DNA from: Raillietiella orientalis
Lineage: Eukaryota
Length of the DNA stretch: 64,000 nt
Direction of reading: 5' to 3'
Assembly (NCBI GenBank): GCA_036172245.1
Contig: JAYWIR010000013.1
Coordinates: forward strand, 4,402,001-4,466,000
A program made the translations under genes and the position numbers. Shown here one piece after another: positions 1 through 64,000 of this stretch (within the stretch, counting starts at the first letter, position 1; each line of letters begins with the position of its first letter). The notes beneath the pieces were generated by a model. The model saw only the letters and a list, made by a program, of their open reading frames with translations, searched no databases and was not told where the DNA came from.

Positions 1-623
1 GGGCACCCAGGATGACCTCCTGATGTTTTATCACGGAGGAATCCAGAGTGGGTCCCGATTGCAGCACTTCACAGGAAGACGGGAAGACCGAGACTGCGCA
101 GCATGTGGAGACGACGACACGAGACTTCACGTCTTGACGTGTCCCACACTGCTGCATGACTGGCTGATCCTGAAAAGGATCATAATACTTACCAACAAGT
201 CCGTTATGGAGATCCTCGCCGGGATGTTTCATGGGGGTGGTAATGTTCCCTGTTACAATCCCATGGTGAGGACGACCATAGCCCCCTTCATCACCGCCAT
301 ACTTGTGCGGTGGTGGAAAATGAGGAAAGCCAGAAGAGCCGCACCACCGATGGAGATCCTACAAGGGCTCTTGAAGAGGGAAATCGGCATCAGGAACTGC
401 GGGAATATCCACGCCTGGACGTACCGATTCATCCTGAAGAGGATCCAGGACGACGCCCGGGACCATCCAGCTGGAATTCCCCCCTGAAAAGCAGAACTCT
501 AGTGCAACCCAAGGATACTTAAGTGCAAAATGTTTGTATTGAGTGAATGAGGGTGCGAATGTAAATATTGTATTTTTATAGAAAAATAAACTTATCCCAC
601 CCCTTGCGGGACTTGGGGAAACT
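1..623 (+). mobile_element. 3' end of L1/Tx1-like LINE, family 'B' (ORF2 C-terminal CCHC region + 3' UTR)
   Basis: ORF 23-487 has a C-x2-C...H...C motif (DCAACGDDDTRLHVLTCP) and closely matches the minus-strand ORF at 53519-54214. Its terminus AATAAA-CTTATCCCACCCCTTGCGGG...GGAAACTT matches the reverse complement of 53246-53285. Confidence 0.85.
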
Positions 624-2110
624 TGGCGATCGTGAGAGGCGCTGCCTCTTGCAGATTGGAGAATTCGCTCGTGGCCTTTGCGACCGCTGGGGCGCTGCTG
701 TAAAGGTTGTACTCTCCTTAGCGGTTTCTTCCATGGCCGCAGTAAGCGCTGCGTCCGCGAGCGAGGTTTGCGAGTTTTTCGGCTGTTTCTTCGCGGTACT
801 CGGCGTTTGGAGCACCTTGGCCGCTGTAGGTTTAGCCGGCACGGAGTTCTTTGCCCGCGGGCGCGATTTTCTTGTATCGGGCGAGCGACCACATTCCTGG
901 CCACTAGCCGAGGCCTTGATAGTAGGCTTTGCGGTCGCGATGCCGACAGTGGGAGGCTTCTTCCCCTTCGGCGCACTCTTTCTTGCATTGGAAAATTCGC
1001 TGCGAGGTCTCGGTGAGATCTCGCATTGCTCGCGAGCTTCTCTCGTCTCGGTAGCCTAAGGCTACGCCGGGACGCGTTTTTTCATGTTTTGCTCCCCAAT
1101 TTTGTGGAGGGGAGAAGGAGTTTTCTGCTCATGCGCGCTCACGGTTTTTGCAACGCTCTCCGAAGTTTCGAGGTTTTTTTTCTCTCTATTCGCGGCGTTT
1201 ATTTCGCAATGCGTTACGCGCTTCGATCTTGCGCTTTTCGTTTTTCAAAAGGAGCTCCGAACGCGTCTCTTTTGTGTGCCCGGGCTCGTGGCAGTAACGG
1301 CAAGCGGCCGAGGGACACTTCGTAAGGCAGTGTCCCTCCTGCCCGCATTCCGCGCACGCAAGCGTTTGCCCCGCAAACCACAGGCAGGGACGGTCATTCC
1401 ATCCACCCGCAGTCGCGCGGGCATTGCGCAGCGATCCGCCATCATCACGCGCACCTGCACGAGCCCGCTGTGATGGTCTTCGAAACCCTCACCAGGGTTT
1501 GGCAACCTCCAAAGCGCGTGAACGGAGGCGAATTTTTCAAGGACCTCCACGACCTGGCGGTCCGAAAAACCCTTGCTCACTTCACTCAGCCGGACAACGA
1601 ACGACTGATCTGATGTGGTGGGGAGTATTTCCTGCCCACGAATGAGCAGCGGCGTGTGCAGCAAACGCGGCGTAATGAGAGCGTTTTTAGTGGACACCTC
1701 CCAGTAGCCGCACCCACTCTTGGGAATGAGGGACTCCAGCTGGACTCTCTGAACTCCAATCCGTTGGAGTTCCTGACCTAACTCGCGCCCAACCCGCTCA
1801 GGCGTAAGGACACTTACCTTATACCTGAGTGCAGGCGTGTAGGCATTTGCTACATACGCCTGCAGCTCAAGGCTGTCGGGCGAAGTTCTTATTGTAGCCG
1901 CGAGGGCAGCTACCTGGGCAAACTTCCTCGACGGCGGCGAGGACAGTGGCTCGTTGCTAGCAGCCGAAACCACCATCTCAGGAGCAGGTGACGTTCCCTT
2001 CTTGTGGCTGATGTTCTTCGCTCCCATTGCAGCACAGAAGCACAGCAGAACAAAAACAAACAAGAGTCAGCCTACCGCGGAGCGACGCAAAAGCACGTCT
2101 GTACGCGACC
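624..2110 (-). mobile_element. 5' part of LINE 'Y' (5' UTR + degenerate ORF1), interrupted at 624 by the B 3' end
   Basis: ORF 1245-2063 (AYVANAYTPALRYKV...VHALWRLP...RLRVDGMTV) is homologous to the other ORF1s and very similar to 24686-26047 (+). The 5' motif GACGTGCTTTTGCGTCGCTCC is at 2079-2099 (rc). Confidence 0.85.
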
Positions 2111-4550
2111 ATCGCTGATGCGGGAGACGGGAGATGTTCCTGCTTCCTTCCGCTCAGGAAAGGTGCGGCTCCTGCCGAAAGGCGAGGATTTGCGCCACCT
2201 TAGCGATTGGCGTCCGATCACCTTGGTGAATTCGGACGTCAAGCTGTTCTTCAAACTTTGGGTTGCGCGGCTGAGGAAAATAGCAGCGTCCTTGGTAAGT
2301 ACGGAGCAGACGTATGCTGTTCCGGAGCGGTCCATGGAAGCGAATCTCTTGTTCGCGCGAACATGGGTCGAGTTGCAGCAGCGCGTGGCGTAGCACAGCC
2401 AGGCAGCTGGAATCGCCGCTGCCAAAGGTGAGCGGCGGTGTTCAAGGTACGATGGAACGCCGGAAACCTCAGCAGTCGCCTTCTATCTCTGCAAAGCGTT
2501 CGACAGCGTCAACCAGGACCTCCTTCTTGAGATTCTAGGAGCCTAGGTCTCTCGACGCACCTCATCGCCTACTTGCGCTCCAGCTGGCGTCACGCTTTAT
2601 GCTGTACCTCCTTCAGCGGGCGCAACGTATACGGCGTGCTCATGCAGCGGGGTATCAGGCAGGGAGACACCTTAAACCCCCTGCTCTTCAGCATCTTCTT
2701 TGAGTTGGTGCTGACGGCTTACAGGCTGACGGTTGCCAGCCTGCCGAGCTTCTGCCCGGGAATACCGGCCGTGTCCGCATATGCTGACGACCTTATCCTT
2801 TTGCTGACAATGTTCATTCAGGCGTCAAGCCTCAAGGACTTCTTCGAGCTCATTCGTCGGAGTGCGGGCTTGTGCGTCAACACGACGAACTCAACCGTTG
2901 CACCGGTAGGCTCTACGTGGGAGGGGCAGTCCGACTGGATCCGCATGGGGATCTCCACGGGCAGGTGCTTTAAGTACCTTGGTGTTCCCATGTGCGCCTT
3001 CGGTCCATCAGAAGCGTGTTCGGACTGCCTTCACAAGTCCGAGACTGCTCTTAGTCCGTTACAAGGTGGCGAGTTACTCCTGTCGGAACGGGCCTTCGTG
3101 TGGAACATCTTCGTAGCCCCCCTCCTCCGTCCCCTCTTTTTTGTTTGTCCCCCTTTCTACTCGGCTAAGCGTCGGGCGCAACGCCTGTTGCGAAATGCCT
3201 TGCGGCAACCGGCGATGTCTAGGATACGCCTCAAGGACTTCACAGCTCCTCGGCTTGTTGCAGGATTGGGCATCCTGACGCTGGTGCCAATCGGACTGCT
3301 AGTGCAGTTCCTCCAGCTGGCACTTTGCGCCCAGCTATGGACTGCTTCCTGGTGTGTTCCAGCGCGGCTGCTGCTGCGGCGCTGAACGGGTGGCAGCGGA
3401 CAACGTTCGTAGCACCTGCGCACGGAGTGCGCCCAGAGAGAAGTCGGCTTCCCACTGAAGCAGCTCTCCTCGCTTCTGGGAAAGCATGCTTGGATCTCCT
3501 GCCGGCCGACTAACTTAACGCCTGCAGGCAATGAGCCTTATCGTCCTTGGCAGCGCAACAATATCTGTCTTGTTTGGAACTCAGTTGCGCAAAACTTTCC
3601 GCAAACTGTCAAGTGGTGGAGGTGCTTGAAGACCAGGAGCAGTGGACACGCCTAGCCACTACGCCACTCGCCGAAGCACTGTCTGCACTGATGGTTTGAG
3701 GCGACAGTGACCTACCGTGGAGGTGGGAGGTCGCCTGCAAAATTGCAGGCGAAACAAGACTGCAGGGTGGCTGGAGGACTTGCGGGCTGGCAGACGCTGC
3801 CACGCGTCGCCTTTGCGCCAAGGGACTTTTCCGGTGGAGCGAGCTCCTTGGTGTGCCCACCTAAGAACTTCTGGTCCCTTCTGCGTGCTTGGACGCGACT
3901 GTGTTCCCCACTCGGTGGAAACAGGACGCTTCTCTGCTGGTGCATTGAGGTCTTTACAGCAACCAGCGCGCGCGCCTGATTTCCGAGTGAGTTGCGTTCC
4001 CGAACTGCGTCAAGTGCGCAGCGGTGGAATGGCTTCCGCATTTGCTGTATGAATGCGGTGCCCGCCAGGAGCTGTGGCGGCGGATGTCGTCAGCGTTCCA
4101 GCACCCCGGAAACACCGCACTGGATTGGATGTGCCGCTTCTTCACGCGTGGCAGTCTTTCTGTTGAAGCGGTCATCGCAATCATCAGCTGCGTCCGCGTC
4201 ATTGTCAGTGTCCCCCACGTATTCCAGAGGCGAGCAGTGCCAACATCGCTGCCCGACACTGCAGCCTGCAACCTGCAAATGGCGGCCGGGTGGCCACATC
4301 TTGGAGCAGAACTGAGGAAGGAGATCGGCGGCATTCACCGCCGGTTCTGAGAATAGGAACGGCTGGACTATAGACCCTTATCCCTACCCTCCCACATAAT
4401 TTATTTATTTATTGTCCCCTCCCTCCCATTCCGAACTCTCAGTGTGCCCGGCCTGTGTGCAGGGTAATGTACTCCCCATCTTTTGTTCCCCTTGGCTGGG
4501 AACACAGTTCGCAGAGGTTTTTATCAATAAACGTCCCGGCGTAACCGGGT
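2111..4550 (+). mobile_element. 3' part of LINE 'Z' (decayed RT, CCHC, 3' UTR)
   Basis: RT motifs WRPITLVNSDVK, RGIRQGDTLNP, AYADD and FKYLG, plus C-terminal CVKC...HLLYEC, are split by stops and frameshifts. Ends in AATAAA + CCCGG-CGTAA-CCGGG at 4526-4549. Confidence 0.9.
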
Positions 4551-4554
4551 AATA

Positions 4555-5733
4555 AACGACGACGGAGCAGCTTTTCGTTTTTTCGCGGCGCGGAACGGTT
4601 TCGCTCCGTTTCTCCACGTTCTTTCTTTTTTGGGGTTCTTTTTCTTGGGGTCGAACTTCTGCCACCCTGGCTCCTGATTGTCGCCCTCGACCTTCTCGGC
4701 ATTTTCTGCCGTGTTCTCGAAACTAGCCTTCGCCTTGGTTGCGCTGGTGACCTCCATAGCTTCAGATCGCGCTGCCTGCTTCTTTCGTTTTTTCGCTGCG
4801 TGCTTTCTCGCATTTTTCGCAGACGCGACGCGGACTGAGTTTTGGTTCCACACACGACGAGTGTACCCCTCTTGCTTGCACAGCTGGCACTAAACGCACG
4901 GACTCCTCATTTTGAGGTGACAAAAGCTGCTTCAGCACCCGCAGAACTTGGCTTTACCCACATATCGCACATCAACGGATTCACCGTTGACGGTCAGTTT
5001 GTGGGGAAATTCACACTCCTCGCGGAGCGTTACTCGCGCTGCAGCCAGGCCGCCAAGCACCCCGTCGTAATCCACGAACGGAGTGGGCTTACCCAACAGC
5101 GCGTGCACGGTCGCAATTTCTTTCAGTGCGTTCCGGACGGCATCCTTGGTCATCCGGAACGTAATGCCGGTAATTGGGAGTAAGGTGAGTAAAGGTGAGT
5201 AATCACTGACCGGTCTTCGGTAATTGGGAGAAGTCTCCGGCTGTCCATTATTACGGAGGTTCGCAGAAGTCTCTGCGCAAGGGTTCCCTCCCTGCAGATG
5301 ACTTTTAGAAACTGACCCCGCTTCTGAGAGACATGGACAGAAGCTCCTCCTTTTGTACTTCGAGAGCGCGCATCGTCTGCGAGAATGCACGCGCGGTCTC
5401 TGGAGAATACAAATTCCCTAGCTTTTATAGAAGGGGTGGGTTATACCCTTCCTTTTAGTTAGGCACGCATCTCCGCCATAGCCGCTGGCGTAGGTGCCGC
5501 AGCCACGGCGTTCCAAACTCTGGGTAGGGTCGGGGGCGCATCCGTGCTGGCGGGAGCCCTCACTTCCATCTTCTCCGGATGCAATGGGGTCATCGCTCCC
5601 GGATCCTCATCGGTGGTGGGATCAGGCATTGCTGCCGAATCCTCCACCCACATTAAGCACAAGCACCAACGGAAACGAAACTCTGGAGCAGCGAAAAGCC
5701 ACGTCCACTCGACGCTCCGCAATCTCAAAGATT
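4555..5733 (-). mobile_element. 5' part of LINE 'X' (degenerate ORF1), cut at the C-S-V-V motif by Z
   Basis: ORF1 motifs ITGITFRM...VHALLGKP...HKLTVNGESVDVRYVGK, PGWQK and KSCSVVV. 5' motif at 5685-5705 (rc). Confidence 0.8.
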
Positions 5734-5809
5734 AAGACTTTTTAAAGGCCTCGGTCCGCGAGTTTTTCGAGTTCAACCGGGATTGCCTGCCTTGGGGATG
5801 CGGTGTTGC

Positions 5810-8748
5810 CACCAGGGTACGCCCGTGACGTTTATTTCGAAAACTCTACAGCAACGTTGTATACGGCCCCAATAAAGGCCACACAACACCGGTAGTGCCG
5901 GGACGCCGGGACGCAGCTCGGCAAGACGCTCCTCGGCAGTAGAGGGGGATGGAGGAGAAAACAAAAATAAAAATAAAGTTGGAGAAAAACAAAAAAAAGT
6001 TTTGAGGGAAAGGTAGGGATCACAATTCACTGGAAGGAGGGTCCATCCTTAGCAGGACACCCTTGTGGTCCATCCTCATGCTTCCCAGTTGGGGTCATCT
6101 CGCAGCTCTCCGCATAAAGCCGACCGCATACGGGATGACATCCCTCTCGCTGGCATCCACTCCCTCGTCGCGAGTATCGCTCCAGGCCGCCACGATGCCT
6201 CGGATCCAGCAGAGGGCTGCGAGGGCTGTGGCGGGCTGCAGGGCGTCCCGTACAAAGAAAAGCCGAAGAACTTCTCTGGGCGTGCTGCCCATTGGGAGAC
6301 CGAGGGTCGTCCCGAACCGTTCCCATAGGGGTCGGAGGGCAGCACAGTCAACAAGTAGTTAAGGGAGCGATGCCCGCTCCCCACACCTGGCACATTCAGG
6401 CCTTACACTTCCCCGTGTCCAGTGGAAGCGGGGCGCGTTGCAGGGTAGACCCCAGTGCAACAGCAGCAGCGCCGTTTCCTACCCCTTCAGGGGAAGAAGC
6501 CTGGATCTGAGTAATACTGAGGGCCACTTCATGTCATCCGTCGTGATGCCGAGCAGCTTGCCTTATCTTTGAAATCCATGCGGGAGGGCACTCGGGTCGT
6601 GGCATCTCCCAGTTCTCTCATGGTCCAACCGCTCATCTTGCTTTCTCTGCCTGCCATTCGGCAGGAGACTTGCCACTTTGTTGTCCGGCCGCTGGTTAGA
6701 GCCCTCCGTAAGAAGGGCAGCTTTGAAGCTAAAGGGGTGGTCTCCGCCCACGTGCTCCTGCCGGGACACTCCATGGTGGTCAGTAGAATGCAGCAGGCCT
6801 TGGGGCCGAATCGCAGGTGGTTCCAGTCATGTCCGGTAGGATGGTTCAACTTGTCCCGCGTCCCAACTGATTTTTCCAGCCAAGCGAGGGAGTTGGCAAT
6901 GCTGCATATCGTCCAGCCATTTTCCATCACCAGGGCCTCCATGTGTCCAAGGAGAAGGCCGCATCTCCTGACCTTCCTGCCGAGGCACAGAGGAAAAGAC
7001 GCGAGTCCTGGCGTCCTGGATACACAACTGGCAAGGATGTTGGCCGGAACGCAACAAGCAGTGTTCCATGTCTTTGCTGCGATGGCTAGGGTGCGCCATC
7101 GCAGCTGCATGTCCAAACGCTTTAGCGTCAGAAGGCCAAGACCGCCGTCCTGACGCGGAGCGCATTAGTCCTTTAGAGGCACACGTAACCTTTCGCTGAC
7201 CGAGAGGGCGATGCGGAGAAGGTCTTTGGTCCTCTTATTCAACCCATGGGGACGGGGCAAACAAAATGCAGGGGGCGGAGGATGGGAGCCGCGAACGCGT
7301 TGCACACCGCGGCCCGTTCCGGTGAAAGGAACTTGTCTTCAAGGAACGGGCCGATTGTAAACTCTACCTTTTGAAGACTACCTGACGAGGCTTCTGCGAG
7401 GCAGAAGTTCCCCAACGGGACTCCCAGGAACTTCAGGTACCTGGCCGTGGGGATGCCCAAGCGGATCCAGTCAGGCCAACCAGCCCACGTCGCACTCACC
7501 GGTACCACCGACGACTTTGCCTTGTTTACCCGCAATCCAGTCCCACGGCTTGGGAGGTCAAAGAAGTCCTCGACTGCGGCTCACGGGGCGGACATGGGCA
7601 ACTTCAGCAGAAGATCGTCGGTGTATGCTTCTATTGCAGGCGTGCCGTGGCACGAGCTCAGCAAGGCCGCCAAGGTCACCTTGTACGCTCTCAGCACCAA
7701 CTGAAAATAGGTGCTAAAAAGCAGGGGACTTAGGCTATCGCCGTGCCGCTTGCTCCGCCGCGCAAACAAGCCGTACGTTGTTTGTCTGCTTGAGGAGAGG
7801 TTGATTAACGCATTCCGCCAGCAAGAGCGCATGTAGGAGAGAAGGGAGGGTGGAAAGTTCATGCGACCCTGGAGCTCCAGCAGTAGCTCGTGGTCCACAT
7901 AGTTGAACGCCTTGTGGAGATCGACTGCGATCGTTAGGGCCTCCTTCCGCACCTCGGTGTCCGTTCCCAGCACAGCTGGCGGCTCCAAATTGGGGTTGCC
8001 AATTCTTGTCTCTGTTTTGTGTTGACATTTTTGCACATGGAATCATGTGCTCGCGAAGAGCAGCTTGGCATTCATACTTCGCCCAGGAACAGCGTATGTC
8101 TGCTCCGGGCTAATTATGGAGTCGGCCATCTGTCCTAGACGCAAAGCCCACAGTCCAGCAATCAACTTGAAGGCCGTGTTCACAGTTGTGGCCGGACGTC
8201 AATTGCTCAGTGTTCTCAGGTCTCCTTCCTTAGGGGGCAGTCTCACTTTGGCTGCCCGAATCGAAGCGGGAACGTCGCCTTCGTCTCGGTTCAGTCAAGT
8301 GAACTGAAGCACCAGGGGTGCCCGCTCTGCCGCTAAGCATTAGAAAAACTCCGCGGGCAGGCCGTCCTTCCCTGACGCCTTGCGCCTCTTGTGCCTTTTA
8401 ATACCGGCGAGAATTTCACCGGTAGTAAAAGGCTCGTCAAGGCTAACCATCTGCTTTTCCCCTATTGCCGGGCGCCGTACGGAAGCAGGAGCCGCTAGAC
8501 ATCCGGCTCTGGGGGTGCCCTGGCGTAAAGGGAGGAATAGAATAGTCTCACGAGGTGCCTGATAGCGAGTGGGGCCGAGCTCCCTCGACCCTGTTCGTCC
8601 AGCAATCTGCTCGATCCAGAGTGCCAAGCTTAACGCTCGGCCCCGGCTCGACATTCGGCCAGGCGAAGGACATTGGGATTCCTCTCGTACAGGTATTCCT
8701 GTAAATAGGCCGTATGGATGCAAGCCCCTCTCCAAATCCGTGGAGAGC
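5810..8748 (-). mobile_element. 3' part of LINE 'M' (decayed ORF2 from post-EN linker to 3' UTR)
   Basis: KASGKDGLPAEF, AVDLHKAF, GDSLSPLLF, AYTDD and YLKFLG in ORFs at 7239-8750. Terminal AATAAA + degenerate hairpin at about 5810-5836 (rc). Confidence 0.85.
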
Positions 8749-8749
8749 A

Positions 8750-10772
8750 AACGTGTTTTTCAGTCGCTCCCGAGTGAGTCGACAGGAAGCGGTTGTTTTT
8801 GTGGTGTTTTGTGTGGAACATCGCTGGTGTCCGATGGCAACCTTGCCTGAGGACACCACGATAGAGGTAGGCGTGGGGAAGGCTTGTTCACCCCCACAGC
8901 CTACAGAATCAGGGGCGTCCGCCGCGGAATCGCCCTCGCCGCTCAAGGCGAGGAGCTGGAGCTCTATGGTGGCCGCGCCTAGCGCGGAAGCCATGGCCCA
9001 GATGGCAGCCTACCGGGTAGCTGGGTACCAGCCCAGCTTGGTGTACCAGGTAGGCAATCTCTTTGACGGGCGAACTGCACGCGCTTTTTTGAAGGCGCTG
9101 CAGAACGGCAACGTACTAGAGAAGCATCTTGACGGTCTATCCGTGCTCAGCGGGTGTCAGCGCGTCGAGGTTGTCTGTAAGGACATAACCTTGGCGCAAA
9201 GCTTGATCACTACCCCGCTGAACGTGGACGGGCGCAAGATGCTGCCAGTCACGATGGACCGCTTCGTAGTGGTCCATCTGACTGGCATCACCAGCCGCAT
9301 GACGCGGTCTGCGGCTGGTGATCAACTGAGAAAATTCGTCCAAGTACACGCGCTATGGCCAAAGGTCACAATCTTCGATGGCCAAGATAGCCTTCTAGGG
9401 GGCAGGCCTCCGCGCGTGTGACGGTAAAGAAGAATAGTGGGCTTCCTCACAAACTAGAGGTCAATGACGAAGTCGTAGACCTCTGGTACGTAAGGAAACC
9501 CCGCTATTGTGGCTACTGCAATGCAGTAGGACACCTTCGTAAGAAGTGCCCCAACATTGTGTGCTACTTATGCGGGGAGAAGAACTACGTGCGCCGCGTG
9601 TGCCCTAAACGCCCCGCTCCGGTGCCGCCTGCAGCCAAGAAAGCGCAGGCTAAACGCGGAAACTTGGTCGAAAGACCAAAGAGAGATACTGGCCGGCAGC
9701 AGCCGCATGCCCCTGTTCCTCCCACACAGGCGTTGGAAGAAAAACCTTCCGAAGACGCGGGAGTCAAGGACGGCTGGCAGATGGTTGAGGCCAGAAAGGA
9801 GAAAAAGGTGCCCCCCGCTGAACCCGCGAAAGCGGTAAAAAAGACAGCCGGCAAGGTGAAAAAACCCCCACGCTCAAAGACTCTACGGGAATGTACGGTG
9901 GCACTGGAACGCATAGCCGTTCCCGAGACTGCCACCCGGGGCGAGGAGCCTGCCCTCGCCGTTTCCGCCGTGCTTGAGGTTCGCGACGGCGAACCCTCTG
10001 TTTACACAGAGGGTGAGCCGCGCGACGCGCCGGTCGAAGCCGAGGACGCCGCGTTCGCGCAGGCTGCGGAGGAGCTCGCGGCCACGCTGGCCGAGCGTGA
10101 GATCCCCTCGCGCAAGGCCGTGCGAAGGCCGGCTTCGTCGAAAAAAACCCCCACAGGTGAGTTAGACCTGGGGGACGGAAGTACATCCTCCTCCTCCGAG
10201 GCAACTTCCAGGAATTCGGGACGCAAGTCCCCGAAACCCAGGAGGCGCCTATCCTCCACCAGCGAGGAGGAGCAGCAGGAAGGCAGCGGAAGCGTGGGAA
10301 TCCCGGAGGGGGAAGTCCCACGCTCGGAAGCCGTGGAGCCGGCCATCCTTATGGAGAAGGGTGAGCAGGGGGCGAAGTCCTCCCTGCAGTCGCGGAGCCT
10401 GAACAGCCCGCTTCCATGGAGGAGGGCCAACAGGTAGGCGCGAATCCACCTGAAAGTGACCCGCTGGACGCGGCATTACCCATGGGGGAGGGGGACCAGG
10501 TGCATTCAGCGTCTGACTCTTCTCCTCCACCTAGCGTCCCGCCCCAACAGCTGGCGGACGCCGCATCGCCATCTTCCCAGGAGTAACACCTGGGCTCGCC
10601 AGTGGCCGTCGGATTCGCGCAGCCTGTTAAAATGTCAACCGGCTGCGCGACGACGGTAACAGGCGAGATACAGCCGACACCCTGCGTAAGCTCGACCTGG
10701 CCCTGCTGCAGGAGATCCACGTGATCACCGCGAAACACGCCCAGGAGATCGAGACGATCGCGGGTGGTCAGT
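8750..10772 (+). mobile_element. 5' part of LINE 'N' (ORF1 with two zinc knuckles + start of endonuclease); same family as Q
   Basis: ORFs 8714-9421 and 9418-10437 contain CGYCNAVGHLRKKC and CYLCGEKNYVRRVC. EN start LALLQEIH at about 10700. Highly similar to ORF 58741-60270. Confidence 0.9.
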
Positions 10773-11500
10773 TGGTTATCATCCGGGTGCGCCGGGGCGT
10801 TTGTTACAACCTATCCGGGAACAGAGTTCCTGGACAAAGGGAAAGACAATAGACAAAGGGGGGGGATCCCGGACACGCAGGTCGGTATGCCGAAAGTCCG
10901 GAACGGAAGGGAGGGGACCACAAATACACTACTATAAAAAATAAAAATAAAAATATGGTGGGCAGGGGACAGTGGTCTTTGGTGAGTCCGTTCCTTCCTT
11001 TTAAAACCCGCGATGGATGCCGGCGATCTCTCTCCTTACGTCCTGTGGCAGATGGGTCCACTCGGCAGCCTACGACATCCTTGCGCTGGCTAATCCGGTG
11101 GGCTGACGAACGATGGCCAGCTTCTGCAACTCTCGGTGGGCCTTGTCGATGGCGCGGGTGCAACACACGGTTGCAACGACATCACCCAAAGACAGGCCGC
11201 CTGGCGTGAAGAAGCGGCTTATCAAGTCCCTCGCGGTGTCCCCCTGGTGCGGGAGAGCTGAGGCCAGCGTCTGCCAAAGTCCTAGAAGGGCACCGCAGTT
11301 CAGGAGCAGGTGCGGGAGCGTTTTTATTTCCCCGCACTGCTTACAGTTTGGGGAGACAACTCCCCCGGAAACACGGTTCGTCCGCTGGTTGGAGTGAAAA
11401 CCCCAATGCACCAGCATGATGACGTCCTGCTTCCACGAAAGGGGGAACCCAGAAGTGTTCAAACAGGAGGGAAGAACCACAAGTTCTTCGGGGACCACAC
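10773..11500 (-). mobile_element. 5'-truncated LINE 'L' 3' end (CCHC + 3' UTR)
   Basis: ORF 11070-11498 has HWGF...PNCKQCGEIKTLPHLLLNC. Terminal hairpin at about 10782-10800. Confidence 0.85.
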
Positions 11501-11509
11501 TTGAGTGTT

Positions 11510-11696
11510 CATATTTTTCTTTTTATTTTTTTATAGTAGTGTATTTGTGGTCCCCTCCCTCCCGTTGCGAACTTTCGGCATACCGACCTGCGTGTCCGGG
11601 ATCCCACCCCCTTCGTCTCTTGTTTTTCCCTTTGGCCAGGAACTCTGTTCCCGGATAGTTTTCAATAAACTCCCCGGCGCATCCGGGTGATAACCA
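11510..11696 (+). repeat. second copy of the L 3' UTR; inverted repeat of 10773-10957
   Basis: Reverse-complement match along about 185 bp, including GTGTATTTGTGGTCCCCTCCC, GGAACTCTGTTCCCGGATAG and the terminal TGATAACCA. Confidence 0.9.
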
Positions 11697-11699
11697 GGA

Positions 11700-11965
11700 A
11701 CACACTTGTCTGGAGCTTGATGCAATCCAGGAAAGGAAGCAGAGGTCGCCCTGTAGAGGAGAGTAATCCCTTCCCTTGCCCTCATATTTTTCCTTCCTTT
11801 CTTTGCTTTTTCTTTTTGTTGGCACCTCCGCTGTCGAGGCGAACCTCGCCGACCTGAGCGCCGGTGACTCGACAAGTTAAGAGCATTTTCGGACGATGTA
11901 GGTCCGACGGCCCTGCCCGAGGTTGTTTGCTATTTTCTGTAGTGAACTTCTGGGCGTGCCTTCTA
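11700..11965 (+). mobile_element. degenerate LINE 3' end (ORF2 tail / 3' UTR)
   Basis: TAATCCC + pyrimidine tract + CCTCCGCTGTCGAGG... resembles the 3' UTRs of T and M. Weak terminal motif at about 11940-11960. Confidence 0.5.
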
Positions 11966-13127
11966 TCAGGTCGCTCGTCGAAGAGATTAGCCCGAAATGC
12001 CGCGGAACAACAAGCCGATGAGGAAACTTTCATCAACTTCCGCCTGCTGCATTTTTGGACGGCCAAGTCGCATGTACGACTCGCGTTCCGAGTTTGGTTC
12101 CCTTTCGCTGACCAACCGAACGGACATTGAAACTGACAGAGATAGGAATCCCGAAGTTGTAGTTGGTCATTCCGCAGATGACAGGAAAATGAGAATGTTG
12201 AGCCTCCGGCCCGCAAGTGGCAGTCCAAGTTGTGGTCATTCTTTGTGGAAGCCAGACGTCTGACGGCCATTCCGCGACCTTCAATCAGACTACTGCAACG
12301 AATATAGTGAACTCTGCGGCAGCATTCAACTACTATGTGTTTGAATTCTCTTCTTGAGTAGAAGAAAAGACAAAACGAATTTCAAAAGAGGTGGAGCGAC
12401 GGTGAGGAAGAGCAGAAGGTGAGTTAAGGACCCAATTTGTGCTGTTATGAAAGCGTTTTCTATGAAGACAACATTCTTCCCCCGTCACCTTCACTTTATT
12501 TTCGAACGTTCAGAGGCTGTTAATGAGGCTGAGTTTCGATTATCGTGACTTTGTGAACGTTAGTTTGCAATCCAGGCTTCTCAATGCGCACAAAACATAA
12601 AAGGGTGTCGAGAGTACTGCTTTCATTGGCAGATTAAAATCCCTAGAATGAAAGTTCCGTTAACACATCTAGACCACGGTTTTTGATATAACGCTGGCTT
12701 ATATTTGCAATCTTTGTGTTCCGAAAAAATTGCTACGTCATTAGGGGAAAATTTCGAGAATTACTACATGGGCTCCATCAGTGGACGTCGGAAATAATGC
12801 GTGAGCTTTCGTAATGCTGAAAATCATCCACTCTGATGTTTTTCTTTATACATTGAACAGCTAGCAGACTTTGAAAGAATTTGCAATCCAATGTAAAAGA
12901 TCGCGGATGCGCTCTCTGAGTATTGGTCGCCATAGTTCGTGTGAAGATGTAATTTTGTAAACAATTAATTATTTCAACCGATTAGACATCGACTGAAGGA
13001 ACCAAACCAATCGATAGATGGCAGAGAAAATTGCGTTTTCCTCCTCTTCAATTCTACTATGTACTCGATGTTTGGTGTGTATAGCGTCTTCCGCATAGCG
13101 TGTGTGTAAGAGGATTAAAAACCTTAC

Positions 13128-13463
13128 TCTTCTTTAGAAATTTGATATACGCAATCGCAAATTTCCTCTGGTGCGGAAATGCTGACAGAAACTTGAATTG
13201 AGGCGTTTGAAGATGACTGAGGGTAGCTGTTATGGTTTGCTTCAAATATTTGAAAGTACTACCTCTATAAGTAGGACACAACTTCCAGGTTCCACTGGGT
13301 GCCAAACCATCTCACATTCTTTCATTTTTTCATTATTCTTGGAAAAGGTGTTGAATTCACAGGGTCCAAAATTTTCACGAAATCTCAAGTTGTCGCTGGC
13401 ACAAATAAAGGAGGTGACACTAAAGCAACTGGCAAGGATCGCACTTTTTACCAGATAAAATAA
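13128..13463 (-). CDS. two exons (13463-13263, 13216-13128) of host gene 1, Cys-patterned putative secreted protein (partial model)
   Basis: Acceptor TTTCTCTTTTTCAG, donors GTAGTA and GTAAGG, 46-nt intron. The spliced frame is open: LFYLVKSAILASCFSV...PCEF...ECEMVW...SCVLLIE|SSSNASIQVSVSISAPEEICDCVYQISKE. Structure mirrors gene 2. Start exon not located. Confidence 0.6.
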
Positions 13464-16312
13464 CTGAAAAAGAGAAATTAGCGATTTCAAATCAAAGGAA
13501 GTGATCAGCACTTTTGTTACGGAATACACTCAAAGAGAAATTTGATACTCCTGCTGTGCTCTTGTCGGAGTGGGCAGCCACAAGAACACCGTGGAATGGT
13601 CGTCATTTCCATATCAGGTTTCGCACTTTGCAGTTACAACGACCCTCGTTATTACTTGGATGACCGTGATAAATCGCCACTCCTTCATCAATTGCTGAGT
13701 GCAAATACCGAGAATTCGGGTGATTTTCAGAGTTGGTAAAATGGGACGCATTGAAAGGCAATAAGAACCATCGAAGACGATTACACGTTGCGAGCTCGTG
13801 CAACCTCATTAGTGCAATGGGAATACACTCATGCTTTTCTCTATGAGCATAGCATTGACCTTAGTGTCCCCTTATTTCGTATAACGCAGAAAAGTGAGAG
13901 ACGCATTACAAAGCGCGTTCGGCGATCCAAACGCATTCTGAGACGATGCGGACGGTTAGGAAAAAACTCAACAGAGAACGATGCAGTTTCATCCCAAGTA
14001 GCCACACGAAGATGAAAGGCTTTTGACGACCACGCATTCGCCGTACACATTGCTTTAGGGCTGCGTTTGGAAAGAAGACCGTAAACCTGTCTCGCCCACC
14101 GATTGCCTCTGGCCATCTGATTAGACGCCTTCCCAGCATGCTCATTATGGAGGCAGCCTGCAATCCTTCGCCATGGCGGCTGTACAAGGCGCCTTGTAGC
14201 GGAGGCTCACTGGTCGGAGATTCAGAACCGATGGTTACCATTGAGGAAGCGCAAACGAATTCTTCCCTCCTAAAGCACACCGCGCTCCACTGCAGTCAAA
14301 AACCATAGGGTCTTACAACTCGTGGTCTCTGTATCTGCGGCATGCATGCAGGGAATTCCTACCAGGCTATCCATCTTCAGCAGCATCTCCCTCTTCTCTG
14401 TGGATACTCGAACCTGTTATTCACTAAGCCTCAGAGCACTGATGCCTGACTGCATCAGTTGTGAGCAACTGGTTGGAGATTTCTGAAAGTGCGCCATTCG
14501 CTCACACTTATCTGGCAGTGATGCAGACATGGCGTGTAAATGAACACTGAAAAACGTGCAGTCATCCTTCGCAAAATCTGCATAATAGAGATGCGTGCAA
14601 TGTCTTCATTTTCCCAGCATGTGCTGAAGAGAACTTTGAGAGCCGTTCACAAAGAACATCGGATGAATACTGCCTTTTCTCTCAGCGGAATGGGAAAAAG
14701 TTTAATAAAGGGTTTCCACAACTACGGAAAAGTATGGAAAAAGAAACATTCACCAAGGTGAGCGCAGAAAAATTAGAATAACCACCAACAAAAAATGCTA
14801 CTTTAGATGACGTTATGATGGATAACGTCAATCTGATATCGAAAGGAGAATACAGTTTTCCATTTTTATGTGACCAGGACGAAACCCTGCAATGCAAAGT
14901 GCTCACGGCTGCCCTTTCCAAAGGCATCATCGAAGAATCCCTTAGTCCTAAAGTCCTCTGTGGGTGCGTTACTCACGGAAAATGCCTACGAATACTTGTC
15001 CCTGTTTTTCGCTTCCTGTCACCACCAGGAGCTCACCATAGGCGGCACAAATGGGGCTCAAAAATTGCCAAAAAGAGGTTTCTACGGAGTATTCGCGCAG
15101 ACACGTGTGCACGCCAGACAGGAAGAAGCATCACCATGGTAACTAAATCACACGCGTACACATCTGCGAGTTGCCTTTCCATATGGGAATGGTTTTTGGA
15201 TCAAATTCATCCTCATAGGAGACTTATCGAAAGATGAGGTGCATGCCGGGGGTTGTTCCTGAACGAATGAACTGTGACCTTTGAAAATCCAGGATTTTGC
15301 ACACGTTCCCTATTGTAGAAACGAATCCAACCTTCGTGAGTTTCATATATGGTTATTCCTAAAGCAGCCTCTTTACTGCTGGGGTCTTAAAAGCATGATA
15401 TCTTCTACAACGCCTAAGTTGTTCCTTCCTACCGGCACGGTGGGTATCTTCCTCATTTTCTTAGAGAAAAATGTGGGTTTTCCCACAAAATTGAAATCGG
15501 CAATGAATTTGTGGACATTCGGTAGGTGGGGTAGACTTCGCTGGTAATGTTAGAAGAGCATACTGAATAAAGTTGTCATGTACAGTGCACATTCATTTGA
15601 TTTTATTTCAAAGCAGCAACAGGTGATTCACACTACTTTGAGCTCTTCAATAATTAGCGAAAGATGACCACCAAGCAGTTCAAAGACGAAAACCAACAGT
15701 GAATGGTGAATGGCGTTTCCACAAGAAGAACATGATTCACAGGTGCATCCCTGAAATGGAACATTCGTTAGTGGATTGGACTCCATCACCTGAAAAGCCC
15801 TGTGCATGGCGTGTGCCGATTCCCAGTCTCCGAAGACCACGTAAATGGCGTTCATCAAAACTCTAAATGAGTACTTTTCTATATTTGACCTCTCGATAGG
15901 GAAAATGGTCAGCTTCTCGGTTGCTGCATGCGTCCTATCCGAGAAAGTGTTCAACAGAAATTGTGCGCTGCCCGTAAGGTTAGAGGCAGCTGCACTGATG
16001 GATTAGAAGATCCAGTTGGTTCTGGTTTCTAGGTAACACTGCAGGTAAAAGCATGATGGCCTTTGCAATTGAGAATGTTATTGAGCGTTTTCATGCAGAA
16101 GGGGCACTATGCAAACAAGCCCGCAAGCATCATACAAATTACAGGAATTGTTAGTATTCTGAAGACCACAATGTTGGGGTGACGAAACATAAGCAGCTCT
16201 GTTTCACGAAAAGCCTTCAAACTTACACGTCGCAAGCCGTCATGCATCTACACTTCATTGTACGTCATGCATTCTTCACGTCACACTATGCTGACTCCAA
16301 AAGAAGACTCAC

Positions 16313-16670
16313 TCTTTTTGTGATTGAGCACATGAAATTCTGCATGGACACTCCTTTGTAGATCCCTTTATTTCGAGTGTAACGTTGTAATTTTCACCCT
16401 TGAACTCCTGAAATCAGTGATTGCATTTTTCGTAACATACATTTGTGGTACCTGAAATTTGAGAAAACAAGATTCCTTGTATATATCTATGGCTGTCCTC
16501 CTCCATTCCAGGAAACATGGATTCGATACATTCTCGGGAGTCACGAGATCAACAGCACAATCTTTGACGTTGTCTTTCAAGAAAGAAAGAGCAAGATCTT
16601 CACCGCTTTCGGAGGAGTTACTGGCAGTGTGTAAGTTAGCCGTCACAGCGAGAAGCAGAACATTTGAAAC
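16313..16670 (-). CDS. two exons (16670-16452, 16407-16313) of host gene 2, paralog of gene 1 (partial model; may continue to about 15628)
   Basis: Same acceptor TTTCTCTTTTTCAG, 44-nt intron GTACCA...TTTCAG, donor GTGAGT. Frame VSNVLLLAVTA...DCAV...PCFLEW...SCFLKFQ|EFKGENYNVTLEIKGSTKECPCRISCAQSQK. Confidence 0.6.
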
Positions 16671-18504
16671 CTGAAAAAGAGAAATTGACAATTTGCAGTT
16701 CAATTCCGCAACAGAAGAAGAGTAGCTACTGATTCCCAATTAATTAGAAAAACTCGAGGACCTCAGTGCTGTCTTTGGACAGAAATTTTGCCTCGTGGCG
16801 ACCACATTCCACGGCTACGACCACCGTAAACGTTGCAAGAACGTTACAAGCATTCCAAAGGGATGAGCACAGTGGCCAAAAAACAACTTTTCCAACTTAC
16901 TCTATCCGTCAACCGCGATTTCGAAGACAAGAGATGCTATTTAGAGGCGAGCTCTCATGTGAGGCTCGAAATTCAACTGCCAAAGAGAAGAGAGCAATAA
17001 CGGATCATTGCACATATGAGCAGAGTGTATTGTTAGGACGTCAGCATACGAAGCATCAGCCCCGTCCCTCCGCTATCTCCGTTGTCCGCAGAAGACACGA
17101 CGACGTTTCCGAAAGCACGAATGATGATTTCTCATGCACTCTCAAGAAAAACAGCAATGCATGGAAACATCTTTCCAGGTCCCACAAAGAAAGCCCAGTT
17201 TTCAAAGCGAAGGCGCTTCATCGCCGGCACCCACTTCTTCGTGGAATTAGCGTGGGAGCAACTCCATTCGGAGAGCAGCCGTTCGCTCATTCGCAGCAGC
17301 GATGGCACGGCGTCTGCTCTTGGCAGTTCGATGGCACGCATTCTCGAGAACACTGCACGAGTAAGAAACTCGTGCACCATGGAAGCATTTGCAAAGTGAA
17401 CAAATTCAATCAAAGCAGTTGAAGAATTCGAAATCGGCGCCTCTTCTCGGAAGCAGTGCAAAGAGCTCAAAGAACTTTGTAGCTGATCTGAAGAAGAGGA
17501 TGCCATTTAGGCAACACATCCACATCCACAACAGGTGGAGTGGACCATCACCTATGAGCAGCATACATGCAAGTGGTTCTTACTATGTTATTTTTTTTCG
17601 GAAGCATTTTTCTTCACTTGGTGTAGATGGAGGTGTTCCACGTCTTGAATCCGTGCGCACAGAATTCAACCCACTACAGATCTGAGCAGCTGCAAGAGGA
17701 CCTCTCAAAGATGGCACAGATACGCGCACTTGTTGAAGGTTGAGAAATGGCATGTATGCATTACTAAAAATTTCTTCTTCATCAAAGATTTCAAACACAA
17801 GCACGTAGCAGACGCTTTACATCCAGAATTATTTATGTTTCGGCATTAACGTGCGTCCACGCGCAAACATTTCAGTCCGAGTAAACAGCTTCACTCGCAC
17901 ATTCCCAAGACAAAAGTTTGTCTCCTGTGGCAGAATTCGCGCGAATGTACGCTGATCAGAGCATTCCTTAATTGCAGTGAAAATGCATGGCACTATAACC
18001 AGAAGTGACCTTGCAGCAAAAATTGGACGTAATACTTCATGTCCAATCCGATATTTTCCAACTTTTGAGCTTACCACAAGTATTTCTGAAACAAGGACAC
18101 TTCGCAGCGCAATTATCAGCATCACCGTGGAGAAAGTTCCAAGTCCTACACTACGTTGTCGTCGAGCATCTAAAAAGAAAAGCTCGGAACAGTTTGCTCT
18201 CGCTTCTAAATTTTTCCTTGGAAGCCATTGTCATCAATCCCGGAAGAAAGACTTCCGGTCGTGCACAAAAGATGAGACACAAGCCCTGCTGTTCCGGGAT
18301 CACGGTGGTCGACGACACCCATGGTTTCCCCAGTATTTCGCTGCAATGGCCATGATTTGCCATCGCAGCTGTATCTCCATCGACTCCAGCGTCGAGAGGT
18401 CGGGTCCGCCGTTAACGCGGAACGCACAAGTCCATCAACGACCTTCTTCTGTTGCCCATGTCCACCCCGACGGCATCGCTCGAACATTTCTCCGAGCTGT
18501 TTCG

Positions 18505-18800
18505 TAGCGGAGGGGAGTGAGCATCAACGAGAGCAAGTGCATATTTGTCCCAGTAGGAGCGCCGTTAAAGGGAAGTTATAGGGATCCGCCTGGGGATCCC
18601 CACGGGCAAATACTTGAAGTACTTTGGAGCACCGTTGGGCGACTTCTGCGCTGAAGAAGCGTGGTCAGACGGCCTTCCGAAGGCAGAGTGCTATAGTTCC
18701 GTTCCGCGCTGGCAAGTTTGCTTTGCTGAAAAGAGAAGCCATATGGAAGAGCTTCGTTACCCCCTCTTCTTCCTCTGCTTATTCGTTTTCGTTTTTCCAC
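18505..18800 (+). pseudogene. isolated LINE RT thumb fragment
   Basis: IRLGIPTGKYLKYFGAPLGDFCAEEAWSDGLPKAE matches the ORF2s of the other copies. Confidence 0.75.
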
Positions 18801-18959
18801 CACTCCAGGCAATATAAATCCGGGAGCAGCGTCTCCTACGTAAAGCGTTGCAGGGCGTTCCAAGGTCCCGGAGAAGGGTGAAAAGAGTAAAAGATCTGGT
18901 GGAGCTACGACGGAATGCCGCTTTACGCAACCTGAAGATAGAGAAAATCGAGCTCCAGA

Positions 18960-19480
18960 TTTTCAGCCGCATATGCGGGGGAAATTATTCTTACAATTTC
19001 AGCAAAATTAAATTTTATAACAAAGTCTCTATGTTCATTCAGGCAGAATACGTGCTTGCGCCTGAATTGCAACATCCGTACTCACCGGGCCGCAGGCCGG
19101 GGAGGGCCTTCTCGCTGGCAAATGGTATGGGAAAACAACAAAAGAACAAAAAACGAAAAAGGGTGGGCGATTTTCTGTAGGAAGAAGATGGGAGGGAAGA
19201 AATCACTGCTCGCCGCGGGTGGTACTCTACATTCAGTTTTCGATAAGGACAAGTGTTGTTCTTACAGTTCGGAACCGGTGCCATCAGGAAGCCTTCTCCA
19301 TGCAGTTGGATGCCCAGTGAATGACATTCCGGCTGCTGAGGCCTCTCCCTGACGCAGTCCATTTATCCGGGATTCCGTATAAGCAGCCGAGAGCCTCACC
19401 ACACGCGGTTGCTGGCAGGGCGTCCTGAATCAGGAGGGAACTACGGTCTGCACTAGTCACTTACCCCCCCGACACTCTGG
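18960..19480 (-). mobile_element. old LINE 3' fragment
   Basis: The rc translation KWTAS...RNVIHWAS...KAS resembles the U C-terminus (NWATS...RNAIQWAA...KAS). A pyrimidine-rich UTR and an AATAA + CCGC-ATAT-GCGG hairpin follow at about 18965-18990. Confidence 0.55.
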
Positions 19481-21099
19481 ATGAGCTCCTGATCTTTCAT
19501 CAGGGAGACATCCTGAACATTCTGTTTCCAAGCCAGCGGGAACACAGAGATGTCCACGCAAAGGGAAGGGACAAGGATTTTTTTGGGGAGCTCACTGAGA
19601 AACTCACTTTACCAAATCATCCCTTTGCCCGCAAACGAGGAGTGGTGGCGTTCACCAACTCGCTCCTTTTGCAGCCGCTCGGGTGTTTCTCGACTCCTGC
19701 ATTGCTGCAGAACTCTTACCCTGCCGAATGGCTGCTGTCGTGACTTGCCCTGAGGGCAGACAGACACGAGGAAGCAAACGCAGTGATGCGAAGAGAAATT
19801 CGAGAGCATCAATCGTCTTCCGCCTGCGCGGTCGGTGACCGTCTGTTTGTCGGCGATGCGGCGCTCCAGCGTGAGGATCTCCAAACCGTTAAAGCCTCCC
19901 GTACGACTGTTGCGACAAGTGAAGAGACGCTGAACATCCAGGACTGAGAACAGCGGCTGCTCCTTTCTATTCTTTTTTTCTTTCTGCGTAGTCGACTTCC
20001 CAGCCGAGACCAGGTTCAACAGAAAGAGTTGTTTCTCGCAGTTCGTCTCTCTTTGCTGTCCTCAAAAGACGTCCGCAGGAGTCCTTGGTTTTCTCATAGA
20101 CAGACGCAAACCGCAGTTCGCTAAAAAGCGGGTCTGATAATCTTTGTGCCTGCAAAGGACAAAGGATTCTGTTTCACTTCGCATGACTGTTCACGCAGTT
20201 GCCTGCTCTTCGAAGGACTAGGCCGTTCTCTGGCGCAGAAGGTAATTCCGAGAGGTTACTGGGATGATCCTGAAACCTGGTTTGCCTGAAGGTTTACTGA
20301 CGAGCAGCGACTACATGGACAAGCAAAAAGGTCAGTTCTCATAGAACCGCGAACGGAAGTTCTGATGGGGGTTCCCTTCACCGTCACTCAGGTGAGCTTC
20401 TGATGGAGTCCCACACGAGAGGTTTAGGGCAGAAAATAACGGAAAGAAAAAAGGTACCTAAGGAAGTTAAGAAATGGGTAGAAAAGGAAATTAGTCGTCA
20501 ACCTGCGTTTCTGTATTCTTTTCCTCGTTCCTTCATAGCGGATTCGGGACGTTGATGCTGCGTGATTTACGCAGTCATGAAGATTGTCCTATGATCATGC
20601 TTCTGAAGCTAGAATCTCTCACTAATACAATGAGCCACTTACAAGCCTGTAAGCATCCGCAGGCTCATCCTATCCATCGGTTCGTCCAGCGATGCTCCAT
20701 GCTTCTCGACCCTGGGCGTCGCCCTGTTGACACGCAAGTCCACTCTCCGGCGTATCAGCTAAAAGGCAATGTTGAGCTTCGCCATCAGAGTATACCTGGA
20801 TAAGAGAGAAGCAGGTCATCAGCTTAGGCTGCTACTGGGCGTGCACGAGCAGGTCGTCGACACCTTGGTCGATGTTGTGCTCTACCCGCTCCGCACCAGC
20901 TCGAACTAGGCGATGAACACGATGGGACTCAGACCGCTACCTTGTCTTCTACGTAGACGCACCGAGGCACCTTAAACGTGGAGACCTCGAATATCAATGT
21001 CAATTAGCAAATCGGGCCACAGCAAGCGCAACTACTACAGTAGACGGAATAAAAGATCGAGGCCCTTCCGATGTTCCAGAACGAGCTCCTATCTCCCAC

Positions 21100-22274
21100 A
21101 GTCGAATGTTTTGTGCGCGCTGAGAGGAGGTGTTTTCTCGCTGCTTCTAGGTGCCAGGAACCCTTTGTAAGTGCAAGCGTCGTGTGATAAGACGGTCGAT
21201 CAAGCAGCAATCCCTGACACGACTACAAAAGGGCGAGGCGCCAGAGGGTAAACGCAACGTCGCGTCCATCGGGGATGGAGGTGGGGGCATCCCCTTTCAC
21301 AGAAACGGTCCTCGCTGCAACGCGTGCGTGGAGAGCCGTTGCAGCGGCGCATACACCTACAGACGTAGCGGCATTTAATGCCTACGTGGAGGAGGGGTAT
21401 AAACCCTCACTGTTCTACAAGGTAGGCAATCAGTATTGTTCCGTGAGAGAGAGCCTATTCTACAAAGGGATGCGCGCTCTCAATGTAAAAGAAAAGCTCA
21501 GCGCTATGACTATCCGCAGCGGAGTGTAGTACGTTGATGTCATCTGCAAACAGGCAGATCTGGCATAGCGTCTGCTGCAAACCCTCATGGTGAGAGTCAC
21601 GCCTAGGCTCCATCTCATAACAATAGACCGCCATCTGGTGGTCCACCATTTAGGTATTACTGCGCGGATGCGGAAAGAAAAGGTTCGCGCCGTGTTGGAA
21701 GATTTTGGAACGGTCCATGCGCAGTGGTCCAAACCTAGTCACTTTGCGCACTATTCCGGACTGCAATGCGGCCTCACGGATGCACGCGTCATCGTCCGGG
21801 AGAGCTTCAGTCTTCCCCACAAACTGGTGATAGGCGGCAGAACCGTCGACCTATGCTATGTGGGGAAGCCGAAATAATGTGGCTTCTGCAATACGTCCGG
21901 ACACCTCAAAAAGTGGTGCCCCAACGTGCAGTGTGAGGTATGCAAAAACATGTAACCACACACGGCAGGTGTGCCCACAAGCAGCTATTTGCGTAGTATC
22001 CGCGCGTAGCACGAGAAAACGCTCCATACAGCTACAAAAAAGGCTGGCGGCAAAAGCTGCCGCGAAGGCTGTGCCACCCGCACCCACGGCTCAGGCCGCA
22101 CCCGAGACCCCAGCGAACACCGCCGACAAGGTCGAGGTAAACGGCCAAGAGACTGGGTGGCAGGTGGCAAAAACCAAAAAAACAAAGAAAGAGGGAAGAC
22201 TAGAGGAAAAAATCGCCTACCAACAGAAGCAGAGCAGGGCAGTGCGATCATCGAAGATTGCAGCGTCGTCGCTT
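21100..22274 (+). mobile_element. 5' part of LINE X' (degenerate ORF1), cut at C-S-V-V by Z'
   Basis: EGYKPSLFYKVGN, GITARMRK...VHAQWSKP...HKLVIGGRTVDLCYVGKP, TGWQV and DCSVVA. Confidence 0.8.
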
Positions 22275-22276
22275 AC

Positions 22277-24684
22277 TACCCGGTACCTCAAGACGTTTAT
22301 TAATAAAAATCAGCTGAGTACTGCGTTCCTACGCATGGGGAACAGAAGATATGGAGGAGGGTTCCCGGCACGCAGGCCGCGCTCACTGAGAGTTTGGAAC
22401 GGAAGGTAAGAGAGAATAAACAAATAAATAGGATGGGAAGGTGGAGATAGAAGTATGCAGTCCAGCCGTTCCTATTCTCAGAACCGGCGATCAATGCCAC
22501 CGATCTTCGTCCTTACTTCTGGACCAAGTTGTGGCCACCCGGCAGCCACTTGCAGGTTGCAGGCTGCGGTGTCGGGGACCGATGTTGGGACTGCTAGCAT
22601 CTGCAATAGGTGGCGGGCCCTGACAGTGGCGCGGACGCAACAGATGATTGCGACGACCGCTACAAGAGGAAGACCACCACGCGTCTAGAAGCGGCGCATC
22701 CAATCCAGTGCGGTGTGTCCAGGGTGCAGGAGCGCTAAAGACAGCCGCCGCCACAGCTCCTGGAGGGCACCACATTCAAACAGTAAATGCGGAAGCCATT
22801 CCACCGCTGCGCATTTGACACAGTTCGGGGACGCAACTCCCCCGTAAATCAGGTGAGCGCGCTGGTTGCAGCACACACCCCAATGCACAGCGGAAAAGCG
22901 TCCTGTTTCCAACGAAGGGGGAAGAGAGTCGCGTCCAAACACGCAGAAGGGACCACAAGTTCTTCGGAGTGCACCTTGAGGAGCTCGCTCCACCGGAAAA
23001 GTCCCTTGGCACGAAGGCGAAGGGTGGCAGCGTCTACAAGCTCGCAAGTCCTCGAGCCGCCCAGCAGTCGGGTTTCGCCTGCGATTTCGCAAGCAATCTC
23101 CCACCTGGCCGGCAGGTCACTGTCGTCTCGCACCATCAGTGCACACAGTGCTTCGGCGAGTGGCGTAGCGGCTAGGCGTGTCCACTTATCCTGGTCTTCC
23201 AGCACCTCCCCCACTGGACAGTATGGGGAAAGGTTCACGCAACGGAGTTCCAAACGGGACACACCCTGTTGCGCTGCCCAGGACGAGAAGGCTTCCAGCC
23301 TCCAGGCGTTGAAGTTAGTCGGCCGGCAGAAGATCCATCCGTGCTTTCCCAGAAGCGAGGCGAACTGCTTCAAAGAGGAGCCGAATTCTCTCTGGGCGCG
23401 CTCCGTGCGCAGATGCAACGAACGTAGTCGGTCGCCACCCGTGCAGCGCCGCAGCAGCACTTATGCTGGAGAAAACCAGGAAGCGGTCCAAAACTGGGCG
23501 CAAAGTGCGGAACTGCACTAGCAGTCCGATCCGCTCCAGCGTCAGGATGCCCGATTCGGCATTCCGCCGAGGAGCCGCCAAGTCTTTGAAGTGTATCCTG
23601 AACCTCGCCTGTCCCCACAAGGCGTTTCGCAACAGGCGTTGCGCCCGACGCTTAGCCAAGTAGGGATGAGGACAAGCAGAAAAGAGGGGGAGGAGGAAGG
23701 GGGCAACGAAAACGATGCACATCAAGGCCCATTCCGACAGGAGGAACCTGCCGCCTTGGAACGGACCCAGAGCAGTCTCGGCCTTGTGAAGGCAGTCCGA
23801 CCACGCTTCTGCTGGACAGAAAGCGCCCAAGGGAACGTCAAGGTACTTCAAGCACCTGCCCGTGGGGATACACAGGCGGATCCAGTCAAACTGCCTATCC
23901 CACGAAGAGCGAACCGGTACAACGGTTGATTTCGTCCTGTTGACGCTCAGGCCCTTCCCCAACGAATGAGCTCCAAGAAGTCTTCGAGCCTTGACGCCGG
24001 GACATGCTTAGCAGCAGGAGAAGGTCGTCAGCATAGGCGGCCAGAGCCGGAGTTCCCGGGCAGGAGCTCGGCAGGTTGGCAGGGTCAGCACCAACTCAAA
24101 GAAGATGCTGAGGAGCAAGGGGCTTAAGCTGTCTCCCTGCCTGATACCCCGCCGTATGGGAACGCCGTTTACGTGGAGCCCGCTAAAAGAGATACAGCAT
24201 AAAGCGTGGTGCCAGCAGGAGCGCAAGTACACGATGAGGTGCGTAAGGAGGCCTAGGTGTGCCAGAAGCTCCAGAAAGAGGTCCTGGTTCACCCTAACGA
24301 ACGCTTTGCAGAGATCAACGGCCACCGTTAAGGCGACCGGTGTTTCATCGTGCCTTGAGCACCGCCGCTTACGTTGAACAGCAGCGCTCTCGACTGCGTG
24401 GCTCTGCTGCGCCACGCGCTGCTGCAAATCGAACCATGCTCGCACGAAAAGATTCGCGTCCATGGACCGGCCGGGAACAGCATACCTCTTCTACGGACTT
24501 ACCAAGGGCACTGCGATTTACCACATTGGCGCGACCCAAAGTTTGGAGGACAACTTGACGTCCGAATTCACCAAGGTGATCGGGCGTCAGTTGCTGAATT
24601 GGCGCATGTCTCCGATTTTCGGCAAAACACGCACCCTTGATGAACGGAAAGAAACGGGAACATCTCCCGTCTCCCACATCAACG
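22277..24684 (-). mobile_element. 3' part of LINE Z' (decayed RT to 3' UTR)
   Basis: RRGIRQGDSLSP, CLKYLD and PNCVKCAAVEWLPHLLFEC. Collinear with 2111-4550. Confidence 0.9.
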
Positions 24685-24685
24685 C

Positions 24686-27600
24686 CGGTCGCGTACGGAC
24701 GTGCTTTTGCGTCGCTCCGCGGTACGCTGACTCTTGAGTGTTTTTGTTCTGCTGTGCTTCTGTGCTGCAATGGGAGCAAAGAAGAACATTAGTCGCAAAA
24801 TTGGAAACGTACCTGCTTCTGAGATGGCGGTTTTGGCTACTAGCAAGGAGCCTCTGTCCTCGCCGACGGCGAGGACATTCGCGCAGATCGCTGCCCTCGC
24901 AGCTGCAATGAAACCTTCGTTCGACAGCCTTGAGCTGCAAGCGTATGTAGCAAATGGCTACACGCCTGCACTCAGGTATAAGGTAAGTGTGCTTATGCCT
25001 GAGTGGGTTGTGCGCGACTTTGGCCAGGAACTCCAAAAGATTGGAGTTCAAAAAGGACAGATGGAGTCCATGATGCCCATGAGTGGATGCGACTACTGAG
25101 AGGTGTCCAGTAAGGACGCTCTCCTTACGCAGCGTTTATGCATACTCCGCTACTCATTCGTGGGCAGGAAATACTCCCCAGCACTGCGGAGCAGTCGTTC
25201 GTTGTCCAGCTGAGTGGAGTGACTAAGGGCATTTCAAACCGCAAAGTCGTGGAGGGCTTTGAAAAATTTGCCATTATTTACGCGCTTTCGAGGTTGTCAA
25301 ACCCTGCTGAGGGTTTCAAAGACCACCACAGAGGGCTCGCGCAAGCGCCAGTGACGATGAAGGTTCGCCGGGCTATGCCCACGCGACTGCAGGTGGATGG
25401 AATGACCGTCCGCCTGTGGTATGCGGGGCACACGCTAGTGTTCGCGGAATGCGGGCAAGAGAGCCAACGCCTTACGAAGTGTCCCTCGACCGCTTGGCGT
25501 TTCTGCAACGAGCCCCGGCACACAAAAGAAACGTGCCCGGAGCTCCTTCTAAAAAACGAAAAGCGCAAGAACGAAGCGCGTATTGCATCGCGAAATAAAC
25601 GTCATGAATCGAGAGAAAAAACCTCAAAACTTCGGAGAGCGTTGCGAAAACCGCGAGCGCGCATGCTCAGAAAACTCTTCCTTCCCTCCACAAAAAAGGA
25701 GAGGGAAACAGGAAAAAACGCGTCGCGGCGAAGCCTCAGGCTACCGAGCCGACGGAAGCTCGCGAAGAATGCGAACTTTCACCCAGAACTCGCAGCGAAT
25801 TTTTCAAAGCAGGAGAGAGTGCGCCAAAGGGAAAGAAGCCTCCCACTGTCGGCATCGCGACCGCAAAGCCTACTATCAAGGCCTCGGCAAGTGGCCAGGA
25901 ATGCGGTCGCTCGCCCGATACAAGAAAATCGCGCCCGCGGGCAAAGAACTACTAGGCCGAGCAAAATTGCTACAACAGTGCCCTTAGCGGTCGCCAAGGC
26001 AACGCGCGAATCCTCCGATCTGCAAGTGGCAGCGCCTCTCGCGATCGCTGATGGAGTCGCTTACGCCTGCGTGGAGGCAGCACTTCAAGAGGCAGCCAAA
26101 GCAGCGCCTCTTACTTCCGCGGACGCAGTGCCATCTCAGGAGGGCAAACGTAACTGCGACGCGAAGGAAAACGGCTGGATACTGGTGAGAGAGGTTATTA
26201 AAAAGAAACCGTCAAGGTACTCACAGCTCTATGTGAAGGTGAGTGGGCGGAAGAGACCCGCGAAACCATCCCAAAAAAAGATTGCGATCCTTTCTTCCTG
26301 TGCAGTCGTCCTCTCGCGCATGGAGCAAGAAGCGGCTGCTGCAGCTAAAAGGACGAAAGTCTTAGTCGCAGTAGCAGAAAGCGCTAAAAAACAGGTAGCA
26401 AATGATTTCTCAAATTCAGGGAAACTGAAGCGGCGCCTGGAAAGCGCTCGACTGTCGGATTCTGATCCAGAGTCCGACACAATGAGCTCACAGCGCGAAA
26501 CCCGCCCGAAACCTCGCAATCGCCTCCCGAATACCCGCTAGAGCGTAGTTGCCGAAGAGGATCTGCTGCCGGGGAGCAAAGAGGAGGGGATGGACCTCAC
26601 CTCTGAGCTACCGGCAACAAGCAGGGCAACTTCGAATGGAGATGTCCACTCTCCAAGTTCTGCCGTTCTGTCTCGTGACCACTCGCTGGACCAGGCGACA
26701 CACCTGTGCTCACATTGCCAGCCCTAATGCAGGAAGTCGCCTCTGTTCGTCGGTTCAGCGTAGCCTTTAGGAACGTCAACGGGCTTCGCAGGGACGGAAA
26801 GAGGCGCGGCGTGTAAGACACCCTGCGAAATTACGACTTGCCGATCCTTCAGGAGATGCATTACATCTCCGACGCGGAGCTTGCCTAAATTAAACGGCGC
26901 GCGGGTGGCACCCTGTACTGGCGAGAAAATTATGCACAATCGTGAGGAGTCGGGTTTCTCGTTAAGAGTAGGATGGAGGGAGCAGTGCGCAGCGTTCCAT
27001 TCGACCAGGAAGGGCGATTAGGCCAACTTGTACTCAAGTGGTCAGATTCAATCGACCTTGTCCTGACGAACGTCTACGCGCCGAGCGGCTTTCATCGGCG
27101 CGCCGAAAGAATCAAGTTCCTTGATGTGCTGGAGAGGCAATGCCTCAGGAACTTCGGAGACAGAGTGGTACATCTCGTCGTAGGGGACTTCAACGTCCAC
27201 CTGCTTTCCAACGAGACGACGTCCCTGGAGGAACGGTCGCGGGTGGAAGAGGCATGCGCGTCAATGCACGCGCGTAACTTAGAAGCCAGCGAGCCTGGAC
27301 TGCAAAGGTGCGTGGATCACGTCTACCTTCATTAACACCTACTCTCACGAGTGGGAAGAAGAGGCAGGTTGTCGTCCACTTTATAGGACCATGATAGGAC
27401 GGAGTTCGAGCTACTCCCGCCGGGCAAGGGACCTCCGAACAATGTTTGGAGGCTGCCGGCGGATTGGCTCAGTCGTCCGTATGCAGCGGAGCATCTTTGC
27501 CAGTTCCTTCGCGGCTTCGCCATCCGGCAGCTCGCAGACTGTGACCATCTCCAAAGATCGGCTCGCGAGTTTTGAGACCGGTTCCCTATGCACCTCCAAA

Positions 27601-28440
27601 CGCGCGGTTTTGAAGAAGGCGTGGCCAATAGCAGAGAATTTATGCATGACTGCAACTTGTCTAGACGTGCTGAAGTCCGGCACCTCGCAGTGTACAAGAC
27701 CAGGGCCGAGCGCCAAGTCTGGCAGTCTGGAGCGGCTATTCTGCGCGACGACCAAGGCCGGGAATGCTCGGCTCCTTCCGAAGTACTGCGAACACTAAGG
27801 CGTCACTTCTCTTTACTCTACGCCAAATATCTGACGGAGAGAATCCTCTCGGAACTGCTTCTGCTACGGGGTGCACAAGGCATCGGCAAGGAGGAACGCT
27901 CCTGACTTCACGAGCCCTTCTCGTTGGAGGAACTTTCTTCCGCCAACGCAGGACGCAAGAAACGGAAGACGCCAGGTGAGGACGGGCTACCCGCGGAGCT
28001 CTATCAGAGCTTCGCTGCGTAACTCGCCCCAATGGTGCTCAGACTTTCGACGCTGATGAGGTTGACGTGCGATGTCACTTCTTCCTTCCTCTCAGCGAGA
28101 GTGCGTCTCCTTCTGAAAGGAGGATATCTGTTCCAACTCAACAACTGACGTCCGATCACGTTAGTGAATACGGACGTCAAGTTGTTTTTCAAGCTGTGTC
28201 ACACGACCAAGGAAAGTCGGGAGTCCGTGGTAAGCCCGCAGCAGTCTTACGCTGTACCGGTTAGATTCATGCATGCAAACCTTTTTTTCGAGCGCACCTG
28301 GTGGCAGCTGCAAGAGCACGTTGCGGCGGACAGCCGAACAGTGGAAAGACCCTCTGTTGACTGCGAGCGCCAGTGCAGACGGTCGGAAGAAAGGCCGAAA
28401 GCCTTGGCAGTAGCAGTAAATTTGCATAAAGCACTCGATT
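24686..28440 (+). mobile_element. 5' part of LINE Y' (ORF1, EN, RT N-terminus), cut at KALD by W
   Basis: ORF1 in 24734-26541, TAATG overlap at 26725-26729, EN motifs TNVYAP and VVGDFN, RT motif AVAVNLHKALD. Confidence 0.9.
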
Positions 28441-28442
28441 TT

Positions 28443-31400
28443 CACCAGGATTTCGCCTTTGCGTTTATTGAAACAATAAACATTAACAAAGACATGCAGT
28501 GGCTGGACCATTGCTCCAGCCACGCACGAAGAAACACAGAGCCCGCCGGGTCAACGGTTCGAAGACCGGAACGGTCCACTACGGCAGCTGGGGGAAGAAG
28601 GAAATACAAAAAAACAAAACAAAAAGAAAAGAACAAGTGAAAGGGTACGGAAAGGGATCACTGTAGCTGGTGGGGCCTTTGCATCCTTTGCTGGATGCCG
28701 GCAAGCTCTTGCTGCATGCTTGGATCCAGGTGGGGCCATCGCGACGCCCTTCTCAGGAACTGTGAGGCTGGCTGGATGGCACCATAGTCGTGTGGTCCTC
28801 TCGTAGCCTTGCTCTAGGCGGCGACGATCTCATGTAGGCAGCACAGGGATGCAAACGAGGCCGCTAATTGAAAGGCATCGGCAACGAAGAGGGCTCTCAT
28901 AGCGTCCCTCGGAATGCCACAGGGGATTCCGAGGCCGCAGCAAAGGGGAACCAAAGGGGTCGAGGGACAACACAATCCACAAGCAGGTATGGGAGGGACT
29001 TTAGTTCCCCACACCTAATACAAGTGGAGTCAACCGCTCCCCAGGTCCAGTGGTGTCGGCGAAAGTGGCAGGGGAGTCCTCAGTGCTGCAAAGGAAGAGC
29101 CGACTCCTGCCATTGTAAGGAGAGAATGGAGGTGTTCATTAGTAACGGGGTCCACTGCAGACGTTCATTGGGAACAGCGCGCGCCAGCGTAGAAGTCCAT
29201 GGGGAGGCGTACTCGGGGTGACAGGGTCAGTCAGCTGACCTGTCTTCCACTCTCCTATCTTCTTCTCCTTCCCAGAGATTGTAACTGCAACCTACCATTT
29301 CGCCGCAACATCGCTGTACACATCTTCCATCAGAGAGGGCAGCGAAGCAGCGAGGGGGGTTCTTCCTGTCCACGCACTCTTCTTTCGATCCTCCAGGATC
29401 TCGCGGAGCGTGCAACTTCTGTAACCAATAAACAAGAATCTATGTTCCTGTTGGGAGCGTTGCATGTTAAACTGTCCCCACGTGCAAACGGTTTCCTGCA
29501 ATAAGGCACTACCGTTTGAAGGGAGACAGGTGACCAATCCTTAATTTTTCCGTGGGAGCGCAGCCACACACCGTGGCTGGAGTCCGCATCGGTTGACGTC
29601 GCGAAGGAGTACAAGTAACGACGTGAGTCCCGACTTTCCGGTGGCTTGCTGGAGAAGGAGATGTGCATGGACGCTCCAACAGGTGCACCACAACTCTGGA
29701 ACAAATGCCGACATTCGGAACTAAAGCTGAAGCTCTAGCCGCTCCAATCTCAGGAGGCCGAGACCACAGTCTCGACACGGAGCGCACAAGTCCTTTAAGC
29801 GGACACGAGCCCTCCCGTTGCCCCAAAGGGCGATATGGAGTAGGTCCTTCGTCCGCTTTTTTATTCTTTCTGTGAGGAAGCAAACAAAAAGCATGGGACG
29901 GAGAAGAGGTGCCGCGAACGTGTTCCAAAGCGCGGCCCGTTCAGTCAGGAAAAACCTGCCGCGTTGGAACTGGCCGATTGCCGTCTCTACTTTCTGGAGG
30001 CAGCCGGTCCACTCATCCTCAGGGGAGTATTCCCCCAACGGCAAATTGAGGTACTTGAAGTACCTCACCGTGTTGATCCACAAACGGACTTAGTCCTGCT
30101 GCCCTGCCGACGCCGCACCAACTGGCATCACGGACGACTTCGCCCTGTTCACCGTAAGTCCGGTTCCCCGATGCAGCAGGTAGAAGAACTCCTCGACCGC
30201 CGAAGCCAAGGTGGACATAGGGAGCAGCAGCAGAAGGTCGTCCGCGTACTCTGAAACGGCCGGCGTACCGGCACAGTCGTCCGGAAGATGCGCCAGAGTT
30301 TCCCTGTACGCTCTCATTACCAACTCAAAGTAGGTACTGAAGAGCAAGGGGCTCAGACTGTCTCCCTGCCGAACCCTCCCCGCACCGACACGCCGTGCAC
30401 TGTCTACCCACTAGAGGAGAGATTCAACAGCGCATCGCGCCAGCTGGAGCGCAGATAGGCCAATAATGAGGCCGCGAACCCCAAACGTTCCAGAAGCTCC
30501 AGCTGGAGATACTGGTCGACGCTGTCGGATGCTTTACTGAAGTCGACTGCGACTGCAAGGGCTCCCTCCCCCATCCGACCATCAGACCTTTGCCGGCTCA
30601 CGCACCGGAATTCCGGCTGCGCTCCAAGCTTTTTTCTTGTTGGAGATCTAGCCAGGTGGAAGCGTGGAACAGGATACCCTCCATGCTTCGCCCGGGAACA
30701 GCATATGCCAGTTCCGGGCTGATGAAGATGTTGGCAACCCGTCCCTCCCACTCTGCCCAAACTTTAGCCGGCAACATGACGTCCGCATTTACTATTGCGA
30801 TGAGACGCCAGTTGTTGATGCTCCTCAGGTTTCTTACCTAAAGAAGGAGCCGCAACTTGGCCGAAAGAAACGAGGCGGGAACGTCACCTGTCTCGCGCAT
30901 CACCAAGGTGAGTTGTTGTAGTAAGGGGGTAAGCTCAGCCGCGAAAGTTCGATAAAACTCCGCAAGCAGGCCGTCCTCTCCTGGAGCCTTGCGCCTCTTG
31001 AGCTTTCCGATGGCCGAGAGGATCTCGTCCATCGTGAAAGGCTCGTCGAGGGTCTTTCTTGCCTCCTCCCCGATCGCTGGAGCGCCTTCCGGAAGCAGGA
31101 GTCGTGAGACATTTCTCTCCGGAGGTGCCCTGGCATACAGGGAGGAGTGTTATCTCCGCAGCCGTCCGTGGATTTGGGCGGGTACCGAGTGCTCCTGGCC
31201 CTGAGCGTCCAGCAGGCTGCCCGATTCAAACTGCCAGGTATGCCTCTCTCCTCCTGCTTTGTATTGCGCCAGCCTGCGGATGTCGGGGGTCCTGGCGTAA
31301 CGACGGATCAGCAGATAAGTCCGTTCGTTACGGACCCTGGTCCCAAAACATGTAGGTAGGCGGTGAAGAGGGAACTGGTCGCATAACTTCTGGACCGACC

Positions 31401-31762
31401 GCTTGCTGCGGTCCCAATCCTGCAGTGTCCACAGCCTGAATCTTCGTGAGAACGTGCGAAGATGTTCCGCAGCGTCCGGGAAGTCCAGCCAGTCCCCTGG
31501 GAGACGCCACGCTGACAAGGGAGGCCCTGTCTTGCGGATGGATCTCGAAAACTATCGGGCGAAGGTCGGACTGTTCGCACGGCAACTTGTTGCGCCTGCC
31601 CATGGGAGGGCTCATGTGCTGATCAAAGAACACATGGTCGTTACTGTCCTCCATCTTCTGTGCACTGGCCTACAAATTACAGGTGTGCACCGCCATGCAC
31701 ATTTCGTTGACCAGGTCACGCTCGTGATTCTGCACATCTGTTTTCAGGCGAACGTTGAAATT
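28443..31762 (-). mobile_element. 3' part of LINE 'W' (from EN FNVRL to 3' UTR)
   Basis: KAPGEDGL, AVDFSKA, EYADD and FKYLN. Terminal AATAAA + degenerate hairpin at 28444-28470 (rc). Confidence 0.85.
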
Positions 31763-31764
31763 TT

Positions 31765-34606
31765 TTACCCGGTAACGCCGGGAGGTTCATTGATATAAAC
31801 GAGCTAGAAACAGTTGTTTCCAGTCCATGACTATGTAGACTTGCAGCGGAGATTCAGCAATGGCACGCAGGCCAGGTAAACGAAACAACACTGACGAGTG
31901 ATTATGGTCAAAAAAAAAAAAAAAAATTTTATTCTGTAGGAGTAGGCCAGGGAACTTTGGTGACGCTCCGCAGTCACCGGGAAACTCATAAGTTTCAGCA
32001 CCAAAACCCCTGCGGAGCGTATAGGGAAAAGGATGCGAGAACAAAAAAAAAATCAATTAAAAATAAAATGAGGGCGGATCACCGGGTTCGTCGTTCTAAG
32101 CCGTTTCTCATCCGGCGATGGATACCGGTTAGCTGCTCCGTTGTGTCTTCCCATAAGTGTCGCCACCCAGCTGCCGACCTGATGAAGTCGGCTGCCTTCC
32201 TGGTGACACAACATTGCTGTCCATTGTTCTCCAGCACGTCTTGGACCGTGACGATGGCGCGGATGCAACCAACAGTGGAAATCGTCGCAACCATTGAAAG
32301 TCCTTGTGGCTGGAAGAACCGTCGCAGCACTTCTAGAGAGGTGTCCCCCAAAAGCGGAAGAGCTGCTGCTAGCCTCCACCAGAGTTCCAGGAGGGCACCG
32401 CAGTCCATAGCAAGTTGCGGGAACGACTCCGTCGCCCCGCACCGGGCACAGTAGGGAGAAGCCACCCCACCGGAGACTCGGTGGCGCCTCTCGTTGTAGA
32501 GCAAGCCTTAGTGCAAGAAGAGCAAGACGCCTTGCTTCCATGCAAGGGGAAACACCGAACCGTGCAAACACCAAGGAGGGATCGTAAGTTCCTCGAAGGC
32601 AACACCTAGTGCTTCTCCCCACCGAAGTAATCCCTTTGGTGTTGCACGAGGAGTGGCGGCATCCGAAAGCTCGCTCGTGGCCCATTCGCCAACTGGTTTT
32701 GTTCTTCCTGCAATGATGCAAGACAACTCCCACTTCGCCGGCTGGCTACTGTCATCTCGATCCTCGAGTGCAGACAGTGCTTCGGCAAGGGGCGTGGTGG
32801 CAAGGAATGAAAACTTCACCTCGTCCTGCATGACATCTTGGAGGGACCAAGGTTGAAATCGACGCAGGGGGTGATCTCCACGGCTCATTTCTAAGGATAC
32901 AGCCCAAGAATCAATGGATTCCTGCCGCCAAGCATTGTAGTTCATCGGGCAGCATGAAATCCACTAATTGGCTTCCAATAGGGAGGCGATTTGCCTCAGA
33001 GGATAGCCAAATCCCTGTTTCCTGTGACGCATGCTAGGCACCAAGGAAAGAAGTCCTTCACTGCCTGCACACCTCCTTAGGAGGATGCGCGCGGGCGCAC
33101 ACAGCAGGGAAGTCCATAGCTCGGCACACAGTGCGAGCGTTCGGAACTGCACTGGCAGTCCGATTTTCTCCATCGCAAGGATGACAAGAACAGCATCCCG
33201 AGGTCGAGCCGCGAGGTATTTCAGGCGGATCCTGGATTGCGTCGGACCCCAGAGTGCATTCCTTAGCAGGCGTTTTGCACGCTCTATGGCCGCGTAAAGG
33301 GGTCCAAGACAAAAAACAGGGATCGTAGGAGGTGGGCCACGAAGCTGTTCCAAATAGTTGCCTGTTCCGGCAAGGTGAACTTGCCATTAGTGAACATGCT
33401 GCCTGCCGACTCTGCCTTTTGAAGGCAGTCCGACCACGTCTCGGCTGAACCGAGGTCGCCCAGCGGAACTTCAAGGTACATGAAATACCCTGCCGTAAGA
33501 TCCCCAGGCGGATCCAGTCGGACTGCCTCTGCCACGACGCTACTACAGTTACGACCACGTTCTTCTTTTGGTTTACACTCACGCCCGCTCCCCGACGAAT
33601 GAGTTCAAAGAAATCTTCGACACTCCACGCCGGGGTGGACATGGGGAGCAGAAGAAGCAGGTCGTCTGCATAGGCAGCCACGGCAGGCGTACCCGTTCAG
33701 CTAATCAGGTACTTAAGCGTCAGCCTGTACGCCCTCAGCACCAACACGAAGAAGAAGCTGAAGAGCAACGGGCTTAAGCTGTCACCCTGTCTGATGCCCC
33801 TGAGCACGGGAATAACGTACACGAGGCAGCCGCTAAAAGAAATGCAGGTTAGCGCGGGGCTCCAGCAAGCGCGCAAGTGCTTCAGGAGATGAGCCGGGAG
33901 ACCCAGGCGTTCCAAGAGCTGAAAGAAGAGCCCTTGGTTCAGGCAATAGAACGCCTTGTGCAGGTCGACTGCGAAAGCCAAGGCACTCGGCATACCCTCC
34001 TGCCGCTTCTGTCGATACCGTGTGCCCTTGGCAGCAGCCTTGGGCACGGATTGGCATTGCTGCGCTACGCGCTGCTGCAGCTGCATCCAGGTGCGGGCAA
34101 ACAGGAGTTTCGCATCCATGGACCACACGGGAACAGCGATAATCTGCTCCGGGCTTACGAAGGACTGCGCGATTCTCCCTAGCCGCGAAACCCACAGCTT
34201 AGAGAACAACTTGACTTCCGAGTACACCAGGACGATCGCACGGAAGTTGTTGAGATGGCGTGCATCTCTACCTTTCAGCAAGAGACGCACCCTCGCTGAC
34301 CGGAAGGAATTGAGGACATCCCCCGAGACCCTCATCAGCGAGGAGAGTCTAAGCACCAGAGGGACGACTTCCGCCTAGAAGTGTGATAGAACTCCGCGGG
34401 TAGCCTAACCTCACCTGGTGCTTTTCATCTGTTGAGTCCGGCGATAGCGGAAGAAATTTCCTCTGCCGTGAAGGACTCTTCGAGACATGCACATTCCTCT
34501 CGCTAACAACGGAAGATTCCTGGGACAGAAGTATCTCCCAAAAGATATTTTCCGTAGGCGCTTAAGCGTATAGCAAGGAGTAATGACGTCTTAAAATGCG
34601 GCGAAG
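31765..34606 (-). mobile_element. 3' part of LINE 'V' (RT to 3' UTR)
   Basis: RGIRQGDSLSP, AYADD and PYCARCGATESFPQLAMDC. Terminal CCCGG-CGTTA-CCGGG (rc) at about 31767-31782. Confidence 0.85.
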
Positions 34607-37600
34607 ACCGGCTGGAGCCACAGCCAACGACGGACGTGTTTTCGAAGCGCTCCGTCAACAGAAGGGTTCCTTTGTAATGTGTCGCATGCTTTCAAGGCTG
34701 TTGACGAGCAAAGATGCCTGAAAATGCCGCCTCTAAAGGCTAAAGAGGCGGAAATGCTCCGCTTTCCAAGCCTGCTGAGGTGAGATCTCGCCCAACCAAC
34801 CAATCGACCCCCGCCGCCCCGACGAGGGCATGGAGCGCGGTAGCAGCAGCCGAAACGCCGGACGTCTCCGCGGAAATTGCGGCCTACATACAGAAAGCCT
34901 ATAATCCCGCCCTCCTGTAAAGAGTAGGCAATTTATATTCGCCTCTCCGAGCACGAAAATTTGAAAATGCCATCCTTAAAATGGGCATTAAGGAAGAGGA
35001 GACTACGTGCCTCTCCGTGCGCAACGGCGGGCAGTTTGCCGAGTTAATCTGCAAAGATGCAGCTCTGACTCACAAACTGCTCTGCACGCCTGTGCAGATG
35101 GAGGGTCGCAACATCCTTCTCTACACGGTGGACCGTTCTATTGTGATCCACCTAACGGGAACAACGGTGCGAATAGACGATACGTCCATTCGCGCCGAAA
35201 TTGAAAAATACGCGGCGATTCCTGCCACGTTACTAAAGCCGAACCCTTTCGGTATTAGAACTGCCTTTAGCGGGCTCGTCGCCGAACGCGTGACCCGTCG
35301 CGAGGAATGCAAACTTCCTCACAAACTCGAGATCGGCACCAAGTTTGTCGATGTATGGTATGTGAGGAAGCCGAAGGTTTGCGGCATATGTAAGACGTTC
35401 GGGCATCTCAAACAGAGATGCCCGGATGCATTATGCCCCACGTGCAACTCTAAGGGCCACACTAAAGTGGTGTGCCCAATGAACGTCGCCCCACTGCCGT
35501 CAGAATCTTCCCAGAATATTAAGGAGAAGATTGCGACTGAAATAAATCGAAATGTAATCGCGGAAGGACCGCCGACCGAAACAGTCGTGCAACAAGCAGC
35601 GGACTCATTAAAAGAGAATCCGAAACAGACTGCCGACAAGGAAGGCAGGTAGCTGGTCGCGCTGCGACCAAGTCGCGAATCGAGCGTAAGTAGCGAAGAA
35701 GGAGCTTTCAGGAAAGCCACGGAAGAACTGGTGGCCATGTTCCAGCAGCCACCCAAGGCAGAGGAAAATGACTTGAGTTCCCCGGCTGAGGCAAAAGGAC
35801 CAGAGTCTAGCGAGTCCGAAGCCGAAGCCGGCAACGCACCTTCCGTCGATCGTTGAAAGTGCAGGGCAAGACCTAAGGTAGGCAACCCGCGAAGCACAGC
35901 TCCTTCTCAGGCGGAGGAGGGAATGCTCTCGGCAGACGAGAAGGCGAAGTCCGCGAGGTCTCGCGACCCCTCGTTGGAAGCGGTCTTGCCTAAGCAAGAT
36001 ACACCGCCCTTGATCGACGCACAGCCTCCATGCGAGGCACAAGCCGTCGAAATTAATGCACTTCTCCCTCCTCCTAAGCAGGAGGCGGCAATCACCTTAT
36101 CATTATAAATGCACCGTCGCGTGGACTTTCCTCTCGCCGGGGCTTGCGCGTAATCAGTTGGCACGTAAACGGGTTGCGCGAAGTCGGAAAGAGGAGAGCA
36201 ATAGCCGCCATCTTTCGAGATCTCGATCTGGCACACCTGCAGGAAACGCAAGTGCTCCATGGAGAAGAGACCCAGGAAATTGAAACGATCGCATGAGGGC
36301 GGCTCACATGGCGCAACGGAGATCACCACAACCGCGCTGTGGCGTTCTTTATGAAGCCAGCCGTGGATCAGGCGCTGCGCGGCGTGCAGTTCGACGGGGA
36401 AGGTCAAATCGGGCAGCTTGTGATCAAGTGGTCCAACGCGATCGACCTCGTGATTACGAACTAGTACGCTCCAGGCGATAGCCAAAGCTCCGCCGAACGC
36501 GATGCTTTCTTCGGAGGTCTGCCGCGAGATTGTCTGGCCGAAACGAACATAAAAAGGGCACACCGGATTGCCGGGGAATTTAACGTCGGCCTGCTGGCAC
36601 GTGCGCCCGGATCACGAGCACAACTGATCAACGAGATGTGCGCAGCAATGCAAGGGCGCAACTTGTTGAACAGTGACGATGGGACGGAGACAAGGATAGA
36701 CCACATGTTCCTCGACCATCTCCTGTGCACGCGGGTGGGAAATCGGAAACATTGCTTTCCGCGTTGTCCGACCATCCTCGGCTTGTGCTCGAGATGCATT
36801 CGAGAGAAAGAGGACCACTCTCTCAAACGTGGCGTTTGTCAGGGTACTGGTTGCGCCTTGCAGGAGCAGCTGAACACCTACGCGAATTCCTGCGAGGATT
36901 GAATCTTGAGACGCTCCCGGACTGGGACATAATGGAGAGTTCAGTCCGCGAGTTGTGCGACCAGTTCCCCTTGGACCGTCTTCCCTCAGGTTTCGGAGGA
37001 GAAATCAGGAAAGACGGCGCGTTCCTACAAACCCGTACTCACTCTAGGAATCCCGACGTGCGAAGCCTGGCGGAATATAAAGCTGGAGCTGAGAGATAGG
37101 CCTGGCAATCCGGCTCAGGGAGCTTACTGGACGCTCAAGGCCATGGGTGCTCAACCCCAGCACAGGTGAGCCACATCTTGCGAAATTTCTACTCCGCTTT
37201 ATACGCGGGGCGAACCACAGAGCGCGCCTTTGCGCAGCGATTGCTGCCGCAGGACGCCTCCGCGTTGAAGCAGGAGGATCGAGAACAAATACAGGTGCCT
37301 TTCCCGATGACGGAGATCATCTCTGCCATCGGAAAACTCAAAAAACGGAAGGCACCAGGGGAAGACGGCCTGCCCGCAGAGTTTTACCAACTGTTCGCGG
37401 CGGAGCTGGCCCCCCTGGTGCACAAACTATGCACGCTGATCCGAGAACAAGGGGACGTTCCCATGTCGTTCCGGTCAGCCAAAGTACGTCTCCTTCCTAA
37501 ACAAGGAGACACCCGCGACGTAGGCAACTGGCGTCCCATCACCATAGTGAATGCGGACGCAAAGTTGCTTGCTAAACTTTGGGCTGAGCGACTGGGACGT

Positions 37601-39526
37601 GTGGCGGAATCCGTAGTAAGTCCGGAGCAGACGTACAGTGTTCCAGGAGGATCCATGGGGGCCAACCTCTTTCTCGCCAGCACATGGTAACAGTTGCTAC
37701 AAAGCAAAGCCCAGGGAAGTCAAGAGAATGCTGGATTCTTTTCTGACCAGGGAGGTGACGCCCTTCATGGAAGAGCCGCGCCAGGAGCCCTTGCGGTCGC
37801 AGTCGATCTGCGTAAAGCATTCGACTGCGTCGACCAGGAAATCCTCCTGGAGCTCCTGGAACGTTTAAGATTCCCGGCAGTCTTCTGGGCTTGTTTGCGC
37901 TCTTGCTGGCGCTTCGCAATTATAAACATCGCTTTTAGCAGCCGACATGTGAACGGCGTTCCAATTCGTCGAGGCATAAGGCAGGGTGACAGTCTGAGCC
38001 CCTTGCTCTTCAGCATCTACTTCGAGTTGGTGCTGAGGGCATACAGGATGACTCTGGCATCCCTGCCGAGCTCGTGTCCCGACACACCTGCCGTGTCGGC
38101 CTATGCCGATGATCTGCTTCTGCTTCCCGGGTCCACACCAGCGGAGGCGCTCTAAGATTTCTTTGAGCTGCTGCACCGAGGGACGGGCCTCCAGGTGAAC
38201 AGAGAGAAATCCACAATTGTGGCAACATCACCACTTCTTTCAAGAAATACGGAGTAGGCTGGACGGCCGGACTGGATCCGCTTGGGGATCCCCACGGGCA
38301 GGTGCTTCAAGTACCTTGAAGTTCCGTTGGGGGACTTCTGCGTTGCAGAAGCCGGGTCCAACCGTCTCCAAAAGGTGGAGTTGGCGATCGGCCCGTTCTG
38401 GAAAGGCAAGTTTTACTTGCAGGAGCGGGCCGCGGTGTGGAACGCTTTCGCGGCCCCCCTTCTTCACCCCTAACTTTTTGTTTGCCCCGCCCCTCCCATC
38501 ATACAGAGACGGACCAAAGCCCTCTTGAGGATTGCCCTTTGGAACACAGCGAGCTCGCGAGTCCGATTGAAAGACTTGTGCGCTCCACACAGGGATAGTG
38601 GCTTGGGCCTCCTTACGTTGGAGCGCATCCAACTACAAACAACACTTCGGAAGTTAGCCCTTTCGGCTAGCTTATGGATGACGCCATGGTGCGAACCGAA
38701 ACGGCTCCTCGCCAGAATAGCGACCGGCTGCGACGGATTGTCCTCGATCCTCGTGGTGTACGAGCGCAGCCTCCACCACAGCTGTGGCTTTCATCTGCGC
38801 CAGATGGTCGCCCTGATGAGGGGGAATTCCTGGATCTCCTGCCGCCCCGCGAACTGCACTGCCTGGATTCAGGGGTGAGTTTACGCGTGGGCCAAGATCA
38901 ATGGCACGAGCGAAGCGGAGTACAACTGTCTCCGTCGAGGACCGAACGCTCGACAGCCCCAGAAGGAGATAATCAACAACCCAAGGAAATTGCTGTCGGT
39001 TTCTTTGACCCCCCTTGCCCCCATGTTGTCCTCCTTCCAGAACATCGGGAACGGCAACGAACGAGCATTGTGGGAAGTGTCCTGCCTCATCCAAGACAGG
39101 AGAAAACCATTGAAGGCGTGGACGACTCGGGAGTTATCGGACGCTGCACCCCCGACCGTCACATTTAAAGGAATTGTGCGCTGTGGGGAGCTACTCGGCA
39201 TAACTCCGGAGGAGGTGAAGTGGCCCCCAGCGTGCTGGGTTTCTTGCACCCCACCCTGGAATGGCAAGAGTCGCGCTGCTTTTACACCCGGGTGCGCCGG
39301 GGCGTTTATTTCTTTAATAAAAAATAAACAAGCAAGTGTAGGGCTATCGCCTCTACAGTGTTCAGAACATGTTCTTCTGAACTCGCCGAGTGGGCAGCAC
39401 GCAGGCTACCAAGGTCGACTCGGCAGCGGAGGGGGAAGGGACAAATAGAAAAAAGCAAAAAGAAAACACTATTTACAAAGGCAGGGAGGTGTTGGGGAAG
39501 GGATCACGTTCCGCTGGAGACGTCCT

Positions 39527-42500
39527 CTACATCCTTTGCAGGATGCCGGCAAGTTCAAACTGCATGTGTCCCAGATGGGTCCATCTGGCTGCCGTCCTCA
39601 GGAAGCGCAGGGCGTAGCACAAGATGTCCCTATCGTTCGGTCCACCAGTGGCGGTGCTCCAAGCCGCTACAATCCCTCGTAGGCAGCAGAGGGCTGCAAG
39701 GGCTGCGGCAAGCGAAATGGCGTCGCGCACGAAGAGGCGCTTTAAAACGTCTCTGGGAGCGTGCAAGGGTGCACCAACGGCTGTTGCAAAGCGCAACCAC
39801 AGGGGCCGGAGGGCAACACAGTCAACGAGCAGGTGCGGGAGAGTTTCTCGTTCCCCGCACCTGACACAGTTTGGGTCCACAACCCCCCTCGTCCAATGAG
39901 AGCGTCGGGCGTTGCTGGGGAGTCCCCAGTGCAACACCAGAAACGCCGACTCCTGCCACTTTAGGGGGAGGGCCCGAGTATTCCTCAGCACTGGGGGCCA
40001 CTCGAGTTCATCCCGCGGGATGCACAGCAGCTCGCCCCAGCGCAACAGTCCTCTCGGTGGGGAACTTGGGATCGCGGCATCAGCAAGCTGACCCGTGGTC
40101 CAACCACCTTGGTCTTTCTCAGTGTCCCTGATCGTACACCGGACCTCCCACATGGCCGGCTGGCTACTGCCCAGATGTTCCTTGAGGTGGGACAGAGCTG
40201 TGGCAAGGGAGTTCCTCTCAGCCCACGCACTCAAGGCGGGCTGCACGATGATGTCCTGCAGCGAGCGGCTCTTATGATAGGAGTGCAGCATTCGCTGCCG
40301 CAACTCCGGGCTCGCTTCCTCGATCTGGGCCCACGTGCGAAGGCTTTCCTGCAACCAGGAAGTGCCGTTCGCGGGCCGGCAGGAGATCCAGGTGTTCTTC
40401 CTGGTCAGCTTCGCCACTCGTCGAAGAGCCAGTCCGCAGTGGAACAGGTACCGGCGTTTGCGGCGCGCTAGGAAGGTAGACAGTCCCGCGCAGCCGCCGA
40501 CTCGCTGAACCAGGCATCGTGCAGGCTCGCACCAGCTGGCGCTCCACAACTTCGCCACTAGGGCGATTGTTCGGAACTGCAGCTGCAGTTCGAGGCGCTC
40601 CAGCGTGAGGAGGCCAAGGCCCCCATCGCGACGAGGGGCGCACAAGTCCTTCCAACGCGCGCGGGGCCTTCCTCTGCCCCAGATGGCGATTCTGAGGAGG
40701 TCCTTTGTACGTGTTCTCACACCACGGGGTGGGGGACAAACAAAAAGCAAGGAGCGAAACAGGGGGGCCACGAAAGTGTTCCACAGCACGGCCCGTTCCG
40801 GCAAGAAGAACTTGCCATCCAGGAACGGGCCGATCGCTCTTTCGGCCTTTTGGAGGCAGCAAGACCATTGTTCCGCTGGGGAGTAGTCCCCCAACGGCAC
40901 ACCGAGGTACTTAAGGTACCGTACCGCGGGGATCCCCAAGCGAGACCAGTCTAGCTGCCCTGCCCACGAGGAACCGACTGCAACAACGGACGACTTTGCT
41001 CTGTTCACCTCCAGTCCTGTGCCGCGACGCAGCAGCTCGAAAAAGTTTTCGACCGCCGACGCCGGGGTGGACATGGGGAGCAGCAGCAGAAGAACGTCCG
41101 CATACGCCGCCAAGGCCGGTGTACCTGGGCACACGCGCAGCAGGCGACCAAGAGTCTCCCTGAATGCCCTCAGCACCAACTCGAAGTAGGTGCTGAAGAG
41201 CAAGGGGCTCAAGCTATCACCCTGCCGTATCCCGCGGCGCACCGGCACACCGAACACGTTCCTTCCCCTGAAAGAAATGTTGGTCAGCGCGTCGCGCCAG
41301 CAAGAGCGCAGAAAGGCCAATTAGGAGGCCGGGAAGCCCAAGCGCTCCAGAAGCTCCAGCAGGAGCTCCTGGTCGACACTGTCGAATGCTTTCCGCAAAT
41401 CGACAGCGACCGCGAGGGCCCCTTCTCTCTCCCGACTATCCCGCGAACCACCAGCGGACGTCCCGCAAATCGGGCTGCCGACCTTGTTCCCTCCATTCAT
41501 TCTGGTTCTTTGAAGTTCGAACCAGGTGTTCGCGAAGAGCAGGTTGGCGTCCATGCTTCGCCCGGGAACAGCGTAGGTCTGCTCCGGGCTGATGAAGCTT
41601 TCCGCCACCCGCCCCATTCGCTCCGACCATAGCTTCGCAACCAGCTTGGCGTCCGCGTTCAGTACGGTAATCGGACGCCAATTGCTGAGGTTCCGTAAGT
41701 CTCCTCCTTTCGGTAGGAGACGCATACGTGCCGATCGGAAGGAGGCGGGAACGTCTCCTGTCTCCCGGATCAGCAGTGTTAGCCGCTGCACCAGGGGAGC
41801 CAGCTCCGCCGCGAAGCACTGAAAAAACTCCGCGGGCAGGCCGTCTTCCCCCGGTGACTTCCGCCTTTTGAGCTTCCCGATTGCGGTGATGATTTCACCC
41901 ATCGTGAAAGGCTCGTCCGGGCGTACTCTCTCTTCTTCCCCGATCGCCGGGGCACCGTCCGGAAGCAAAAACTGGGAAAATTCCCGGTCCGGAGGCACCC
42001 TGGTGTACAGGGAAGAATAATAGCCGTGCACTAGGCTAGTCACCTCTGCCGGGGCCGAGTGCTCTTGGCCTTCGTCGTCCAGCAGGCTGGGCGACCCCGA
42101 TTGCCAGGCCTGCCGCTCGGCCCCGGCTTTAAATTCCGCCAGTCTTCGGACGTCTGGTGTTTGGGAGTAACGACGGGCCTGCAGGTAAGCCCTATCGTTC
42201 CGAACACCTTCTCCAAATCCTTTCAGGAGACGGTCCATGGGGAACTGTTGGCAGAACTCTCGCACCGAGACCTTCAAATCGTCCCAGTCGTGGAGCGTCT
42301 GCAGGCTGAAACCTCGCAAGAACGCGCGGAGGTGTTCCGCTGCGCCTGGCTTGGTCAGCCAGTCCCCCGGTAGACGCCACGCCTGCGCGGGGGGCCCCCT
42401 GTCGCGCGGGCGAATGACGAGTTCCACACGGGAGTGGTCGGAGACTGCGGACTGTATCTTACCTCGCCTGCCCACGCGACAGCGCAGGTGATCGTCGAGG

Positions 42501-43093
42501 AAGACGTGGTCCACGCTCCGTTCCATCCCCGTATCCCCGAGTAACAAGTTGGATGCGTGCACCACAGCGCACATCTCGTTAACCGGGGTGGCCTCTGTCC
42601 TCGCCGCACCTGATAGCAGGCGAATATTAAAATCGCCGGCTATCAGGTGCGCCGTGCGCGCGCCTGCCTCCGACAGCCAGCCGCGCTTGAACGCACGGAA
42701 AAACGCCGTCCGTGCCACGCGCGCGTGACCGCCGCTCGGCGCGTACACGTTCGTGACGACGAGATTGATGGAGTCGGACCACCTGAAGGTGATTTGCCCG
42801 ACCCGACCTGCCTCATCGAAACGAACTTTCCGCACCGCGCGTTGTAAGGCAGGCTTCAGAAGGAAAGCGACCCCGCGCGGACGGCGGTGCCCGCATCGCC
42901 ACATAAGCTGACCACCTGCTATCCGTTCGATCTCCCGCGCATGTTCTGCGGAAATCTCATGGATCTCCTGCAGCAGCACGAGATCGAAGGCTTGCAAGGT
43001 GGCAGCTATGTCTCGTCTCCTGCCGTCATCGCAAAGCCCGTTCACGTTCCAGCTGGCGATGCGTATTTGACGGCAGGTGGCGAGTCCCGGCAT
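39527..43093 (-). CDS. T ORF2: APE endonuclease + reverse transcriptase + C-terminal CCHC (single in-frame stop at 41321-41323)
   Basis: SWNVNG, LLQE, NVYAP, GDFN, SDH; WRPI, DLRKAFD, QGDSLSP, AYADV, KYLG; CVRC...HLLVDC. ORFs 41321-43093 and 39527-41320 are in the same frame. Confidence 0.95.
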
Positions 43094-44693
43094 TACTGCT
43101 GGGAAAGTGATGCTGAGTCTCCCGCCTCACCTAGGGGCGGGACGCCGGCTTTCTCCTGTGCGGTGGGGGGCGGCTCGACGACCCCCTCCGTCTCCATCGG
43201 CTCCGTCTCGACCGCTCGTGGGAGTTCAGGACTCGTGTCCATCTCTCCCACGCTCGCCGCACCCTCGTTTCCGGAGGATTCCCCTTCCTCGGAGGAGACG
43301 ATCCTCCTCGGGTTACGGATTTTCCTTCCGGTCTTCCTCGGGGGTGCAGATGCGGATGGTGCGTGTCCGGTCTCCGGGTCCGAGTCCGAGGTCCCGGTCC
43401 CCCTCCTCTCGGCCGGACGTCGAACGGCCTTCTTCCCGACCTTTGCGGGAGGCTGCTGACTGGCGGCGAGCTCGGCGGCGGCTTTTACAAAGCCCGCGTC
43501 ATCGCGGCTCTCCCCCTCGCCGCAGCCCTCGGACGCTGTTTGCACAGCGACGGGGCTGTCAGCGTTGTTGCACACGGCAACGTCTTGTTCGCACGGCACT
43601 TCGGCGTCTGCAAGGCGCTCCAGTGCGACCGTGCATTTTTTCAGTCCCTGCTTTTTCGCGGGTTTCGCGGTTTTTGCAGGGACTTTATTTTTATTATTTA
43701 CGTCCTTTTTTTCTTTCTTTTTCTTTGGACTGACCTTTTGCCAGCCAGGCTCTTCTCCTTCCACCTCGGTTACCTGCGTTTCTGCAGACGGGGTGGTCGG
43801 GATGCCGTTTTTGGCTGGCTCCGGGTCAACCGTATTTTCAGAAGGCGGCCTGGTCTTGCCAGGCTTCTTGCTCGCGTTCGTGCCGCTCACGGCAGCAGCC
43901 GGCGCGCGCGAAGTCTTTTTGGGGCACACTTCTTCCGTGTGCCCGATTGCCTCGCACTTGCGGCAGGTGATGTTGGGGCAGCGTTTCTTCACGTGCCCCG
44001 TACCATCACAAAACGCACAGTATTTGGGTTTCCCAGATACCAGATGTCGACAGAATCTCCGTCGACTACTAGTTTATGGGGAACCCCAATGTCCTTATTC
44101 ACAGTCACACGTGCCGCGGCGAGTCCGCTCAGGAGTCCGTCATAAGTACGGAACCTGTTGGGCTTCAGCCACAGCGCGTGTACGGTGCCGAATTTGCTGA
44201 GTTCAGCCCTAACGGCGCTCGGTGACATCCGCACGGTGATTCCACGGAGGTGGACTACTATTGAGTTGTCCACCGGGACAGGAAAGATCTGGCGGCCCTC
44301 GACCCTGACGGGGGTTCGCAGCAGTCTTTGCGCCAACCCTGCTTCTTTGTAGGTCAACTCGACATGCTGTCCCCCGCTGCGGATGGAGAGACCCAGCAGA
44401 TCCTCCTTGTTAACGTTCAACCGGTGGAGCTCCTTCTCGAAGGAGCGCACCACACGGTCATCAAACACCCGGCCTACCTTATACAGCAGACTCGGGTTGT
44501 AGTTGTAGGCCTTGTAGGCCTGGGCCTCGGCGATGGCCGCTGCAGATGGCGCGGCGACCGTGGCGCTGTAGTCCCTCGCCGGCGCGGGGAACGAAGCTTT
44601 CGGGGCAGGTGCCCCTATCTCCATGGGTACGGGGGACGTTCGCCCGGCCCCCACCCCACATTCACTAGTGGCGGGGTCAGGCATTTCTGCCAT
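43093..44693 (-). CDS. T ORF1, gag-like nucleic-acid-binding protein with CCHC knuckles (one frameshift near 44030)
   Basis: ORFs 43989-44807 and 43093-43992 join at DIWYLG/KPKYC. Knuckle CRKCEAIGHTEEVC. Confidence 0.85.
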
Positions 44694-44742
44694 CCCCCGA
44701 CCACTGATGCACCGCACTACACCAATAAAGTCGAGCGAGTCA

Positions 44743-44764
44743 GGAGCGCGCAGAAAACACGTCT
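44743..44764 (-). promoter_or_regulatory. candidate internal Pol II promoter element (DPE-like AGACGTG + fixed-spaced GCTCC), representative copy
   Basis: The same 21-nt pattern occurs at the 5' end of X, Y, Y', N, Q, U and U'. RGWCGTG is the original Drosophila DPE consensus found in LINE promoters. Confidence 0.55.
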
Positions 44765-45478
44765 GACCGTCGGCGCGGCTGGTGTTGCATTGGGGACTCC
44801 TATGCAAAGCACGCCCCTTTCATTGGAATTCCGGAATTGTGGATGCGAATTGTGCAGTGTGTGGGGAACATGAGACCTTCCCTCACCTCAACATTGATTG
44901 TGTCGCCCTTCTACCCATGTGGGATCGACTGTCGACGATTTTGAACATTCCCGGGGGCGACCAAAAAGACATTTTCCGTCGCCTCTTCATGCAGGACTCC
45001 CTGTCAGCAGCTGCGTGTGTAGCAGTCCTCTGCGGCATACGCGGGATCCTGGCAAACTGGGCTACGTCCTACAGACGTCATCACAGGCGAAACGCCATCC
45101 AATGGGCGGCCCTAAACATTCAGAAGGCTTCCCGATTGTCCCGGCTAAGATCATTAGGTTCGGCACTTCTCCGCATCCTGAACAGGATACAGAGTACCTC
45201 TCGGAGTGACCAGTGATCCCATCCCAGCCCTCCCCTCTTACAAAACATTGCCCTTCCCTTGGTTTTGATTTTTGTTTTTTCTGTTTTTGTTTGTGGGATT
45301 CCCTCCCCCTCCGCATCCGCGCAGGATCTCTGCAACTTGTGAACTGGCAGCGGCAAGTGTGTCCAGCCAGGCGGAACCACTTGTTCCGCTCAAAGACTCT
45401 TAGAATAATTTCAAAGACTTTATTATGAAATTTTTATTACATAAAAATTTTAATAATAAATGCCCGGGCAAATCCGGG

Positions 45479-45495
45479 TGATATATATATATATA
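45479..45495. repeat. (TA)n microsatellite at the U / U' head-to-tail junction
   Basis: GGGTG-ATATATATATATATA-CCGGCTGG. Confidence 0.85.
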
Positions 45496-48009
45496 CCGGC
45501 TGGAGCCACAGCCAACGACGGACGTGTTTTCCAAGCGCTCCATCAAGAGAAGGGTTCCTTTGTATCGTGTAATGTGCTTTCGCGGCTGCTGACGAGCAAA
45601 GATGCCTGGAAATGCCGCCTCTAAAGGCAAGGGAGGCGGAAATGCTCCGCTTTCCAAGCCTGCTGAGGTGCGGTCAAGCCCCACCACCCAATCGTCCCCC
45701 GCCGCCCCAGCGAGGGCATGGAGCGCGGTGGCAGCAGCAGAAACGCCGGACGACTCCGCGGAAATTGCGGTCTACATAAAGAAGGGCCATAATCTTGCCC
45801 TTCTGTACAAGGTAGGCAATTTATATTCGCCTCTTTGTCAACAAAATTTGGGGATGTCATCCTTAAGATGGGCATTAAGGAAGAGGAGATTGCGTGCCTC
45901 TCCGTGCGCAGCGGCGGGCAGTTTGCCGAGTTAATCTGCAAAGATGCAGCTCTGACTCACAAACTCCTCTGCACGCCTGTGCAGATGGAGGGTCGCAACA
46001 TCCTTTTCTACACGGTGGACCGTTCTATTGTGATCCACCTAAGGGGAACAACGGTGTGAATGGACGATACGACCATTCGCGCCGAAATTGAAAAATACGC
46101 GGCGATTCCTGCCACGTTACTGAAGCCGAACCCTTTCGGTATTAGAACTGCCTTTAGCGGGCTCGTCGCCGAACGCGTGACCCGTCGCAAGGAATGCAAA
46201 GTTCCCCACAAACTCGAGATCGGCACCAAGTTTGTCGATGTATGGTATGTGGGGAAGCCGAAGGTTTGCGGCATATGTAAGACGTTCGGGCATCTCAAAC
46301 AGAGATGCCCGGACGCATTATGCCCCACGTGCAACTCTAAGGGCCACACCAAAGTGGTGTGCCCAATGAACGTCGCCTCACTGCCGTCAGAATCTTCCCA
46401 GAATATTAAGGAGAAGATTGCTGCTGAAATAAATCGAAATGTAATCGCGGAAAGACCGCCGACCGAAGCAGTCGTGCAGCAAGCAGCGGACTCATTAAAA
46501 GAGAATCCGAAACAGACTGCCGACGAGAAAGGCTGGCAGCTGGTCTCCCGCAAAATTCAATTTATTAAAAAAACCGCGTCCGCCCCTGCGACAATCTCCA
46601 AAGGCAACGCCAAGGCCGCGCCTCAGGAGGTCATGAAGGAATGCCGCGCGAGAATTCGACGCGTCCCGGAGATCGACAACCGCTCCCCTACGAAATACAT
46701 ATGCAATGACGTCACTCCCGCTGAACCCGCTGTCGCGCATGCGCGGACGCCGCGACTAAGTCGCGAATCGAGCGTAAGCAGCGAAGAAGGAGCTTTCAGG
46801 AAAGCCACGGAAGAACTGGTGGCCATGTTCCAGCAGCCACCCAAGGCAGAGGAAAATGACTTGAGTTCCCCGGCTGAGGCAAAAGGACCAGAGTCTAGCG
46901 AGTCCGAAGCCGAAGCCGGCAACGCACCTTCCCTCGATCGTTGAAAGTGCAGGGCAAGACCTAAGGTAGGCAACCCGCGAAGCACAGCTCCTTCTCAGGC
47001 GGAGGAGGGAATGCTCTCGGCAGACGAGAAGGCGAAGTCCGCGAGGTCTCGCAATCCCTCGTTGGAAGCGGTCGTGCCTAAGCAAGGTACATCGCCGTTG
47101 ATCGACGCACAGCCTCCATGCGAGTTTCAAGCCGTCGAAATTAATGTACTTCTCCCGCCTCCTGAACAGGAGGCGGCAATCACCCCATCATATTATACAT
47201 ACACCGTCGCGTGGACTCTGCTGTCTACGGCGCTTGTGCGTAGTCAGCTAAAACGTCAACGGGTTGCGCGAAGTCGGAAAGAGGAGAGCAATAGCCGCCA
47301 TCTTGCGGGATTTCGATCTGGCAAACCTACACAAGACGCACGTGCTCCATGCAGAAGAGACCCAGGAAATTGAAACGATCGCATGAGGGCGGCTCACATG
47401 GCGCAACGGAAATCACCACAACCGCGCTGTGGCGTTATTTATCAAGCCAGCCGTGGATCAGGCGCTGCGCAACGTGCAGTTCGACGGATGGGGTGAAATC
47501 GGTCAGCTTGTGATCAAGTGGTCCGACGCGATCGACCTCGTGATTACGAACTTGTACGCGCCAGGCGATGGGGCCACAGCTCCGCCGAACGCACTGCGTT
47601 CTTTGAAGGTTTGCGGCGAGATTGTCTGGCCGAAACGGACTTTAAAAGGGCACACCGGATTGCAGGGGAATTTAACGTCCGCCTGCTGGCACGTGCGCCC
47701 GGAACACGAGCACAACTGGACAACGATATGTGCGCAGCAATGCAGGCCCGCACCTTGTTTGCCAGTGACGATAAGACTGAGACAAGGATAGACCACGTGT
47801 TCCTTGACAATGATCTGTGCACGCGGGTGAGAAATCGGGGAACATTGCTTTTCGCGTTGTCCGACCACCCACGGCTTGTGATCGAGATGCATATGCAAGA
47901 AAGAGGCCCACCCTCTCGAACGTTGCGTTTGCCAGGGGACTGGTTGCGCCTCGCAGGAGCAGCTGAACACCTACGCGAATTCCTGCGAGGATTGCATCTT
48001 GAGACGCTC
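45495..48009 (+). mobile_element. 5' part of U' (close duplicate of U 34607-about 36915)
   Basis: Near-identical 5' UTR, ORF1 and EN. Truncated at LHLETL by the R 3' end. Confidence 0.9.
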
Positions 48010-48015
48010 ACTTCT

Positions 48016-50859
48016 CAACCGGTTGCGTTGGGGTGTTTATTCTTTCGAATAAAACTAGCGTGGGTGGCTGACCTGGTGATCCAGCCACGCACTGGTACAA
48101 AAAATTAAGCCTGCTGGGTCACCGGTTCGCATTCCGGTACGATCCACTACGACAGCAGAAGAAGCAAGGACAAAACAAAACATTCAACAAAAAAAAGAAA
48201 TATATAAAAAAAAGATCTGCGGGGCCAGGGAAGGGATCACAGTCTGCTGTGGGGCCGTTGCATCGTTTGCAGGATTCCGGCAAGCAGTTTTTGGACTGTT
48301 GAATACAGATGGGTCCATCCTGTCGCCGTCCGCATAAATTCGGCTGCGCACTGGATGACACCCTTATCGTGAGGTCCTCCTGTTGCCTTGTTCCATGCAG
48401 CGACGATCCCACGGAAGCAGCACAGAGCTGCTAACGAGGCCGATGGCCGAAGAGCGTCGCAAACGAAGAGGGATCTAACTGCTTCTCTATGGTTGCCACA
48501 GGGGATACCGATTGCCGCGGAAAAAGGGTTCCAAAGGGGTCGAACAGGCAAACAATCCAAAAGGTGGTGAGAGAAGGACTCCCGTTCTCCGCACCTCGCA
48601 CAATTAGGGCTCACCGCTCTCCAGGTCCAATGGTGTCGGCGGGCGTTGCAGGGGAGTCCTCGATGCAGCAACAATAGCGCCGACTCCAGCCATTTTAAGG
48701 GGAGGGTGGAGGTGTTCATCAGCACCGGGGGACACTTTAATTGTTCCCGAGGAACATTAAACAGCTCGCCCCAGCTCAAAAGTCCATTAGGGGTGGTAAT
48801 CCGGGCCGCAGTATCGCAGAGAATTCCCGTTTTTCATTCTTCGATCTTTTTCTCTGTACCGGAGATTTTAGTATACACATCCCATGCTGCAGCGGTGTTG
48901 CCGTCCAAATGTTTCGCGAACGAAAACAGCATTGCAGTGAGGGGAGTTCTTCTTGACCACGCTTGTTTTTGGGGGTTCTCCAAGACCTCCCAGAGCGTCA
49001 GGCGGTCATCACGGGCGAAGAATTGTCTTTGCCATTCTTGGGTGCGTTCCTGGTTGCTCCTTGCCCACGTCTGAACCGTTTCCTTTAGTCATGCAGATTT
49101 GTTAACAAGGCGACAGCAGAGTCATCCTGCGTTCTTCCTCAACAGGTCAGCCACTCTCCGCAGCTGCACCCAGCAGTGACCAACTTGGCGGCGACGACGG
49201 AACGCAAGGGAGGATTACAGTCCCACCTTGCCTGTAGCCTGCTCGATGAGGAGACGTGCGGGCTCGCACCAACTGTTATTCCAATATTTCGCCACTAGGG
49301 CGAGTAACCGAAACTGGAGCTGAGCTCCAGCCGCTCTAGCGTCAGGAGGCCGAGACCGCCGTCCCTACGCGGAACGCTCAAGTCCTCAAGCCGGACTCGG
49401 GCCCTCCAACTACACCACAGGGCAATCCTTAGGAGGTCCTTCGTCCGCTTTTTAGTCTCTGTGGTCAAAAGGCAAACACAAAGTAGTGAACGGGGTAGGG
49501 GGGCCGCGCACGCATTCCACACCGCATCCCGTTCCGGCAGGAATCACCTGCGGCGTTGGAACGAGCCGATCGCCATCCCTACCTTCTGAAGGCAGCTGGA
49601 CTACGCATTGGAAGGAAGATAATCTCCCATCAGTACACCGAGGTAATTGAAGTACCGTACCGTGGGGATCCCCAAACGGACCCAGTCCGGCTGCCCTGCC
49701 CACGCTGCAACGATTGGCATGACGGACGACTTCGCCCTGTTCACCTCAAGTCCGGTTCCCCGACATAGCAGATCGAACAACTCCTCAACAGTTGATGCCG
49801 GGGTGGAAATAGGGAGAAGCAGCAGAAGGTCGTACGCATATGCTGACACCGCGGGCGTACCAAGATAGTCGCGCGGCAGGTGCGCTAGTGTTTCTCTGTA
49901 CGCTCTCAGTACCAACTCGAAGTAGGTACTGAAGAGCAAGGGAATCAAACTGTCTCAATGCCGTATGCCGCGTCGCACCGGTACGCCGTGCATGGTGTGT
50001 CCACTGGAAAGGATCTGGATGAGCGCGTAGCACTAGCAGGATCGCAGGTAGGTCAGCAAAGAGACCGAAAAGCCCAAGCGTTCCAAGAGCTCCAGCAGGA
50101 GACTGGTCGACACAGTCGAATGCTTTATGCAAATCGACAACGCCTGCGAGGGCTCCCTCCCCCCCAAACATTAGTTTTCTAGCGGCGGACATTCCGGAAG
50201 TTCGGTTGCTTATCCTGACTCTTTTCTGTTGGAGCGCGAGAAAGGTGCTGGCGAGGAACAGGTTGAAATCCATGCAACGCCCGGAAAGAGCATATTTCTG
50301 CTCTGGGCTGATGAAACTTTCCGCTAACCGCCTCAGGCATTCAGCCCACAATTTTGCCAGCAACTTGGCGTCCGCGTTTATCACGGTAATCGGTTGCCAG
50401 CTGCTCATGCTCCGAAGGTCTCCTCCCTTAGGGTGAAGACGCACCTTTGCCGAACGAAACGAGGCGGGGACGTCGCCCGTTTCGCGAATCAGCAAGGTGG
50501 GTTTCTTTACAAGAAGAGTGAGCTCTGCCGCGAAACATTGAAAAAATTCCGCTGGCAGGCCGTCCTCCCCAGGAACCTTCCGCCTCTTAAGCTTTCCGAT
50601 GGCTGAGATGATCTCGCCTATCGTGATAGGCTCGTCGAGTGTCTTTCTATCTTCCTCCACGATCACCGGAGCGCCTTCCGGAAGAAGAAGTCGCGAGGCA
50701 TCCTGATCTGGGGGTATTCTGGCGTAGAGGGAGGAATAAAACCTTCGTACGAGGTGCCTGATCGAGGGTGGGGCAGAGCGCTCCCGACCCTGGTCGTCCA
50801 GCAGGCTAACCGACCCGGACTGCCAGGCTTGACGCTCGGAGCCTGCTCGATGTTTCAGC
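48016..50859 (-). mobile_element. 3' part of LINE 'R' (post-EN linker, RT, CCHC, 3' UTR)
   Basis: KVPGEDGLPAEF, DLHKAFD, AYAYD and PNCARCGERESFSHHLLDC. Terminal motif at about 48016-48041 (rc). Confidence 0.85.
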
Positions 50860-53223
50860 CTGTGCGGCCCGTACACGTTCACCAGGATGAGGTGAACAGC
50901 AGCGGACCAGGCCAGTCGCACGCCGATGGTTCGTCCGGGTTGGGGACAGAACACTTCCAGAATAGTGGGGCCATGTGGTTCTTGATTAGGGTCGCCACAC
51001 CCTGCGTGTTCCGTTCTCCCTCGCTGACACACATCGGCCCGTTGAATCGCCGTTCCATTCGCTGACTAATCTCGAGACCCATCTTGTGGGTCTCCTGCAG
51101 GCACACTATGTCTTGTGCAATGGTCTGCACAATCCTTTTTCTTTTTCCTTGGTTAACCACACCGATTAGATTTCAGGAGGCGATGTTCAGGCTCCTGGCG
51201 ATCGACAGGGAAGAGGCCATAAAAGGGGAAGACCTATTTCTTGGCCTTCCTGAGCTTCTTCTGTCTGAGAGAGCCTGCTCTTCCAGACGATGAAGAAGCA
51301 GCAGGCTTCTCGCTGCCGGCGTCACTCTCCGTTCCAGTGAGTTCGGTTACTTCCGCCTCCTCCGTAGAGTGTTCGGCTCGCGCGTTCAATTTTCGAGATA
51401 GCGCCTCTATCTCGACCTTGGCGCAGAAGTTCGCCTTTACGTGAAGAAGCTGTTGTTCTAGCGTCTCGCGCTCGGTACCCTCCACAACCTGTTTCACCTT
51501 CTCCTGTGCATTGCAGATCTTCTGCAAGATATTCTCTTGCTGAGGCCCACTTTGCACCTCCATCACTTCTTCCGCAAGTGTTGCCAACTCCTCCGTGGAC
51601 TGGAGGGTCTCCTGTGACACTGGAGTGGCTTCCTGGTTTCCTTCTTTCGCGCCTTCCTGCGCTACCTCCATCTTTTAGCCTTCCTGCGCCGCTCCTTCTA
51701 GGATAAGAGGGGTTTCTTACCCCTTGACGAGCATTCTCCTCTTTCCTTTCTTTCCTACCTCAATGTAGCCGTCCGTCGATACCAGGACGGCTTCCTTCAC
51801 CTTTTTCGGCCTTTCTGCCGACTTCTGAGGCTGTTCGACCTCCTTGATGTTCTTCTCTCTCACGGGAGAGAGTCCTCGAATCCTTCTGCAATCGGCGAAT
51901 TCCGGACAGCTCCATTTCGCATGTCCGTGCTTCTTGCAGAAGGAGCACACCTCCGGTTGCGTGCAGTTTCGTACTTGATGTCCTACTTTGCCGCAGAGGA
52001 AGCACGACATGTAGGGAAAGTGCCGAATCTGTTGCCGAACTGCTTGCACACGGTGCAGAATACGGGTTCTTTCCGGTAGCGCACGTTCATTTCTTGGGAT
52101 TGTTCGTCAATGAACGCCAACCCAGGTATAACAGCTCCCTCCTTTACCTTCATCTTGGCGATCATGAAGCCAGAAAATATATTTCCAGAGAAGTTCTGAA
52201 ATTCAAGGTCCAGAACCTCCCCTGAATGCTCCAAAAAGTTCCACACCGTTAGCTGCGGTATGAGGATGGAAATGCCGTTTAAGAAGACGGTTGTGTATGG
52301 CATCTCGCCAATACCACAAACCATCCTTTCTTGAATATTGATCTCCTTCTGGATCAATCTCTCTCTAATCTTTTCACAGTCTATAAATACTGTGAAACCG
52401 TTGCTACTTTGTATAATCGCCTGTATGCGATCAAAATTGATGACAGTTTTATCCAGGGACAGATACACCTCCCTGATGTTGTTGAATTTTATGAGCTCAG
52501 TGTTGAAAATAATGGTTTTTACATTCGGCCCTAGCACGACGATCGGCCGACCTACTTTTTGTACTTTTCCACTTAGCGGCTTTCCAAATTTCCTTGACGG
52601 CTTGACACTCGCTTGTCCTGCCGCCACCAACGCATGCGTAATGGGCTATGCCGCCGCAGCCGAACAGGATGGCGTCACACCCTGTACAGCGTGGACGCCC
52701 GCGGATCCCGCCTGAGACGCCGCCGCCGCGGGCGCAGCCCTCGACGTTGCAACCGTTGCCGCCGCCGGGGGCACCCCGGCATCGCCGCCGCAGACGCGAC
52801 CTTCCCCGCCGCGGGCGCGATCCTAGGCGTCGCCGCCGCGGGCACGACTTCCACCGTCGTCGCCGCGGGCACGACCCTTGGCATCGCCGCCGCCGGCGCA
52901 GCAAAGCCCGCCGCGGGCACGATGCTCGGCATGCCCGCCGCCGCCTCGCCTTTCCCGCACGTTACCTCCTCGGCTTCCATGGAAGAGGACGGCCTCTCTA
53001 CTCCTCCTGCAGGTGCCTGCATCCTGGCAGCTGGTCTTGCTGCACGGGACGACTGCAGGTCTTCCGCCATCATCTCCTCGGCGCTTCTTTTGTAGCTGCA
53101 TGAGGAGATCCTATTCATCACACTAGTCCAAACTCACTTTCATCTGTATACTTTCCCTCTCCGGGCACACACGATCACAATCAACTGAATAACCGTCGTC
53201 GTGCGCGCAATACTGTGAACGTC
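50848..53223 (-). mobile_element. 5' half of family-B LINE (5' UTR, ORF1, EN N-terminus up to NVYGPHRLKHR)
   Basis: ORF1 fragments 51234-53121 with CFLCGKVGHQVRNC and CSFCKKHGHAKWSC. ORF2 ATG at 51220, with IVCLQETH and VNVYGP. Confidence 0.85.
52715..52950 (-). repeat. GC-rich coding minisatellite (about 27-nt imperfect units) in the B ORF1 N-terminus
   Basis: Recurrent (C)GCCGCGGGC(A/G)CGA encodes VPAAG / VPAAT / VPAAA / APAAG repeats. Confidence 0.75.
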
Positions 53224-53245
53224 GAAGCCAGCTTACCGACTCGGC

Positions 53246-56200
53246 AAGTTTCCCTAAGTCCCACAAGGGGTGGGGTAAATTTATTTTTGAAAAATTTTTC
53301 TACAAAAACATTCACACTACAGTCTCATTTATACCATTTGCACTGTTTTTACCAATCTGAAGTCCATGGGTTCACAAGTTCTGCACTCATGGTGGGTTTC
53401 CTGCTGTTTGGTCCCGGGCGTTGTCCTCTATCCTCTTCAGGATGAATCGGTACGTCCAGGCTTGGATTTCTCCGCGATTCCTAATGCCAATTTCCCTCTT
53501 CAGAATCCCATGTAGGATCTAAATCGGTGGTGCGGCTCTCCTGGCTTTCCTCATTTTCCACCACCGCACAAGTATGACGGTGATGAAGAGGGCAATGGTG
53601 GTCCTCACCATGAGATTGTAACAGGGAACATTACCATCTTCCTGAGACATCCCAACGAGGATCTCCATTGCGGATCTGTTCGTAAGTCCAATGATCCTTT
53701 TTAGGATCAGCCAGTCATGCAGCAATGTGGAAAACGTCAAGACGTGAAGTCTCTTGTCGTTGTCTCCACATGCCGTGCAGTCTCGATCTTCAAGCCTCCC
53801 GGTATAGTACTGCAATCGGGACCCACTCTGGATTCCTCCATGATATAACATCAGGAGGGCATCCTGGGTGCCCAGCGGAAGGTCACTCCTCCAGAGCATC
53901 GTGCCGATGGCTAGCAGGTTGATCCGGTCACTTCCGTAGCGATCGGCGGCTTCCTGGAGGGCACTGATGTCAAAGTCTTCTTCCCGAATTAATCTTAGGA
54001 GGTTTGTTTTGATTACCCTGGAACACGCGAAGTCGTTGTGGTTAAGCCACACCTCGCGGATCATGTGGGTAAACCTTCCTAACATCATCTCTATATACCT
54101 AAGTATACAAGTGTGATGTAGATTCCCTCCTCGCCTCCATTCCTGGATTCGTTGTAGGGTAACTCTGGACCGCTGCTCGAACCAGCTTCTCGTGTCCGGC
54201 GGGACAGGAAGCATTCAAGGGATCACCAGGATGAACCCCTCCTTCTAGAGTTTCCTACTTATCGGCTCGATCTTGATTTTGTGCTTTCGCAGCAGCCGTT
54301 GCTTCCTCGTCTAGGATGGGTCGATTTTTATCCATCGCCTGCACGGCCTAGCAGCGCAATCATCAGGCCTTTCGAGTTGTTTAAAAAGAACGCGTAGGCC
54401 CTGTGCGCCGCATACGGCCAGTCATCACAGTGAGTGGCAATATCCAGGATGTGTCGCGTATCCATGATTTCTATGGAGTGTGCAAGCGACTTCATCCCGG
54501 AACCGCCTTCTTCCCTGGGACGACACAGGGGTTCTAGTCAAACTCTTGGGCGATAGGGGCCCCACAGTGTTTTTCTCTGCAGCTTGTGGAACTCCCTCGT
54601 GGTGTTCTTGTTTATCTTCGCAAAGGACGCCCCGAAGAGCACTCTTGGAAGGAGTACTCCATTCCATATGTTTGCCTTTCGCTTCATCCCAAGTTCCGTT
54701 CGGGTGTACTTGGCTGCTTCCTTAGCCGTTTCCCCTAGGATCTCGGTCCACAATAGCTTCGACGCGGATTCGTCGCCAATGCAGACATCCACTTACTTGA
54801 CCGTGTTCACCGTTCGGAATCTTCTTGTTAGAGCGGAGAGATCGAGGATTTTAACGGGCAAGAGTTGGCTTTTCTGGGCGTTGATCTTTAGACTCAGGCC
54901 TTCATCCATCAGGTCTACCACATCCAGAAACGCTTGTTGATTTCTCTCTTACATGATAAAGATGAGTAGATCATCTGCGTATGCCAAATGACGCTGGCCA
55001 TCGATGGTTATGCCTTGCAGTCCTCCGCTCTTCTCGATAAAGGACGACAACGCCTCCATGTAGATGACGAACAGCTTCGAACTTAGCGAATCGCCTTGCC
55101 GGACTCCCCGTTCCATTCGGATTGCTGCCGTCTCCTGGCCGTTGATTTTCGATCGGCAGTACTGGTTCTGGACTACCACCCTTACGAAGTTGCTGAAGTG
55201 TTCCGGAAGGCCTAGCTTCTTCAGAACCTTCAGCAACATCCCATGGTCGATGGAGTCGAAAGCCTTCTCCATGTCAGTGAACACCAGCACCAGGTTCTCG
55301 CCGACGTATCGGCAAAGTGCGACGGTGGCCAGGGCACAATTGACATTGTCCGACATGTGACGTCCAGGGACTGCACACGTTTGGACCGGAGAGATGACCT
55401 TCGACATGACTTTGCCTAAGCGGTTGGACCAGATCTACGCCAACCAAATGGCATCCGAGTTCGGGATCGAGATCGGCCTCCATTGAGCGACCTGCGTGAG
55501 ATCGCCTCCTTTTGGCAGCAATCTCATCCTACTCTCGTAGAAGGATTCCGGGAGTCTTCCTTCTTCACGGATGCAGAGGGTCAACTGGTGGAACAAACGC
55601 AGGTAGGCATGCAGGTAAAGCTGATAGTGCGTGATAGGTACACTGTCAGTGCCCGCCGCCACATACTTGCGCAGTTGTCCAAAAGCAGTCTTCACCTCGA
55701 CCTGGAAGAGTTCCTTCTTCAGTCTGTTCCGCTGGAGGTCGTCGGTCCTCTTCTCGAGATAGCTTAGAAAGGCTTGTTGACTAGAGCGACAGAGATGTTG
55801 TCGCCTGAAGTGTTTCGTGTAATGCCTGTGAAAGGCTTCCACGATATCCTCGGACGACTGTCGCTCTTGAACGTCGTACTGGATGCAGAAGATATCTGTT
55901 GCCAGATTTCTATTCTCCAGCACGCCGATCCCCCCTTTTATGTTGTTGAAGACGTACCGACTCTCGCACTGATCGGAGTACTTTGAGAGTGAGCGATCTT
56001 GGATGTTCAGCTCCCGGTACGCCTCCTGCCTCAAGCGTCTATCCCCGAATTACATATTTGCAAACAGGTGTATCCTGTGTTTCAAGCTGCCCCAGTCGGT
56101 GATTCTTCCGATTTTTGTGGTCTTCAGAATCGTCTCCAGGACCTCCGGATTTCCAGGATGTGTCTTGAACCAGGCGGGCATGCTGATAGCGCCGTCATGG

Positions 56201-56529
56201 GGCCTTGCCTCCGACGAGGATTCTCCGTTCTTAGGGAAAACGGCGCCAACTAGTGATCGGACAGAGTGGTCAATGAGTCTCGAAAACCCTGAATGCGATT
56301 CCCTAGTTCGGTGCTGTGGAGGACGTGATCGATCAGCTTGTGACTTGCTGTTCGCCACGCCAATCCGAACTCGTCGGCTAGCCGCCGATATGCCGTCCTT
56401 TCTCTTGCGTCTTAAGAATGAGTGATATTATCCAATATGTTGAGATTGCCAGCAACAATCACCACGTCCTTAGGGGCGACCTTTTCACGGAGTGCTGCAT
56501 GAAGCACCTCTGCACAACGATGTTTCAGC
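53246..56529 (-). mobile_element. 3' half of family-B LINE (EN from LKHRC, RT, CCHC, 3' UTR)
   Basis: VIVAGNLN, IDH, WRPISIPNSD, DMEKAFD, RGVRQGDSLS, AYADD and DCTAC...HVL. 3' UTR homologous to 488-623. Confidence 0.85.
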
Positions 56530-59500
56530 AGGGGAGTAGTCCCCAAACGGCACACCAAGGTACTTGAGGCACCTCGCCGTGAGGATCCCCAGACGGACCC
56601 AGTCCTGCTGCCCTGCCCACGGCGCACCTACTGGCACCACCGACGACTTCGCCCTGTTGACCTGTAGTCCGGTCCCACGGCTGAGCAGATCGAAGAAGTC
56701 TCCGTCCGCCTTCGCCGGGGTGGACATAGGTAACAGGAGCAGAAGGTCGTCGGCATAGGCTGCTACGGCGGGCGTGCCGGGGCACGAGCTGGGCAAGGGG
56801 GCCAAAGTAACCCTGTAGGCTCTCAGCACCAACTCAAAGTAGGTGCCTAAAAGCAGGGGACTCAGGCTATCGCCCTGCCTGATGCCCCGCCGCACTGGCA
56901 CGCCGTACACCTTCTGACTGCTGAAAAAGATGCAGATAATCGCATTCCGCCAGCAAGAGCGCATTTAGGTGATCAAGAAGGGAGGGAAGCACATGCGACC
57001 CAGAAGCTCCAACAAAAGCTCCTGGTCAACACAGTCGAACGCCTTATGGACATCGACTGCGAGCGCTAGGGCCCCCTCCCCCGCCCAGGAGTCCATTCCC
57101 TGCCCTGCTAGCTGCCCCAAAGTGGGGTTGCCGATTTTTTCCTTCCGCTTTTTTTAGACACCTCTGCGCGTGCATCCATGTGCTCGCGAAGAAGAGGTTA
57201 TCATCCATACTTTGCCCGGGAACAGCATATGTCTGCTCCGGGCTAATTATGGATTCTGCCACCTGCCCCAGACGCGAAGCCCATAGCCCGGCAACCAACT
57301 CGACGTCCGTATATACAATCGTTATCGGACGCCAGTTGTTCACATTTCTAGGGTCTTCTCCTTTCGGCAGGAGCCTCACTCTGGCTGAACGAAACGAGGC
57401 GGTAACATCGCCTTGGTCTCGGATCAGCCTTGTCAGCTGAAGCAGAATGGGTGCCAGCTCTTCCGCGAAGCTCTCATAGAACTCCGTGGGCAAGTCGTCT
57501 TCCCCTGGAGCTTTCCACCTCTTAAGCCTTTTGATACCGGCGAGAATTTCGCCGGTGGTAAAAAGCTAGTCAAGGCTCTCCATCTCCTCCTCCTCTATTG
57601 CCGGGGTGCCATCCGGAAGCAAGAGCCGAGAAGCATCTTGATACTGGGGCGTCCTGGCGTAAAAGGAGGAATGATAACTCCGCACGAAATGCTGTACCGA
57701 CGCCGAAGACGAACATTCCCGGCTCTGGTGGATCAGCAAGCTGGCGGACCCGGATTGGCAGGCTTGGCGTTCGGCCCCGGCGCGGTACTCGGCCAGGCGA
57801 CTGACACTAGGGGTTCTCTCGTACTTACATGCCTGTAAATATGCCCAATGGTTGCCAGGACCCTCGTCGAATCCGGGAAACAGGCGGTCCAGAAAGAACT
57901 GCTCGCAGAACTCCCAGACCAAGGCCTTAAGAAGGTGCCAATCCGTTAGACTCTGTGGCGTGCCTCCTCTCAGGAATTCGCGAAGGAGTTCCTTCGCACC
58001 TGAGAGTCGCGTGCAGTCTTCCGGCAGACGCCAATCCATTGATGGCGTTCCCTTGTCGCGAGGCCGCATCTCGAAAATCAGCCAGGAATGGTCCGACAGC
58101 GTCGACGCAATCTTCCCCCGTTTGCCCACCCGTGAACACAGGTCAGCGTCAAGGAAGACGTGGTCGATGCTGCAGTCCATTCTCCTCTCACCCGCGAACA
58201 AGTTGCGCCCACGCATGGCGGCGCACAACCCGTTCAACGCGTTCCATTGTGTTTCCGGCTCACCTCTTAGCAGGCGGAGATCTCGCGCTATCAGGTGAGC
58301 CTTCCGCACGCTCGTGTTCGCCAGCCAGTCGCGCTTCAGGGATTCAAGCAGCCTGGTACGGTTGCTGTATCCCTTTTGACCGGTTGGGGCGTACACATTC
58401 GTGACGATCAGATCGATCGAGTCGGACCAGCCGAGAGTCAGCTGACCGACCCGACCTTCGTCATCGAAGCGCACGCCCTTCACGGCAGCGTTGATGGACG
58501 GCTTCACGAAGAACGCGACCCCGCAGGTGTTGCGGATGACGCATTGGCAGTGCAGCCGACCCCCCGCGATCGTCTCTATCTCCTGGTCGTCTGCCGCGGT
58601 GATCACGTGGATCTCCTGCAACAGGGCCAGGTCGAACTCCCGCAGGGTGTCGGCTGTATCTCGCCTGTTAACGTCGTCGCCCAGCCCGTTGACATTCCAA
58701 CAGGCGGCGCGAATCCGACGGAAACTGGCGAGCCCAGGTGTTACTCCTGGGAAAATGGCAGTGCGGCGTCCGCCACCTGCTGGGGCGGGACGCTAGGTGG
58801 AGGAGGAGGGTCAGGTGCTGAAGGCACCTGGTCCCCCTCCTCCATAGGAAACTGTACGTCGAGCGGGTAACCCACAGGTGGGGTCGCGCCTACCTCTTCG
58901 CCCTCCTCCGTGGGGGCGGGCTGTTTAGGTTCGGCGCCTGCAGGGGGGACTTCACCCCTCTGTTCACCCTCCTCCATGGGTGTGACCGGATCGACGGCTT
59001 CCGAGCGTGGGAATTCCTCCTCCGAATATCCCACGCTGGCGACGGCTTCCGTCTTCTCCTCCTCGCTGGTGGAGGGCAGGCGCCTCCTGGGCTTCTGGGA
59101 CTTGCGTGCCGACTTCTTGGGAGGTGCCTCATAGGAGGAGGATGCACTTTCGGCCCCCAGGTCTAACTCACCTGTGGGGGCCTTGTTCGCCGGAGCCGGC
59201 CTTCTCAAGGCCTTGCGCGAGGGGTTCTCGCGCTCGGCCAGCGTGACCGCGAGCTCCTCCGCCGCCTGCGCGAACGCGGCGTCCGCGGCTTCGACCGCCG
59301 CTATGTCGCGCGGCTCACCCTCTTTGTAAACAGAGGGTTCGCCGTCGCGAGCCTCGGGCGCAGAGGAAATGGCAAGGGGAGGATCGTCGCTCCGGGTGGC
59401 AACCTCGGGAACGACGATTCGTTCCAGTGCCACCGTGCACTCGCGCAGAGTTTTCCCGCGCGGACCGGGTTTTTTTGGCTTACCGGCCGTCTTGCGCTCT

Positions 59501-60575
59501 TTGCTCTCCGCGGGTGGGAGTTTCCTCGGCTTTCTGGCCTCTACAAGCTTCCATCCCTCTTCGCCTTCCACGGTTTCAGAAGGTTTACCCTCCGGCTTTC
59601 GCGCCGGAGGTTGAGGTGTTGGCAGCTTGTGCTGGTCCTTTTCCACTTTAGGTCTAGAGACCTTTGAAGCGCCTTTCCCCTGCGCTTTTTTCGCGGCAGG
59701 TGGAACCAGTGTGGGGCGTTTGGGGCACACGCGCCGAACGTGGCTCCGCTCCCCGCACAAATGGCATTGTATATTGGGACACCTTTTACGTAGGTGTCCC
59801 ACGGTATCACAATGCCCGCAATACCGGGGCTTCCCTACATACCACAGGTCGACGTTTTCTTCCAACACCTGTAGGTTGTCGGGAAGCCCAGAATTCTCTC
59901 TTACGGTGACCCGCGCTGCAGCCTGCCCACCAAAAAGGCTATTGAAGCAGTCGAAAATGGAGGGTTTCGGCCACAGTGCGTGCACCTCACCGTACTTTCG
60001 CAGTTTTTCACCAACCGCTGACCGCGTCATGCGGCTGGTGATACCGGTCATGTGGACCATTACGTAGCGGTCCTTTGATACTGGCAGGATCTTGCGGCCG
60101 TCTACGTTCAGCGGCGCATGGATTAGACGGTGAGCCAAGGTGACATCTTTGCAGACCACCTCGACCCGCTGCCCGCCGCTGAGGACAGAGAGGCCGTCTA
60201 GATCCTTCTCAGTGACATTCGGGTCCTTCAACGCTTTGCAGAAGGCGCGTGCTGTCCGGCCGTCGAACAAGTTGCCTACCTGTTAGACAAGCGATGGCTT
60301 GTACCCGGAGGCCTTGTATGCGGCCATCTCCGCCATGGTTTCTGCGCTGGGCGCGGCCACCATGGCGCTCCATTTCCTCGGCGTGGGCAGGCAAGATTCC
60401 GGGGCGGCTGCGTCTGCTCCAGTAGGCTGTGGGTGCGAACTAGCCTCTTCCACTCCCACCTCCATCGCGGTGTGCTCTGGCGTCGTGGCCATTGGACACC
60501 GACGATGTACACAAAACACCACACACAAGAAAGCGTTTTCCTACTACTCTTTGAGGAGTGAAGGAAAAACACGTT
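56524..60575 (-). mobile_element. 5' part of LINE 'Q' (ORF1, EN, RT to thumb); same family as N
   Basis: ORF 58741-60270 with two knuckles; EN ORF 57566-58621; RT motifs WRPITIV, QGDSLSP, AYADD and KYLG. 5' motif at 60555-60575 (rc). Confidence 0.9.
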
Positions 60576-60576
60576 C

Positions 60577-60870
60577 TCCAGCTGGCCTTGGAGGGTTCTG
60601 GCTGCAAAGAGGCAGCCAGCTACTCCGCGGCCTGCGCGAAGGCTACGTCATCGATGGTGGTGTCGATGACGCATGCCGCCGCCGGCTCGCTCCCCTCATT
60701 GTTGACAGTGTCAGCAGGGGGGTTGTCGTCGGTAGCGCAAATTCTTTTTCGCAGCGGTTGGGAATACGCTCCACGATAACACTGCACGGACGTGTTATGG
60801 GTTGCTCCTCGAGCGGGTTTCCTTTCCGTCTTCTTGTGTGTGGTGTGCCCCAGTGGGTCCACTAGGATGT
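60577..60870 (-). pseudogene. internal ORF1 fragment
   Basis: The rc contains PCSVIVER and DDVAFAQAAE, motifs shared with the N/Q/T ORF1s. Confidence 0.6.
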
Positions 60871-60920
60871 CCACGGAGCCCCTGCAGCAAAAGATCAATG
60901 TGGAGGCCGCTACGTCGTTT

Positions 60921-63690
60921 TCAAAGGTCTGTAAACCGGAGATGTATGCCGGTGATGTCCTCTTTCACCTTGTCACGAAGATGACACCACCTTGAAGCCT
61001 CCTCCATGAATTGAGCTCTAAGCAGGTGAGCCTCCCTTCGCTGCGCTGACAACACCAGGGCGTAGCGCGCTTTCACGATGGCGCGAACGCAACACTTGGT
61101 GGCGACAATCGCGCCGACCGAAAGTCCATTTCTGCTGAAGAAGCGCCGCAGCATATCAATGACAGTGCCTCCTTGTGGCATGATGGCCGAAGTGAGCCTT
61201 CGCCACAGTTCCCGGAGGTCACCGCAGTCCAGCAAAAGGTGCGGAAAAAACTCGATCTCTCCGCACCTTAAACAGTTTGGCGAAGCAGCTCCCTTGGATA
61301 CGATGCTTCGCTGCCTATTACAGTGTAATGCACAATGTAAACAGAGCAGCACATGTTGTTTCCACTTTAGGGGGAACACGGAGCTGTCCAAACAAACGGG
61401 GAAAACCACTATCTCTTCGAGAAGCACACTTAAATGTTCGCTCCACCGAAGCAGGCCCTTCGCCCGATTCCGAGGGGTGGCGGCTTGCACCAGCTCCTTT
61501 GTCGGCCAGCTGCCGAGGAGCTTACTGACTCCTGCTATTTTGCAGGAGAACTCCCATTCCACCGGTAGGCAACCGTCGTTGCTTGCCCTGAGAGCAGACA
61601 GTGCTGCGGCGAGCGGTGTGGCGGCCAGACGATCCGACATCTTCTTCTCCTACATGACTTCGTCCATTAGATGACTGACGAGAAGTCGCAGGCGTCGAAG
61701 ATCTTCCGGGCGCGTTCCTTCGGAAGCTGCCCACGATGAAAGAGATTCCTGCCGCCATGCATTAATGTTCATGGGGCGGCAGGAGATCCAGCTTTGGGCT
61801 TCCAGCAGTGAGGACAGCTGCCTCAGCGGGAAGGCAAACCCTATTCTGGTGTGTCGAATGTGGGGCAGCAACGAAAGCAGTCCCTCGCTTCCCGTGCAGC
61901 GCCTTAGTATAAATCGTGCGGGTAAGCACCACGGCGTACACCGCAGCTTGACACAGAGCCGCAGAATGCGAAACTGCACCTCTAGTTCGATGCTTTTTAA
62001 GTCTAGGATGCCCAGGCCTGCATCCTGACGCGGCGCCACCAAGTCTTGAAGTCTTACGGGGGATCTTGCAGCGCCCCACAGCGCTTTGCGTAGAAGGCGC
62101 TGCGCCCAGACTTTGACTTTCTGGGGACGTGGACAAACAAAAAACAGGGGGCGGAGGAGATGGGCAACGAAGGTGTTCCAGATGCAGGCCCGTTCCGGCA
62201 AGACGAACTCGCTTCCTGAAAACGGGCCAAGTGCACGCTCTGCCTTCCGAAGGCAGTCCGACCTCGCTTCTGAGATGCAGAATTCGTCCAACGGCACGTC
62301 AAGGTACCTGAGGTACCTGCCCGTGGAGATCCTTAGGCCGATCCAGTCGGACTGCCCCTCCCACGTCGCAACCACCGGAACAACCATACACTTACCCCTG
62401 TTAACGCTCACGCCCGCACCGCAGCGAATTAACTAAAAGAAGTCTTCAAGCGATGACGCAGGGGTGGATATGGGCAACAGGAGAAGCAGGTCGTCGGCAT
62501 AGAATGTCACGGCCGGCGTACCTGGACAGAAGGTCGGCAGGTTAGCTAGCGTCAGCCTGTAAACCTCCAGCACCAATTCAAAAAAGAAAATAAAGAGCAG
62601 CGGGGTTAAGCTATCACCCTGCCGAATTCCTCGTCGTACCGGCACGCCGTACACGCGACAGCCACTGAAAACAATGGATGTAATCGCGTGGCGCCAGCAG
62701 GAGCGCAAGTACGCCAACAGGAATGCCGGAAGACCCAGACGTTCCAAAAGCTCAAGAAGAAGCTTTTGGTTCACGCAATCGAAAGCTTTGTGCAGATCGA
62801 CTGCAACCGCCAAGGCTCCCGGTGTCTCCCTTTGCGTCCCGCGCCTCTGTCGGTGAGAGATCGAAGGCGTCGCTTCCGCACGACGATCCACCTCCACACG
62901 AAGCTGCAATTGCAGCCATGTGCGGATGAACAAGAGATTCGCATCCATGGACCGTCCTGGAACAGCGTACGTCTGCTCCGGACTTACCAAGGATTCCGCG
63001 ATCCTACCCATCCGCGCCACCCAAAGTTTCCAGAACAACTTGACGTGCGAATTCACTAATGTGATCGGACGCCAGTTTTTCAGTTGGCGCAAATCTTCGC
63101 CTTTCGGCATTAGACGCACCTTCGCTGAGCAAAACGAGGCGGGCACATCGCCCGAGTATCGCTTCAACCACGAGAGTTGGAGAACCAGGGGGATGAGCTC
63201 CGCCGCAAAACACTGGAAGAATTCCGCGGGGAGCCCATCTTCGCCTGGCACTTTTCGACTCTTGAGCCCCGAGATGGCCGAGGAAATTTCCTCTGCCGTG
63301 AAGGGCTCATCAAGACGCGCGCGTTCCCTCTCGTGTACAACAGGTGCATCAATCGGCAGAAGCAGCCGGGAGAGGCTGCGTTCCGTCGGTGCCTCTGCAT
63401 ACAGAGAAGAGTCATAGCGCCTCACTATCCGTCGCAAGTCGGCTGGAGCCGAGCTTTCCCGGTCCCGGTCGTCGAGCAGAACTGTCGCCCCTGACTGCCA
63501 GACCTGGCGCTCGGCATAGGCCTTGTACTTAAATAATCGATAAACGTCCGGGCGCCTGGAAAGAAGCGGGCCTGCAGAAAATCTCTGCTGTTGGCAACGC
63601 CCTCTCGGAAGCCGCGCGGAAGCTGGTGCAAGGGAAACCGGCAGCAGAACTCGCGGACCGATCTTTTGAGATCGTCCCAGTCCTCGAGTC
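60921..63690 (-). mobile_element. ORF2 3' part of LINE 'P' (no recognisable 3' UTR or terminal hairpin)
   Basis: ORFs 62433-63791, 61650-62411 and 60921-61640 contain WRPITLVN, DLHKAFD, QGDSL, FYADD and PNCLRC...HLLLDC. Confidence 0.85.
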
Positions 63691-63691
63691 A

Positions 63692-64000
63692 GAGCGGCCG
63701 AGTTTTTGTTTCGCTCTTCAGCGTTTGTGGTTTTATTTTTATTCTTTTTTTTCTTGGTGTGCCAGTGGATTCGGTGGTGGCTAGGCAGCAATGCCTCGGA
63801 CCATCACCAATGTTAAGGAGGGGGCGACGTCTATGTCGCCCCCTGAATCAATGGATGTGGGGGCAGCCGCCCTCACAGAAGCGACTCCCTCGCTAGGGAG
63901 AAGCTGGAGTTCCGTGTTTGCGGCACCAACGCAAGCCGCTGCATCTGAGTTAAAAGCCTACCTGGAGGAGGGGAACAATCATCCTCTACTCTACAAGTAA
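63692..64000 (+). mobile_element. 5' end of LINE 'O' (start of ORF1)
   Basis: RSWSSVFAAPT...AYLEEGNNHPLLYK matches the ORF1 N-termini of the other copies. Confidence 0.75.

Follow-up and report, generated by a model that had tools for sequence, protein, structure and literature searches.

How did the same three-element arrangement of LINE sequences come to stand twice, in mirror image, within one 64,000-nucleotide stretch of the Raillietiella orientalis genome (hereafter the window)? An initial reading of the letters had proposed a cascade in which LINEs insert into one another at specific sites (the original prediction). Our analysis retains part of that proposal and favors, tentatively, a composite of two LINEs that was copied as a unit.

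Two mirrored LINE nests share both of their internal junctions

Nest A (626-5725) and nest B (26048-21105) are mirror images, both built of elements X, Z and Y (Table 1), as had been claimed for 624-5733 and 21100-26047. A single inverted blastn match joins them (845-4564 versus 25950-22264, 82.9% identity over 3727 columns); beyond 702-838, where A carries an insertion of ~130 bp, homology of ~85% runs on to A 626 and B 26048. Two junctions recur just as the original prediction described them. In A and B alike, the Z 3' end adjoins an antisense ORF1 directly after Cys-Ser-Val-Val, and the Y 5' end (GGTCGCGTAC) meets Z, at the identical nucleotide, one base ahead of codons for Ser/Ala-Leu-Met-x-Glu-Thr-Gly-Asp-Val-Pro. 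The latter joint falls at ORF2 codon ~452 of Z, and the bases at it are Z-templated. The two arms of nest A stand head to head, with the 5' end of Y (minus) at 2110 and Z (plus) from 2111, and the direct arm ends at the hairpin tail at 4556.

Table 1 Features of nests A and B in the window.
Feature	Position	Strand	Evidence or remark
W: 3' portion of another LINE family	1..625	+	Tail ..GGGGAAACTTG at 615-625; interrupts Y ORF1
Y: complete 5' end (GGTCGCGTAC..), 5'UTR, ORF1	626..2110	-	tblastn to reference ORF1; 86.2% to Y'
Z: ORF2 from codon ~452 to stop at 4348, then 3'UTR	2111..4556	+	tblastn; 82.6% to Z'
Target block in X: TGC TCC GTC GTC G (Cys-Ser-Val-Val)	4557..4569	-	Final X bases adjoining the Z tail
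X: 5'UTR (motif 5698-5708), ATG near 5642, ORF1 to Cys-Ser-Val-Val	4557..5725	-	tblastn
X': 5'UTR (motif 21126-21144), ORF1 to TGC AGC GTC GTC G	21105..22271	+	Independent ORF1 family
Z': second Z copy, 5' start and 3' terminus as in Z (..CCGGGTAGTAAG)	22272..24686	-	blastn; 3' end consensus
Y': second Y copy, complete 5' end, ORF1 to 26541, ORF2 codons ~6-598	24687..28440	+	

Within the window the Y family is present only as Y and Y', and its 5'UTR motif is common to other elements. Y ORF1 holds a 273-aa open frame at 1245-2066, and Y' ORF1 keeps its own CAVV motif, uninterrupted, at 26299. The 3' end of another element (E28682) in turn interrupts Y' at ~28440, and Y/Y' homology is detectable up to 26048. 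The Z ORF2 segment spans the reverse transcriptase (RT) and the putative C-terminal zinc-binding region, and its 3'UTR ends in a hairpin. The 3' remainder of X ORF1 lies outside the window. Since the far side of the insertion likewise falls outside the window in A and was not found within 36 kb on the tblastn map in B, neither a target-site duplication nor the 5' end of the inserted unit is visible.

On their sequence features, these elements appear to be L1-superfamily LINEs of the apurinic-like endonuclease (APE) type in a dense, Zepp-like nested cluster. ORF2 of a reference element (R) matches PF03372 over residues 24-231 (E=1.3e-14, 55 bits against a cut-off of 24.5), indicating an N-terminal apurinic-like endonuclease, and the RT domain PF00078 scored 31 and 30.1 bits (cut-off 29.6); on Z, the Pfam RVT_1 match at 2531-3385 reached 25.1 bits, under the 29.6 cut-off. 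The best solved relative is human LINE-1 ORF2p (E=2.2e-31; R2 proteins ~2e-4). Zinc-finger matches fell below their cut-offs (zf-CCHC, 17.7 bits against 20.8; zf-CCHC_6, 17.4 against 22; zf-RVT, 22.7 against 27.5), and CX2CX4HX4C spacing is seen in the translations. Relatives comprised seven unnamed protein-database matches and atlas clusters of generic APE/RT proteins, without informative taxa or clade placement.

Zepp and ZeppL of green algae are L1-clade LINEs that cluster by insertion into existing copies, forming clusters GC-rich relative to their flanks (as described in passages of PMC3446292 and PMC8226300). Compared by description, the window resembles them in its nesting and base composition. 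GC content is mostly 52-62% where LINEs are dense and 42-46% at 12-18 kb. R is cleanly embedded in another LINE, S, both of whose flanks are present with no more than a few bases missing, so classical nesting by target-primed reverse transcription (TPRT) operates in this cluster. Zepp arrays, in those same passages, are mostly 5'-truncated copies whose 3' ends stand in tandem, whereas here many 5' ends are complete and several diverged families are present; eight 3' ends adjoin coding sequence of other LINEs, and 7/8 of these insertions into coding sequence are antisense.

Divergence between the nests falls into two tiers

The original prediction held that divergence would show three levels, with X/X' most distant and Y/Y' closest. 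Pairwise identities were 56.8 ± 2.9% for X/X', 82.6 ± 1.5% for Z/Z' and 86.2 ± 1.9% for Y/Y', so that Y and Y' are nominally 3.6 points closer than Z and Z', in the order foreseen. However, only two tiers were found, the Y-Z block and X/X'. Identity falls from ~83% to ~57% inside one 100-column bin at 4563/22265, whereas a change-point scan over Y-Z gave no break at the Y|Z joint (log-likelihood ratio (LLR) 3.99 versus a threshold of 5.37, the 95th percentile of 500 permutation maxima). The best break lay at 1007, bounding a 95%-identical patch of 162 bp (846-1007), and this one patch explains the excess of Y/Y' over Z/Z'. We therefore rejected a three-step gradient. The same tiers (86.2, 82.6 and 56.8%) exclude a single segmental duplication of the whole nest, which, as had been argued beforehand, would give uniform divergence; X/X' stand at 57-59% against ~83% for Y-Z, as distant as unrelated ORF1 families.

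X and X' are independent of each other. Their ORF1 cores are 59% identical, whereas identity with Y/Y' is 43-46% and identity with the non-Y ORF1 families is 53-56% for X and 48-53% for X'; in the same matrix, the X core spans 45-56% against all ORF1 copies besides X'. At the shared motif the two use different Ser codon families, TCC in X and AGC in X'. Their mismatches are enriched at third codon positions (.385/.338/.518, p=.01), which argues that X and X' diverged as working genes under codon-level constraint.

Y and Z behave otherwise: their A/B differences are even over codon positions (Z/Z',.167/.147/.189, p=.17; Y/Y',.121/.161/.190, p=.12), pointing to neutral decay, as for dead copies. 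Z and Z' have no stop codon in common, and the HSP frames suggested no shared frameshift in Z or Y, so the composite, if it was one unit, would have been copied before it decayed. The 82.9% alignment crosses the joint, and Z and Y start at the same nucleotides in both nests. Together with the absence of an identity step and the neutral decay, this suggests that Y and Z were copied as one block, and the coincidence at the Y|Z joint is most simply inherited rather than recurrent. We rejected a classical twin-priming inversion, with both arms derived from one RNA: over the overlapping codons 452-598, Y' ORF2 is 71.2% identical to Z and 69.0% to Z' by blastn (66% and 64% in the MAFFT matrix), against 82-86% between copies.

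The cascade as first conceived comprised four independent site-specific insertions, of Z into X and X' and later of Y into Z and Z' at L-M-x-E-T-G, each with its own endonuclease specificity. Insertions of active elements directly predict that Z/Z' have no common lesion and that none is apparent in Y/Y'; moreover, Y/Y' are closer than Z/Z' as foreseen, the copies disagree at both of the Z bases closest to the joint, and Tx1- and R1-clade APE LINEs are target-specific, with transposons among their known targets (according to parts of PMC4640811). Against this, the cascade demands two separate specificities and a 5' junction recurring to the nucleotide on the Y and Z sides alike, and it sits poorly with a joint that lacks an identity step and with codon-neutral differences that lack third-position bias. 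Y and Z occur in the window solely as this pair, and RT copies with an intact motif (E28682, R, E48261 and E60933 in a motif scan, others spanned by tblastn) are uninterrupted there. What survives of the proposal is its first step: X and X' are distant yet cut at the same nucleotide, and the simplest reading is that a Z 3' end arrived twice, separately and directed by sequence. Its independent Y-into-Z step, and a Y younger than Z, do not survive, and we consider the full cascade unlikely.

Could the block have moved as DNA? One route would be inverted duplication or replicative template switching of Z-Y at an 8-bp microhomology (CGTCGTCG); another, an old duplication of the whole nest in which gene conversion later homogenized Z-Y alone. 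The inner ends of A and B, which form inverted repeats, lie only ~15.4 kb apart, the 162-bp patch resembles a recent conversion tract between them, the junction carries the 8-bp identity, and divergence is uniform over Y-Z. Yet the breakpoint must then lie no more than 8 bp from a LINE 3' terminus. The A/B block ends exactly at this natural terminus, as a retro-copied unit must, whereas for a DNA duplication it is one of thousands of possible ends. X and X' also agree exactly over longer runs at homologous positions (14, 13, 10, 10 and 10 nt), which a switch guided by microhomology or homeology should have preferred; recombination is not expected between partners only 57-59% identical; and the third-position excess marks X and X' as something other than dead duplicates. 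An origin at the DNA level thus appears decidedly improbable.

Both Z 3' ends meet the same ORF1 codons

Every LINE copy whose 3' end can be seen finishes in AATAAACG, a CCCGG..CCGGG stem and a short A-rich tail. The terminus, defined from nine 3' ends plus E11016b (with the stem retained in 5-7 of 9 aligned ends), places the end of Z at 4556 (..CCGGGTAATAAA) and that of Z' at 22272. The bases beyond are the reverse complement of TGCTCCGTCGTCG in X (4557-4569) and of TGCAGCGTCGTCG in X' (22259-22271), giving both junctions the shared target TGC-NNC-GTC-GTC-G (Cys-Ser-Val-Val), which contains a (GTC)2 triplet run. Both Z copies adjoin TGCNNCGTCGTCG, and both such sites in the window are occupied; TGCNNCGTCGTC occurs in X and X' alone, again 2/2 occupied. 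The earlier observation that ORF1 copies with a variant motif are spared there was borne out, as V, R, E56512 and Y', which carry ACGGTGGCA, ACGGTCGCA, ACGGTGGCA and GCAGTCGTC, respectively, at their C-x-V-x motif, are uninterrupted at that position (4/4). The 3' flanks of R, S, E11016, E11016b, E28682, E32109, E48261, W and W' had no common target sequence, suggesting that strong endonuclease specificity is not a trait of the group. These observations hint that the Z 3' end targets an ORF1 motif, at n=2 and with the same inserted unit in both events.

The junction might also have formed independently of an endonuclease, if a free or nascent DNA 3' end in an X-type ORF1, exposed by a pause or break at GTCGTCG, paired with a composite read-through RNA and served as primer for its reverse transcription. 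The junction would then belong with the products of template switching or twin priming, which this route takes to be common in the cluster. Several insertions in the window are rearranged (in V and E6044, two arms of one family stand head to head, each 75-78% identical to E56512; E11016 is an inverted same-family pair, 91% identical). In the R insertion the tail is not complementary to the target, so priming in this LINE group is independent of the tail, and CGTCGTCG is over-represented (8 sites in the window versus 2.5 expected, a count reached in 0/100 shuffles). However, 6/8 of these sites are empty, the pause or break site is without direct evidence, and the template RNA must include flanking sequence from an earlier insertion into ORF1; we think this route quite improbable.

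Coincidence or misassembly, with unrelated events or mis-joined repeats yielding the same junction twice, is scarcely credible. The junctions are known from the assembly alone and the cluster is highly repetitive, but both lie within long sequence diverged 17% from each other and hence are not collapsed repeats. By our own estimate, made without a tool, a random hit in a 5.5-kb element would match nucleotide and orientation with a chance of about 1 in 2 x 5500 (~1e-4), or ~0.02 allowing for ~190 pairs among ~20 junctions, as counted by eye from the tblastn map.

A Z-Y composite may have been retro-copied into both sites

The reading that we favor, with belief and doubt about evenly balanced, is that the Y|Z joint formed once and that the Z-Y composite was retro-copied via the Z 3' end and integrated twice by sequence-directed TPRT at the ORF1 motif. 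It builds on the anatomy of the nests, their two divergence tiers, their identical joints and the independence of X from X', to which it would add copying through RNA and a means of targeting. The composite would consist of the last 2.4 kb of Z, from ORF2 codon ~452 through the hairpin terminus, head to head with a complete Y 5' end, a joint that could reflect either antisense insertion of a full-length Y into a Z copy or twin priming that involved a second RNA. An RNA running through antisense Y into Z and ending at the Z 3' hairpin would be reverse-transcribed in trans by TPRT, both surviving copies being primed from the sense strand of the resident ORF1, nicked right after ..TGC-NNC-GTC-GTC-G, in X and X'. 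Targeting may reflect a nicking preference of the Z-group endonuclease; alternatively, the nicked DNA end may base-pair with a few read-through bases (CGACGACG) on the template RNA, and template-target base pairing is part of L1 target choice (as stated in a portion of PMC4014453).

Elements of this reading have precedents. L1 twin priming goes back to Ostertag and Kazazian 2001, as cited in PMC13174262, a passage of which ascribes opposite-orientation chimeras to twin priming with other RNAs and describes the re-insertion of chimeras by independent TPRT. Like these, Z-Y has opposite arms head to head, one ending in a LINE 3' end; its arms, however, come from two LINE families, and the inverted arm has a complete 5' end and spans at least 3.7 kb. 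A second parallel is offered by SVA and LAVA, composite non-autonomous retrotransposons mobilized in trans by L1 (in excerpts from PMC3287187 and PMC7353768): each is a unit without an intact ORF that is copied because LINE machinery recognizes its 3' end, although the Z-Y composite is known in two copies and from sequence alone. Such chimeras have been catalogued in mammalian genomes; outside these, Z-Y would be an example of a two-family, opposite-orientation LINE chimera that was apparently recopied as a unit.

Among APE-type LINEs, the Tx1 and R1 clades have target-specific members, which include the families Kibi and Koshi. Known targets in these clades include other transposons and short repeats (in sections of PMC4640811, which also mention Keno), and Z resembles such elements, by description, in being an apurinic-like endonuclease LINE with a 3' junction that returns to a single defined sequence. 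It differs in that its putative target, at n=2, is a conserved ORF1 coding block of other LINE families, entered antisense, and in that related families in this window show no shared target.

We regard ORF1-motif homing, at two events, as a lead rather than a result. Known LINE targets are rRNA genes, small-RNA genes, microsatellites, telomeres and a few transposons; if the homing is real, a LINE end that seeks a conserved codon block in the ORF1 of other LINEs would constitute a new target class. Such homing would also provide a sequence-level mechanism for the pile-up of some L1-clade elements in their own clusters, as in Zepp-like putative centromeric arrays. A bolder version, rather unlikely in our judgment, would make Z a "hyperparasitic" LINE lineage aimed at the Cys-Ser-Val-Val block of competing families, whose ORF1 would be inactivated by antisense entry, with the dead Z-Y composite still using that targeting in trans. 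The nucleic-acid-binding gene of other LINEs would then serve Z as a safe harbor, and Z might drive the self-accumulation of Zepp-like clusters. Separately, the W element that interrupts Y has a counterpart, W' (53241-53873, minus), which is 81.7% identical to it and lies in a flank unrelated to that of W.

Window content and LINE class

The window is eukaryotic DNA crowded with decayed non-LTR retrotransposons. A near-intact LINE with two ORFs, R, served as the reference: its ORF1 gave weak zinc-knuckle matches, and its ORF2 matched an apurinic-like endonuclease (PF03372, E=1.3e-14), a reverse transcriptase (RT; PF00078) and, below threshold, zf-RVT. The closest solved structure to R ORF2 is human LINE-1 ORF2p (E=2.2e-31, versus about 2e-4 for R2 proteins), and its seven protein-database matches, all unnamed, include one close one (78% identity, 42% of the query covered). 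We mapped LINE fragments by tblastn with the R proteins as a ruler, and all comparisons of nests and LINE copies were made within these 64 kb. LINE-rich stretches are mostly 52-62% GC; the stretch from 12 to 18 kb is 42-46%. By description, the cluster resembles the arrays of Zepp/ZeppL in green algae, L1-clade LINEs that reportedly aim at copies already present and build up clusters rich in GC (PMC8226300, PMC3446292). A metagenome scan with the C-terminal 119 aa of the LINE fragment Z gave 270 pattern matches and no relatives, a second with the 3' hairpin pattern gave no matches, and Rfam had no match at gathering scores.

LINE-derived features and their window positions
Feature	Position	Strand	Description
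Y	626-2110	minus	nest A, LINE with complete 5' end
Z	2111-4556	plus	nest A, LINE 3' part
X	4557-5725	minus	nest A, resident ORF1
E6044	~5806-8710	minus	ORF2 codon 313 to 3' end
V	8711-10772	plus	complete 5' end to ORF2 codon ~90
E11016	10773-11505	minus	first member of inverted same-family pair, 91% identical
E11016	11510-11696	plus	second member, 187-bp 3'-end copy
X'	21105-22271	plus	nest B, resident ORF1
Z'	22272-24686	minus	nest B, LINE 3' part
Y'	24687-28440	plus	nest B, LINE with complete 5' end
R	39280 to ~44787	minus	near-intact reference LINE, two ORFs
E48261	48012-53240		full-length LINE
E48261 ORF1	51234-52645	minus	two CX2CX4HX4C knuckles

Two mirror-image nests and a proposed copied unit

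Two nests, A and B, lie in mirror image, and the original prediction had their anatomy right: at the same nucleotides in both, the end of Z (or Z') follows a Cys-Ser-Val-Val motif in a resident antisense ORF1, X (or X'), and the 5' end of Y (or Y') abuts Z. Self-comparison returned a single inverted match, 845-4564 against 25950-22264, with 82.9% identity over 3727 columns. Past an insertion of ~130 bp in A (702-838), homology continues at ~85% out to A 626 and B 26048; at A 626, Y is cut by the 3' end of another LINE, W (1-625). We dropped A 630-845 as the missing remainder of X, since A 626-701 is ~85% identical to Y' 25971-26048 and A 702-838 is the insertion in A relative to B. The X remainder and the far end of Y were absent within 36 kb in B by tblastn, and in A lie beyond the window edge.

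The three tiers had been judged by eye to show three levels of divergence, consistent with successive insertions. Separate pairwise identities and a change-point scan instead gave two. Identity is 86.2±1.9% for Y/Y' (n=1260), 82.6±1.5% for Z/Z' (n=2410) and 56.8±2.9% for X/X' (n=1145), with the fall from ~83% to ~57% occurring inside one 100-column bin at 4563/22265. A likelihood scan over 846-4554, with the threshold set at the 95th percentile of maxima from 500 permutations, placed its best break at 1007, the end of a 162-bp patch of 95% identity, and a second at 4370, within the more diverged 3'UTR; the log-likelihood ratio at the Y|Z joint was 3.99, below the threshold of 5.37. The patch (846-1007 against 25949-25788) lies inside the ~83% block and adjoins a replaced segment of ~137 bp in A (702-838) versus ~20 bp in B (25951-25970); gene conversion may have produced it, either between the inverted copies or with a third copy of Y as donor.

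Mismatch rates by codon position are even in Z/Z' (.167/.147/.189, p=.17) and in Y/Y' (.121/.161/.190, p=.12) and enriched at third positions in X/X' (.385/.338/.518, p=.01). The ORF1 cores of X and X' are 59% identical; X is 53-56% and X' 48-53% identical to the other non-Y ORF1 families, and both are 43-46% identical to Y/Y'. Y with Y' (84%) and Z with Z' (82%) are nearest relatives by a wide margin. From these codon-position patterns and identities, X and X' are independent elements that diverged as working genes, and Y-Z is a single unit that decayed after copying. The selective signature of X/X' contradicts the alternative of an old duplicate homogenised by gene conversion.

The 5' terminus of Y (GGTCGCGTAC..) adjoins Z at the identical nucleotide in A and B, and comparison with four other RT copies shows that codons templated by Z, and no filler bases, run up to the joint. 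Because this register is identical in both nests and identity shows no step there, we argue that the joint formed once, whether by twin priming or by insertion. Classical twin priming of Y and Z from a single RNA is excluded: Y' runs on into its own ORF2, overlapping Z' at codons 452-598, and over this overlap the arms are 64-71% identical. Opposite-orientation chimeras of L1 with another RNA have been explained by twin priming that involves a second template, and L1 chimeras are reported to re-insert through independent target-primed reverse transcription (TPRT) events (both in PMC13174262); alternatively, a full-length Y may have inserted into a Z copy. We withdrew the observation that every segment starts at a natural terminus as a sign of serial template jumping, since one flank of a deep full-length nest looks alike.

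The nesting originally proposed, by independent insertions, is less simple than one inherited joint. Z and Z' have no stop codon in common (Z: 2391, 2544, 3383 and 3410 among others; Z', in A coordinates: 2208, 2277, 2304, 2805, 3365 and 4141), all 14 of their 14 indels are differences between the copies, and HSP frames suggest that a shared frameshift is lacking. Such an absence of common lesions is exactly what independent insertions from active masters predict; for a composite, it requires that copying came before decay.

The same ORF1 site was cut twice

Common to the LINE 3' ends of the window are AATAAACG, a stem of the form CCCGG..CCGGG and a short tail rich in A, with each stem pair conserved in 5-7 of nine aligned 3'-end windows, one of which (from LINE copy E28682) is out of register. 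This consensus sets the Z terminus at 4556 (..CCGGGTAATAAA) and the Z' terminus at 22272. Adjoining the tails are the reverse complements of TGC TCC GTC GTC G (X) and TGC AGC GTC GTC G (X'), so both ORF1s are cut at the same nucleotide after Cys-Ser-Val-Val. The motif sequence at issue in the proposed Z-end targeting is TGCNNCGTCGTCG, and TGCNNCGTCGTC is restricted to X and X' within the window. The four other motif-bearing ORF1 copies, which differ in sequence at the motif (the V/R-type form is ACGGTGGCACTG), are uninterrupted. CGTCGTCG occurs 8 times in the window against 2.5 expected (0 of 100 shuffles reach 8), and its six sites other than X/X' are empty, in unrelated contexts. Two of these occurrences (10648-10655 and 58672-58679) fall in the 5' regions of ORF2 that are homologous between V and another LINE copy, E56512.

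Site-specific insertion, as originally proposed, holds up for one tier: the best reading, from n=2, is that the Z end reached the ORF1 motif by sequence direction. The Y-into-Z tier of the supposed cascade is most simply a single inherited joint. We estimate at about 1e-4 the probability that chance alone would direct a second insertion to one and the same nucleotide of a 5.5-kb element in the same orientation. Against a sequence-directed composite count the number of events, only two and with a common insert, the absence of the X remainder and the far Y end, and the finding that the 3' flanks of related LINE families in the window have no common target sequence. A third candidate junction, downstream of the ORF2 of LINE copy E60933, was dropped, its ORF1-like stretch being only ~43 nt and not starting at the motif; W and its relative W', having unrelated flanks, were dropped as another pair at a recurrent site.

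The composite would have been copied via RNA, with a nick after ..GTCGTCG in the sense strand of ORF1 providing the primer. We favour such copying over a DNA-level duplication carrying Z-Y between the loci because the block stops precisely at the end required of a retro-copied unit. Duplication would need a break within 8 bp of the LINE terminus, and a microhomology switch had better sites available, since at homologous positions X and X' are identical over longer runs (14, 13, 10, 10 and 10 nt) than the 8-mer at the junction. In RNA-mediated copying, the site could be chosen by endonuclease preference or by pairing of the target with a little read-through sequence, a few bases long, in the template; base pairing is reported to contribute to L1 target choice (PMC4014453). 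The insertion of R into another LINE, S, is clean and lacks tail-target complementarity. Target-specific APE LINEs are described as established in the Tx1 and R1 clades, with transposons among the known targets (PMC4640811); the open-access literature searched yielded nothing relevant on a LINE that targets a coding motif in the ORF1 of another LINE.

Other rearrangements and nests

E60933, of the family nearest Z, lacks the canonical 3' hairpin (60576-60932); between its ORF2 stop and the E56512 5' end lie ~350 nt of unrelated sequence, holding the ~43-nt ORF1-derived piece (DDVAFAQAAE region). At 53241-56512, W', whose 5' truncation falls at about ORF2 codon 239, adjoins E56512. The latter is interrupted near codon 154 of the second half of ORF2, and the window does not contain its missing 3' part. 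This arrangement violates simple nesting, and the cluster therefore also underwent deletions or rearrangements.

Rearranged insertions are common in the window. V and E6044 are head-to-head arms of one family, each 75-78% identical to the continuous element E56512, and resemble a single element whose 5' part was inverted by classical twin priming, with a loss of ~220 codons. In the E11016 pair, both 3' termini face outward and both flanks begin CCA. At 34607-45494, full-length R is nested antisense in S, which reads ..LEWQESRC before R and (V)LHWGL.. after it, so that a few bases at most were lost and a long target duplication is absent. At 45470-45495 the (TA)n tail of S is followed directly by the exact 5' end of S2 (ACCGGCTGGAGCC..), a copy 91-93% identical to S, forming a head-to-tail tandem of one family.

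We had taken 51.2-53.2 kb for unique DNA, wrongly: it encodes a minus-strand zinc-knuckle ORF1, and E48261 is thus full length. This ORF1 has no similarity to that of R, and the RTs are 70% identical, which on these sequence comparisons suggests ORF1 module exchange between the families. Seven of the eight LINE 3' ends that abut other LINE coding sequence are antisense to it (W, Z, E11016, Z', E28682, R and E48261) and one, from LINE copy E32109, is sense (two-sided binomial p ~0.07), which is no more than suggestive of an antisense bias in LINE-into-LINE insertion.

Follow-up and report, generated by a model that had tools for sequence, protein, structure and literature searches.

How does a LINE retrotransposon come to lie with its two halves in swapped order, between two copies of one 12-mer? 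The question is raised by an element, here called B, in a 64,000-nt stretch of Raillietiella orientalis DNA (the whole stretch that was analysed, hereafter the window), within a region dense in LINE copies.

A permuted LINE between two 12-mers

The sequence CGATGTTTCAGC is present at 50848–50859 and 56518–56529. Neither strand of the 64-kb window holds any further match, and two matches were reproduced in 0 of 100 dinucleotide shuffles. The bases outside the two copies differ on each side. Among 10 pairs of windows flanking the junctions, the 12-mer is the sole exact string common to the flanks that rises above the null (4 to 10 nt in approximately 400 random window pairs); strings common to the remaining nine pairs measure 5–8 nt. 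The first-pass annotation had described this repeat with its differing flanks, and its coordinates proved exact.

The minus-strand order given there also holds. An A-type LINE, Q (56530–60575; family 5′ terminus, ORF1, endonuclease (EN) and most of the reverse transcriptase (RT)), meets the 12-mer copy at 56518–56529, followed by the 3′ part of B (53241–56517; C-terminal half of the endonuclease, RT, C-terminal region and 3′ UTR). A short spacer (53224–53240) separates the B 3′ terminus from the putative B 5′ end. The 5′ part of B (50860–53223, the upper boundary being putative) carries a putative 5′ UTR, ORF1 with a CCHC knuckle and the N-terminal half of an APE endonuclease, and is joined through the 12-mer copy at 50848–50859 to R (48010–50847), an A-type LINE that is 5′-truncated in the EN–RT linker and keeps its own 3′ tail. 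Q, both B parts and R all read in the sense direction along the minus strand. R adjoins a plus-sense A-type LINE, T2 (45495–48009), of which only the 5′ part is present, cut in the EN–RT linker at 48009. The sole other B-family copy in the window is a plus-strand 3′ end at 1–629.

B is thus circularly permuted in the assembly: its back half is placed before its front half with a 12-base overlap, giving, with the putative 5′ end, an element of 2376 + 3289 − 12 = 5653 nt (5.65 kb). Its reverse transcriptase matches RVT_1 (PF00078) with E = 8.3e-20 and 71.8 bits against a 29.6-bit Pfam cutoff, and a zf-CCHC knuckle (PF00098, E = 1.3e-5) lies in ORF1, upstream of ORF2. Relatives of the B reverse transcriptase number 37757 library proteins at E ≤ 0.001, the best of them merely 34–38% identical, and the top named match is an unnamed turtle protein (34% identity). 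Together with the endonuclease and a common 3′ terminus, these features identify B as a non-LTR (LINE) retrotransposon, possibly CR1-like.

The Pfam match of B to Exo_endo_phos (PF03372) is weak (E = 0.0033, 17.7 bits, under the 24.5-bit cutoff). On an independent 266-position endonuclease profile, made from the N-terminal regions of 41 ORF2 proteins in the database, pieces of the B 5′ part occupy positions 11–79 and 81–116, with an end extrapolated to ~119–120, and pieces of the 3′ part occupy positions 125–148 and 195–230, with a start extrapolated to ~115; the four pieces score E = 1.9e-11 (positions 11–79), 0.013, 0.036 and 8.2e-4. The halves therefore abut on the profile and overlap by approximately four residues, the LKHR encoded by the 12-mer, in a register good to ± ~2 residues, which bears out the earlier view that the repeat joins them into one APE domain. 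The motifs NVYGP, GNLN, IDHV and SDH are readable in the translation, and the domain contains at least one frameshift. The coding parts of the two halves are alike in GC content (0.51 vs 0.512) and in observed/expected CpG (0.88 vs 0.89), and are unlike Q (GC 0.60) and R (GC 0.554).

In a region this rich in LINE copies, the assembly might have put the B halves in the wrong order or misjoined a junction. We consider this very unlikely: the window holds no N and no repeat pair above 92.8% identity, the elements at the junctions are only 65–82% identical to their relatives and so uniquely placeable by reads, a 12-bp overlap is far under the word and overlap sizes of assemblers, and the microhomologies and complementary truncations make biological sense. 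B is permuted in this assembly and its complementary halves overlap by the 12-mer; some template with the B tail joined to the B head is needed.

Tail-to-head junction and spacer

Alignment with the copy at 1–629 (plus strand; 520 of 637 positions identical, 82%) places the 3′ terminus of B at 53241 rather than at 53246, as first annotated. This terminus is common to both B copies in the window (2/2), and it carries no poly(A) tail. The 5′ part, like the EN/RT part, is represented by a single copy in the window, so the 5′ end at 53223, and with it the full length first ascribed to B, is putative; if it is correct, the spacer measures 17 nt (53224–53240), not the 22 nt (53224–53245) proposed earlier. 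After the 3′ terminus, the 5′ UTR and ORF1 follow within 17 nt (at most ~170 nt if the 5′ end lies lower). B therefore has a tail-to-head junction inside the copy and outer ends that are adjacent in one unit, as expected of a closed-loop template.

A genomic head-to-tail tandem of B, from which one unit plus 12 nt was copied here from DNA or from read-through RNA, would contain the same tail–spacer–head junction. Yet a linear dimer offers no cause for starting and ending at the same 12-mer (chance ~2 × 12/5650), and the one further B 3′ end that the window contains, at 1–629, is not followed by B 5′ sequence (1 of 1), which makes a tandem source quite improbable.

The spacer shows no significant resemblance to the expected continuation of Q: 93 of 1500 random 27-mers from the window score equally, and local alignment does no better than with shuffles. 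Nothing between the two B parts can be recognised as Q. This bears on the idea that a hot spot in B RNA gave rise to independent events, in which a 5′-truncated B entered Q and a separate B 5′/R chimera inserted alongside, with B RNA often cut or paused at the 12-mer. A fungal LINE was reported to switch templates at specific sites with a consensus sequence (PMC2104539, in the sections cited here), but the donor and acceptor sites would have to coincide within 12 nt and the two insertions would have to lie merely ~17 nt apart, with no recognisable Q sequence left between the B parts. We regard such independent events as extremely unlikely.

In a 181-nt fold, the putative first bases of B are predicted to form a 9-bp helix with the B 3′ UTR (z = −2.98; 1 of 200 shuffles as stable). 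This predicted helix may lend weak support to a B RNA template with bridged ends.

Outer junctions and lost target DNA

Q is 74.8% identical to 7385–8740 and, in inverted orientation, 77.6% identical to 8750–10769, with which it has its 5′ terminus in common; its identity to R is only 68.3% over 1228 nt. The inverted copy of Q's subfamily at 6179–10769 has a twin-priming-like arrangement, and on account of it irregular priming appears to occur in this genome. Q is without approximately 1.4 kb at its 3′ end, and the remainder was not found downstream.

The Q-side 12-mer, aligned in register with nine Q relatives, matches them at 9, 8, 5, 5, 7, 8, 8, 6 and 6 of 12 positions, the closest relative giving the 9 (chance of at least 9/12: 3.9e-4). 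The next block of true Q sequence gives 7, 11, 11, 7, 8, 5, 6, 6 and 6, so the 12-mer fits the family equally well. To the left of it the relatives' matches drop to 3–5 and then to 0–2, and an A-family profile aligns Q across the 12-mer, to 56512. Because the 12-mer is homologous to Q's own family at this place, the Q/B 3′ junction is either microhomology or target DNA and not a free cut site. The first-pass annotation had proposed a circle opened inside the endonuclease and then integrated; the permutation and the need for a tail-to-head template stand, whereas the free cut does not sit with the homology of the Q-side 12-mer to the Q family.

If the 12-mer is target DNA, both copies could be a target-site duplication at an older Q–12-mer–R joint of chimeric or deletion origin, which a permuted B entered through a cut staggered by 12 bp; the 12-mer may then be no part of B. 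The 12-mer does resemble the Q family as well as true Q sequence does, and 12 bp is a usual size for LINE target-site duplications (12–18 bp for L1 in the part of PMC11702581 cited here). The same site for start and finish would follow if both ends pair with the strands of one staggered cut. The length of the B loop on the endonuclease profile is neutral, one LKHR being two residues over the consensus and none being two under. Against this, the cut must hit the older Q/R joint within ~3 nt, estimated at roughly 1 in 1000 a priori, and one LKHR keeps an arginine as in A-type endonucleases (HRRAER vs HRLKHR) that is lost without it, a weak point. On balance this duplication appears unlikely.

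R is 70.5% identical to 28499–31238 and 71.6% identical to 40518–42128. Its homology to five relatives stops at 50847–50850, so that its 5′ side is cut exactly where B begins. At this B 5′/R junction the 12-mer has no more than CGA (3 nt) in common, in register, with the closest R relative, and the five relatives match it at 5–6 of 12 positions. The R 3′ tail (48005–48054) aligns collinearly with that of the copy at 39274–39322 (74.5%, E = 3e-4), also in a three-way tail alignment, and adjoins the breakpoint of T2. T2 is 92.8% and 90.9% identical to 34607–36916, the alignment ending at 48009, and its continuation (from 36917 onward) is absent at ~90% identity anywhere in 44000–64000.

Plus-sense T2 and minus-sense Q converge, and both are without the parts that face the block of R and B. 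From these convergent truncations, the 8.5-kb block (48010–56529, R plus permuted B) appears to have replaced at least ~2.4 + 1.4 kb, i.e., at least 3.8 kb. The R tail at the T2 breakpoint and the missing facing parts point to one insertion-with-deletion event that would include R, and no longer suit the earlier picture of Q and R as passive neighbours. No target-site duplication was found around the block or any sub-block; the flanks have no common string of 7 nt or more, and no repeat but the 12-mer exceeds the null.

Candidate routes to a proposed single lap

Our leading explanation, which we hold tentatively, is that the block 48010–56529 arose by one LINE-driven target-primed reverse transcription (TPRT) insertion with template switches and target deletion. 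Reverse transcription would begin on R RNA at a nick within the older element T2. At the EN–RT linker of R, the reverse transcriptase would switch to an internal site of B RNA, the 12-mer, with at most 3 nt of microhomology. It would copy B to its 5′ end and then jump to a B RNA 3′ end, most simply of the same molecule, or continue round a circular B RNA. Synthesis would go on to its own entry point with a 12-nt overshoot and stop after one lap, as the enzyme runs into its own RNA:cDNA duplex. The free cDNA end would then be joined, via 9–12 nt of microhomology, to upstream DNA within the older element Q, with loss of the intervening DNA, including the 3′ parts of T2 and Q. We infer the single event, the RNA template and the stop at the enzyme's own duplex from this arrangement.

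The complementary B halves, their overlap by the 12-mer and their equal composition argue for this explanation. The common orientation of Q, B 3′, B 5′ and R fits a template-switch chimera, which requires it, and an R 3′ tail at the T2 breakpoint is expected of the RNA that primes the event. Several components of this explanation are described in the sections of the literature cited here: L1 insertion sites with deletions of 1–10 kb, microhomology at truncated 5′ junctions and insertions from two RNAs (PMC11702581), and a LINE reverse transcriptase making double template jumps (PMC2104539). The first-pass annotation held that TPRT is by itself unable to put the 3′ half upstream of the 5′ half, but template jumping has been seen to lengthen products in vitro and to yield tandem head-to-tail copies in cells (PMC11371274, with R2 protein; 10.1101/792986).

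Other observations count against it. Two rare template switches are required in one event, and no direct precedent for a stop after one lap was found in the literature searched. The absence of a target-site duplication removes a hallmark of such insertions, though a deletion model predicts it. A rough tally of interrupted reading frames, with small counts, makes B and R look at least as decayed as Q, which should be the older element in this model; intact source RNAs are, however, not required. The spacer also counts against it: 17 nt are long for non-templated addition at a template jump, and suit the single target-site duplication that a DNA circle would retain.

In known template-switch chimeras (U6/L1 and tripartite insertions; PMC2104539, PMC13174262 and PMC11702581, as far as cited here), the parts likewise lie in one orientation, the 3′ end of the 3′-most partner is at the target, the joints have short microhomology and more than one switch is documented. 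The present block has the common orientation and the own 3′ end of R at the target. Here, in contrast, the second template would be a LINE entered internally and copied for a whole lap into a permuted product, with a deletion and no flanking target-site duplication. The R2 tandems (PMC11371274, cited sections) similarly have tail-to-head joints, made when the enzyme completes a cDNA and jumps to the 3′ end of a further template, but they are multimers of full units from the 3′ end, whereas B would have been entered internally and abandoned after one lap. Twin priming also derives two cDNA segments from one RNA, their internal breakpoints lying close together, and short duplications or deletions of 1–10 bp are reported (PMC11702581, in the part cited). 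It inverts one segment, while template-switch chimeras need a common orientation (PMC13174262, likewise); both B segments lie directly on the minus strand, with their order swapped and neither inverted.

Non-colinear retrocopies with tail-to-head junctions arise from circular RNAs or, as the authors allow in the sections cited, from open RNAs with close 5′ and 3′ ends (PMC4897178). Those circRNA-derived pseudogenes are back-spliced host exons copied in trans; here a whole autonomous LINE is involved, with UTRs and spacer and no splice junction.

The loop may instead have been DNA. A circle of B, closed tail to head via ~17 nt, could have been cut open with a 12-bp stagger and its ends filled in, or could have been copied for one lap, and then captured by microhomology-mediated end joining at a resected break between pre-existing R and Q. 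It would account for the permutation with its 12-nt terminal redundancy, and a spacer of 17–22 nt is as long as one target-site duplication; the microhomology at the two junctions is in keeping with end joining that follows resection, and the loss of the facing parts of T2 and Q with a resected break. Episomal circles of the Zorro3 LINE in yeast, attributed to a TPRT variant, are predicted to hold target-site DNA at the tail–head joint, matching the short spacer (PMC3510499, in the sections cited). They are extrachromosomal DNA in experimental yeast, whereas B is a chromosomal permuted copy, and the cited sections of PMC3510499 report no reintegration of Zorro3; a natural case of a reintegrated LINE circle was not found in the literature searched. 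Three separate events would be needed (R into T2, circle formation, and break with capture), the common orientation of the four pieces would be chance (about 1 in 4), the 5′ cut of R exactly at B would be a mere resection end, and a replicative copy would have no obvious cause to stop after one lap. The sequence itself does not separate a DNA loop from an RNA loop, and we consider the DNA circle possible, if doubtful.

Whichever molecule formed the loop, we think it fairly probable that the locus preserves, as a natural fossil, a LINE that was copied a single time round a closed loop, either its own RNA with a 5′-to-3′ end jump, stopped on its own cDNA, or a LINE-derived circle, and fixed together with the 3′ part of a second LINE and a multi-kb deletion. 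If true, it would provide direct genomic evidence of LINE RNA or DNA serving as a circular template in vivo.

The 12-nt repeat and the two halves of element B

In a search of both strands of the 64-kb window, the 12-mer CGATGTTTCAGC is present only at 50848–50859 and 56518–56529, and two matches to it arose in 0 of 100 dinucleotide shuffles. String search and flank comparison confirmed the coordinates of the first-pass annotation and the differing flanks on both sides. The repeat bounds B, a LINE with an APE endonuclease, and the annotated minus-strand order holds: Q, 12-mer, B 3′ part, spacer, B 5′ part, 12-mer, R. Q (60575–56530, minus strand) is an A-type LINE comprising ORF1, endonuclease and most of the reverse transcriptase (RT). 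The B 3′ part (56517–53241, minus) encodes the second half of the APE endonuclease, RT (PF00078, E 8.3e-20) and the C-terminal region, followed by the 3′ UTR; the B 5′ part (about 53223–50860, minus) comprises the UTR, a CCHC-knuckle ORF1 (PF00098, E 1.3e-5) and the N-terminal half of the endonuclease. R (50847–48010, minus) is an A-type LINE beginning in its EN-RT linker; being 68.3% identical to Q over 1228 nt, it is a distinct element. When sequence flanking each of the region's five junctions was compared in 10 window pairs, only the 12-mer exceeded the shared strings expected at random (4–10 nt across about 400 random pairs); the remaining nine had 5–8 nt in common.

The two parts of B were placed on an endonuclease profile of 266 positions, built from 41 ORF2 proteins matched in a library search, each represented by its N-terminal 270 residues. 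The 5′ part covers positions 11–79 (E 1.9e-11) and 81–116, ending 3 residues past the latter, and the 3′ part covers positions 125–148 and 195–230, its first residue extrapolating to about 115. The halves therefore abut, overlapping by about 4 residues (LKHR, the coding of the 12-mer) with a register uncertainty of about 2 residues, and their complementary coverage bears out the single APE domain restored through the 12-mer in the earlier annotation. Relative to the profile consensus, the loop is 2 residues longer with one LKHR and 2 residues shorter without it. An A-type endonuclease in the window has HRRAER in the place of HRLKHR, the sequence of B when its halves are joined through a single 12-mer, and this comparison mildly favors the 12-mer as B sequence. 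The coding parts of the halves agree in GC content (0.51 and 0.512) and CpG observed/expected ratio (0.88 and 0.89), the GC content of the neighbors being 0.60 (Q) and 0.554 (R). The reassembled unit measures 5653 nt.

The N-terminal part of B ORF1 (52720–52950, minus) consists of imperfect GC-rich repeats of 21–27 nt in 5–6 copies (60–76% identity), coding for AAAMP/VVPAA-like peptides. B and R are in frame across the 12-mer, forming a single 426-codon open frame (49785–51065, minus) that runs from the endonuclease half of B into the linker and RT of R; the chance of an in-frame fusion is 1 in 3.

The sole other copy of B found in the window by tblastn lies at 1–629 (plus strand; 520/637 identical positions), and alignment with it moves the B 3′ terminus from the previously assigned 53246 to 53241. 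The short spacer between the tail and the putative B start at 53223 would thus measure 17 nt rather than 22 nt. The same tblastn search of the window found no other copy of the 5′ part; ORF1 apparently starts near 53060, which places the tail-to-head joint somewhere within 53070–53241. The spacer was also considered as a continuation of Q and rejected, since equal scores occurred in 93 of 1500 random 27-mers and the local alignment was matched by 294/300 and 292/300 shuffles. The tail-to-head region (53150–53330, minus) has a predicted fold of −56.5 kcal/mol (z = −2.98; 1 of 200 shuffles equally stable), in which a 9-bp helix joins the putative first bases of B, after the spacer, to the B 3′ UTR. 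Such a helix, only marginally above chance, could keep the ends of B RNA together. The predicted fold also contains a small hairpin in which the spacer pairs with the last bases of B.

No homologue of the B endonuclease half was found among longer proteins at E ≤ 0.001. A full library search with B RT returned distant relatives only (≤38% identity), their clusters being named for one turtle protein and otherwise consisting of unnamed metagenome proteins; a scan of metagenome contigs with the RT gave 89 pattern matches, 0 of them confirmed.

Junctions with the neighboring elements

An in-register alignment with Q was made for nine A-type copies in the window. Across the 12 columns of the Q-side repeat, these copies match at 9, 8, 5, 5, 7, 8, 8, 6 and 6 positions, and in the next 12 columns, undoubted Q sequence, at 7, 11, 11, 7, 8, 5, 6, 6 and 6; 12 columns deeper into B the matches fall to 3–5, thereafter to 0–2. 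The probability of at least 9/12 matches by chance is 3.9e-4, and the family profile aligns Q as far as 56512. The joint is therefore either a long microhomology or a place where the 12-mer is target DNA. Homology to the repeat had been described for both neighbors; it is upheld at Q (9/12 with one relative), while at R the 12-mer and the closest relative have just CGA in common, and five relatives match at 5–6 of 12 positions. The repeat as a pure target-site duplication at an older Q/R joint would give the best account of the Q homology, but the cut would have to coincide exactly with the older junction, and we regard this history as improbable.

At the other end of the block formed by R and permuted B (48010–56529), the 51 nt below 48064 are the 3′ tail of R itself: 48005–48054 aligns collinearly with another copy's tail at 39274–39322 (74.5%, E 3e-4), and three tails can be aligned. 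These alignments put the end of R at 48009/48010, the exact breakpoint of the plus-sense A-type LINE T2 (45495–48009). Assignment of 48010–48060 to the remainder of Q was rejected, as 67/300 shuffles equal its score and the stretch is the tail of R. T2 is about 91% identical to 34607–36916 and cut in the EN-RT linker; its continuation is absent from 44000–64000, where about 90% identity would make it easily visible. Q keeps the 5′ terminus of its family, common to the copy at 8750; about 1.4 kb of its 3′ end is missing, and profile and alignment searches found no remainder. T2 and Q are thus convergent, each missing the side that faces the block. Judged from these truncated sequences, the 8.5-kb block evidently took the place of at least about 3.8 kb, and R is evidently part of the architecture of the event. 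Comparison of junction flanks revealed no target-site duplication above the null around the block or any sub-block.

A misassembly seems unlikely: the highest identity of any repeat pair in the window is 92.8%, the elements at the junctions are just 65–82% identical to their relatives, and the truncations and microhomologies agree with one another.

Candidate histories of the block

Any explanation has to provide a copy of B whose start and end fall on the same 12 nt and which passes through a tail-to-head joint. This follows naturally from a closed-loop template copied until it meets its own start, or from both B ends pairing with the two strands of one 12-nt staggered cut. A linear B tandem as the source leaves the shared start and end unexplained (chance about 2 × 12 in 5650) and is rated quite improbable; two independent events meet the same coincidence, at the same chance, and are still harder to credit. 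Large tandem duplication, reciprocal exchange and nested insertion alone each fail on the permuted B or on the 12-nt coincidence.

The most economical history, which we favor only tentatively, is one target-primed reverse transcription event laying down R and permuted B. R RNA would be primed at a nick in T2; at the R linker, the enzyme would switch to B RNA at the 12-mer with at most 3 nt of microhomology, copy to the B 5′ end and jump to the B RNA 3′ end. Copying would then continue up to the RNA:cDNA duplex at the entry point with a 12-nt overshoot, and the freed cDNA end would pair at the strongest microhomology that resected upstream DNA offered, inside Q, with loss of the DNA in between. 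With a per-site probability of about 4e-4 for 9/12 or more matches, a few kb of sequence should suffice to contain one.

There is precedent for all of these steps except the self-limited lap. The literature describes same-orientation template switches between RNAs with microhomology (PMC13174262, PMC11702581), double template switches (PMC2104539), template jumps from 5′ to 3′ ends with head-to-tail tandem products (PMC11371274; 10.1101/792986), deletions of 1–10 kb and, where 5′ junctions are truncated, joining by microhomology (PMC11702581), and non-colinear retrocopies out of circular or end-bridged RNAs (PMC4897178).

The first-pass annotation had instead proposed a DNA circle of B, opened inside the endonuclease and integrated. 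The 17-nt spacer matches the size of a target-site duplication, and RNA-derived LINE circles have been shown in yeast, with target DNA predicted at the joint (PMC3510499). Two observations support the circle and count against target-primed reverse transcription: the lack of a target-site duplication around the block, and the age of Q, apparently no older than B or R by a rough density of interrupted frames. However, a circle calls for three events, the orientations would agree only by chance, and nothing obvious would halt its replicative copying after a single lap; we consider it unlikely, if less so than the tandem or the older-joint history.

Surrounding LINEs and meaning of the locus

Several LINE families, with at least 12 copies in all (62–93% identity among copies), take up most of the window. 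CpG observed/expected ratios of about 0.9–1.0 in all four LINE pieces, with 0.6–0.7 in B 3′ UTRs, indicate that strong CpG decay is absent. The 12–22 kb stretch is GC-poor (0.43–0.51), and a Pfam scan of 13 reading frames across 11.8–22.4 kb gave 0 families. A Q-subfamily copy at 6179–10769 combines an RT-to-3′ part (6179–8740, minus; 74.8% identical to Q) with an inverted stretch of 5′ UTR, ORF1 and endonuclease start (8750–10769; 77.6% identical to Q 60575–58558); about 680 nt of endonuclease are absent and the true 5′ terminus lies at the inversion joint, a layout that would be expected from twin priming. Two A-type LINEs, 34607–39277 (plus) and 39274–44730 (minus), meet at their 3′ ends (39190–39340) with apparently overlapping tails, and the meeting site of the R tail and T2 partially resembles an A-type tail in reverse complement. 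Pairing of 3′ ends with the target may guide A-type elements.

Experiments or host genes have already supplied examples of template jumping, of LINE circles and of circRNA retrocopies, and the locus represents a variant of known LINE insertion irregularities. In the literature searches, no published genome came up in which an entire autonomous LINE is fixed as a permuted copy one lap long. As a single old, decayed locus with assembly-derived junctions, it carries moderate weight at present; its interest lies in the closed-loop templating in vivo that it would show. If the junctions are real, tail-spacer-head joints with a short terminal overlap would be a structure searchable genome-wide, offering a means of testing for template re-use by LINE reverse transcriptases in vivo and for the return of LINE episomes to chromosomes.
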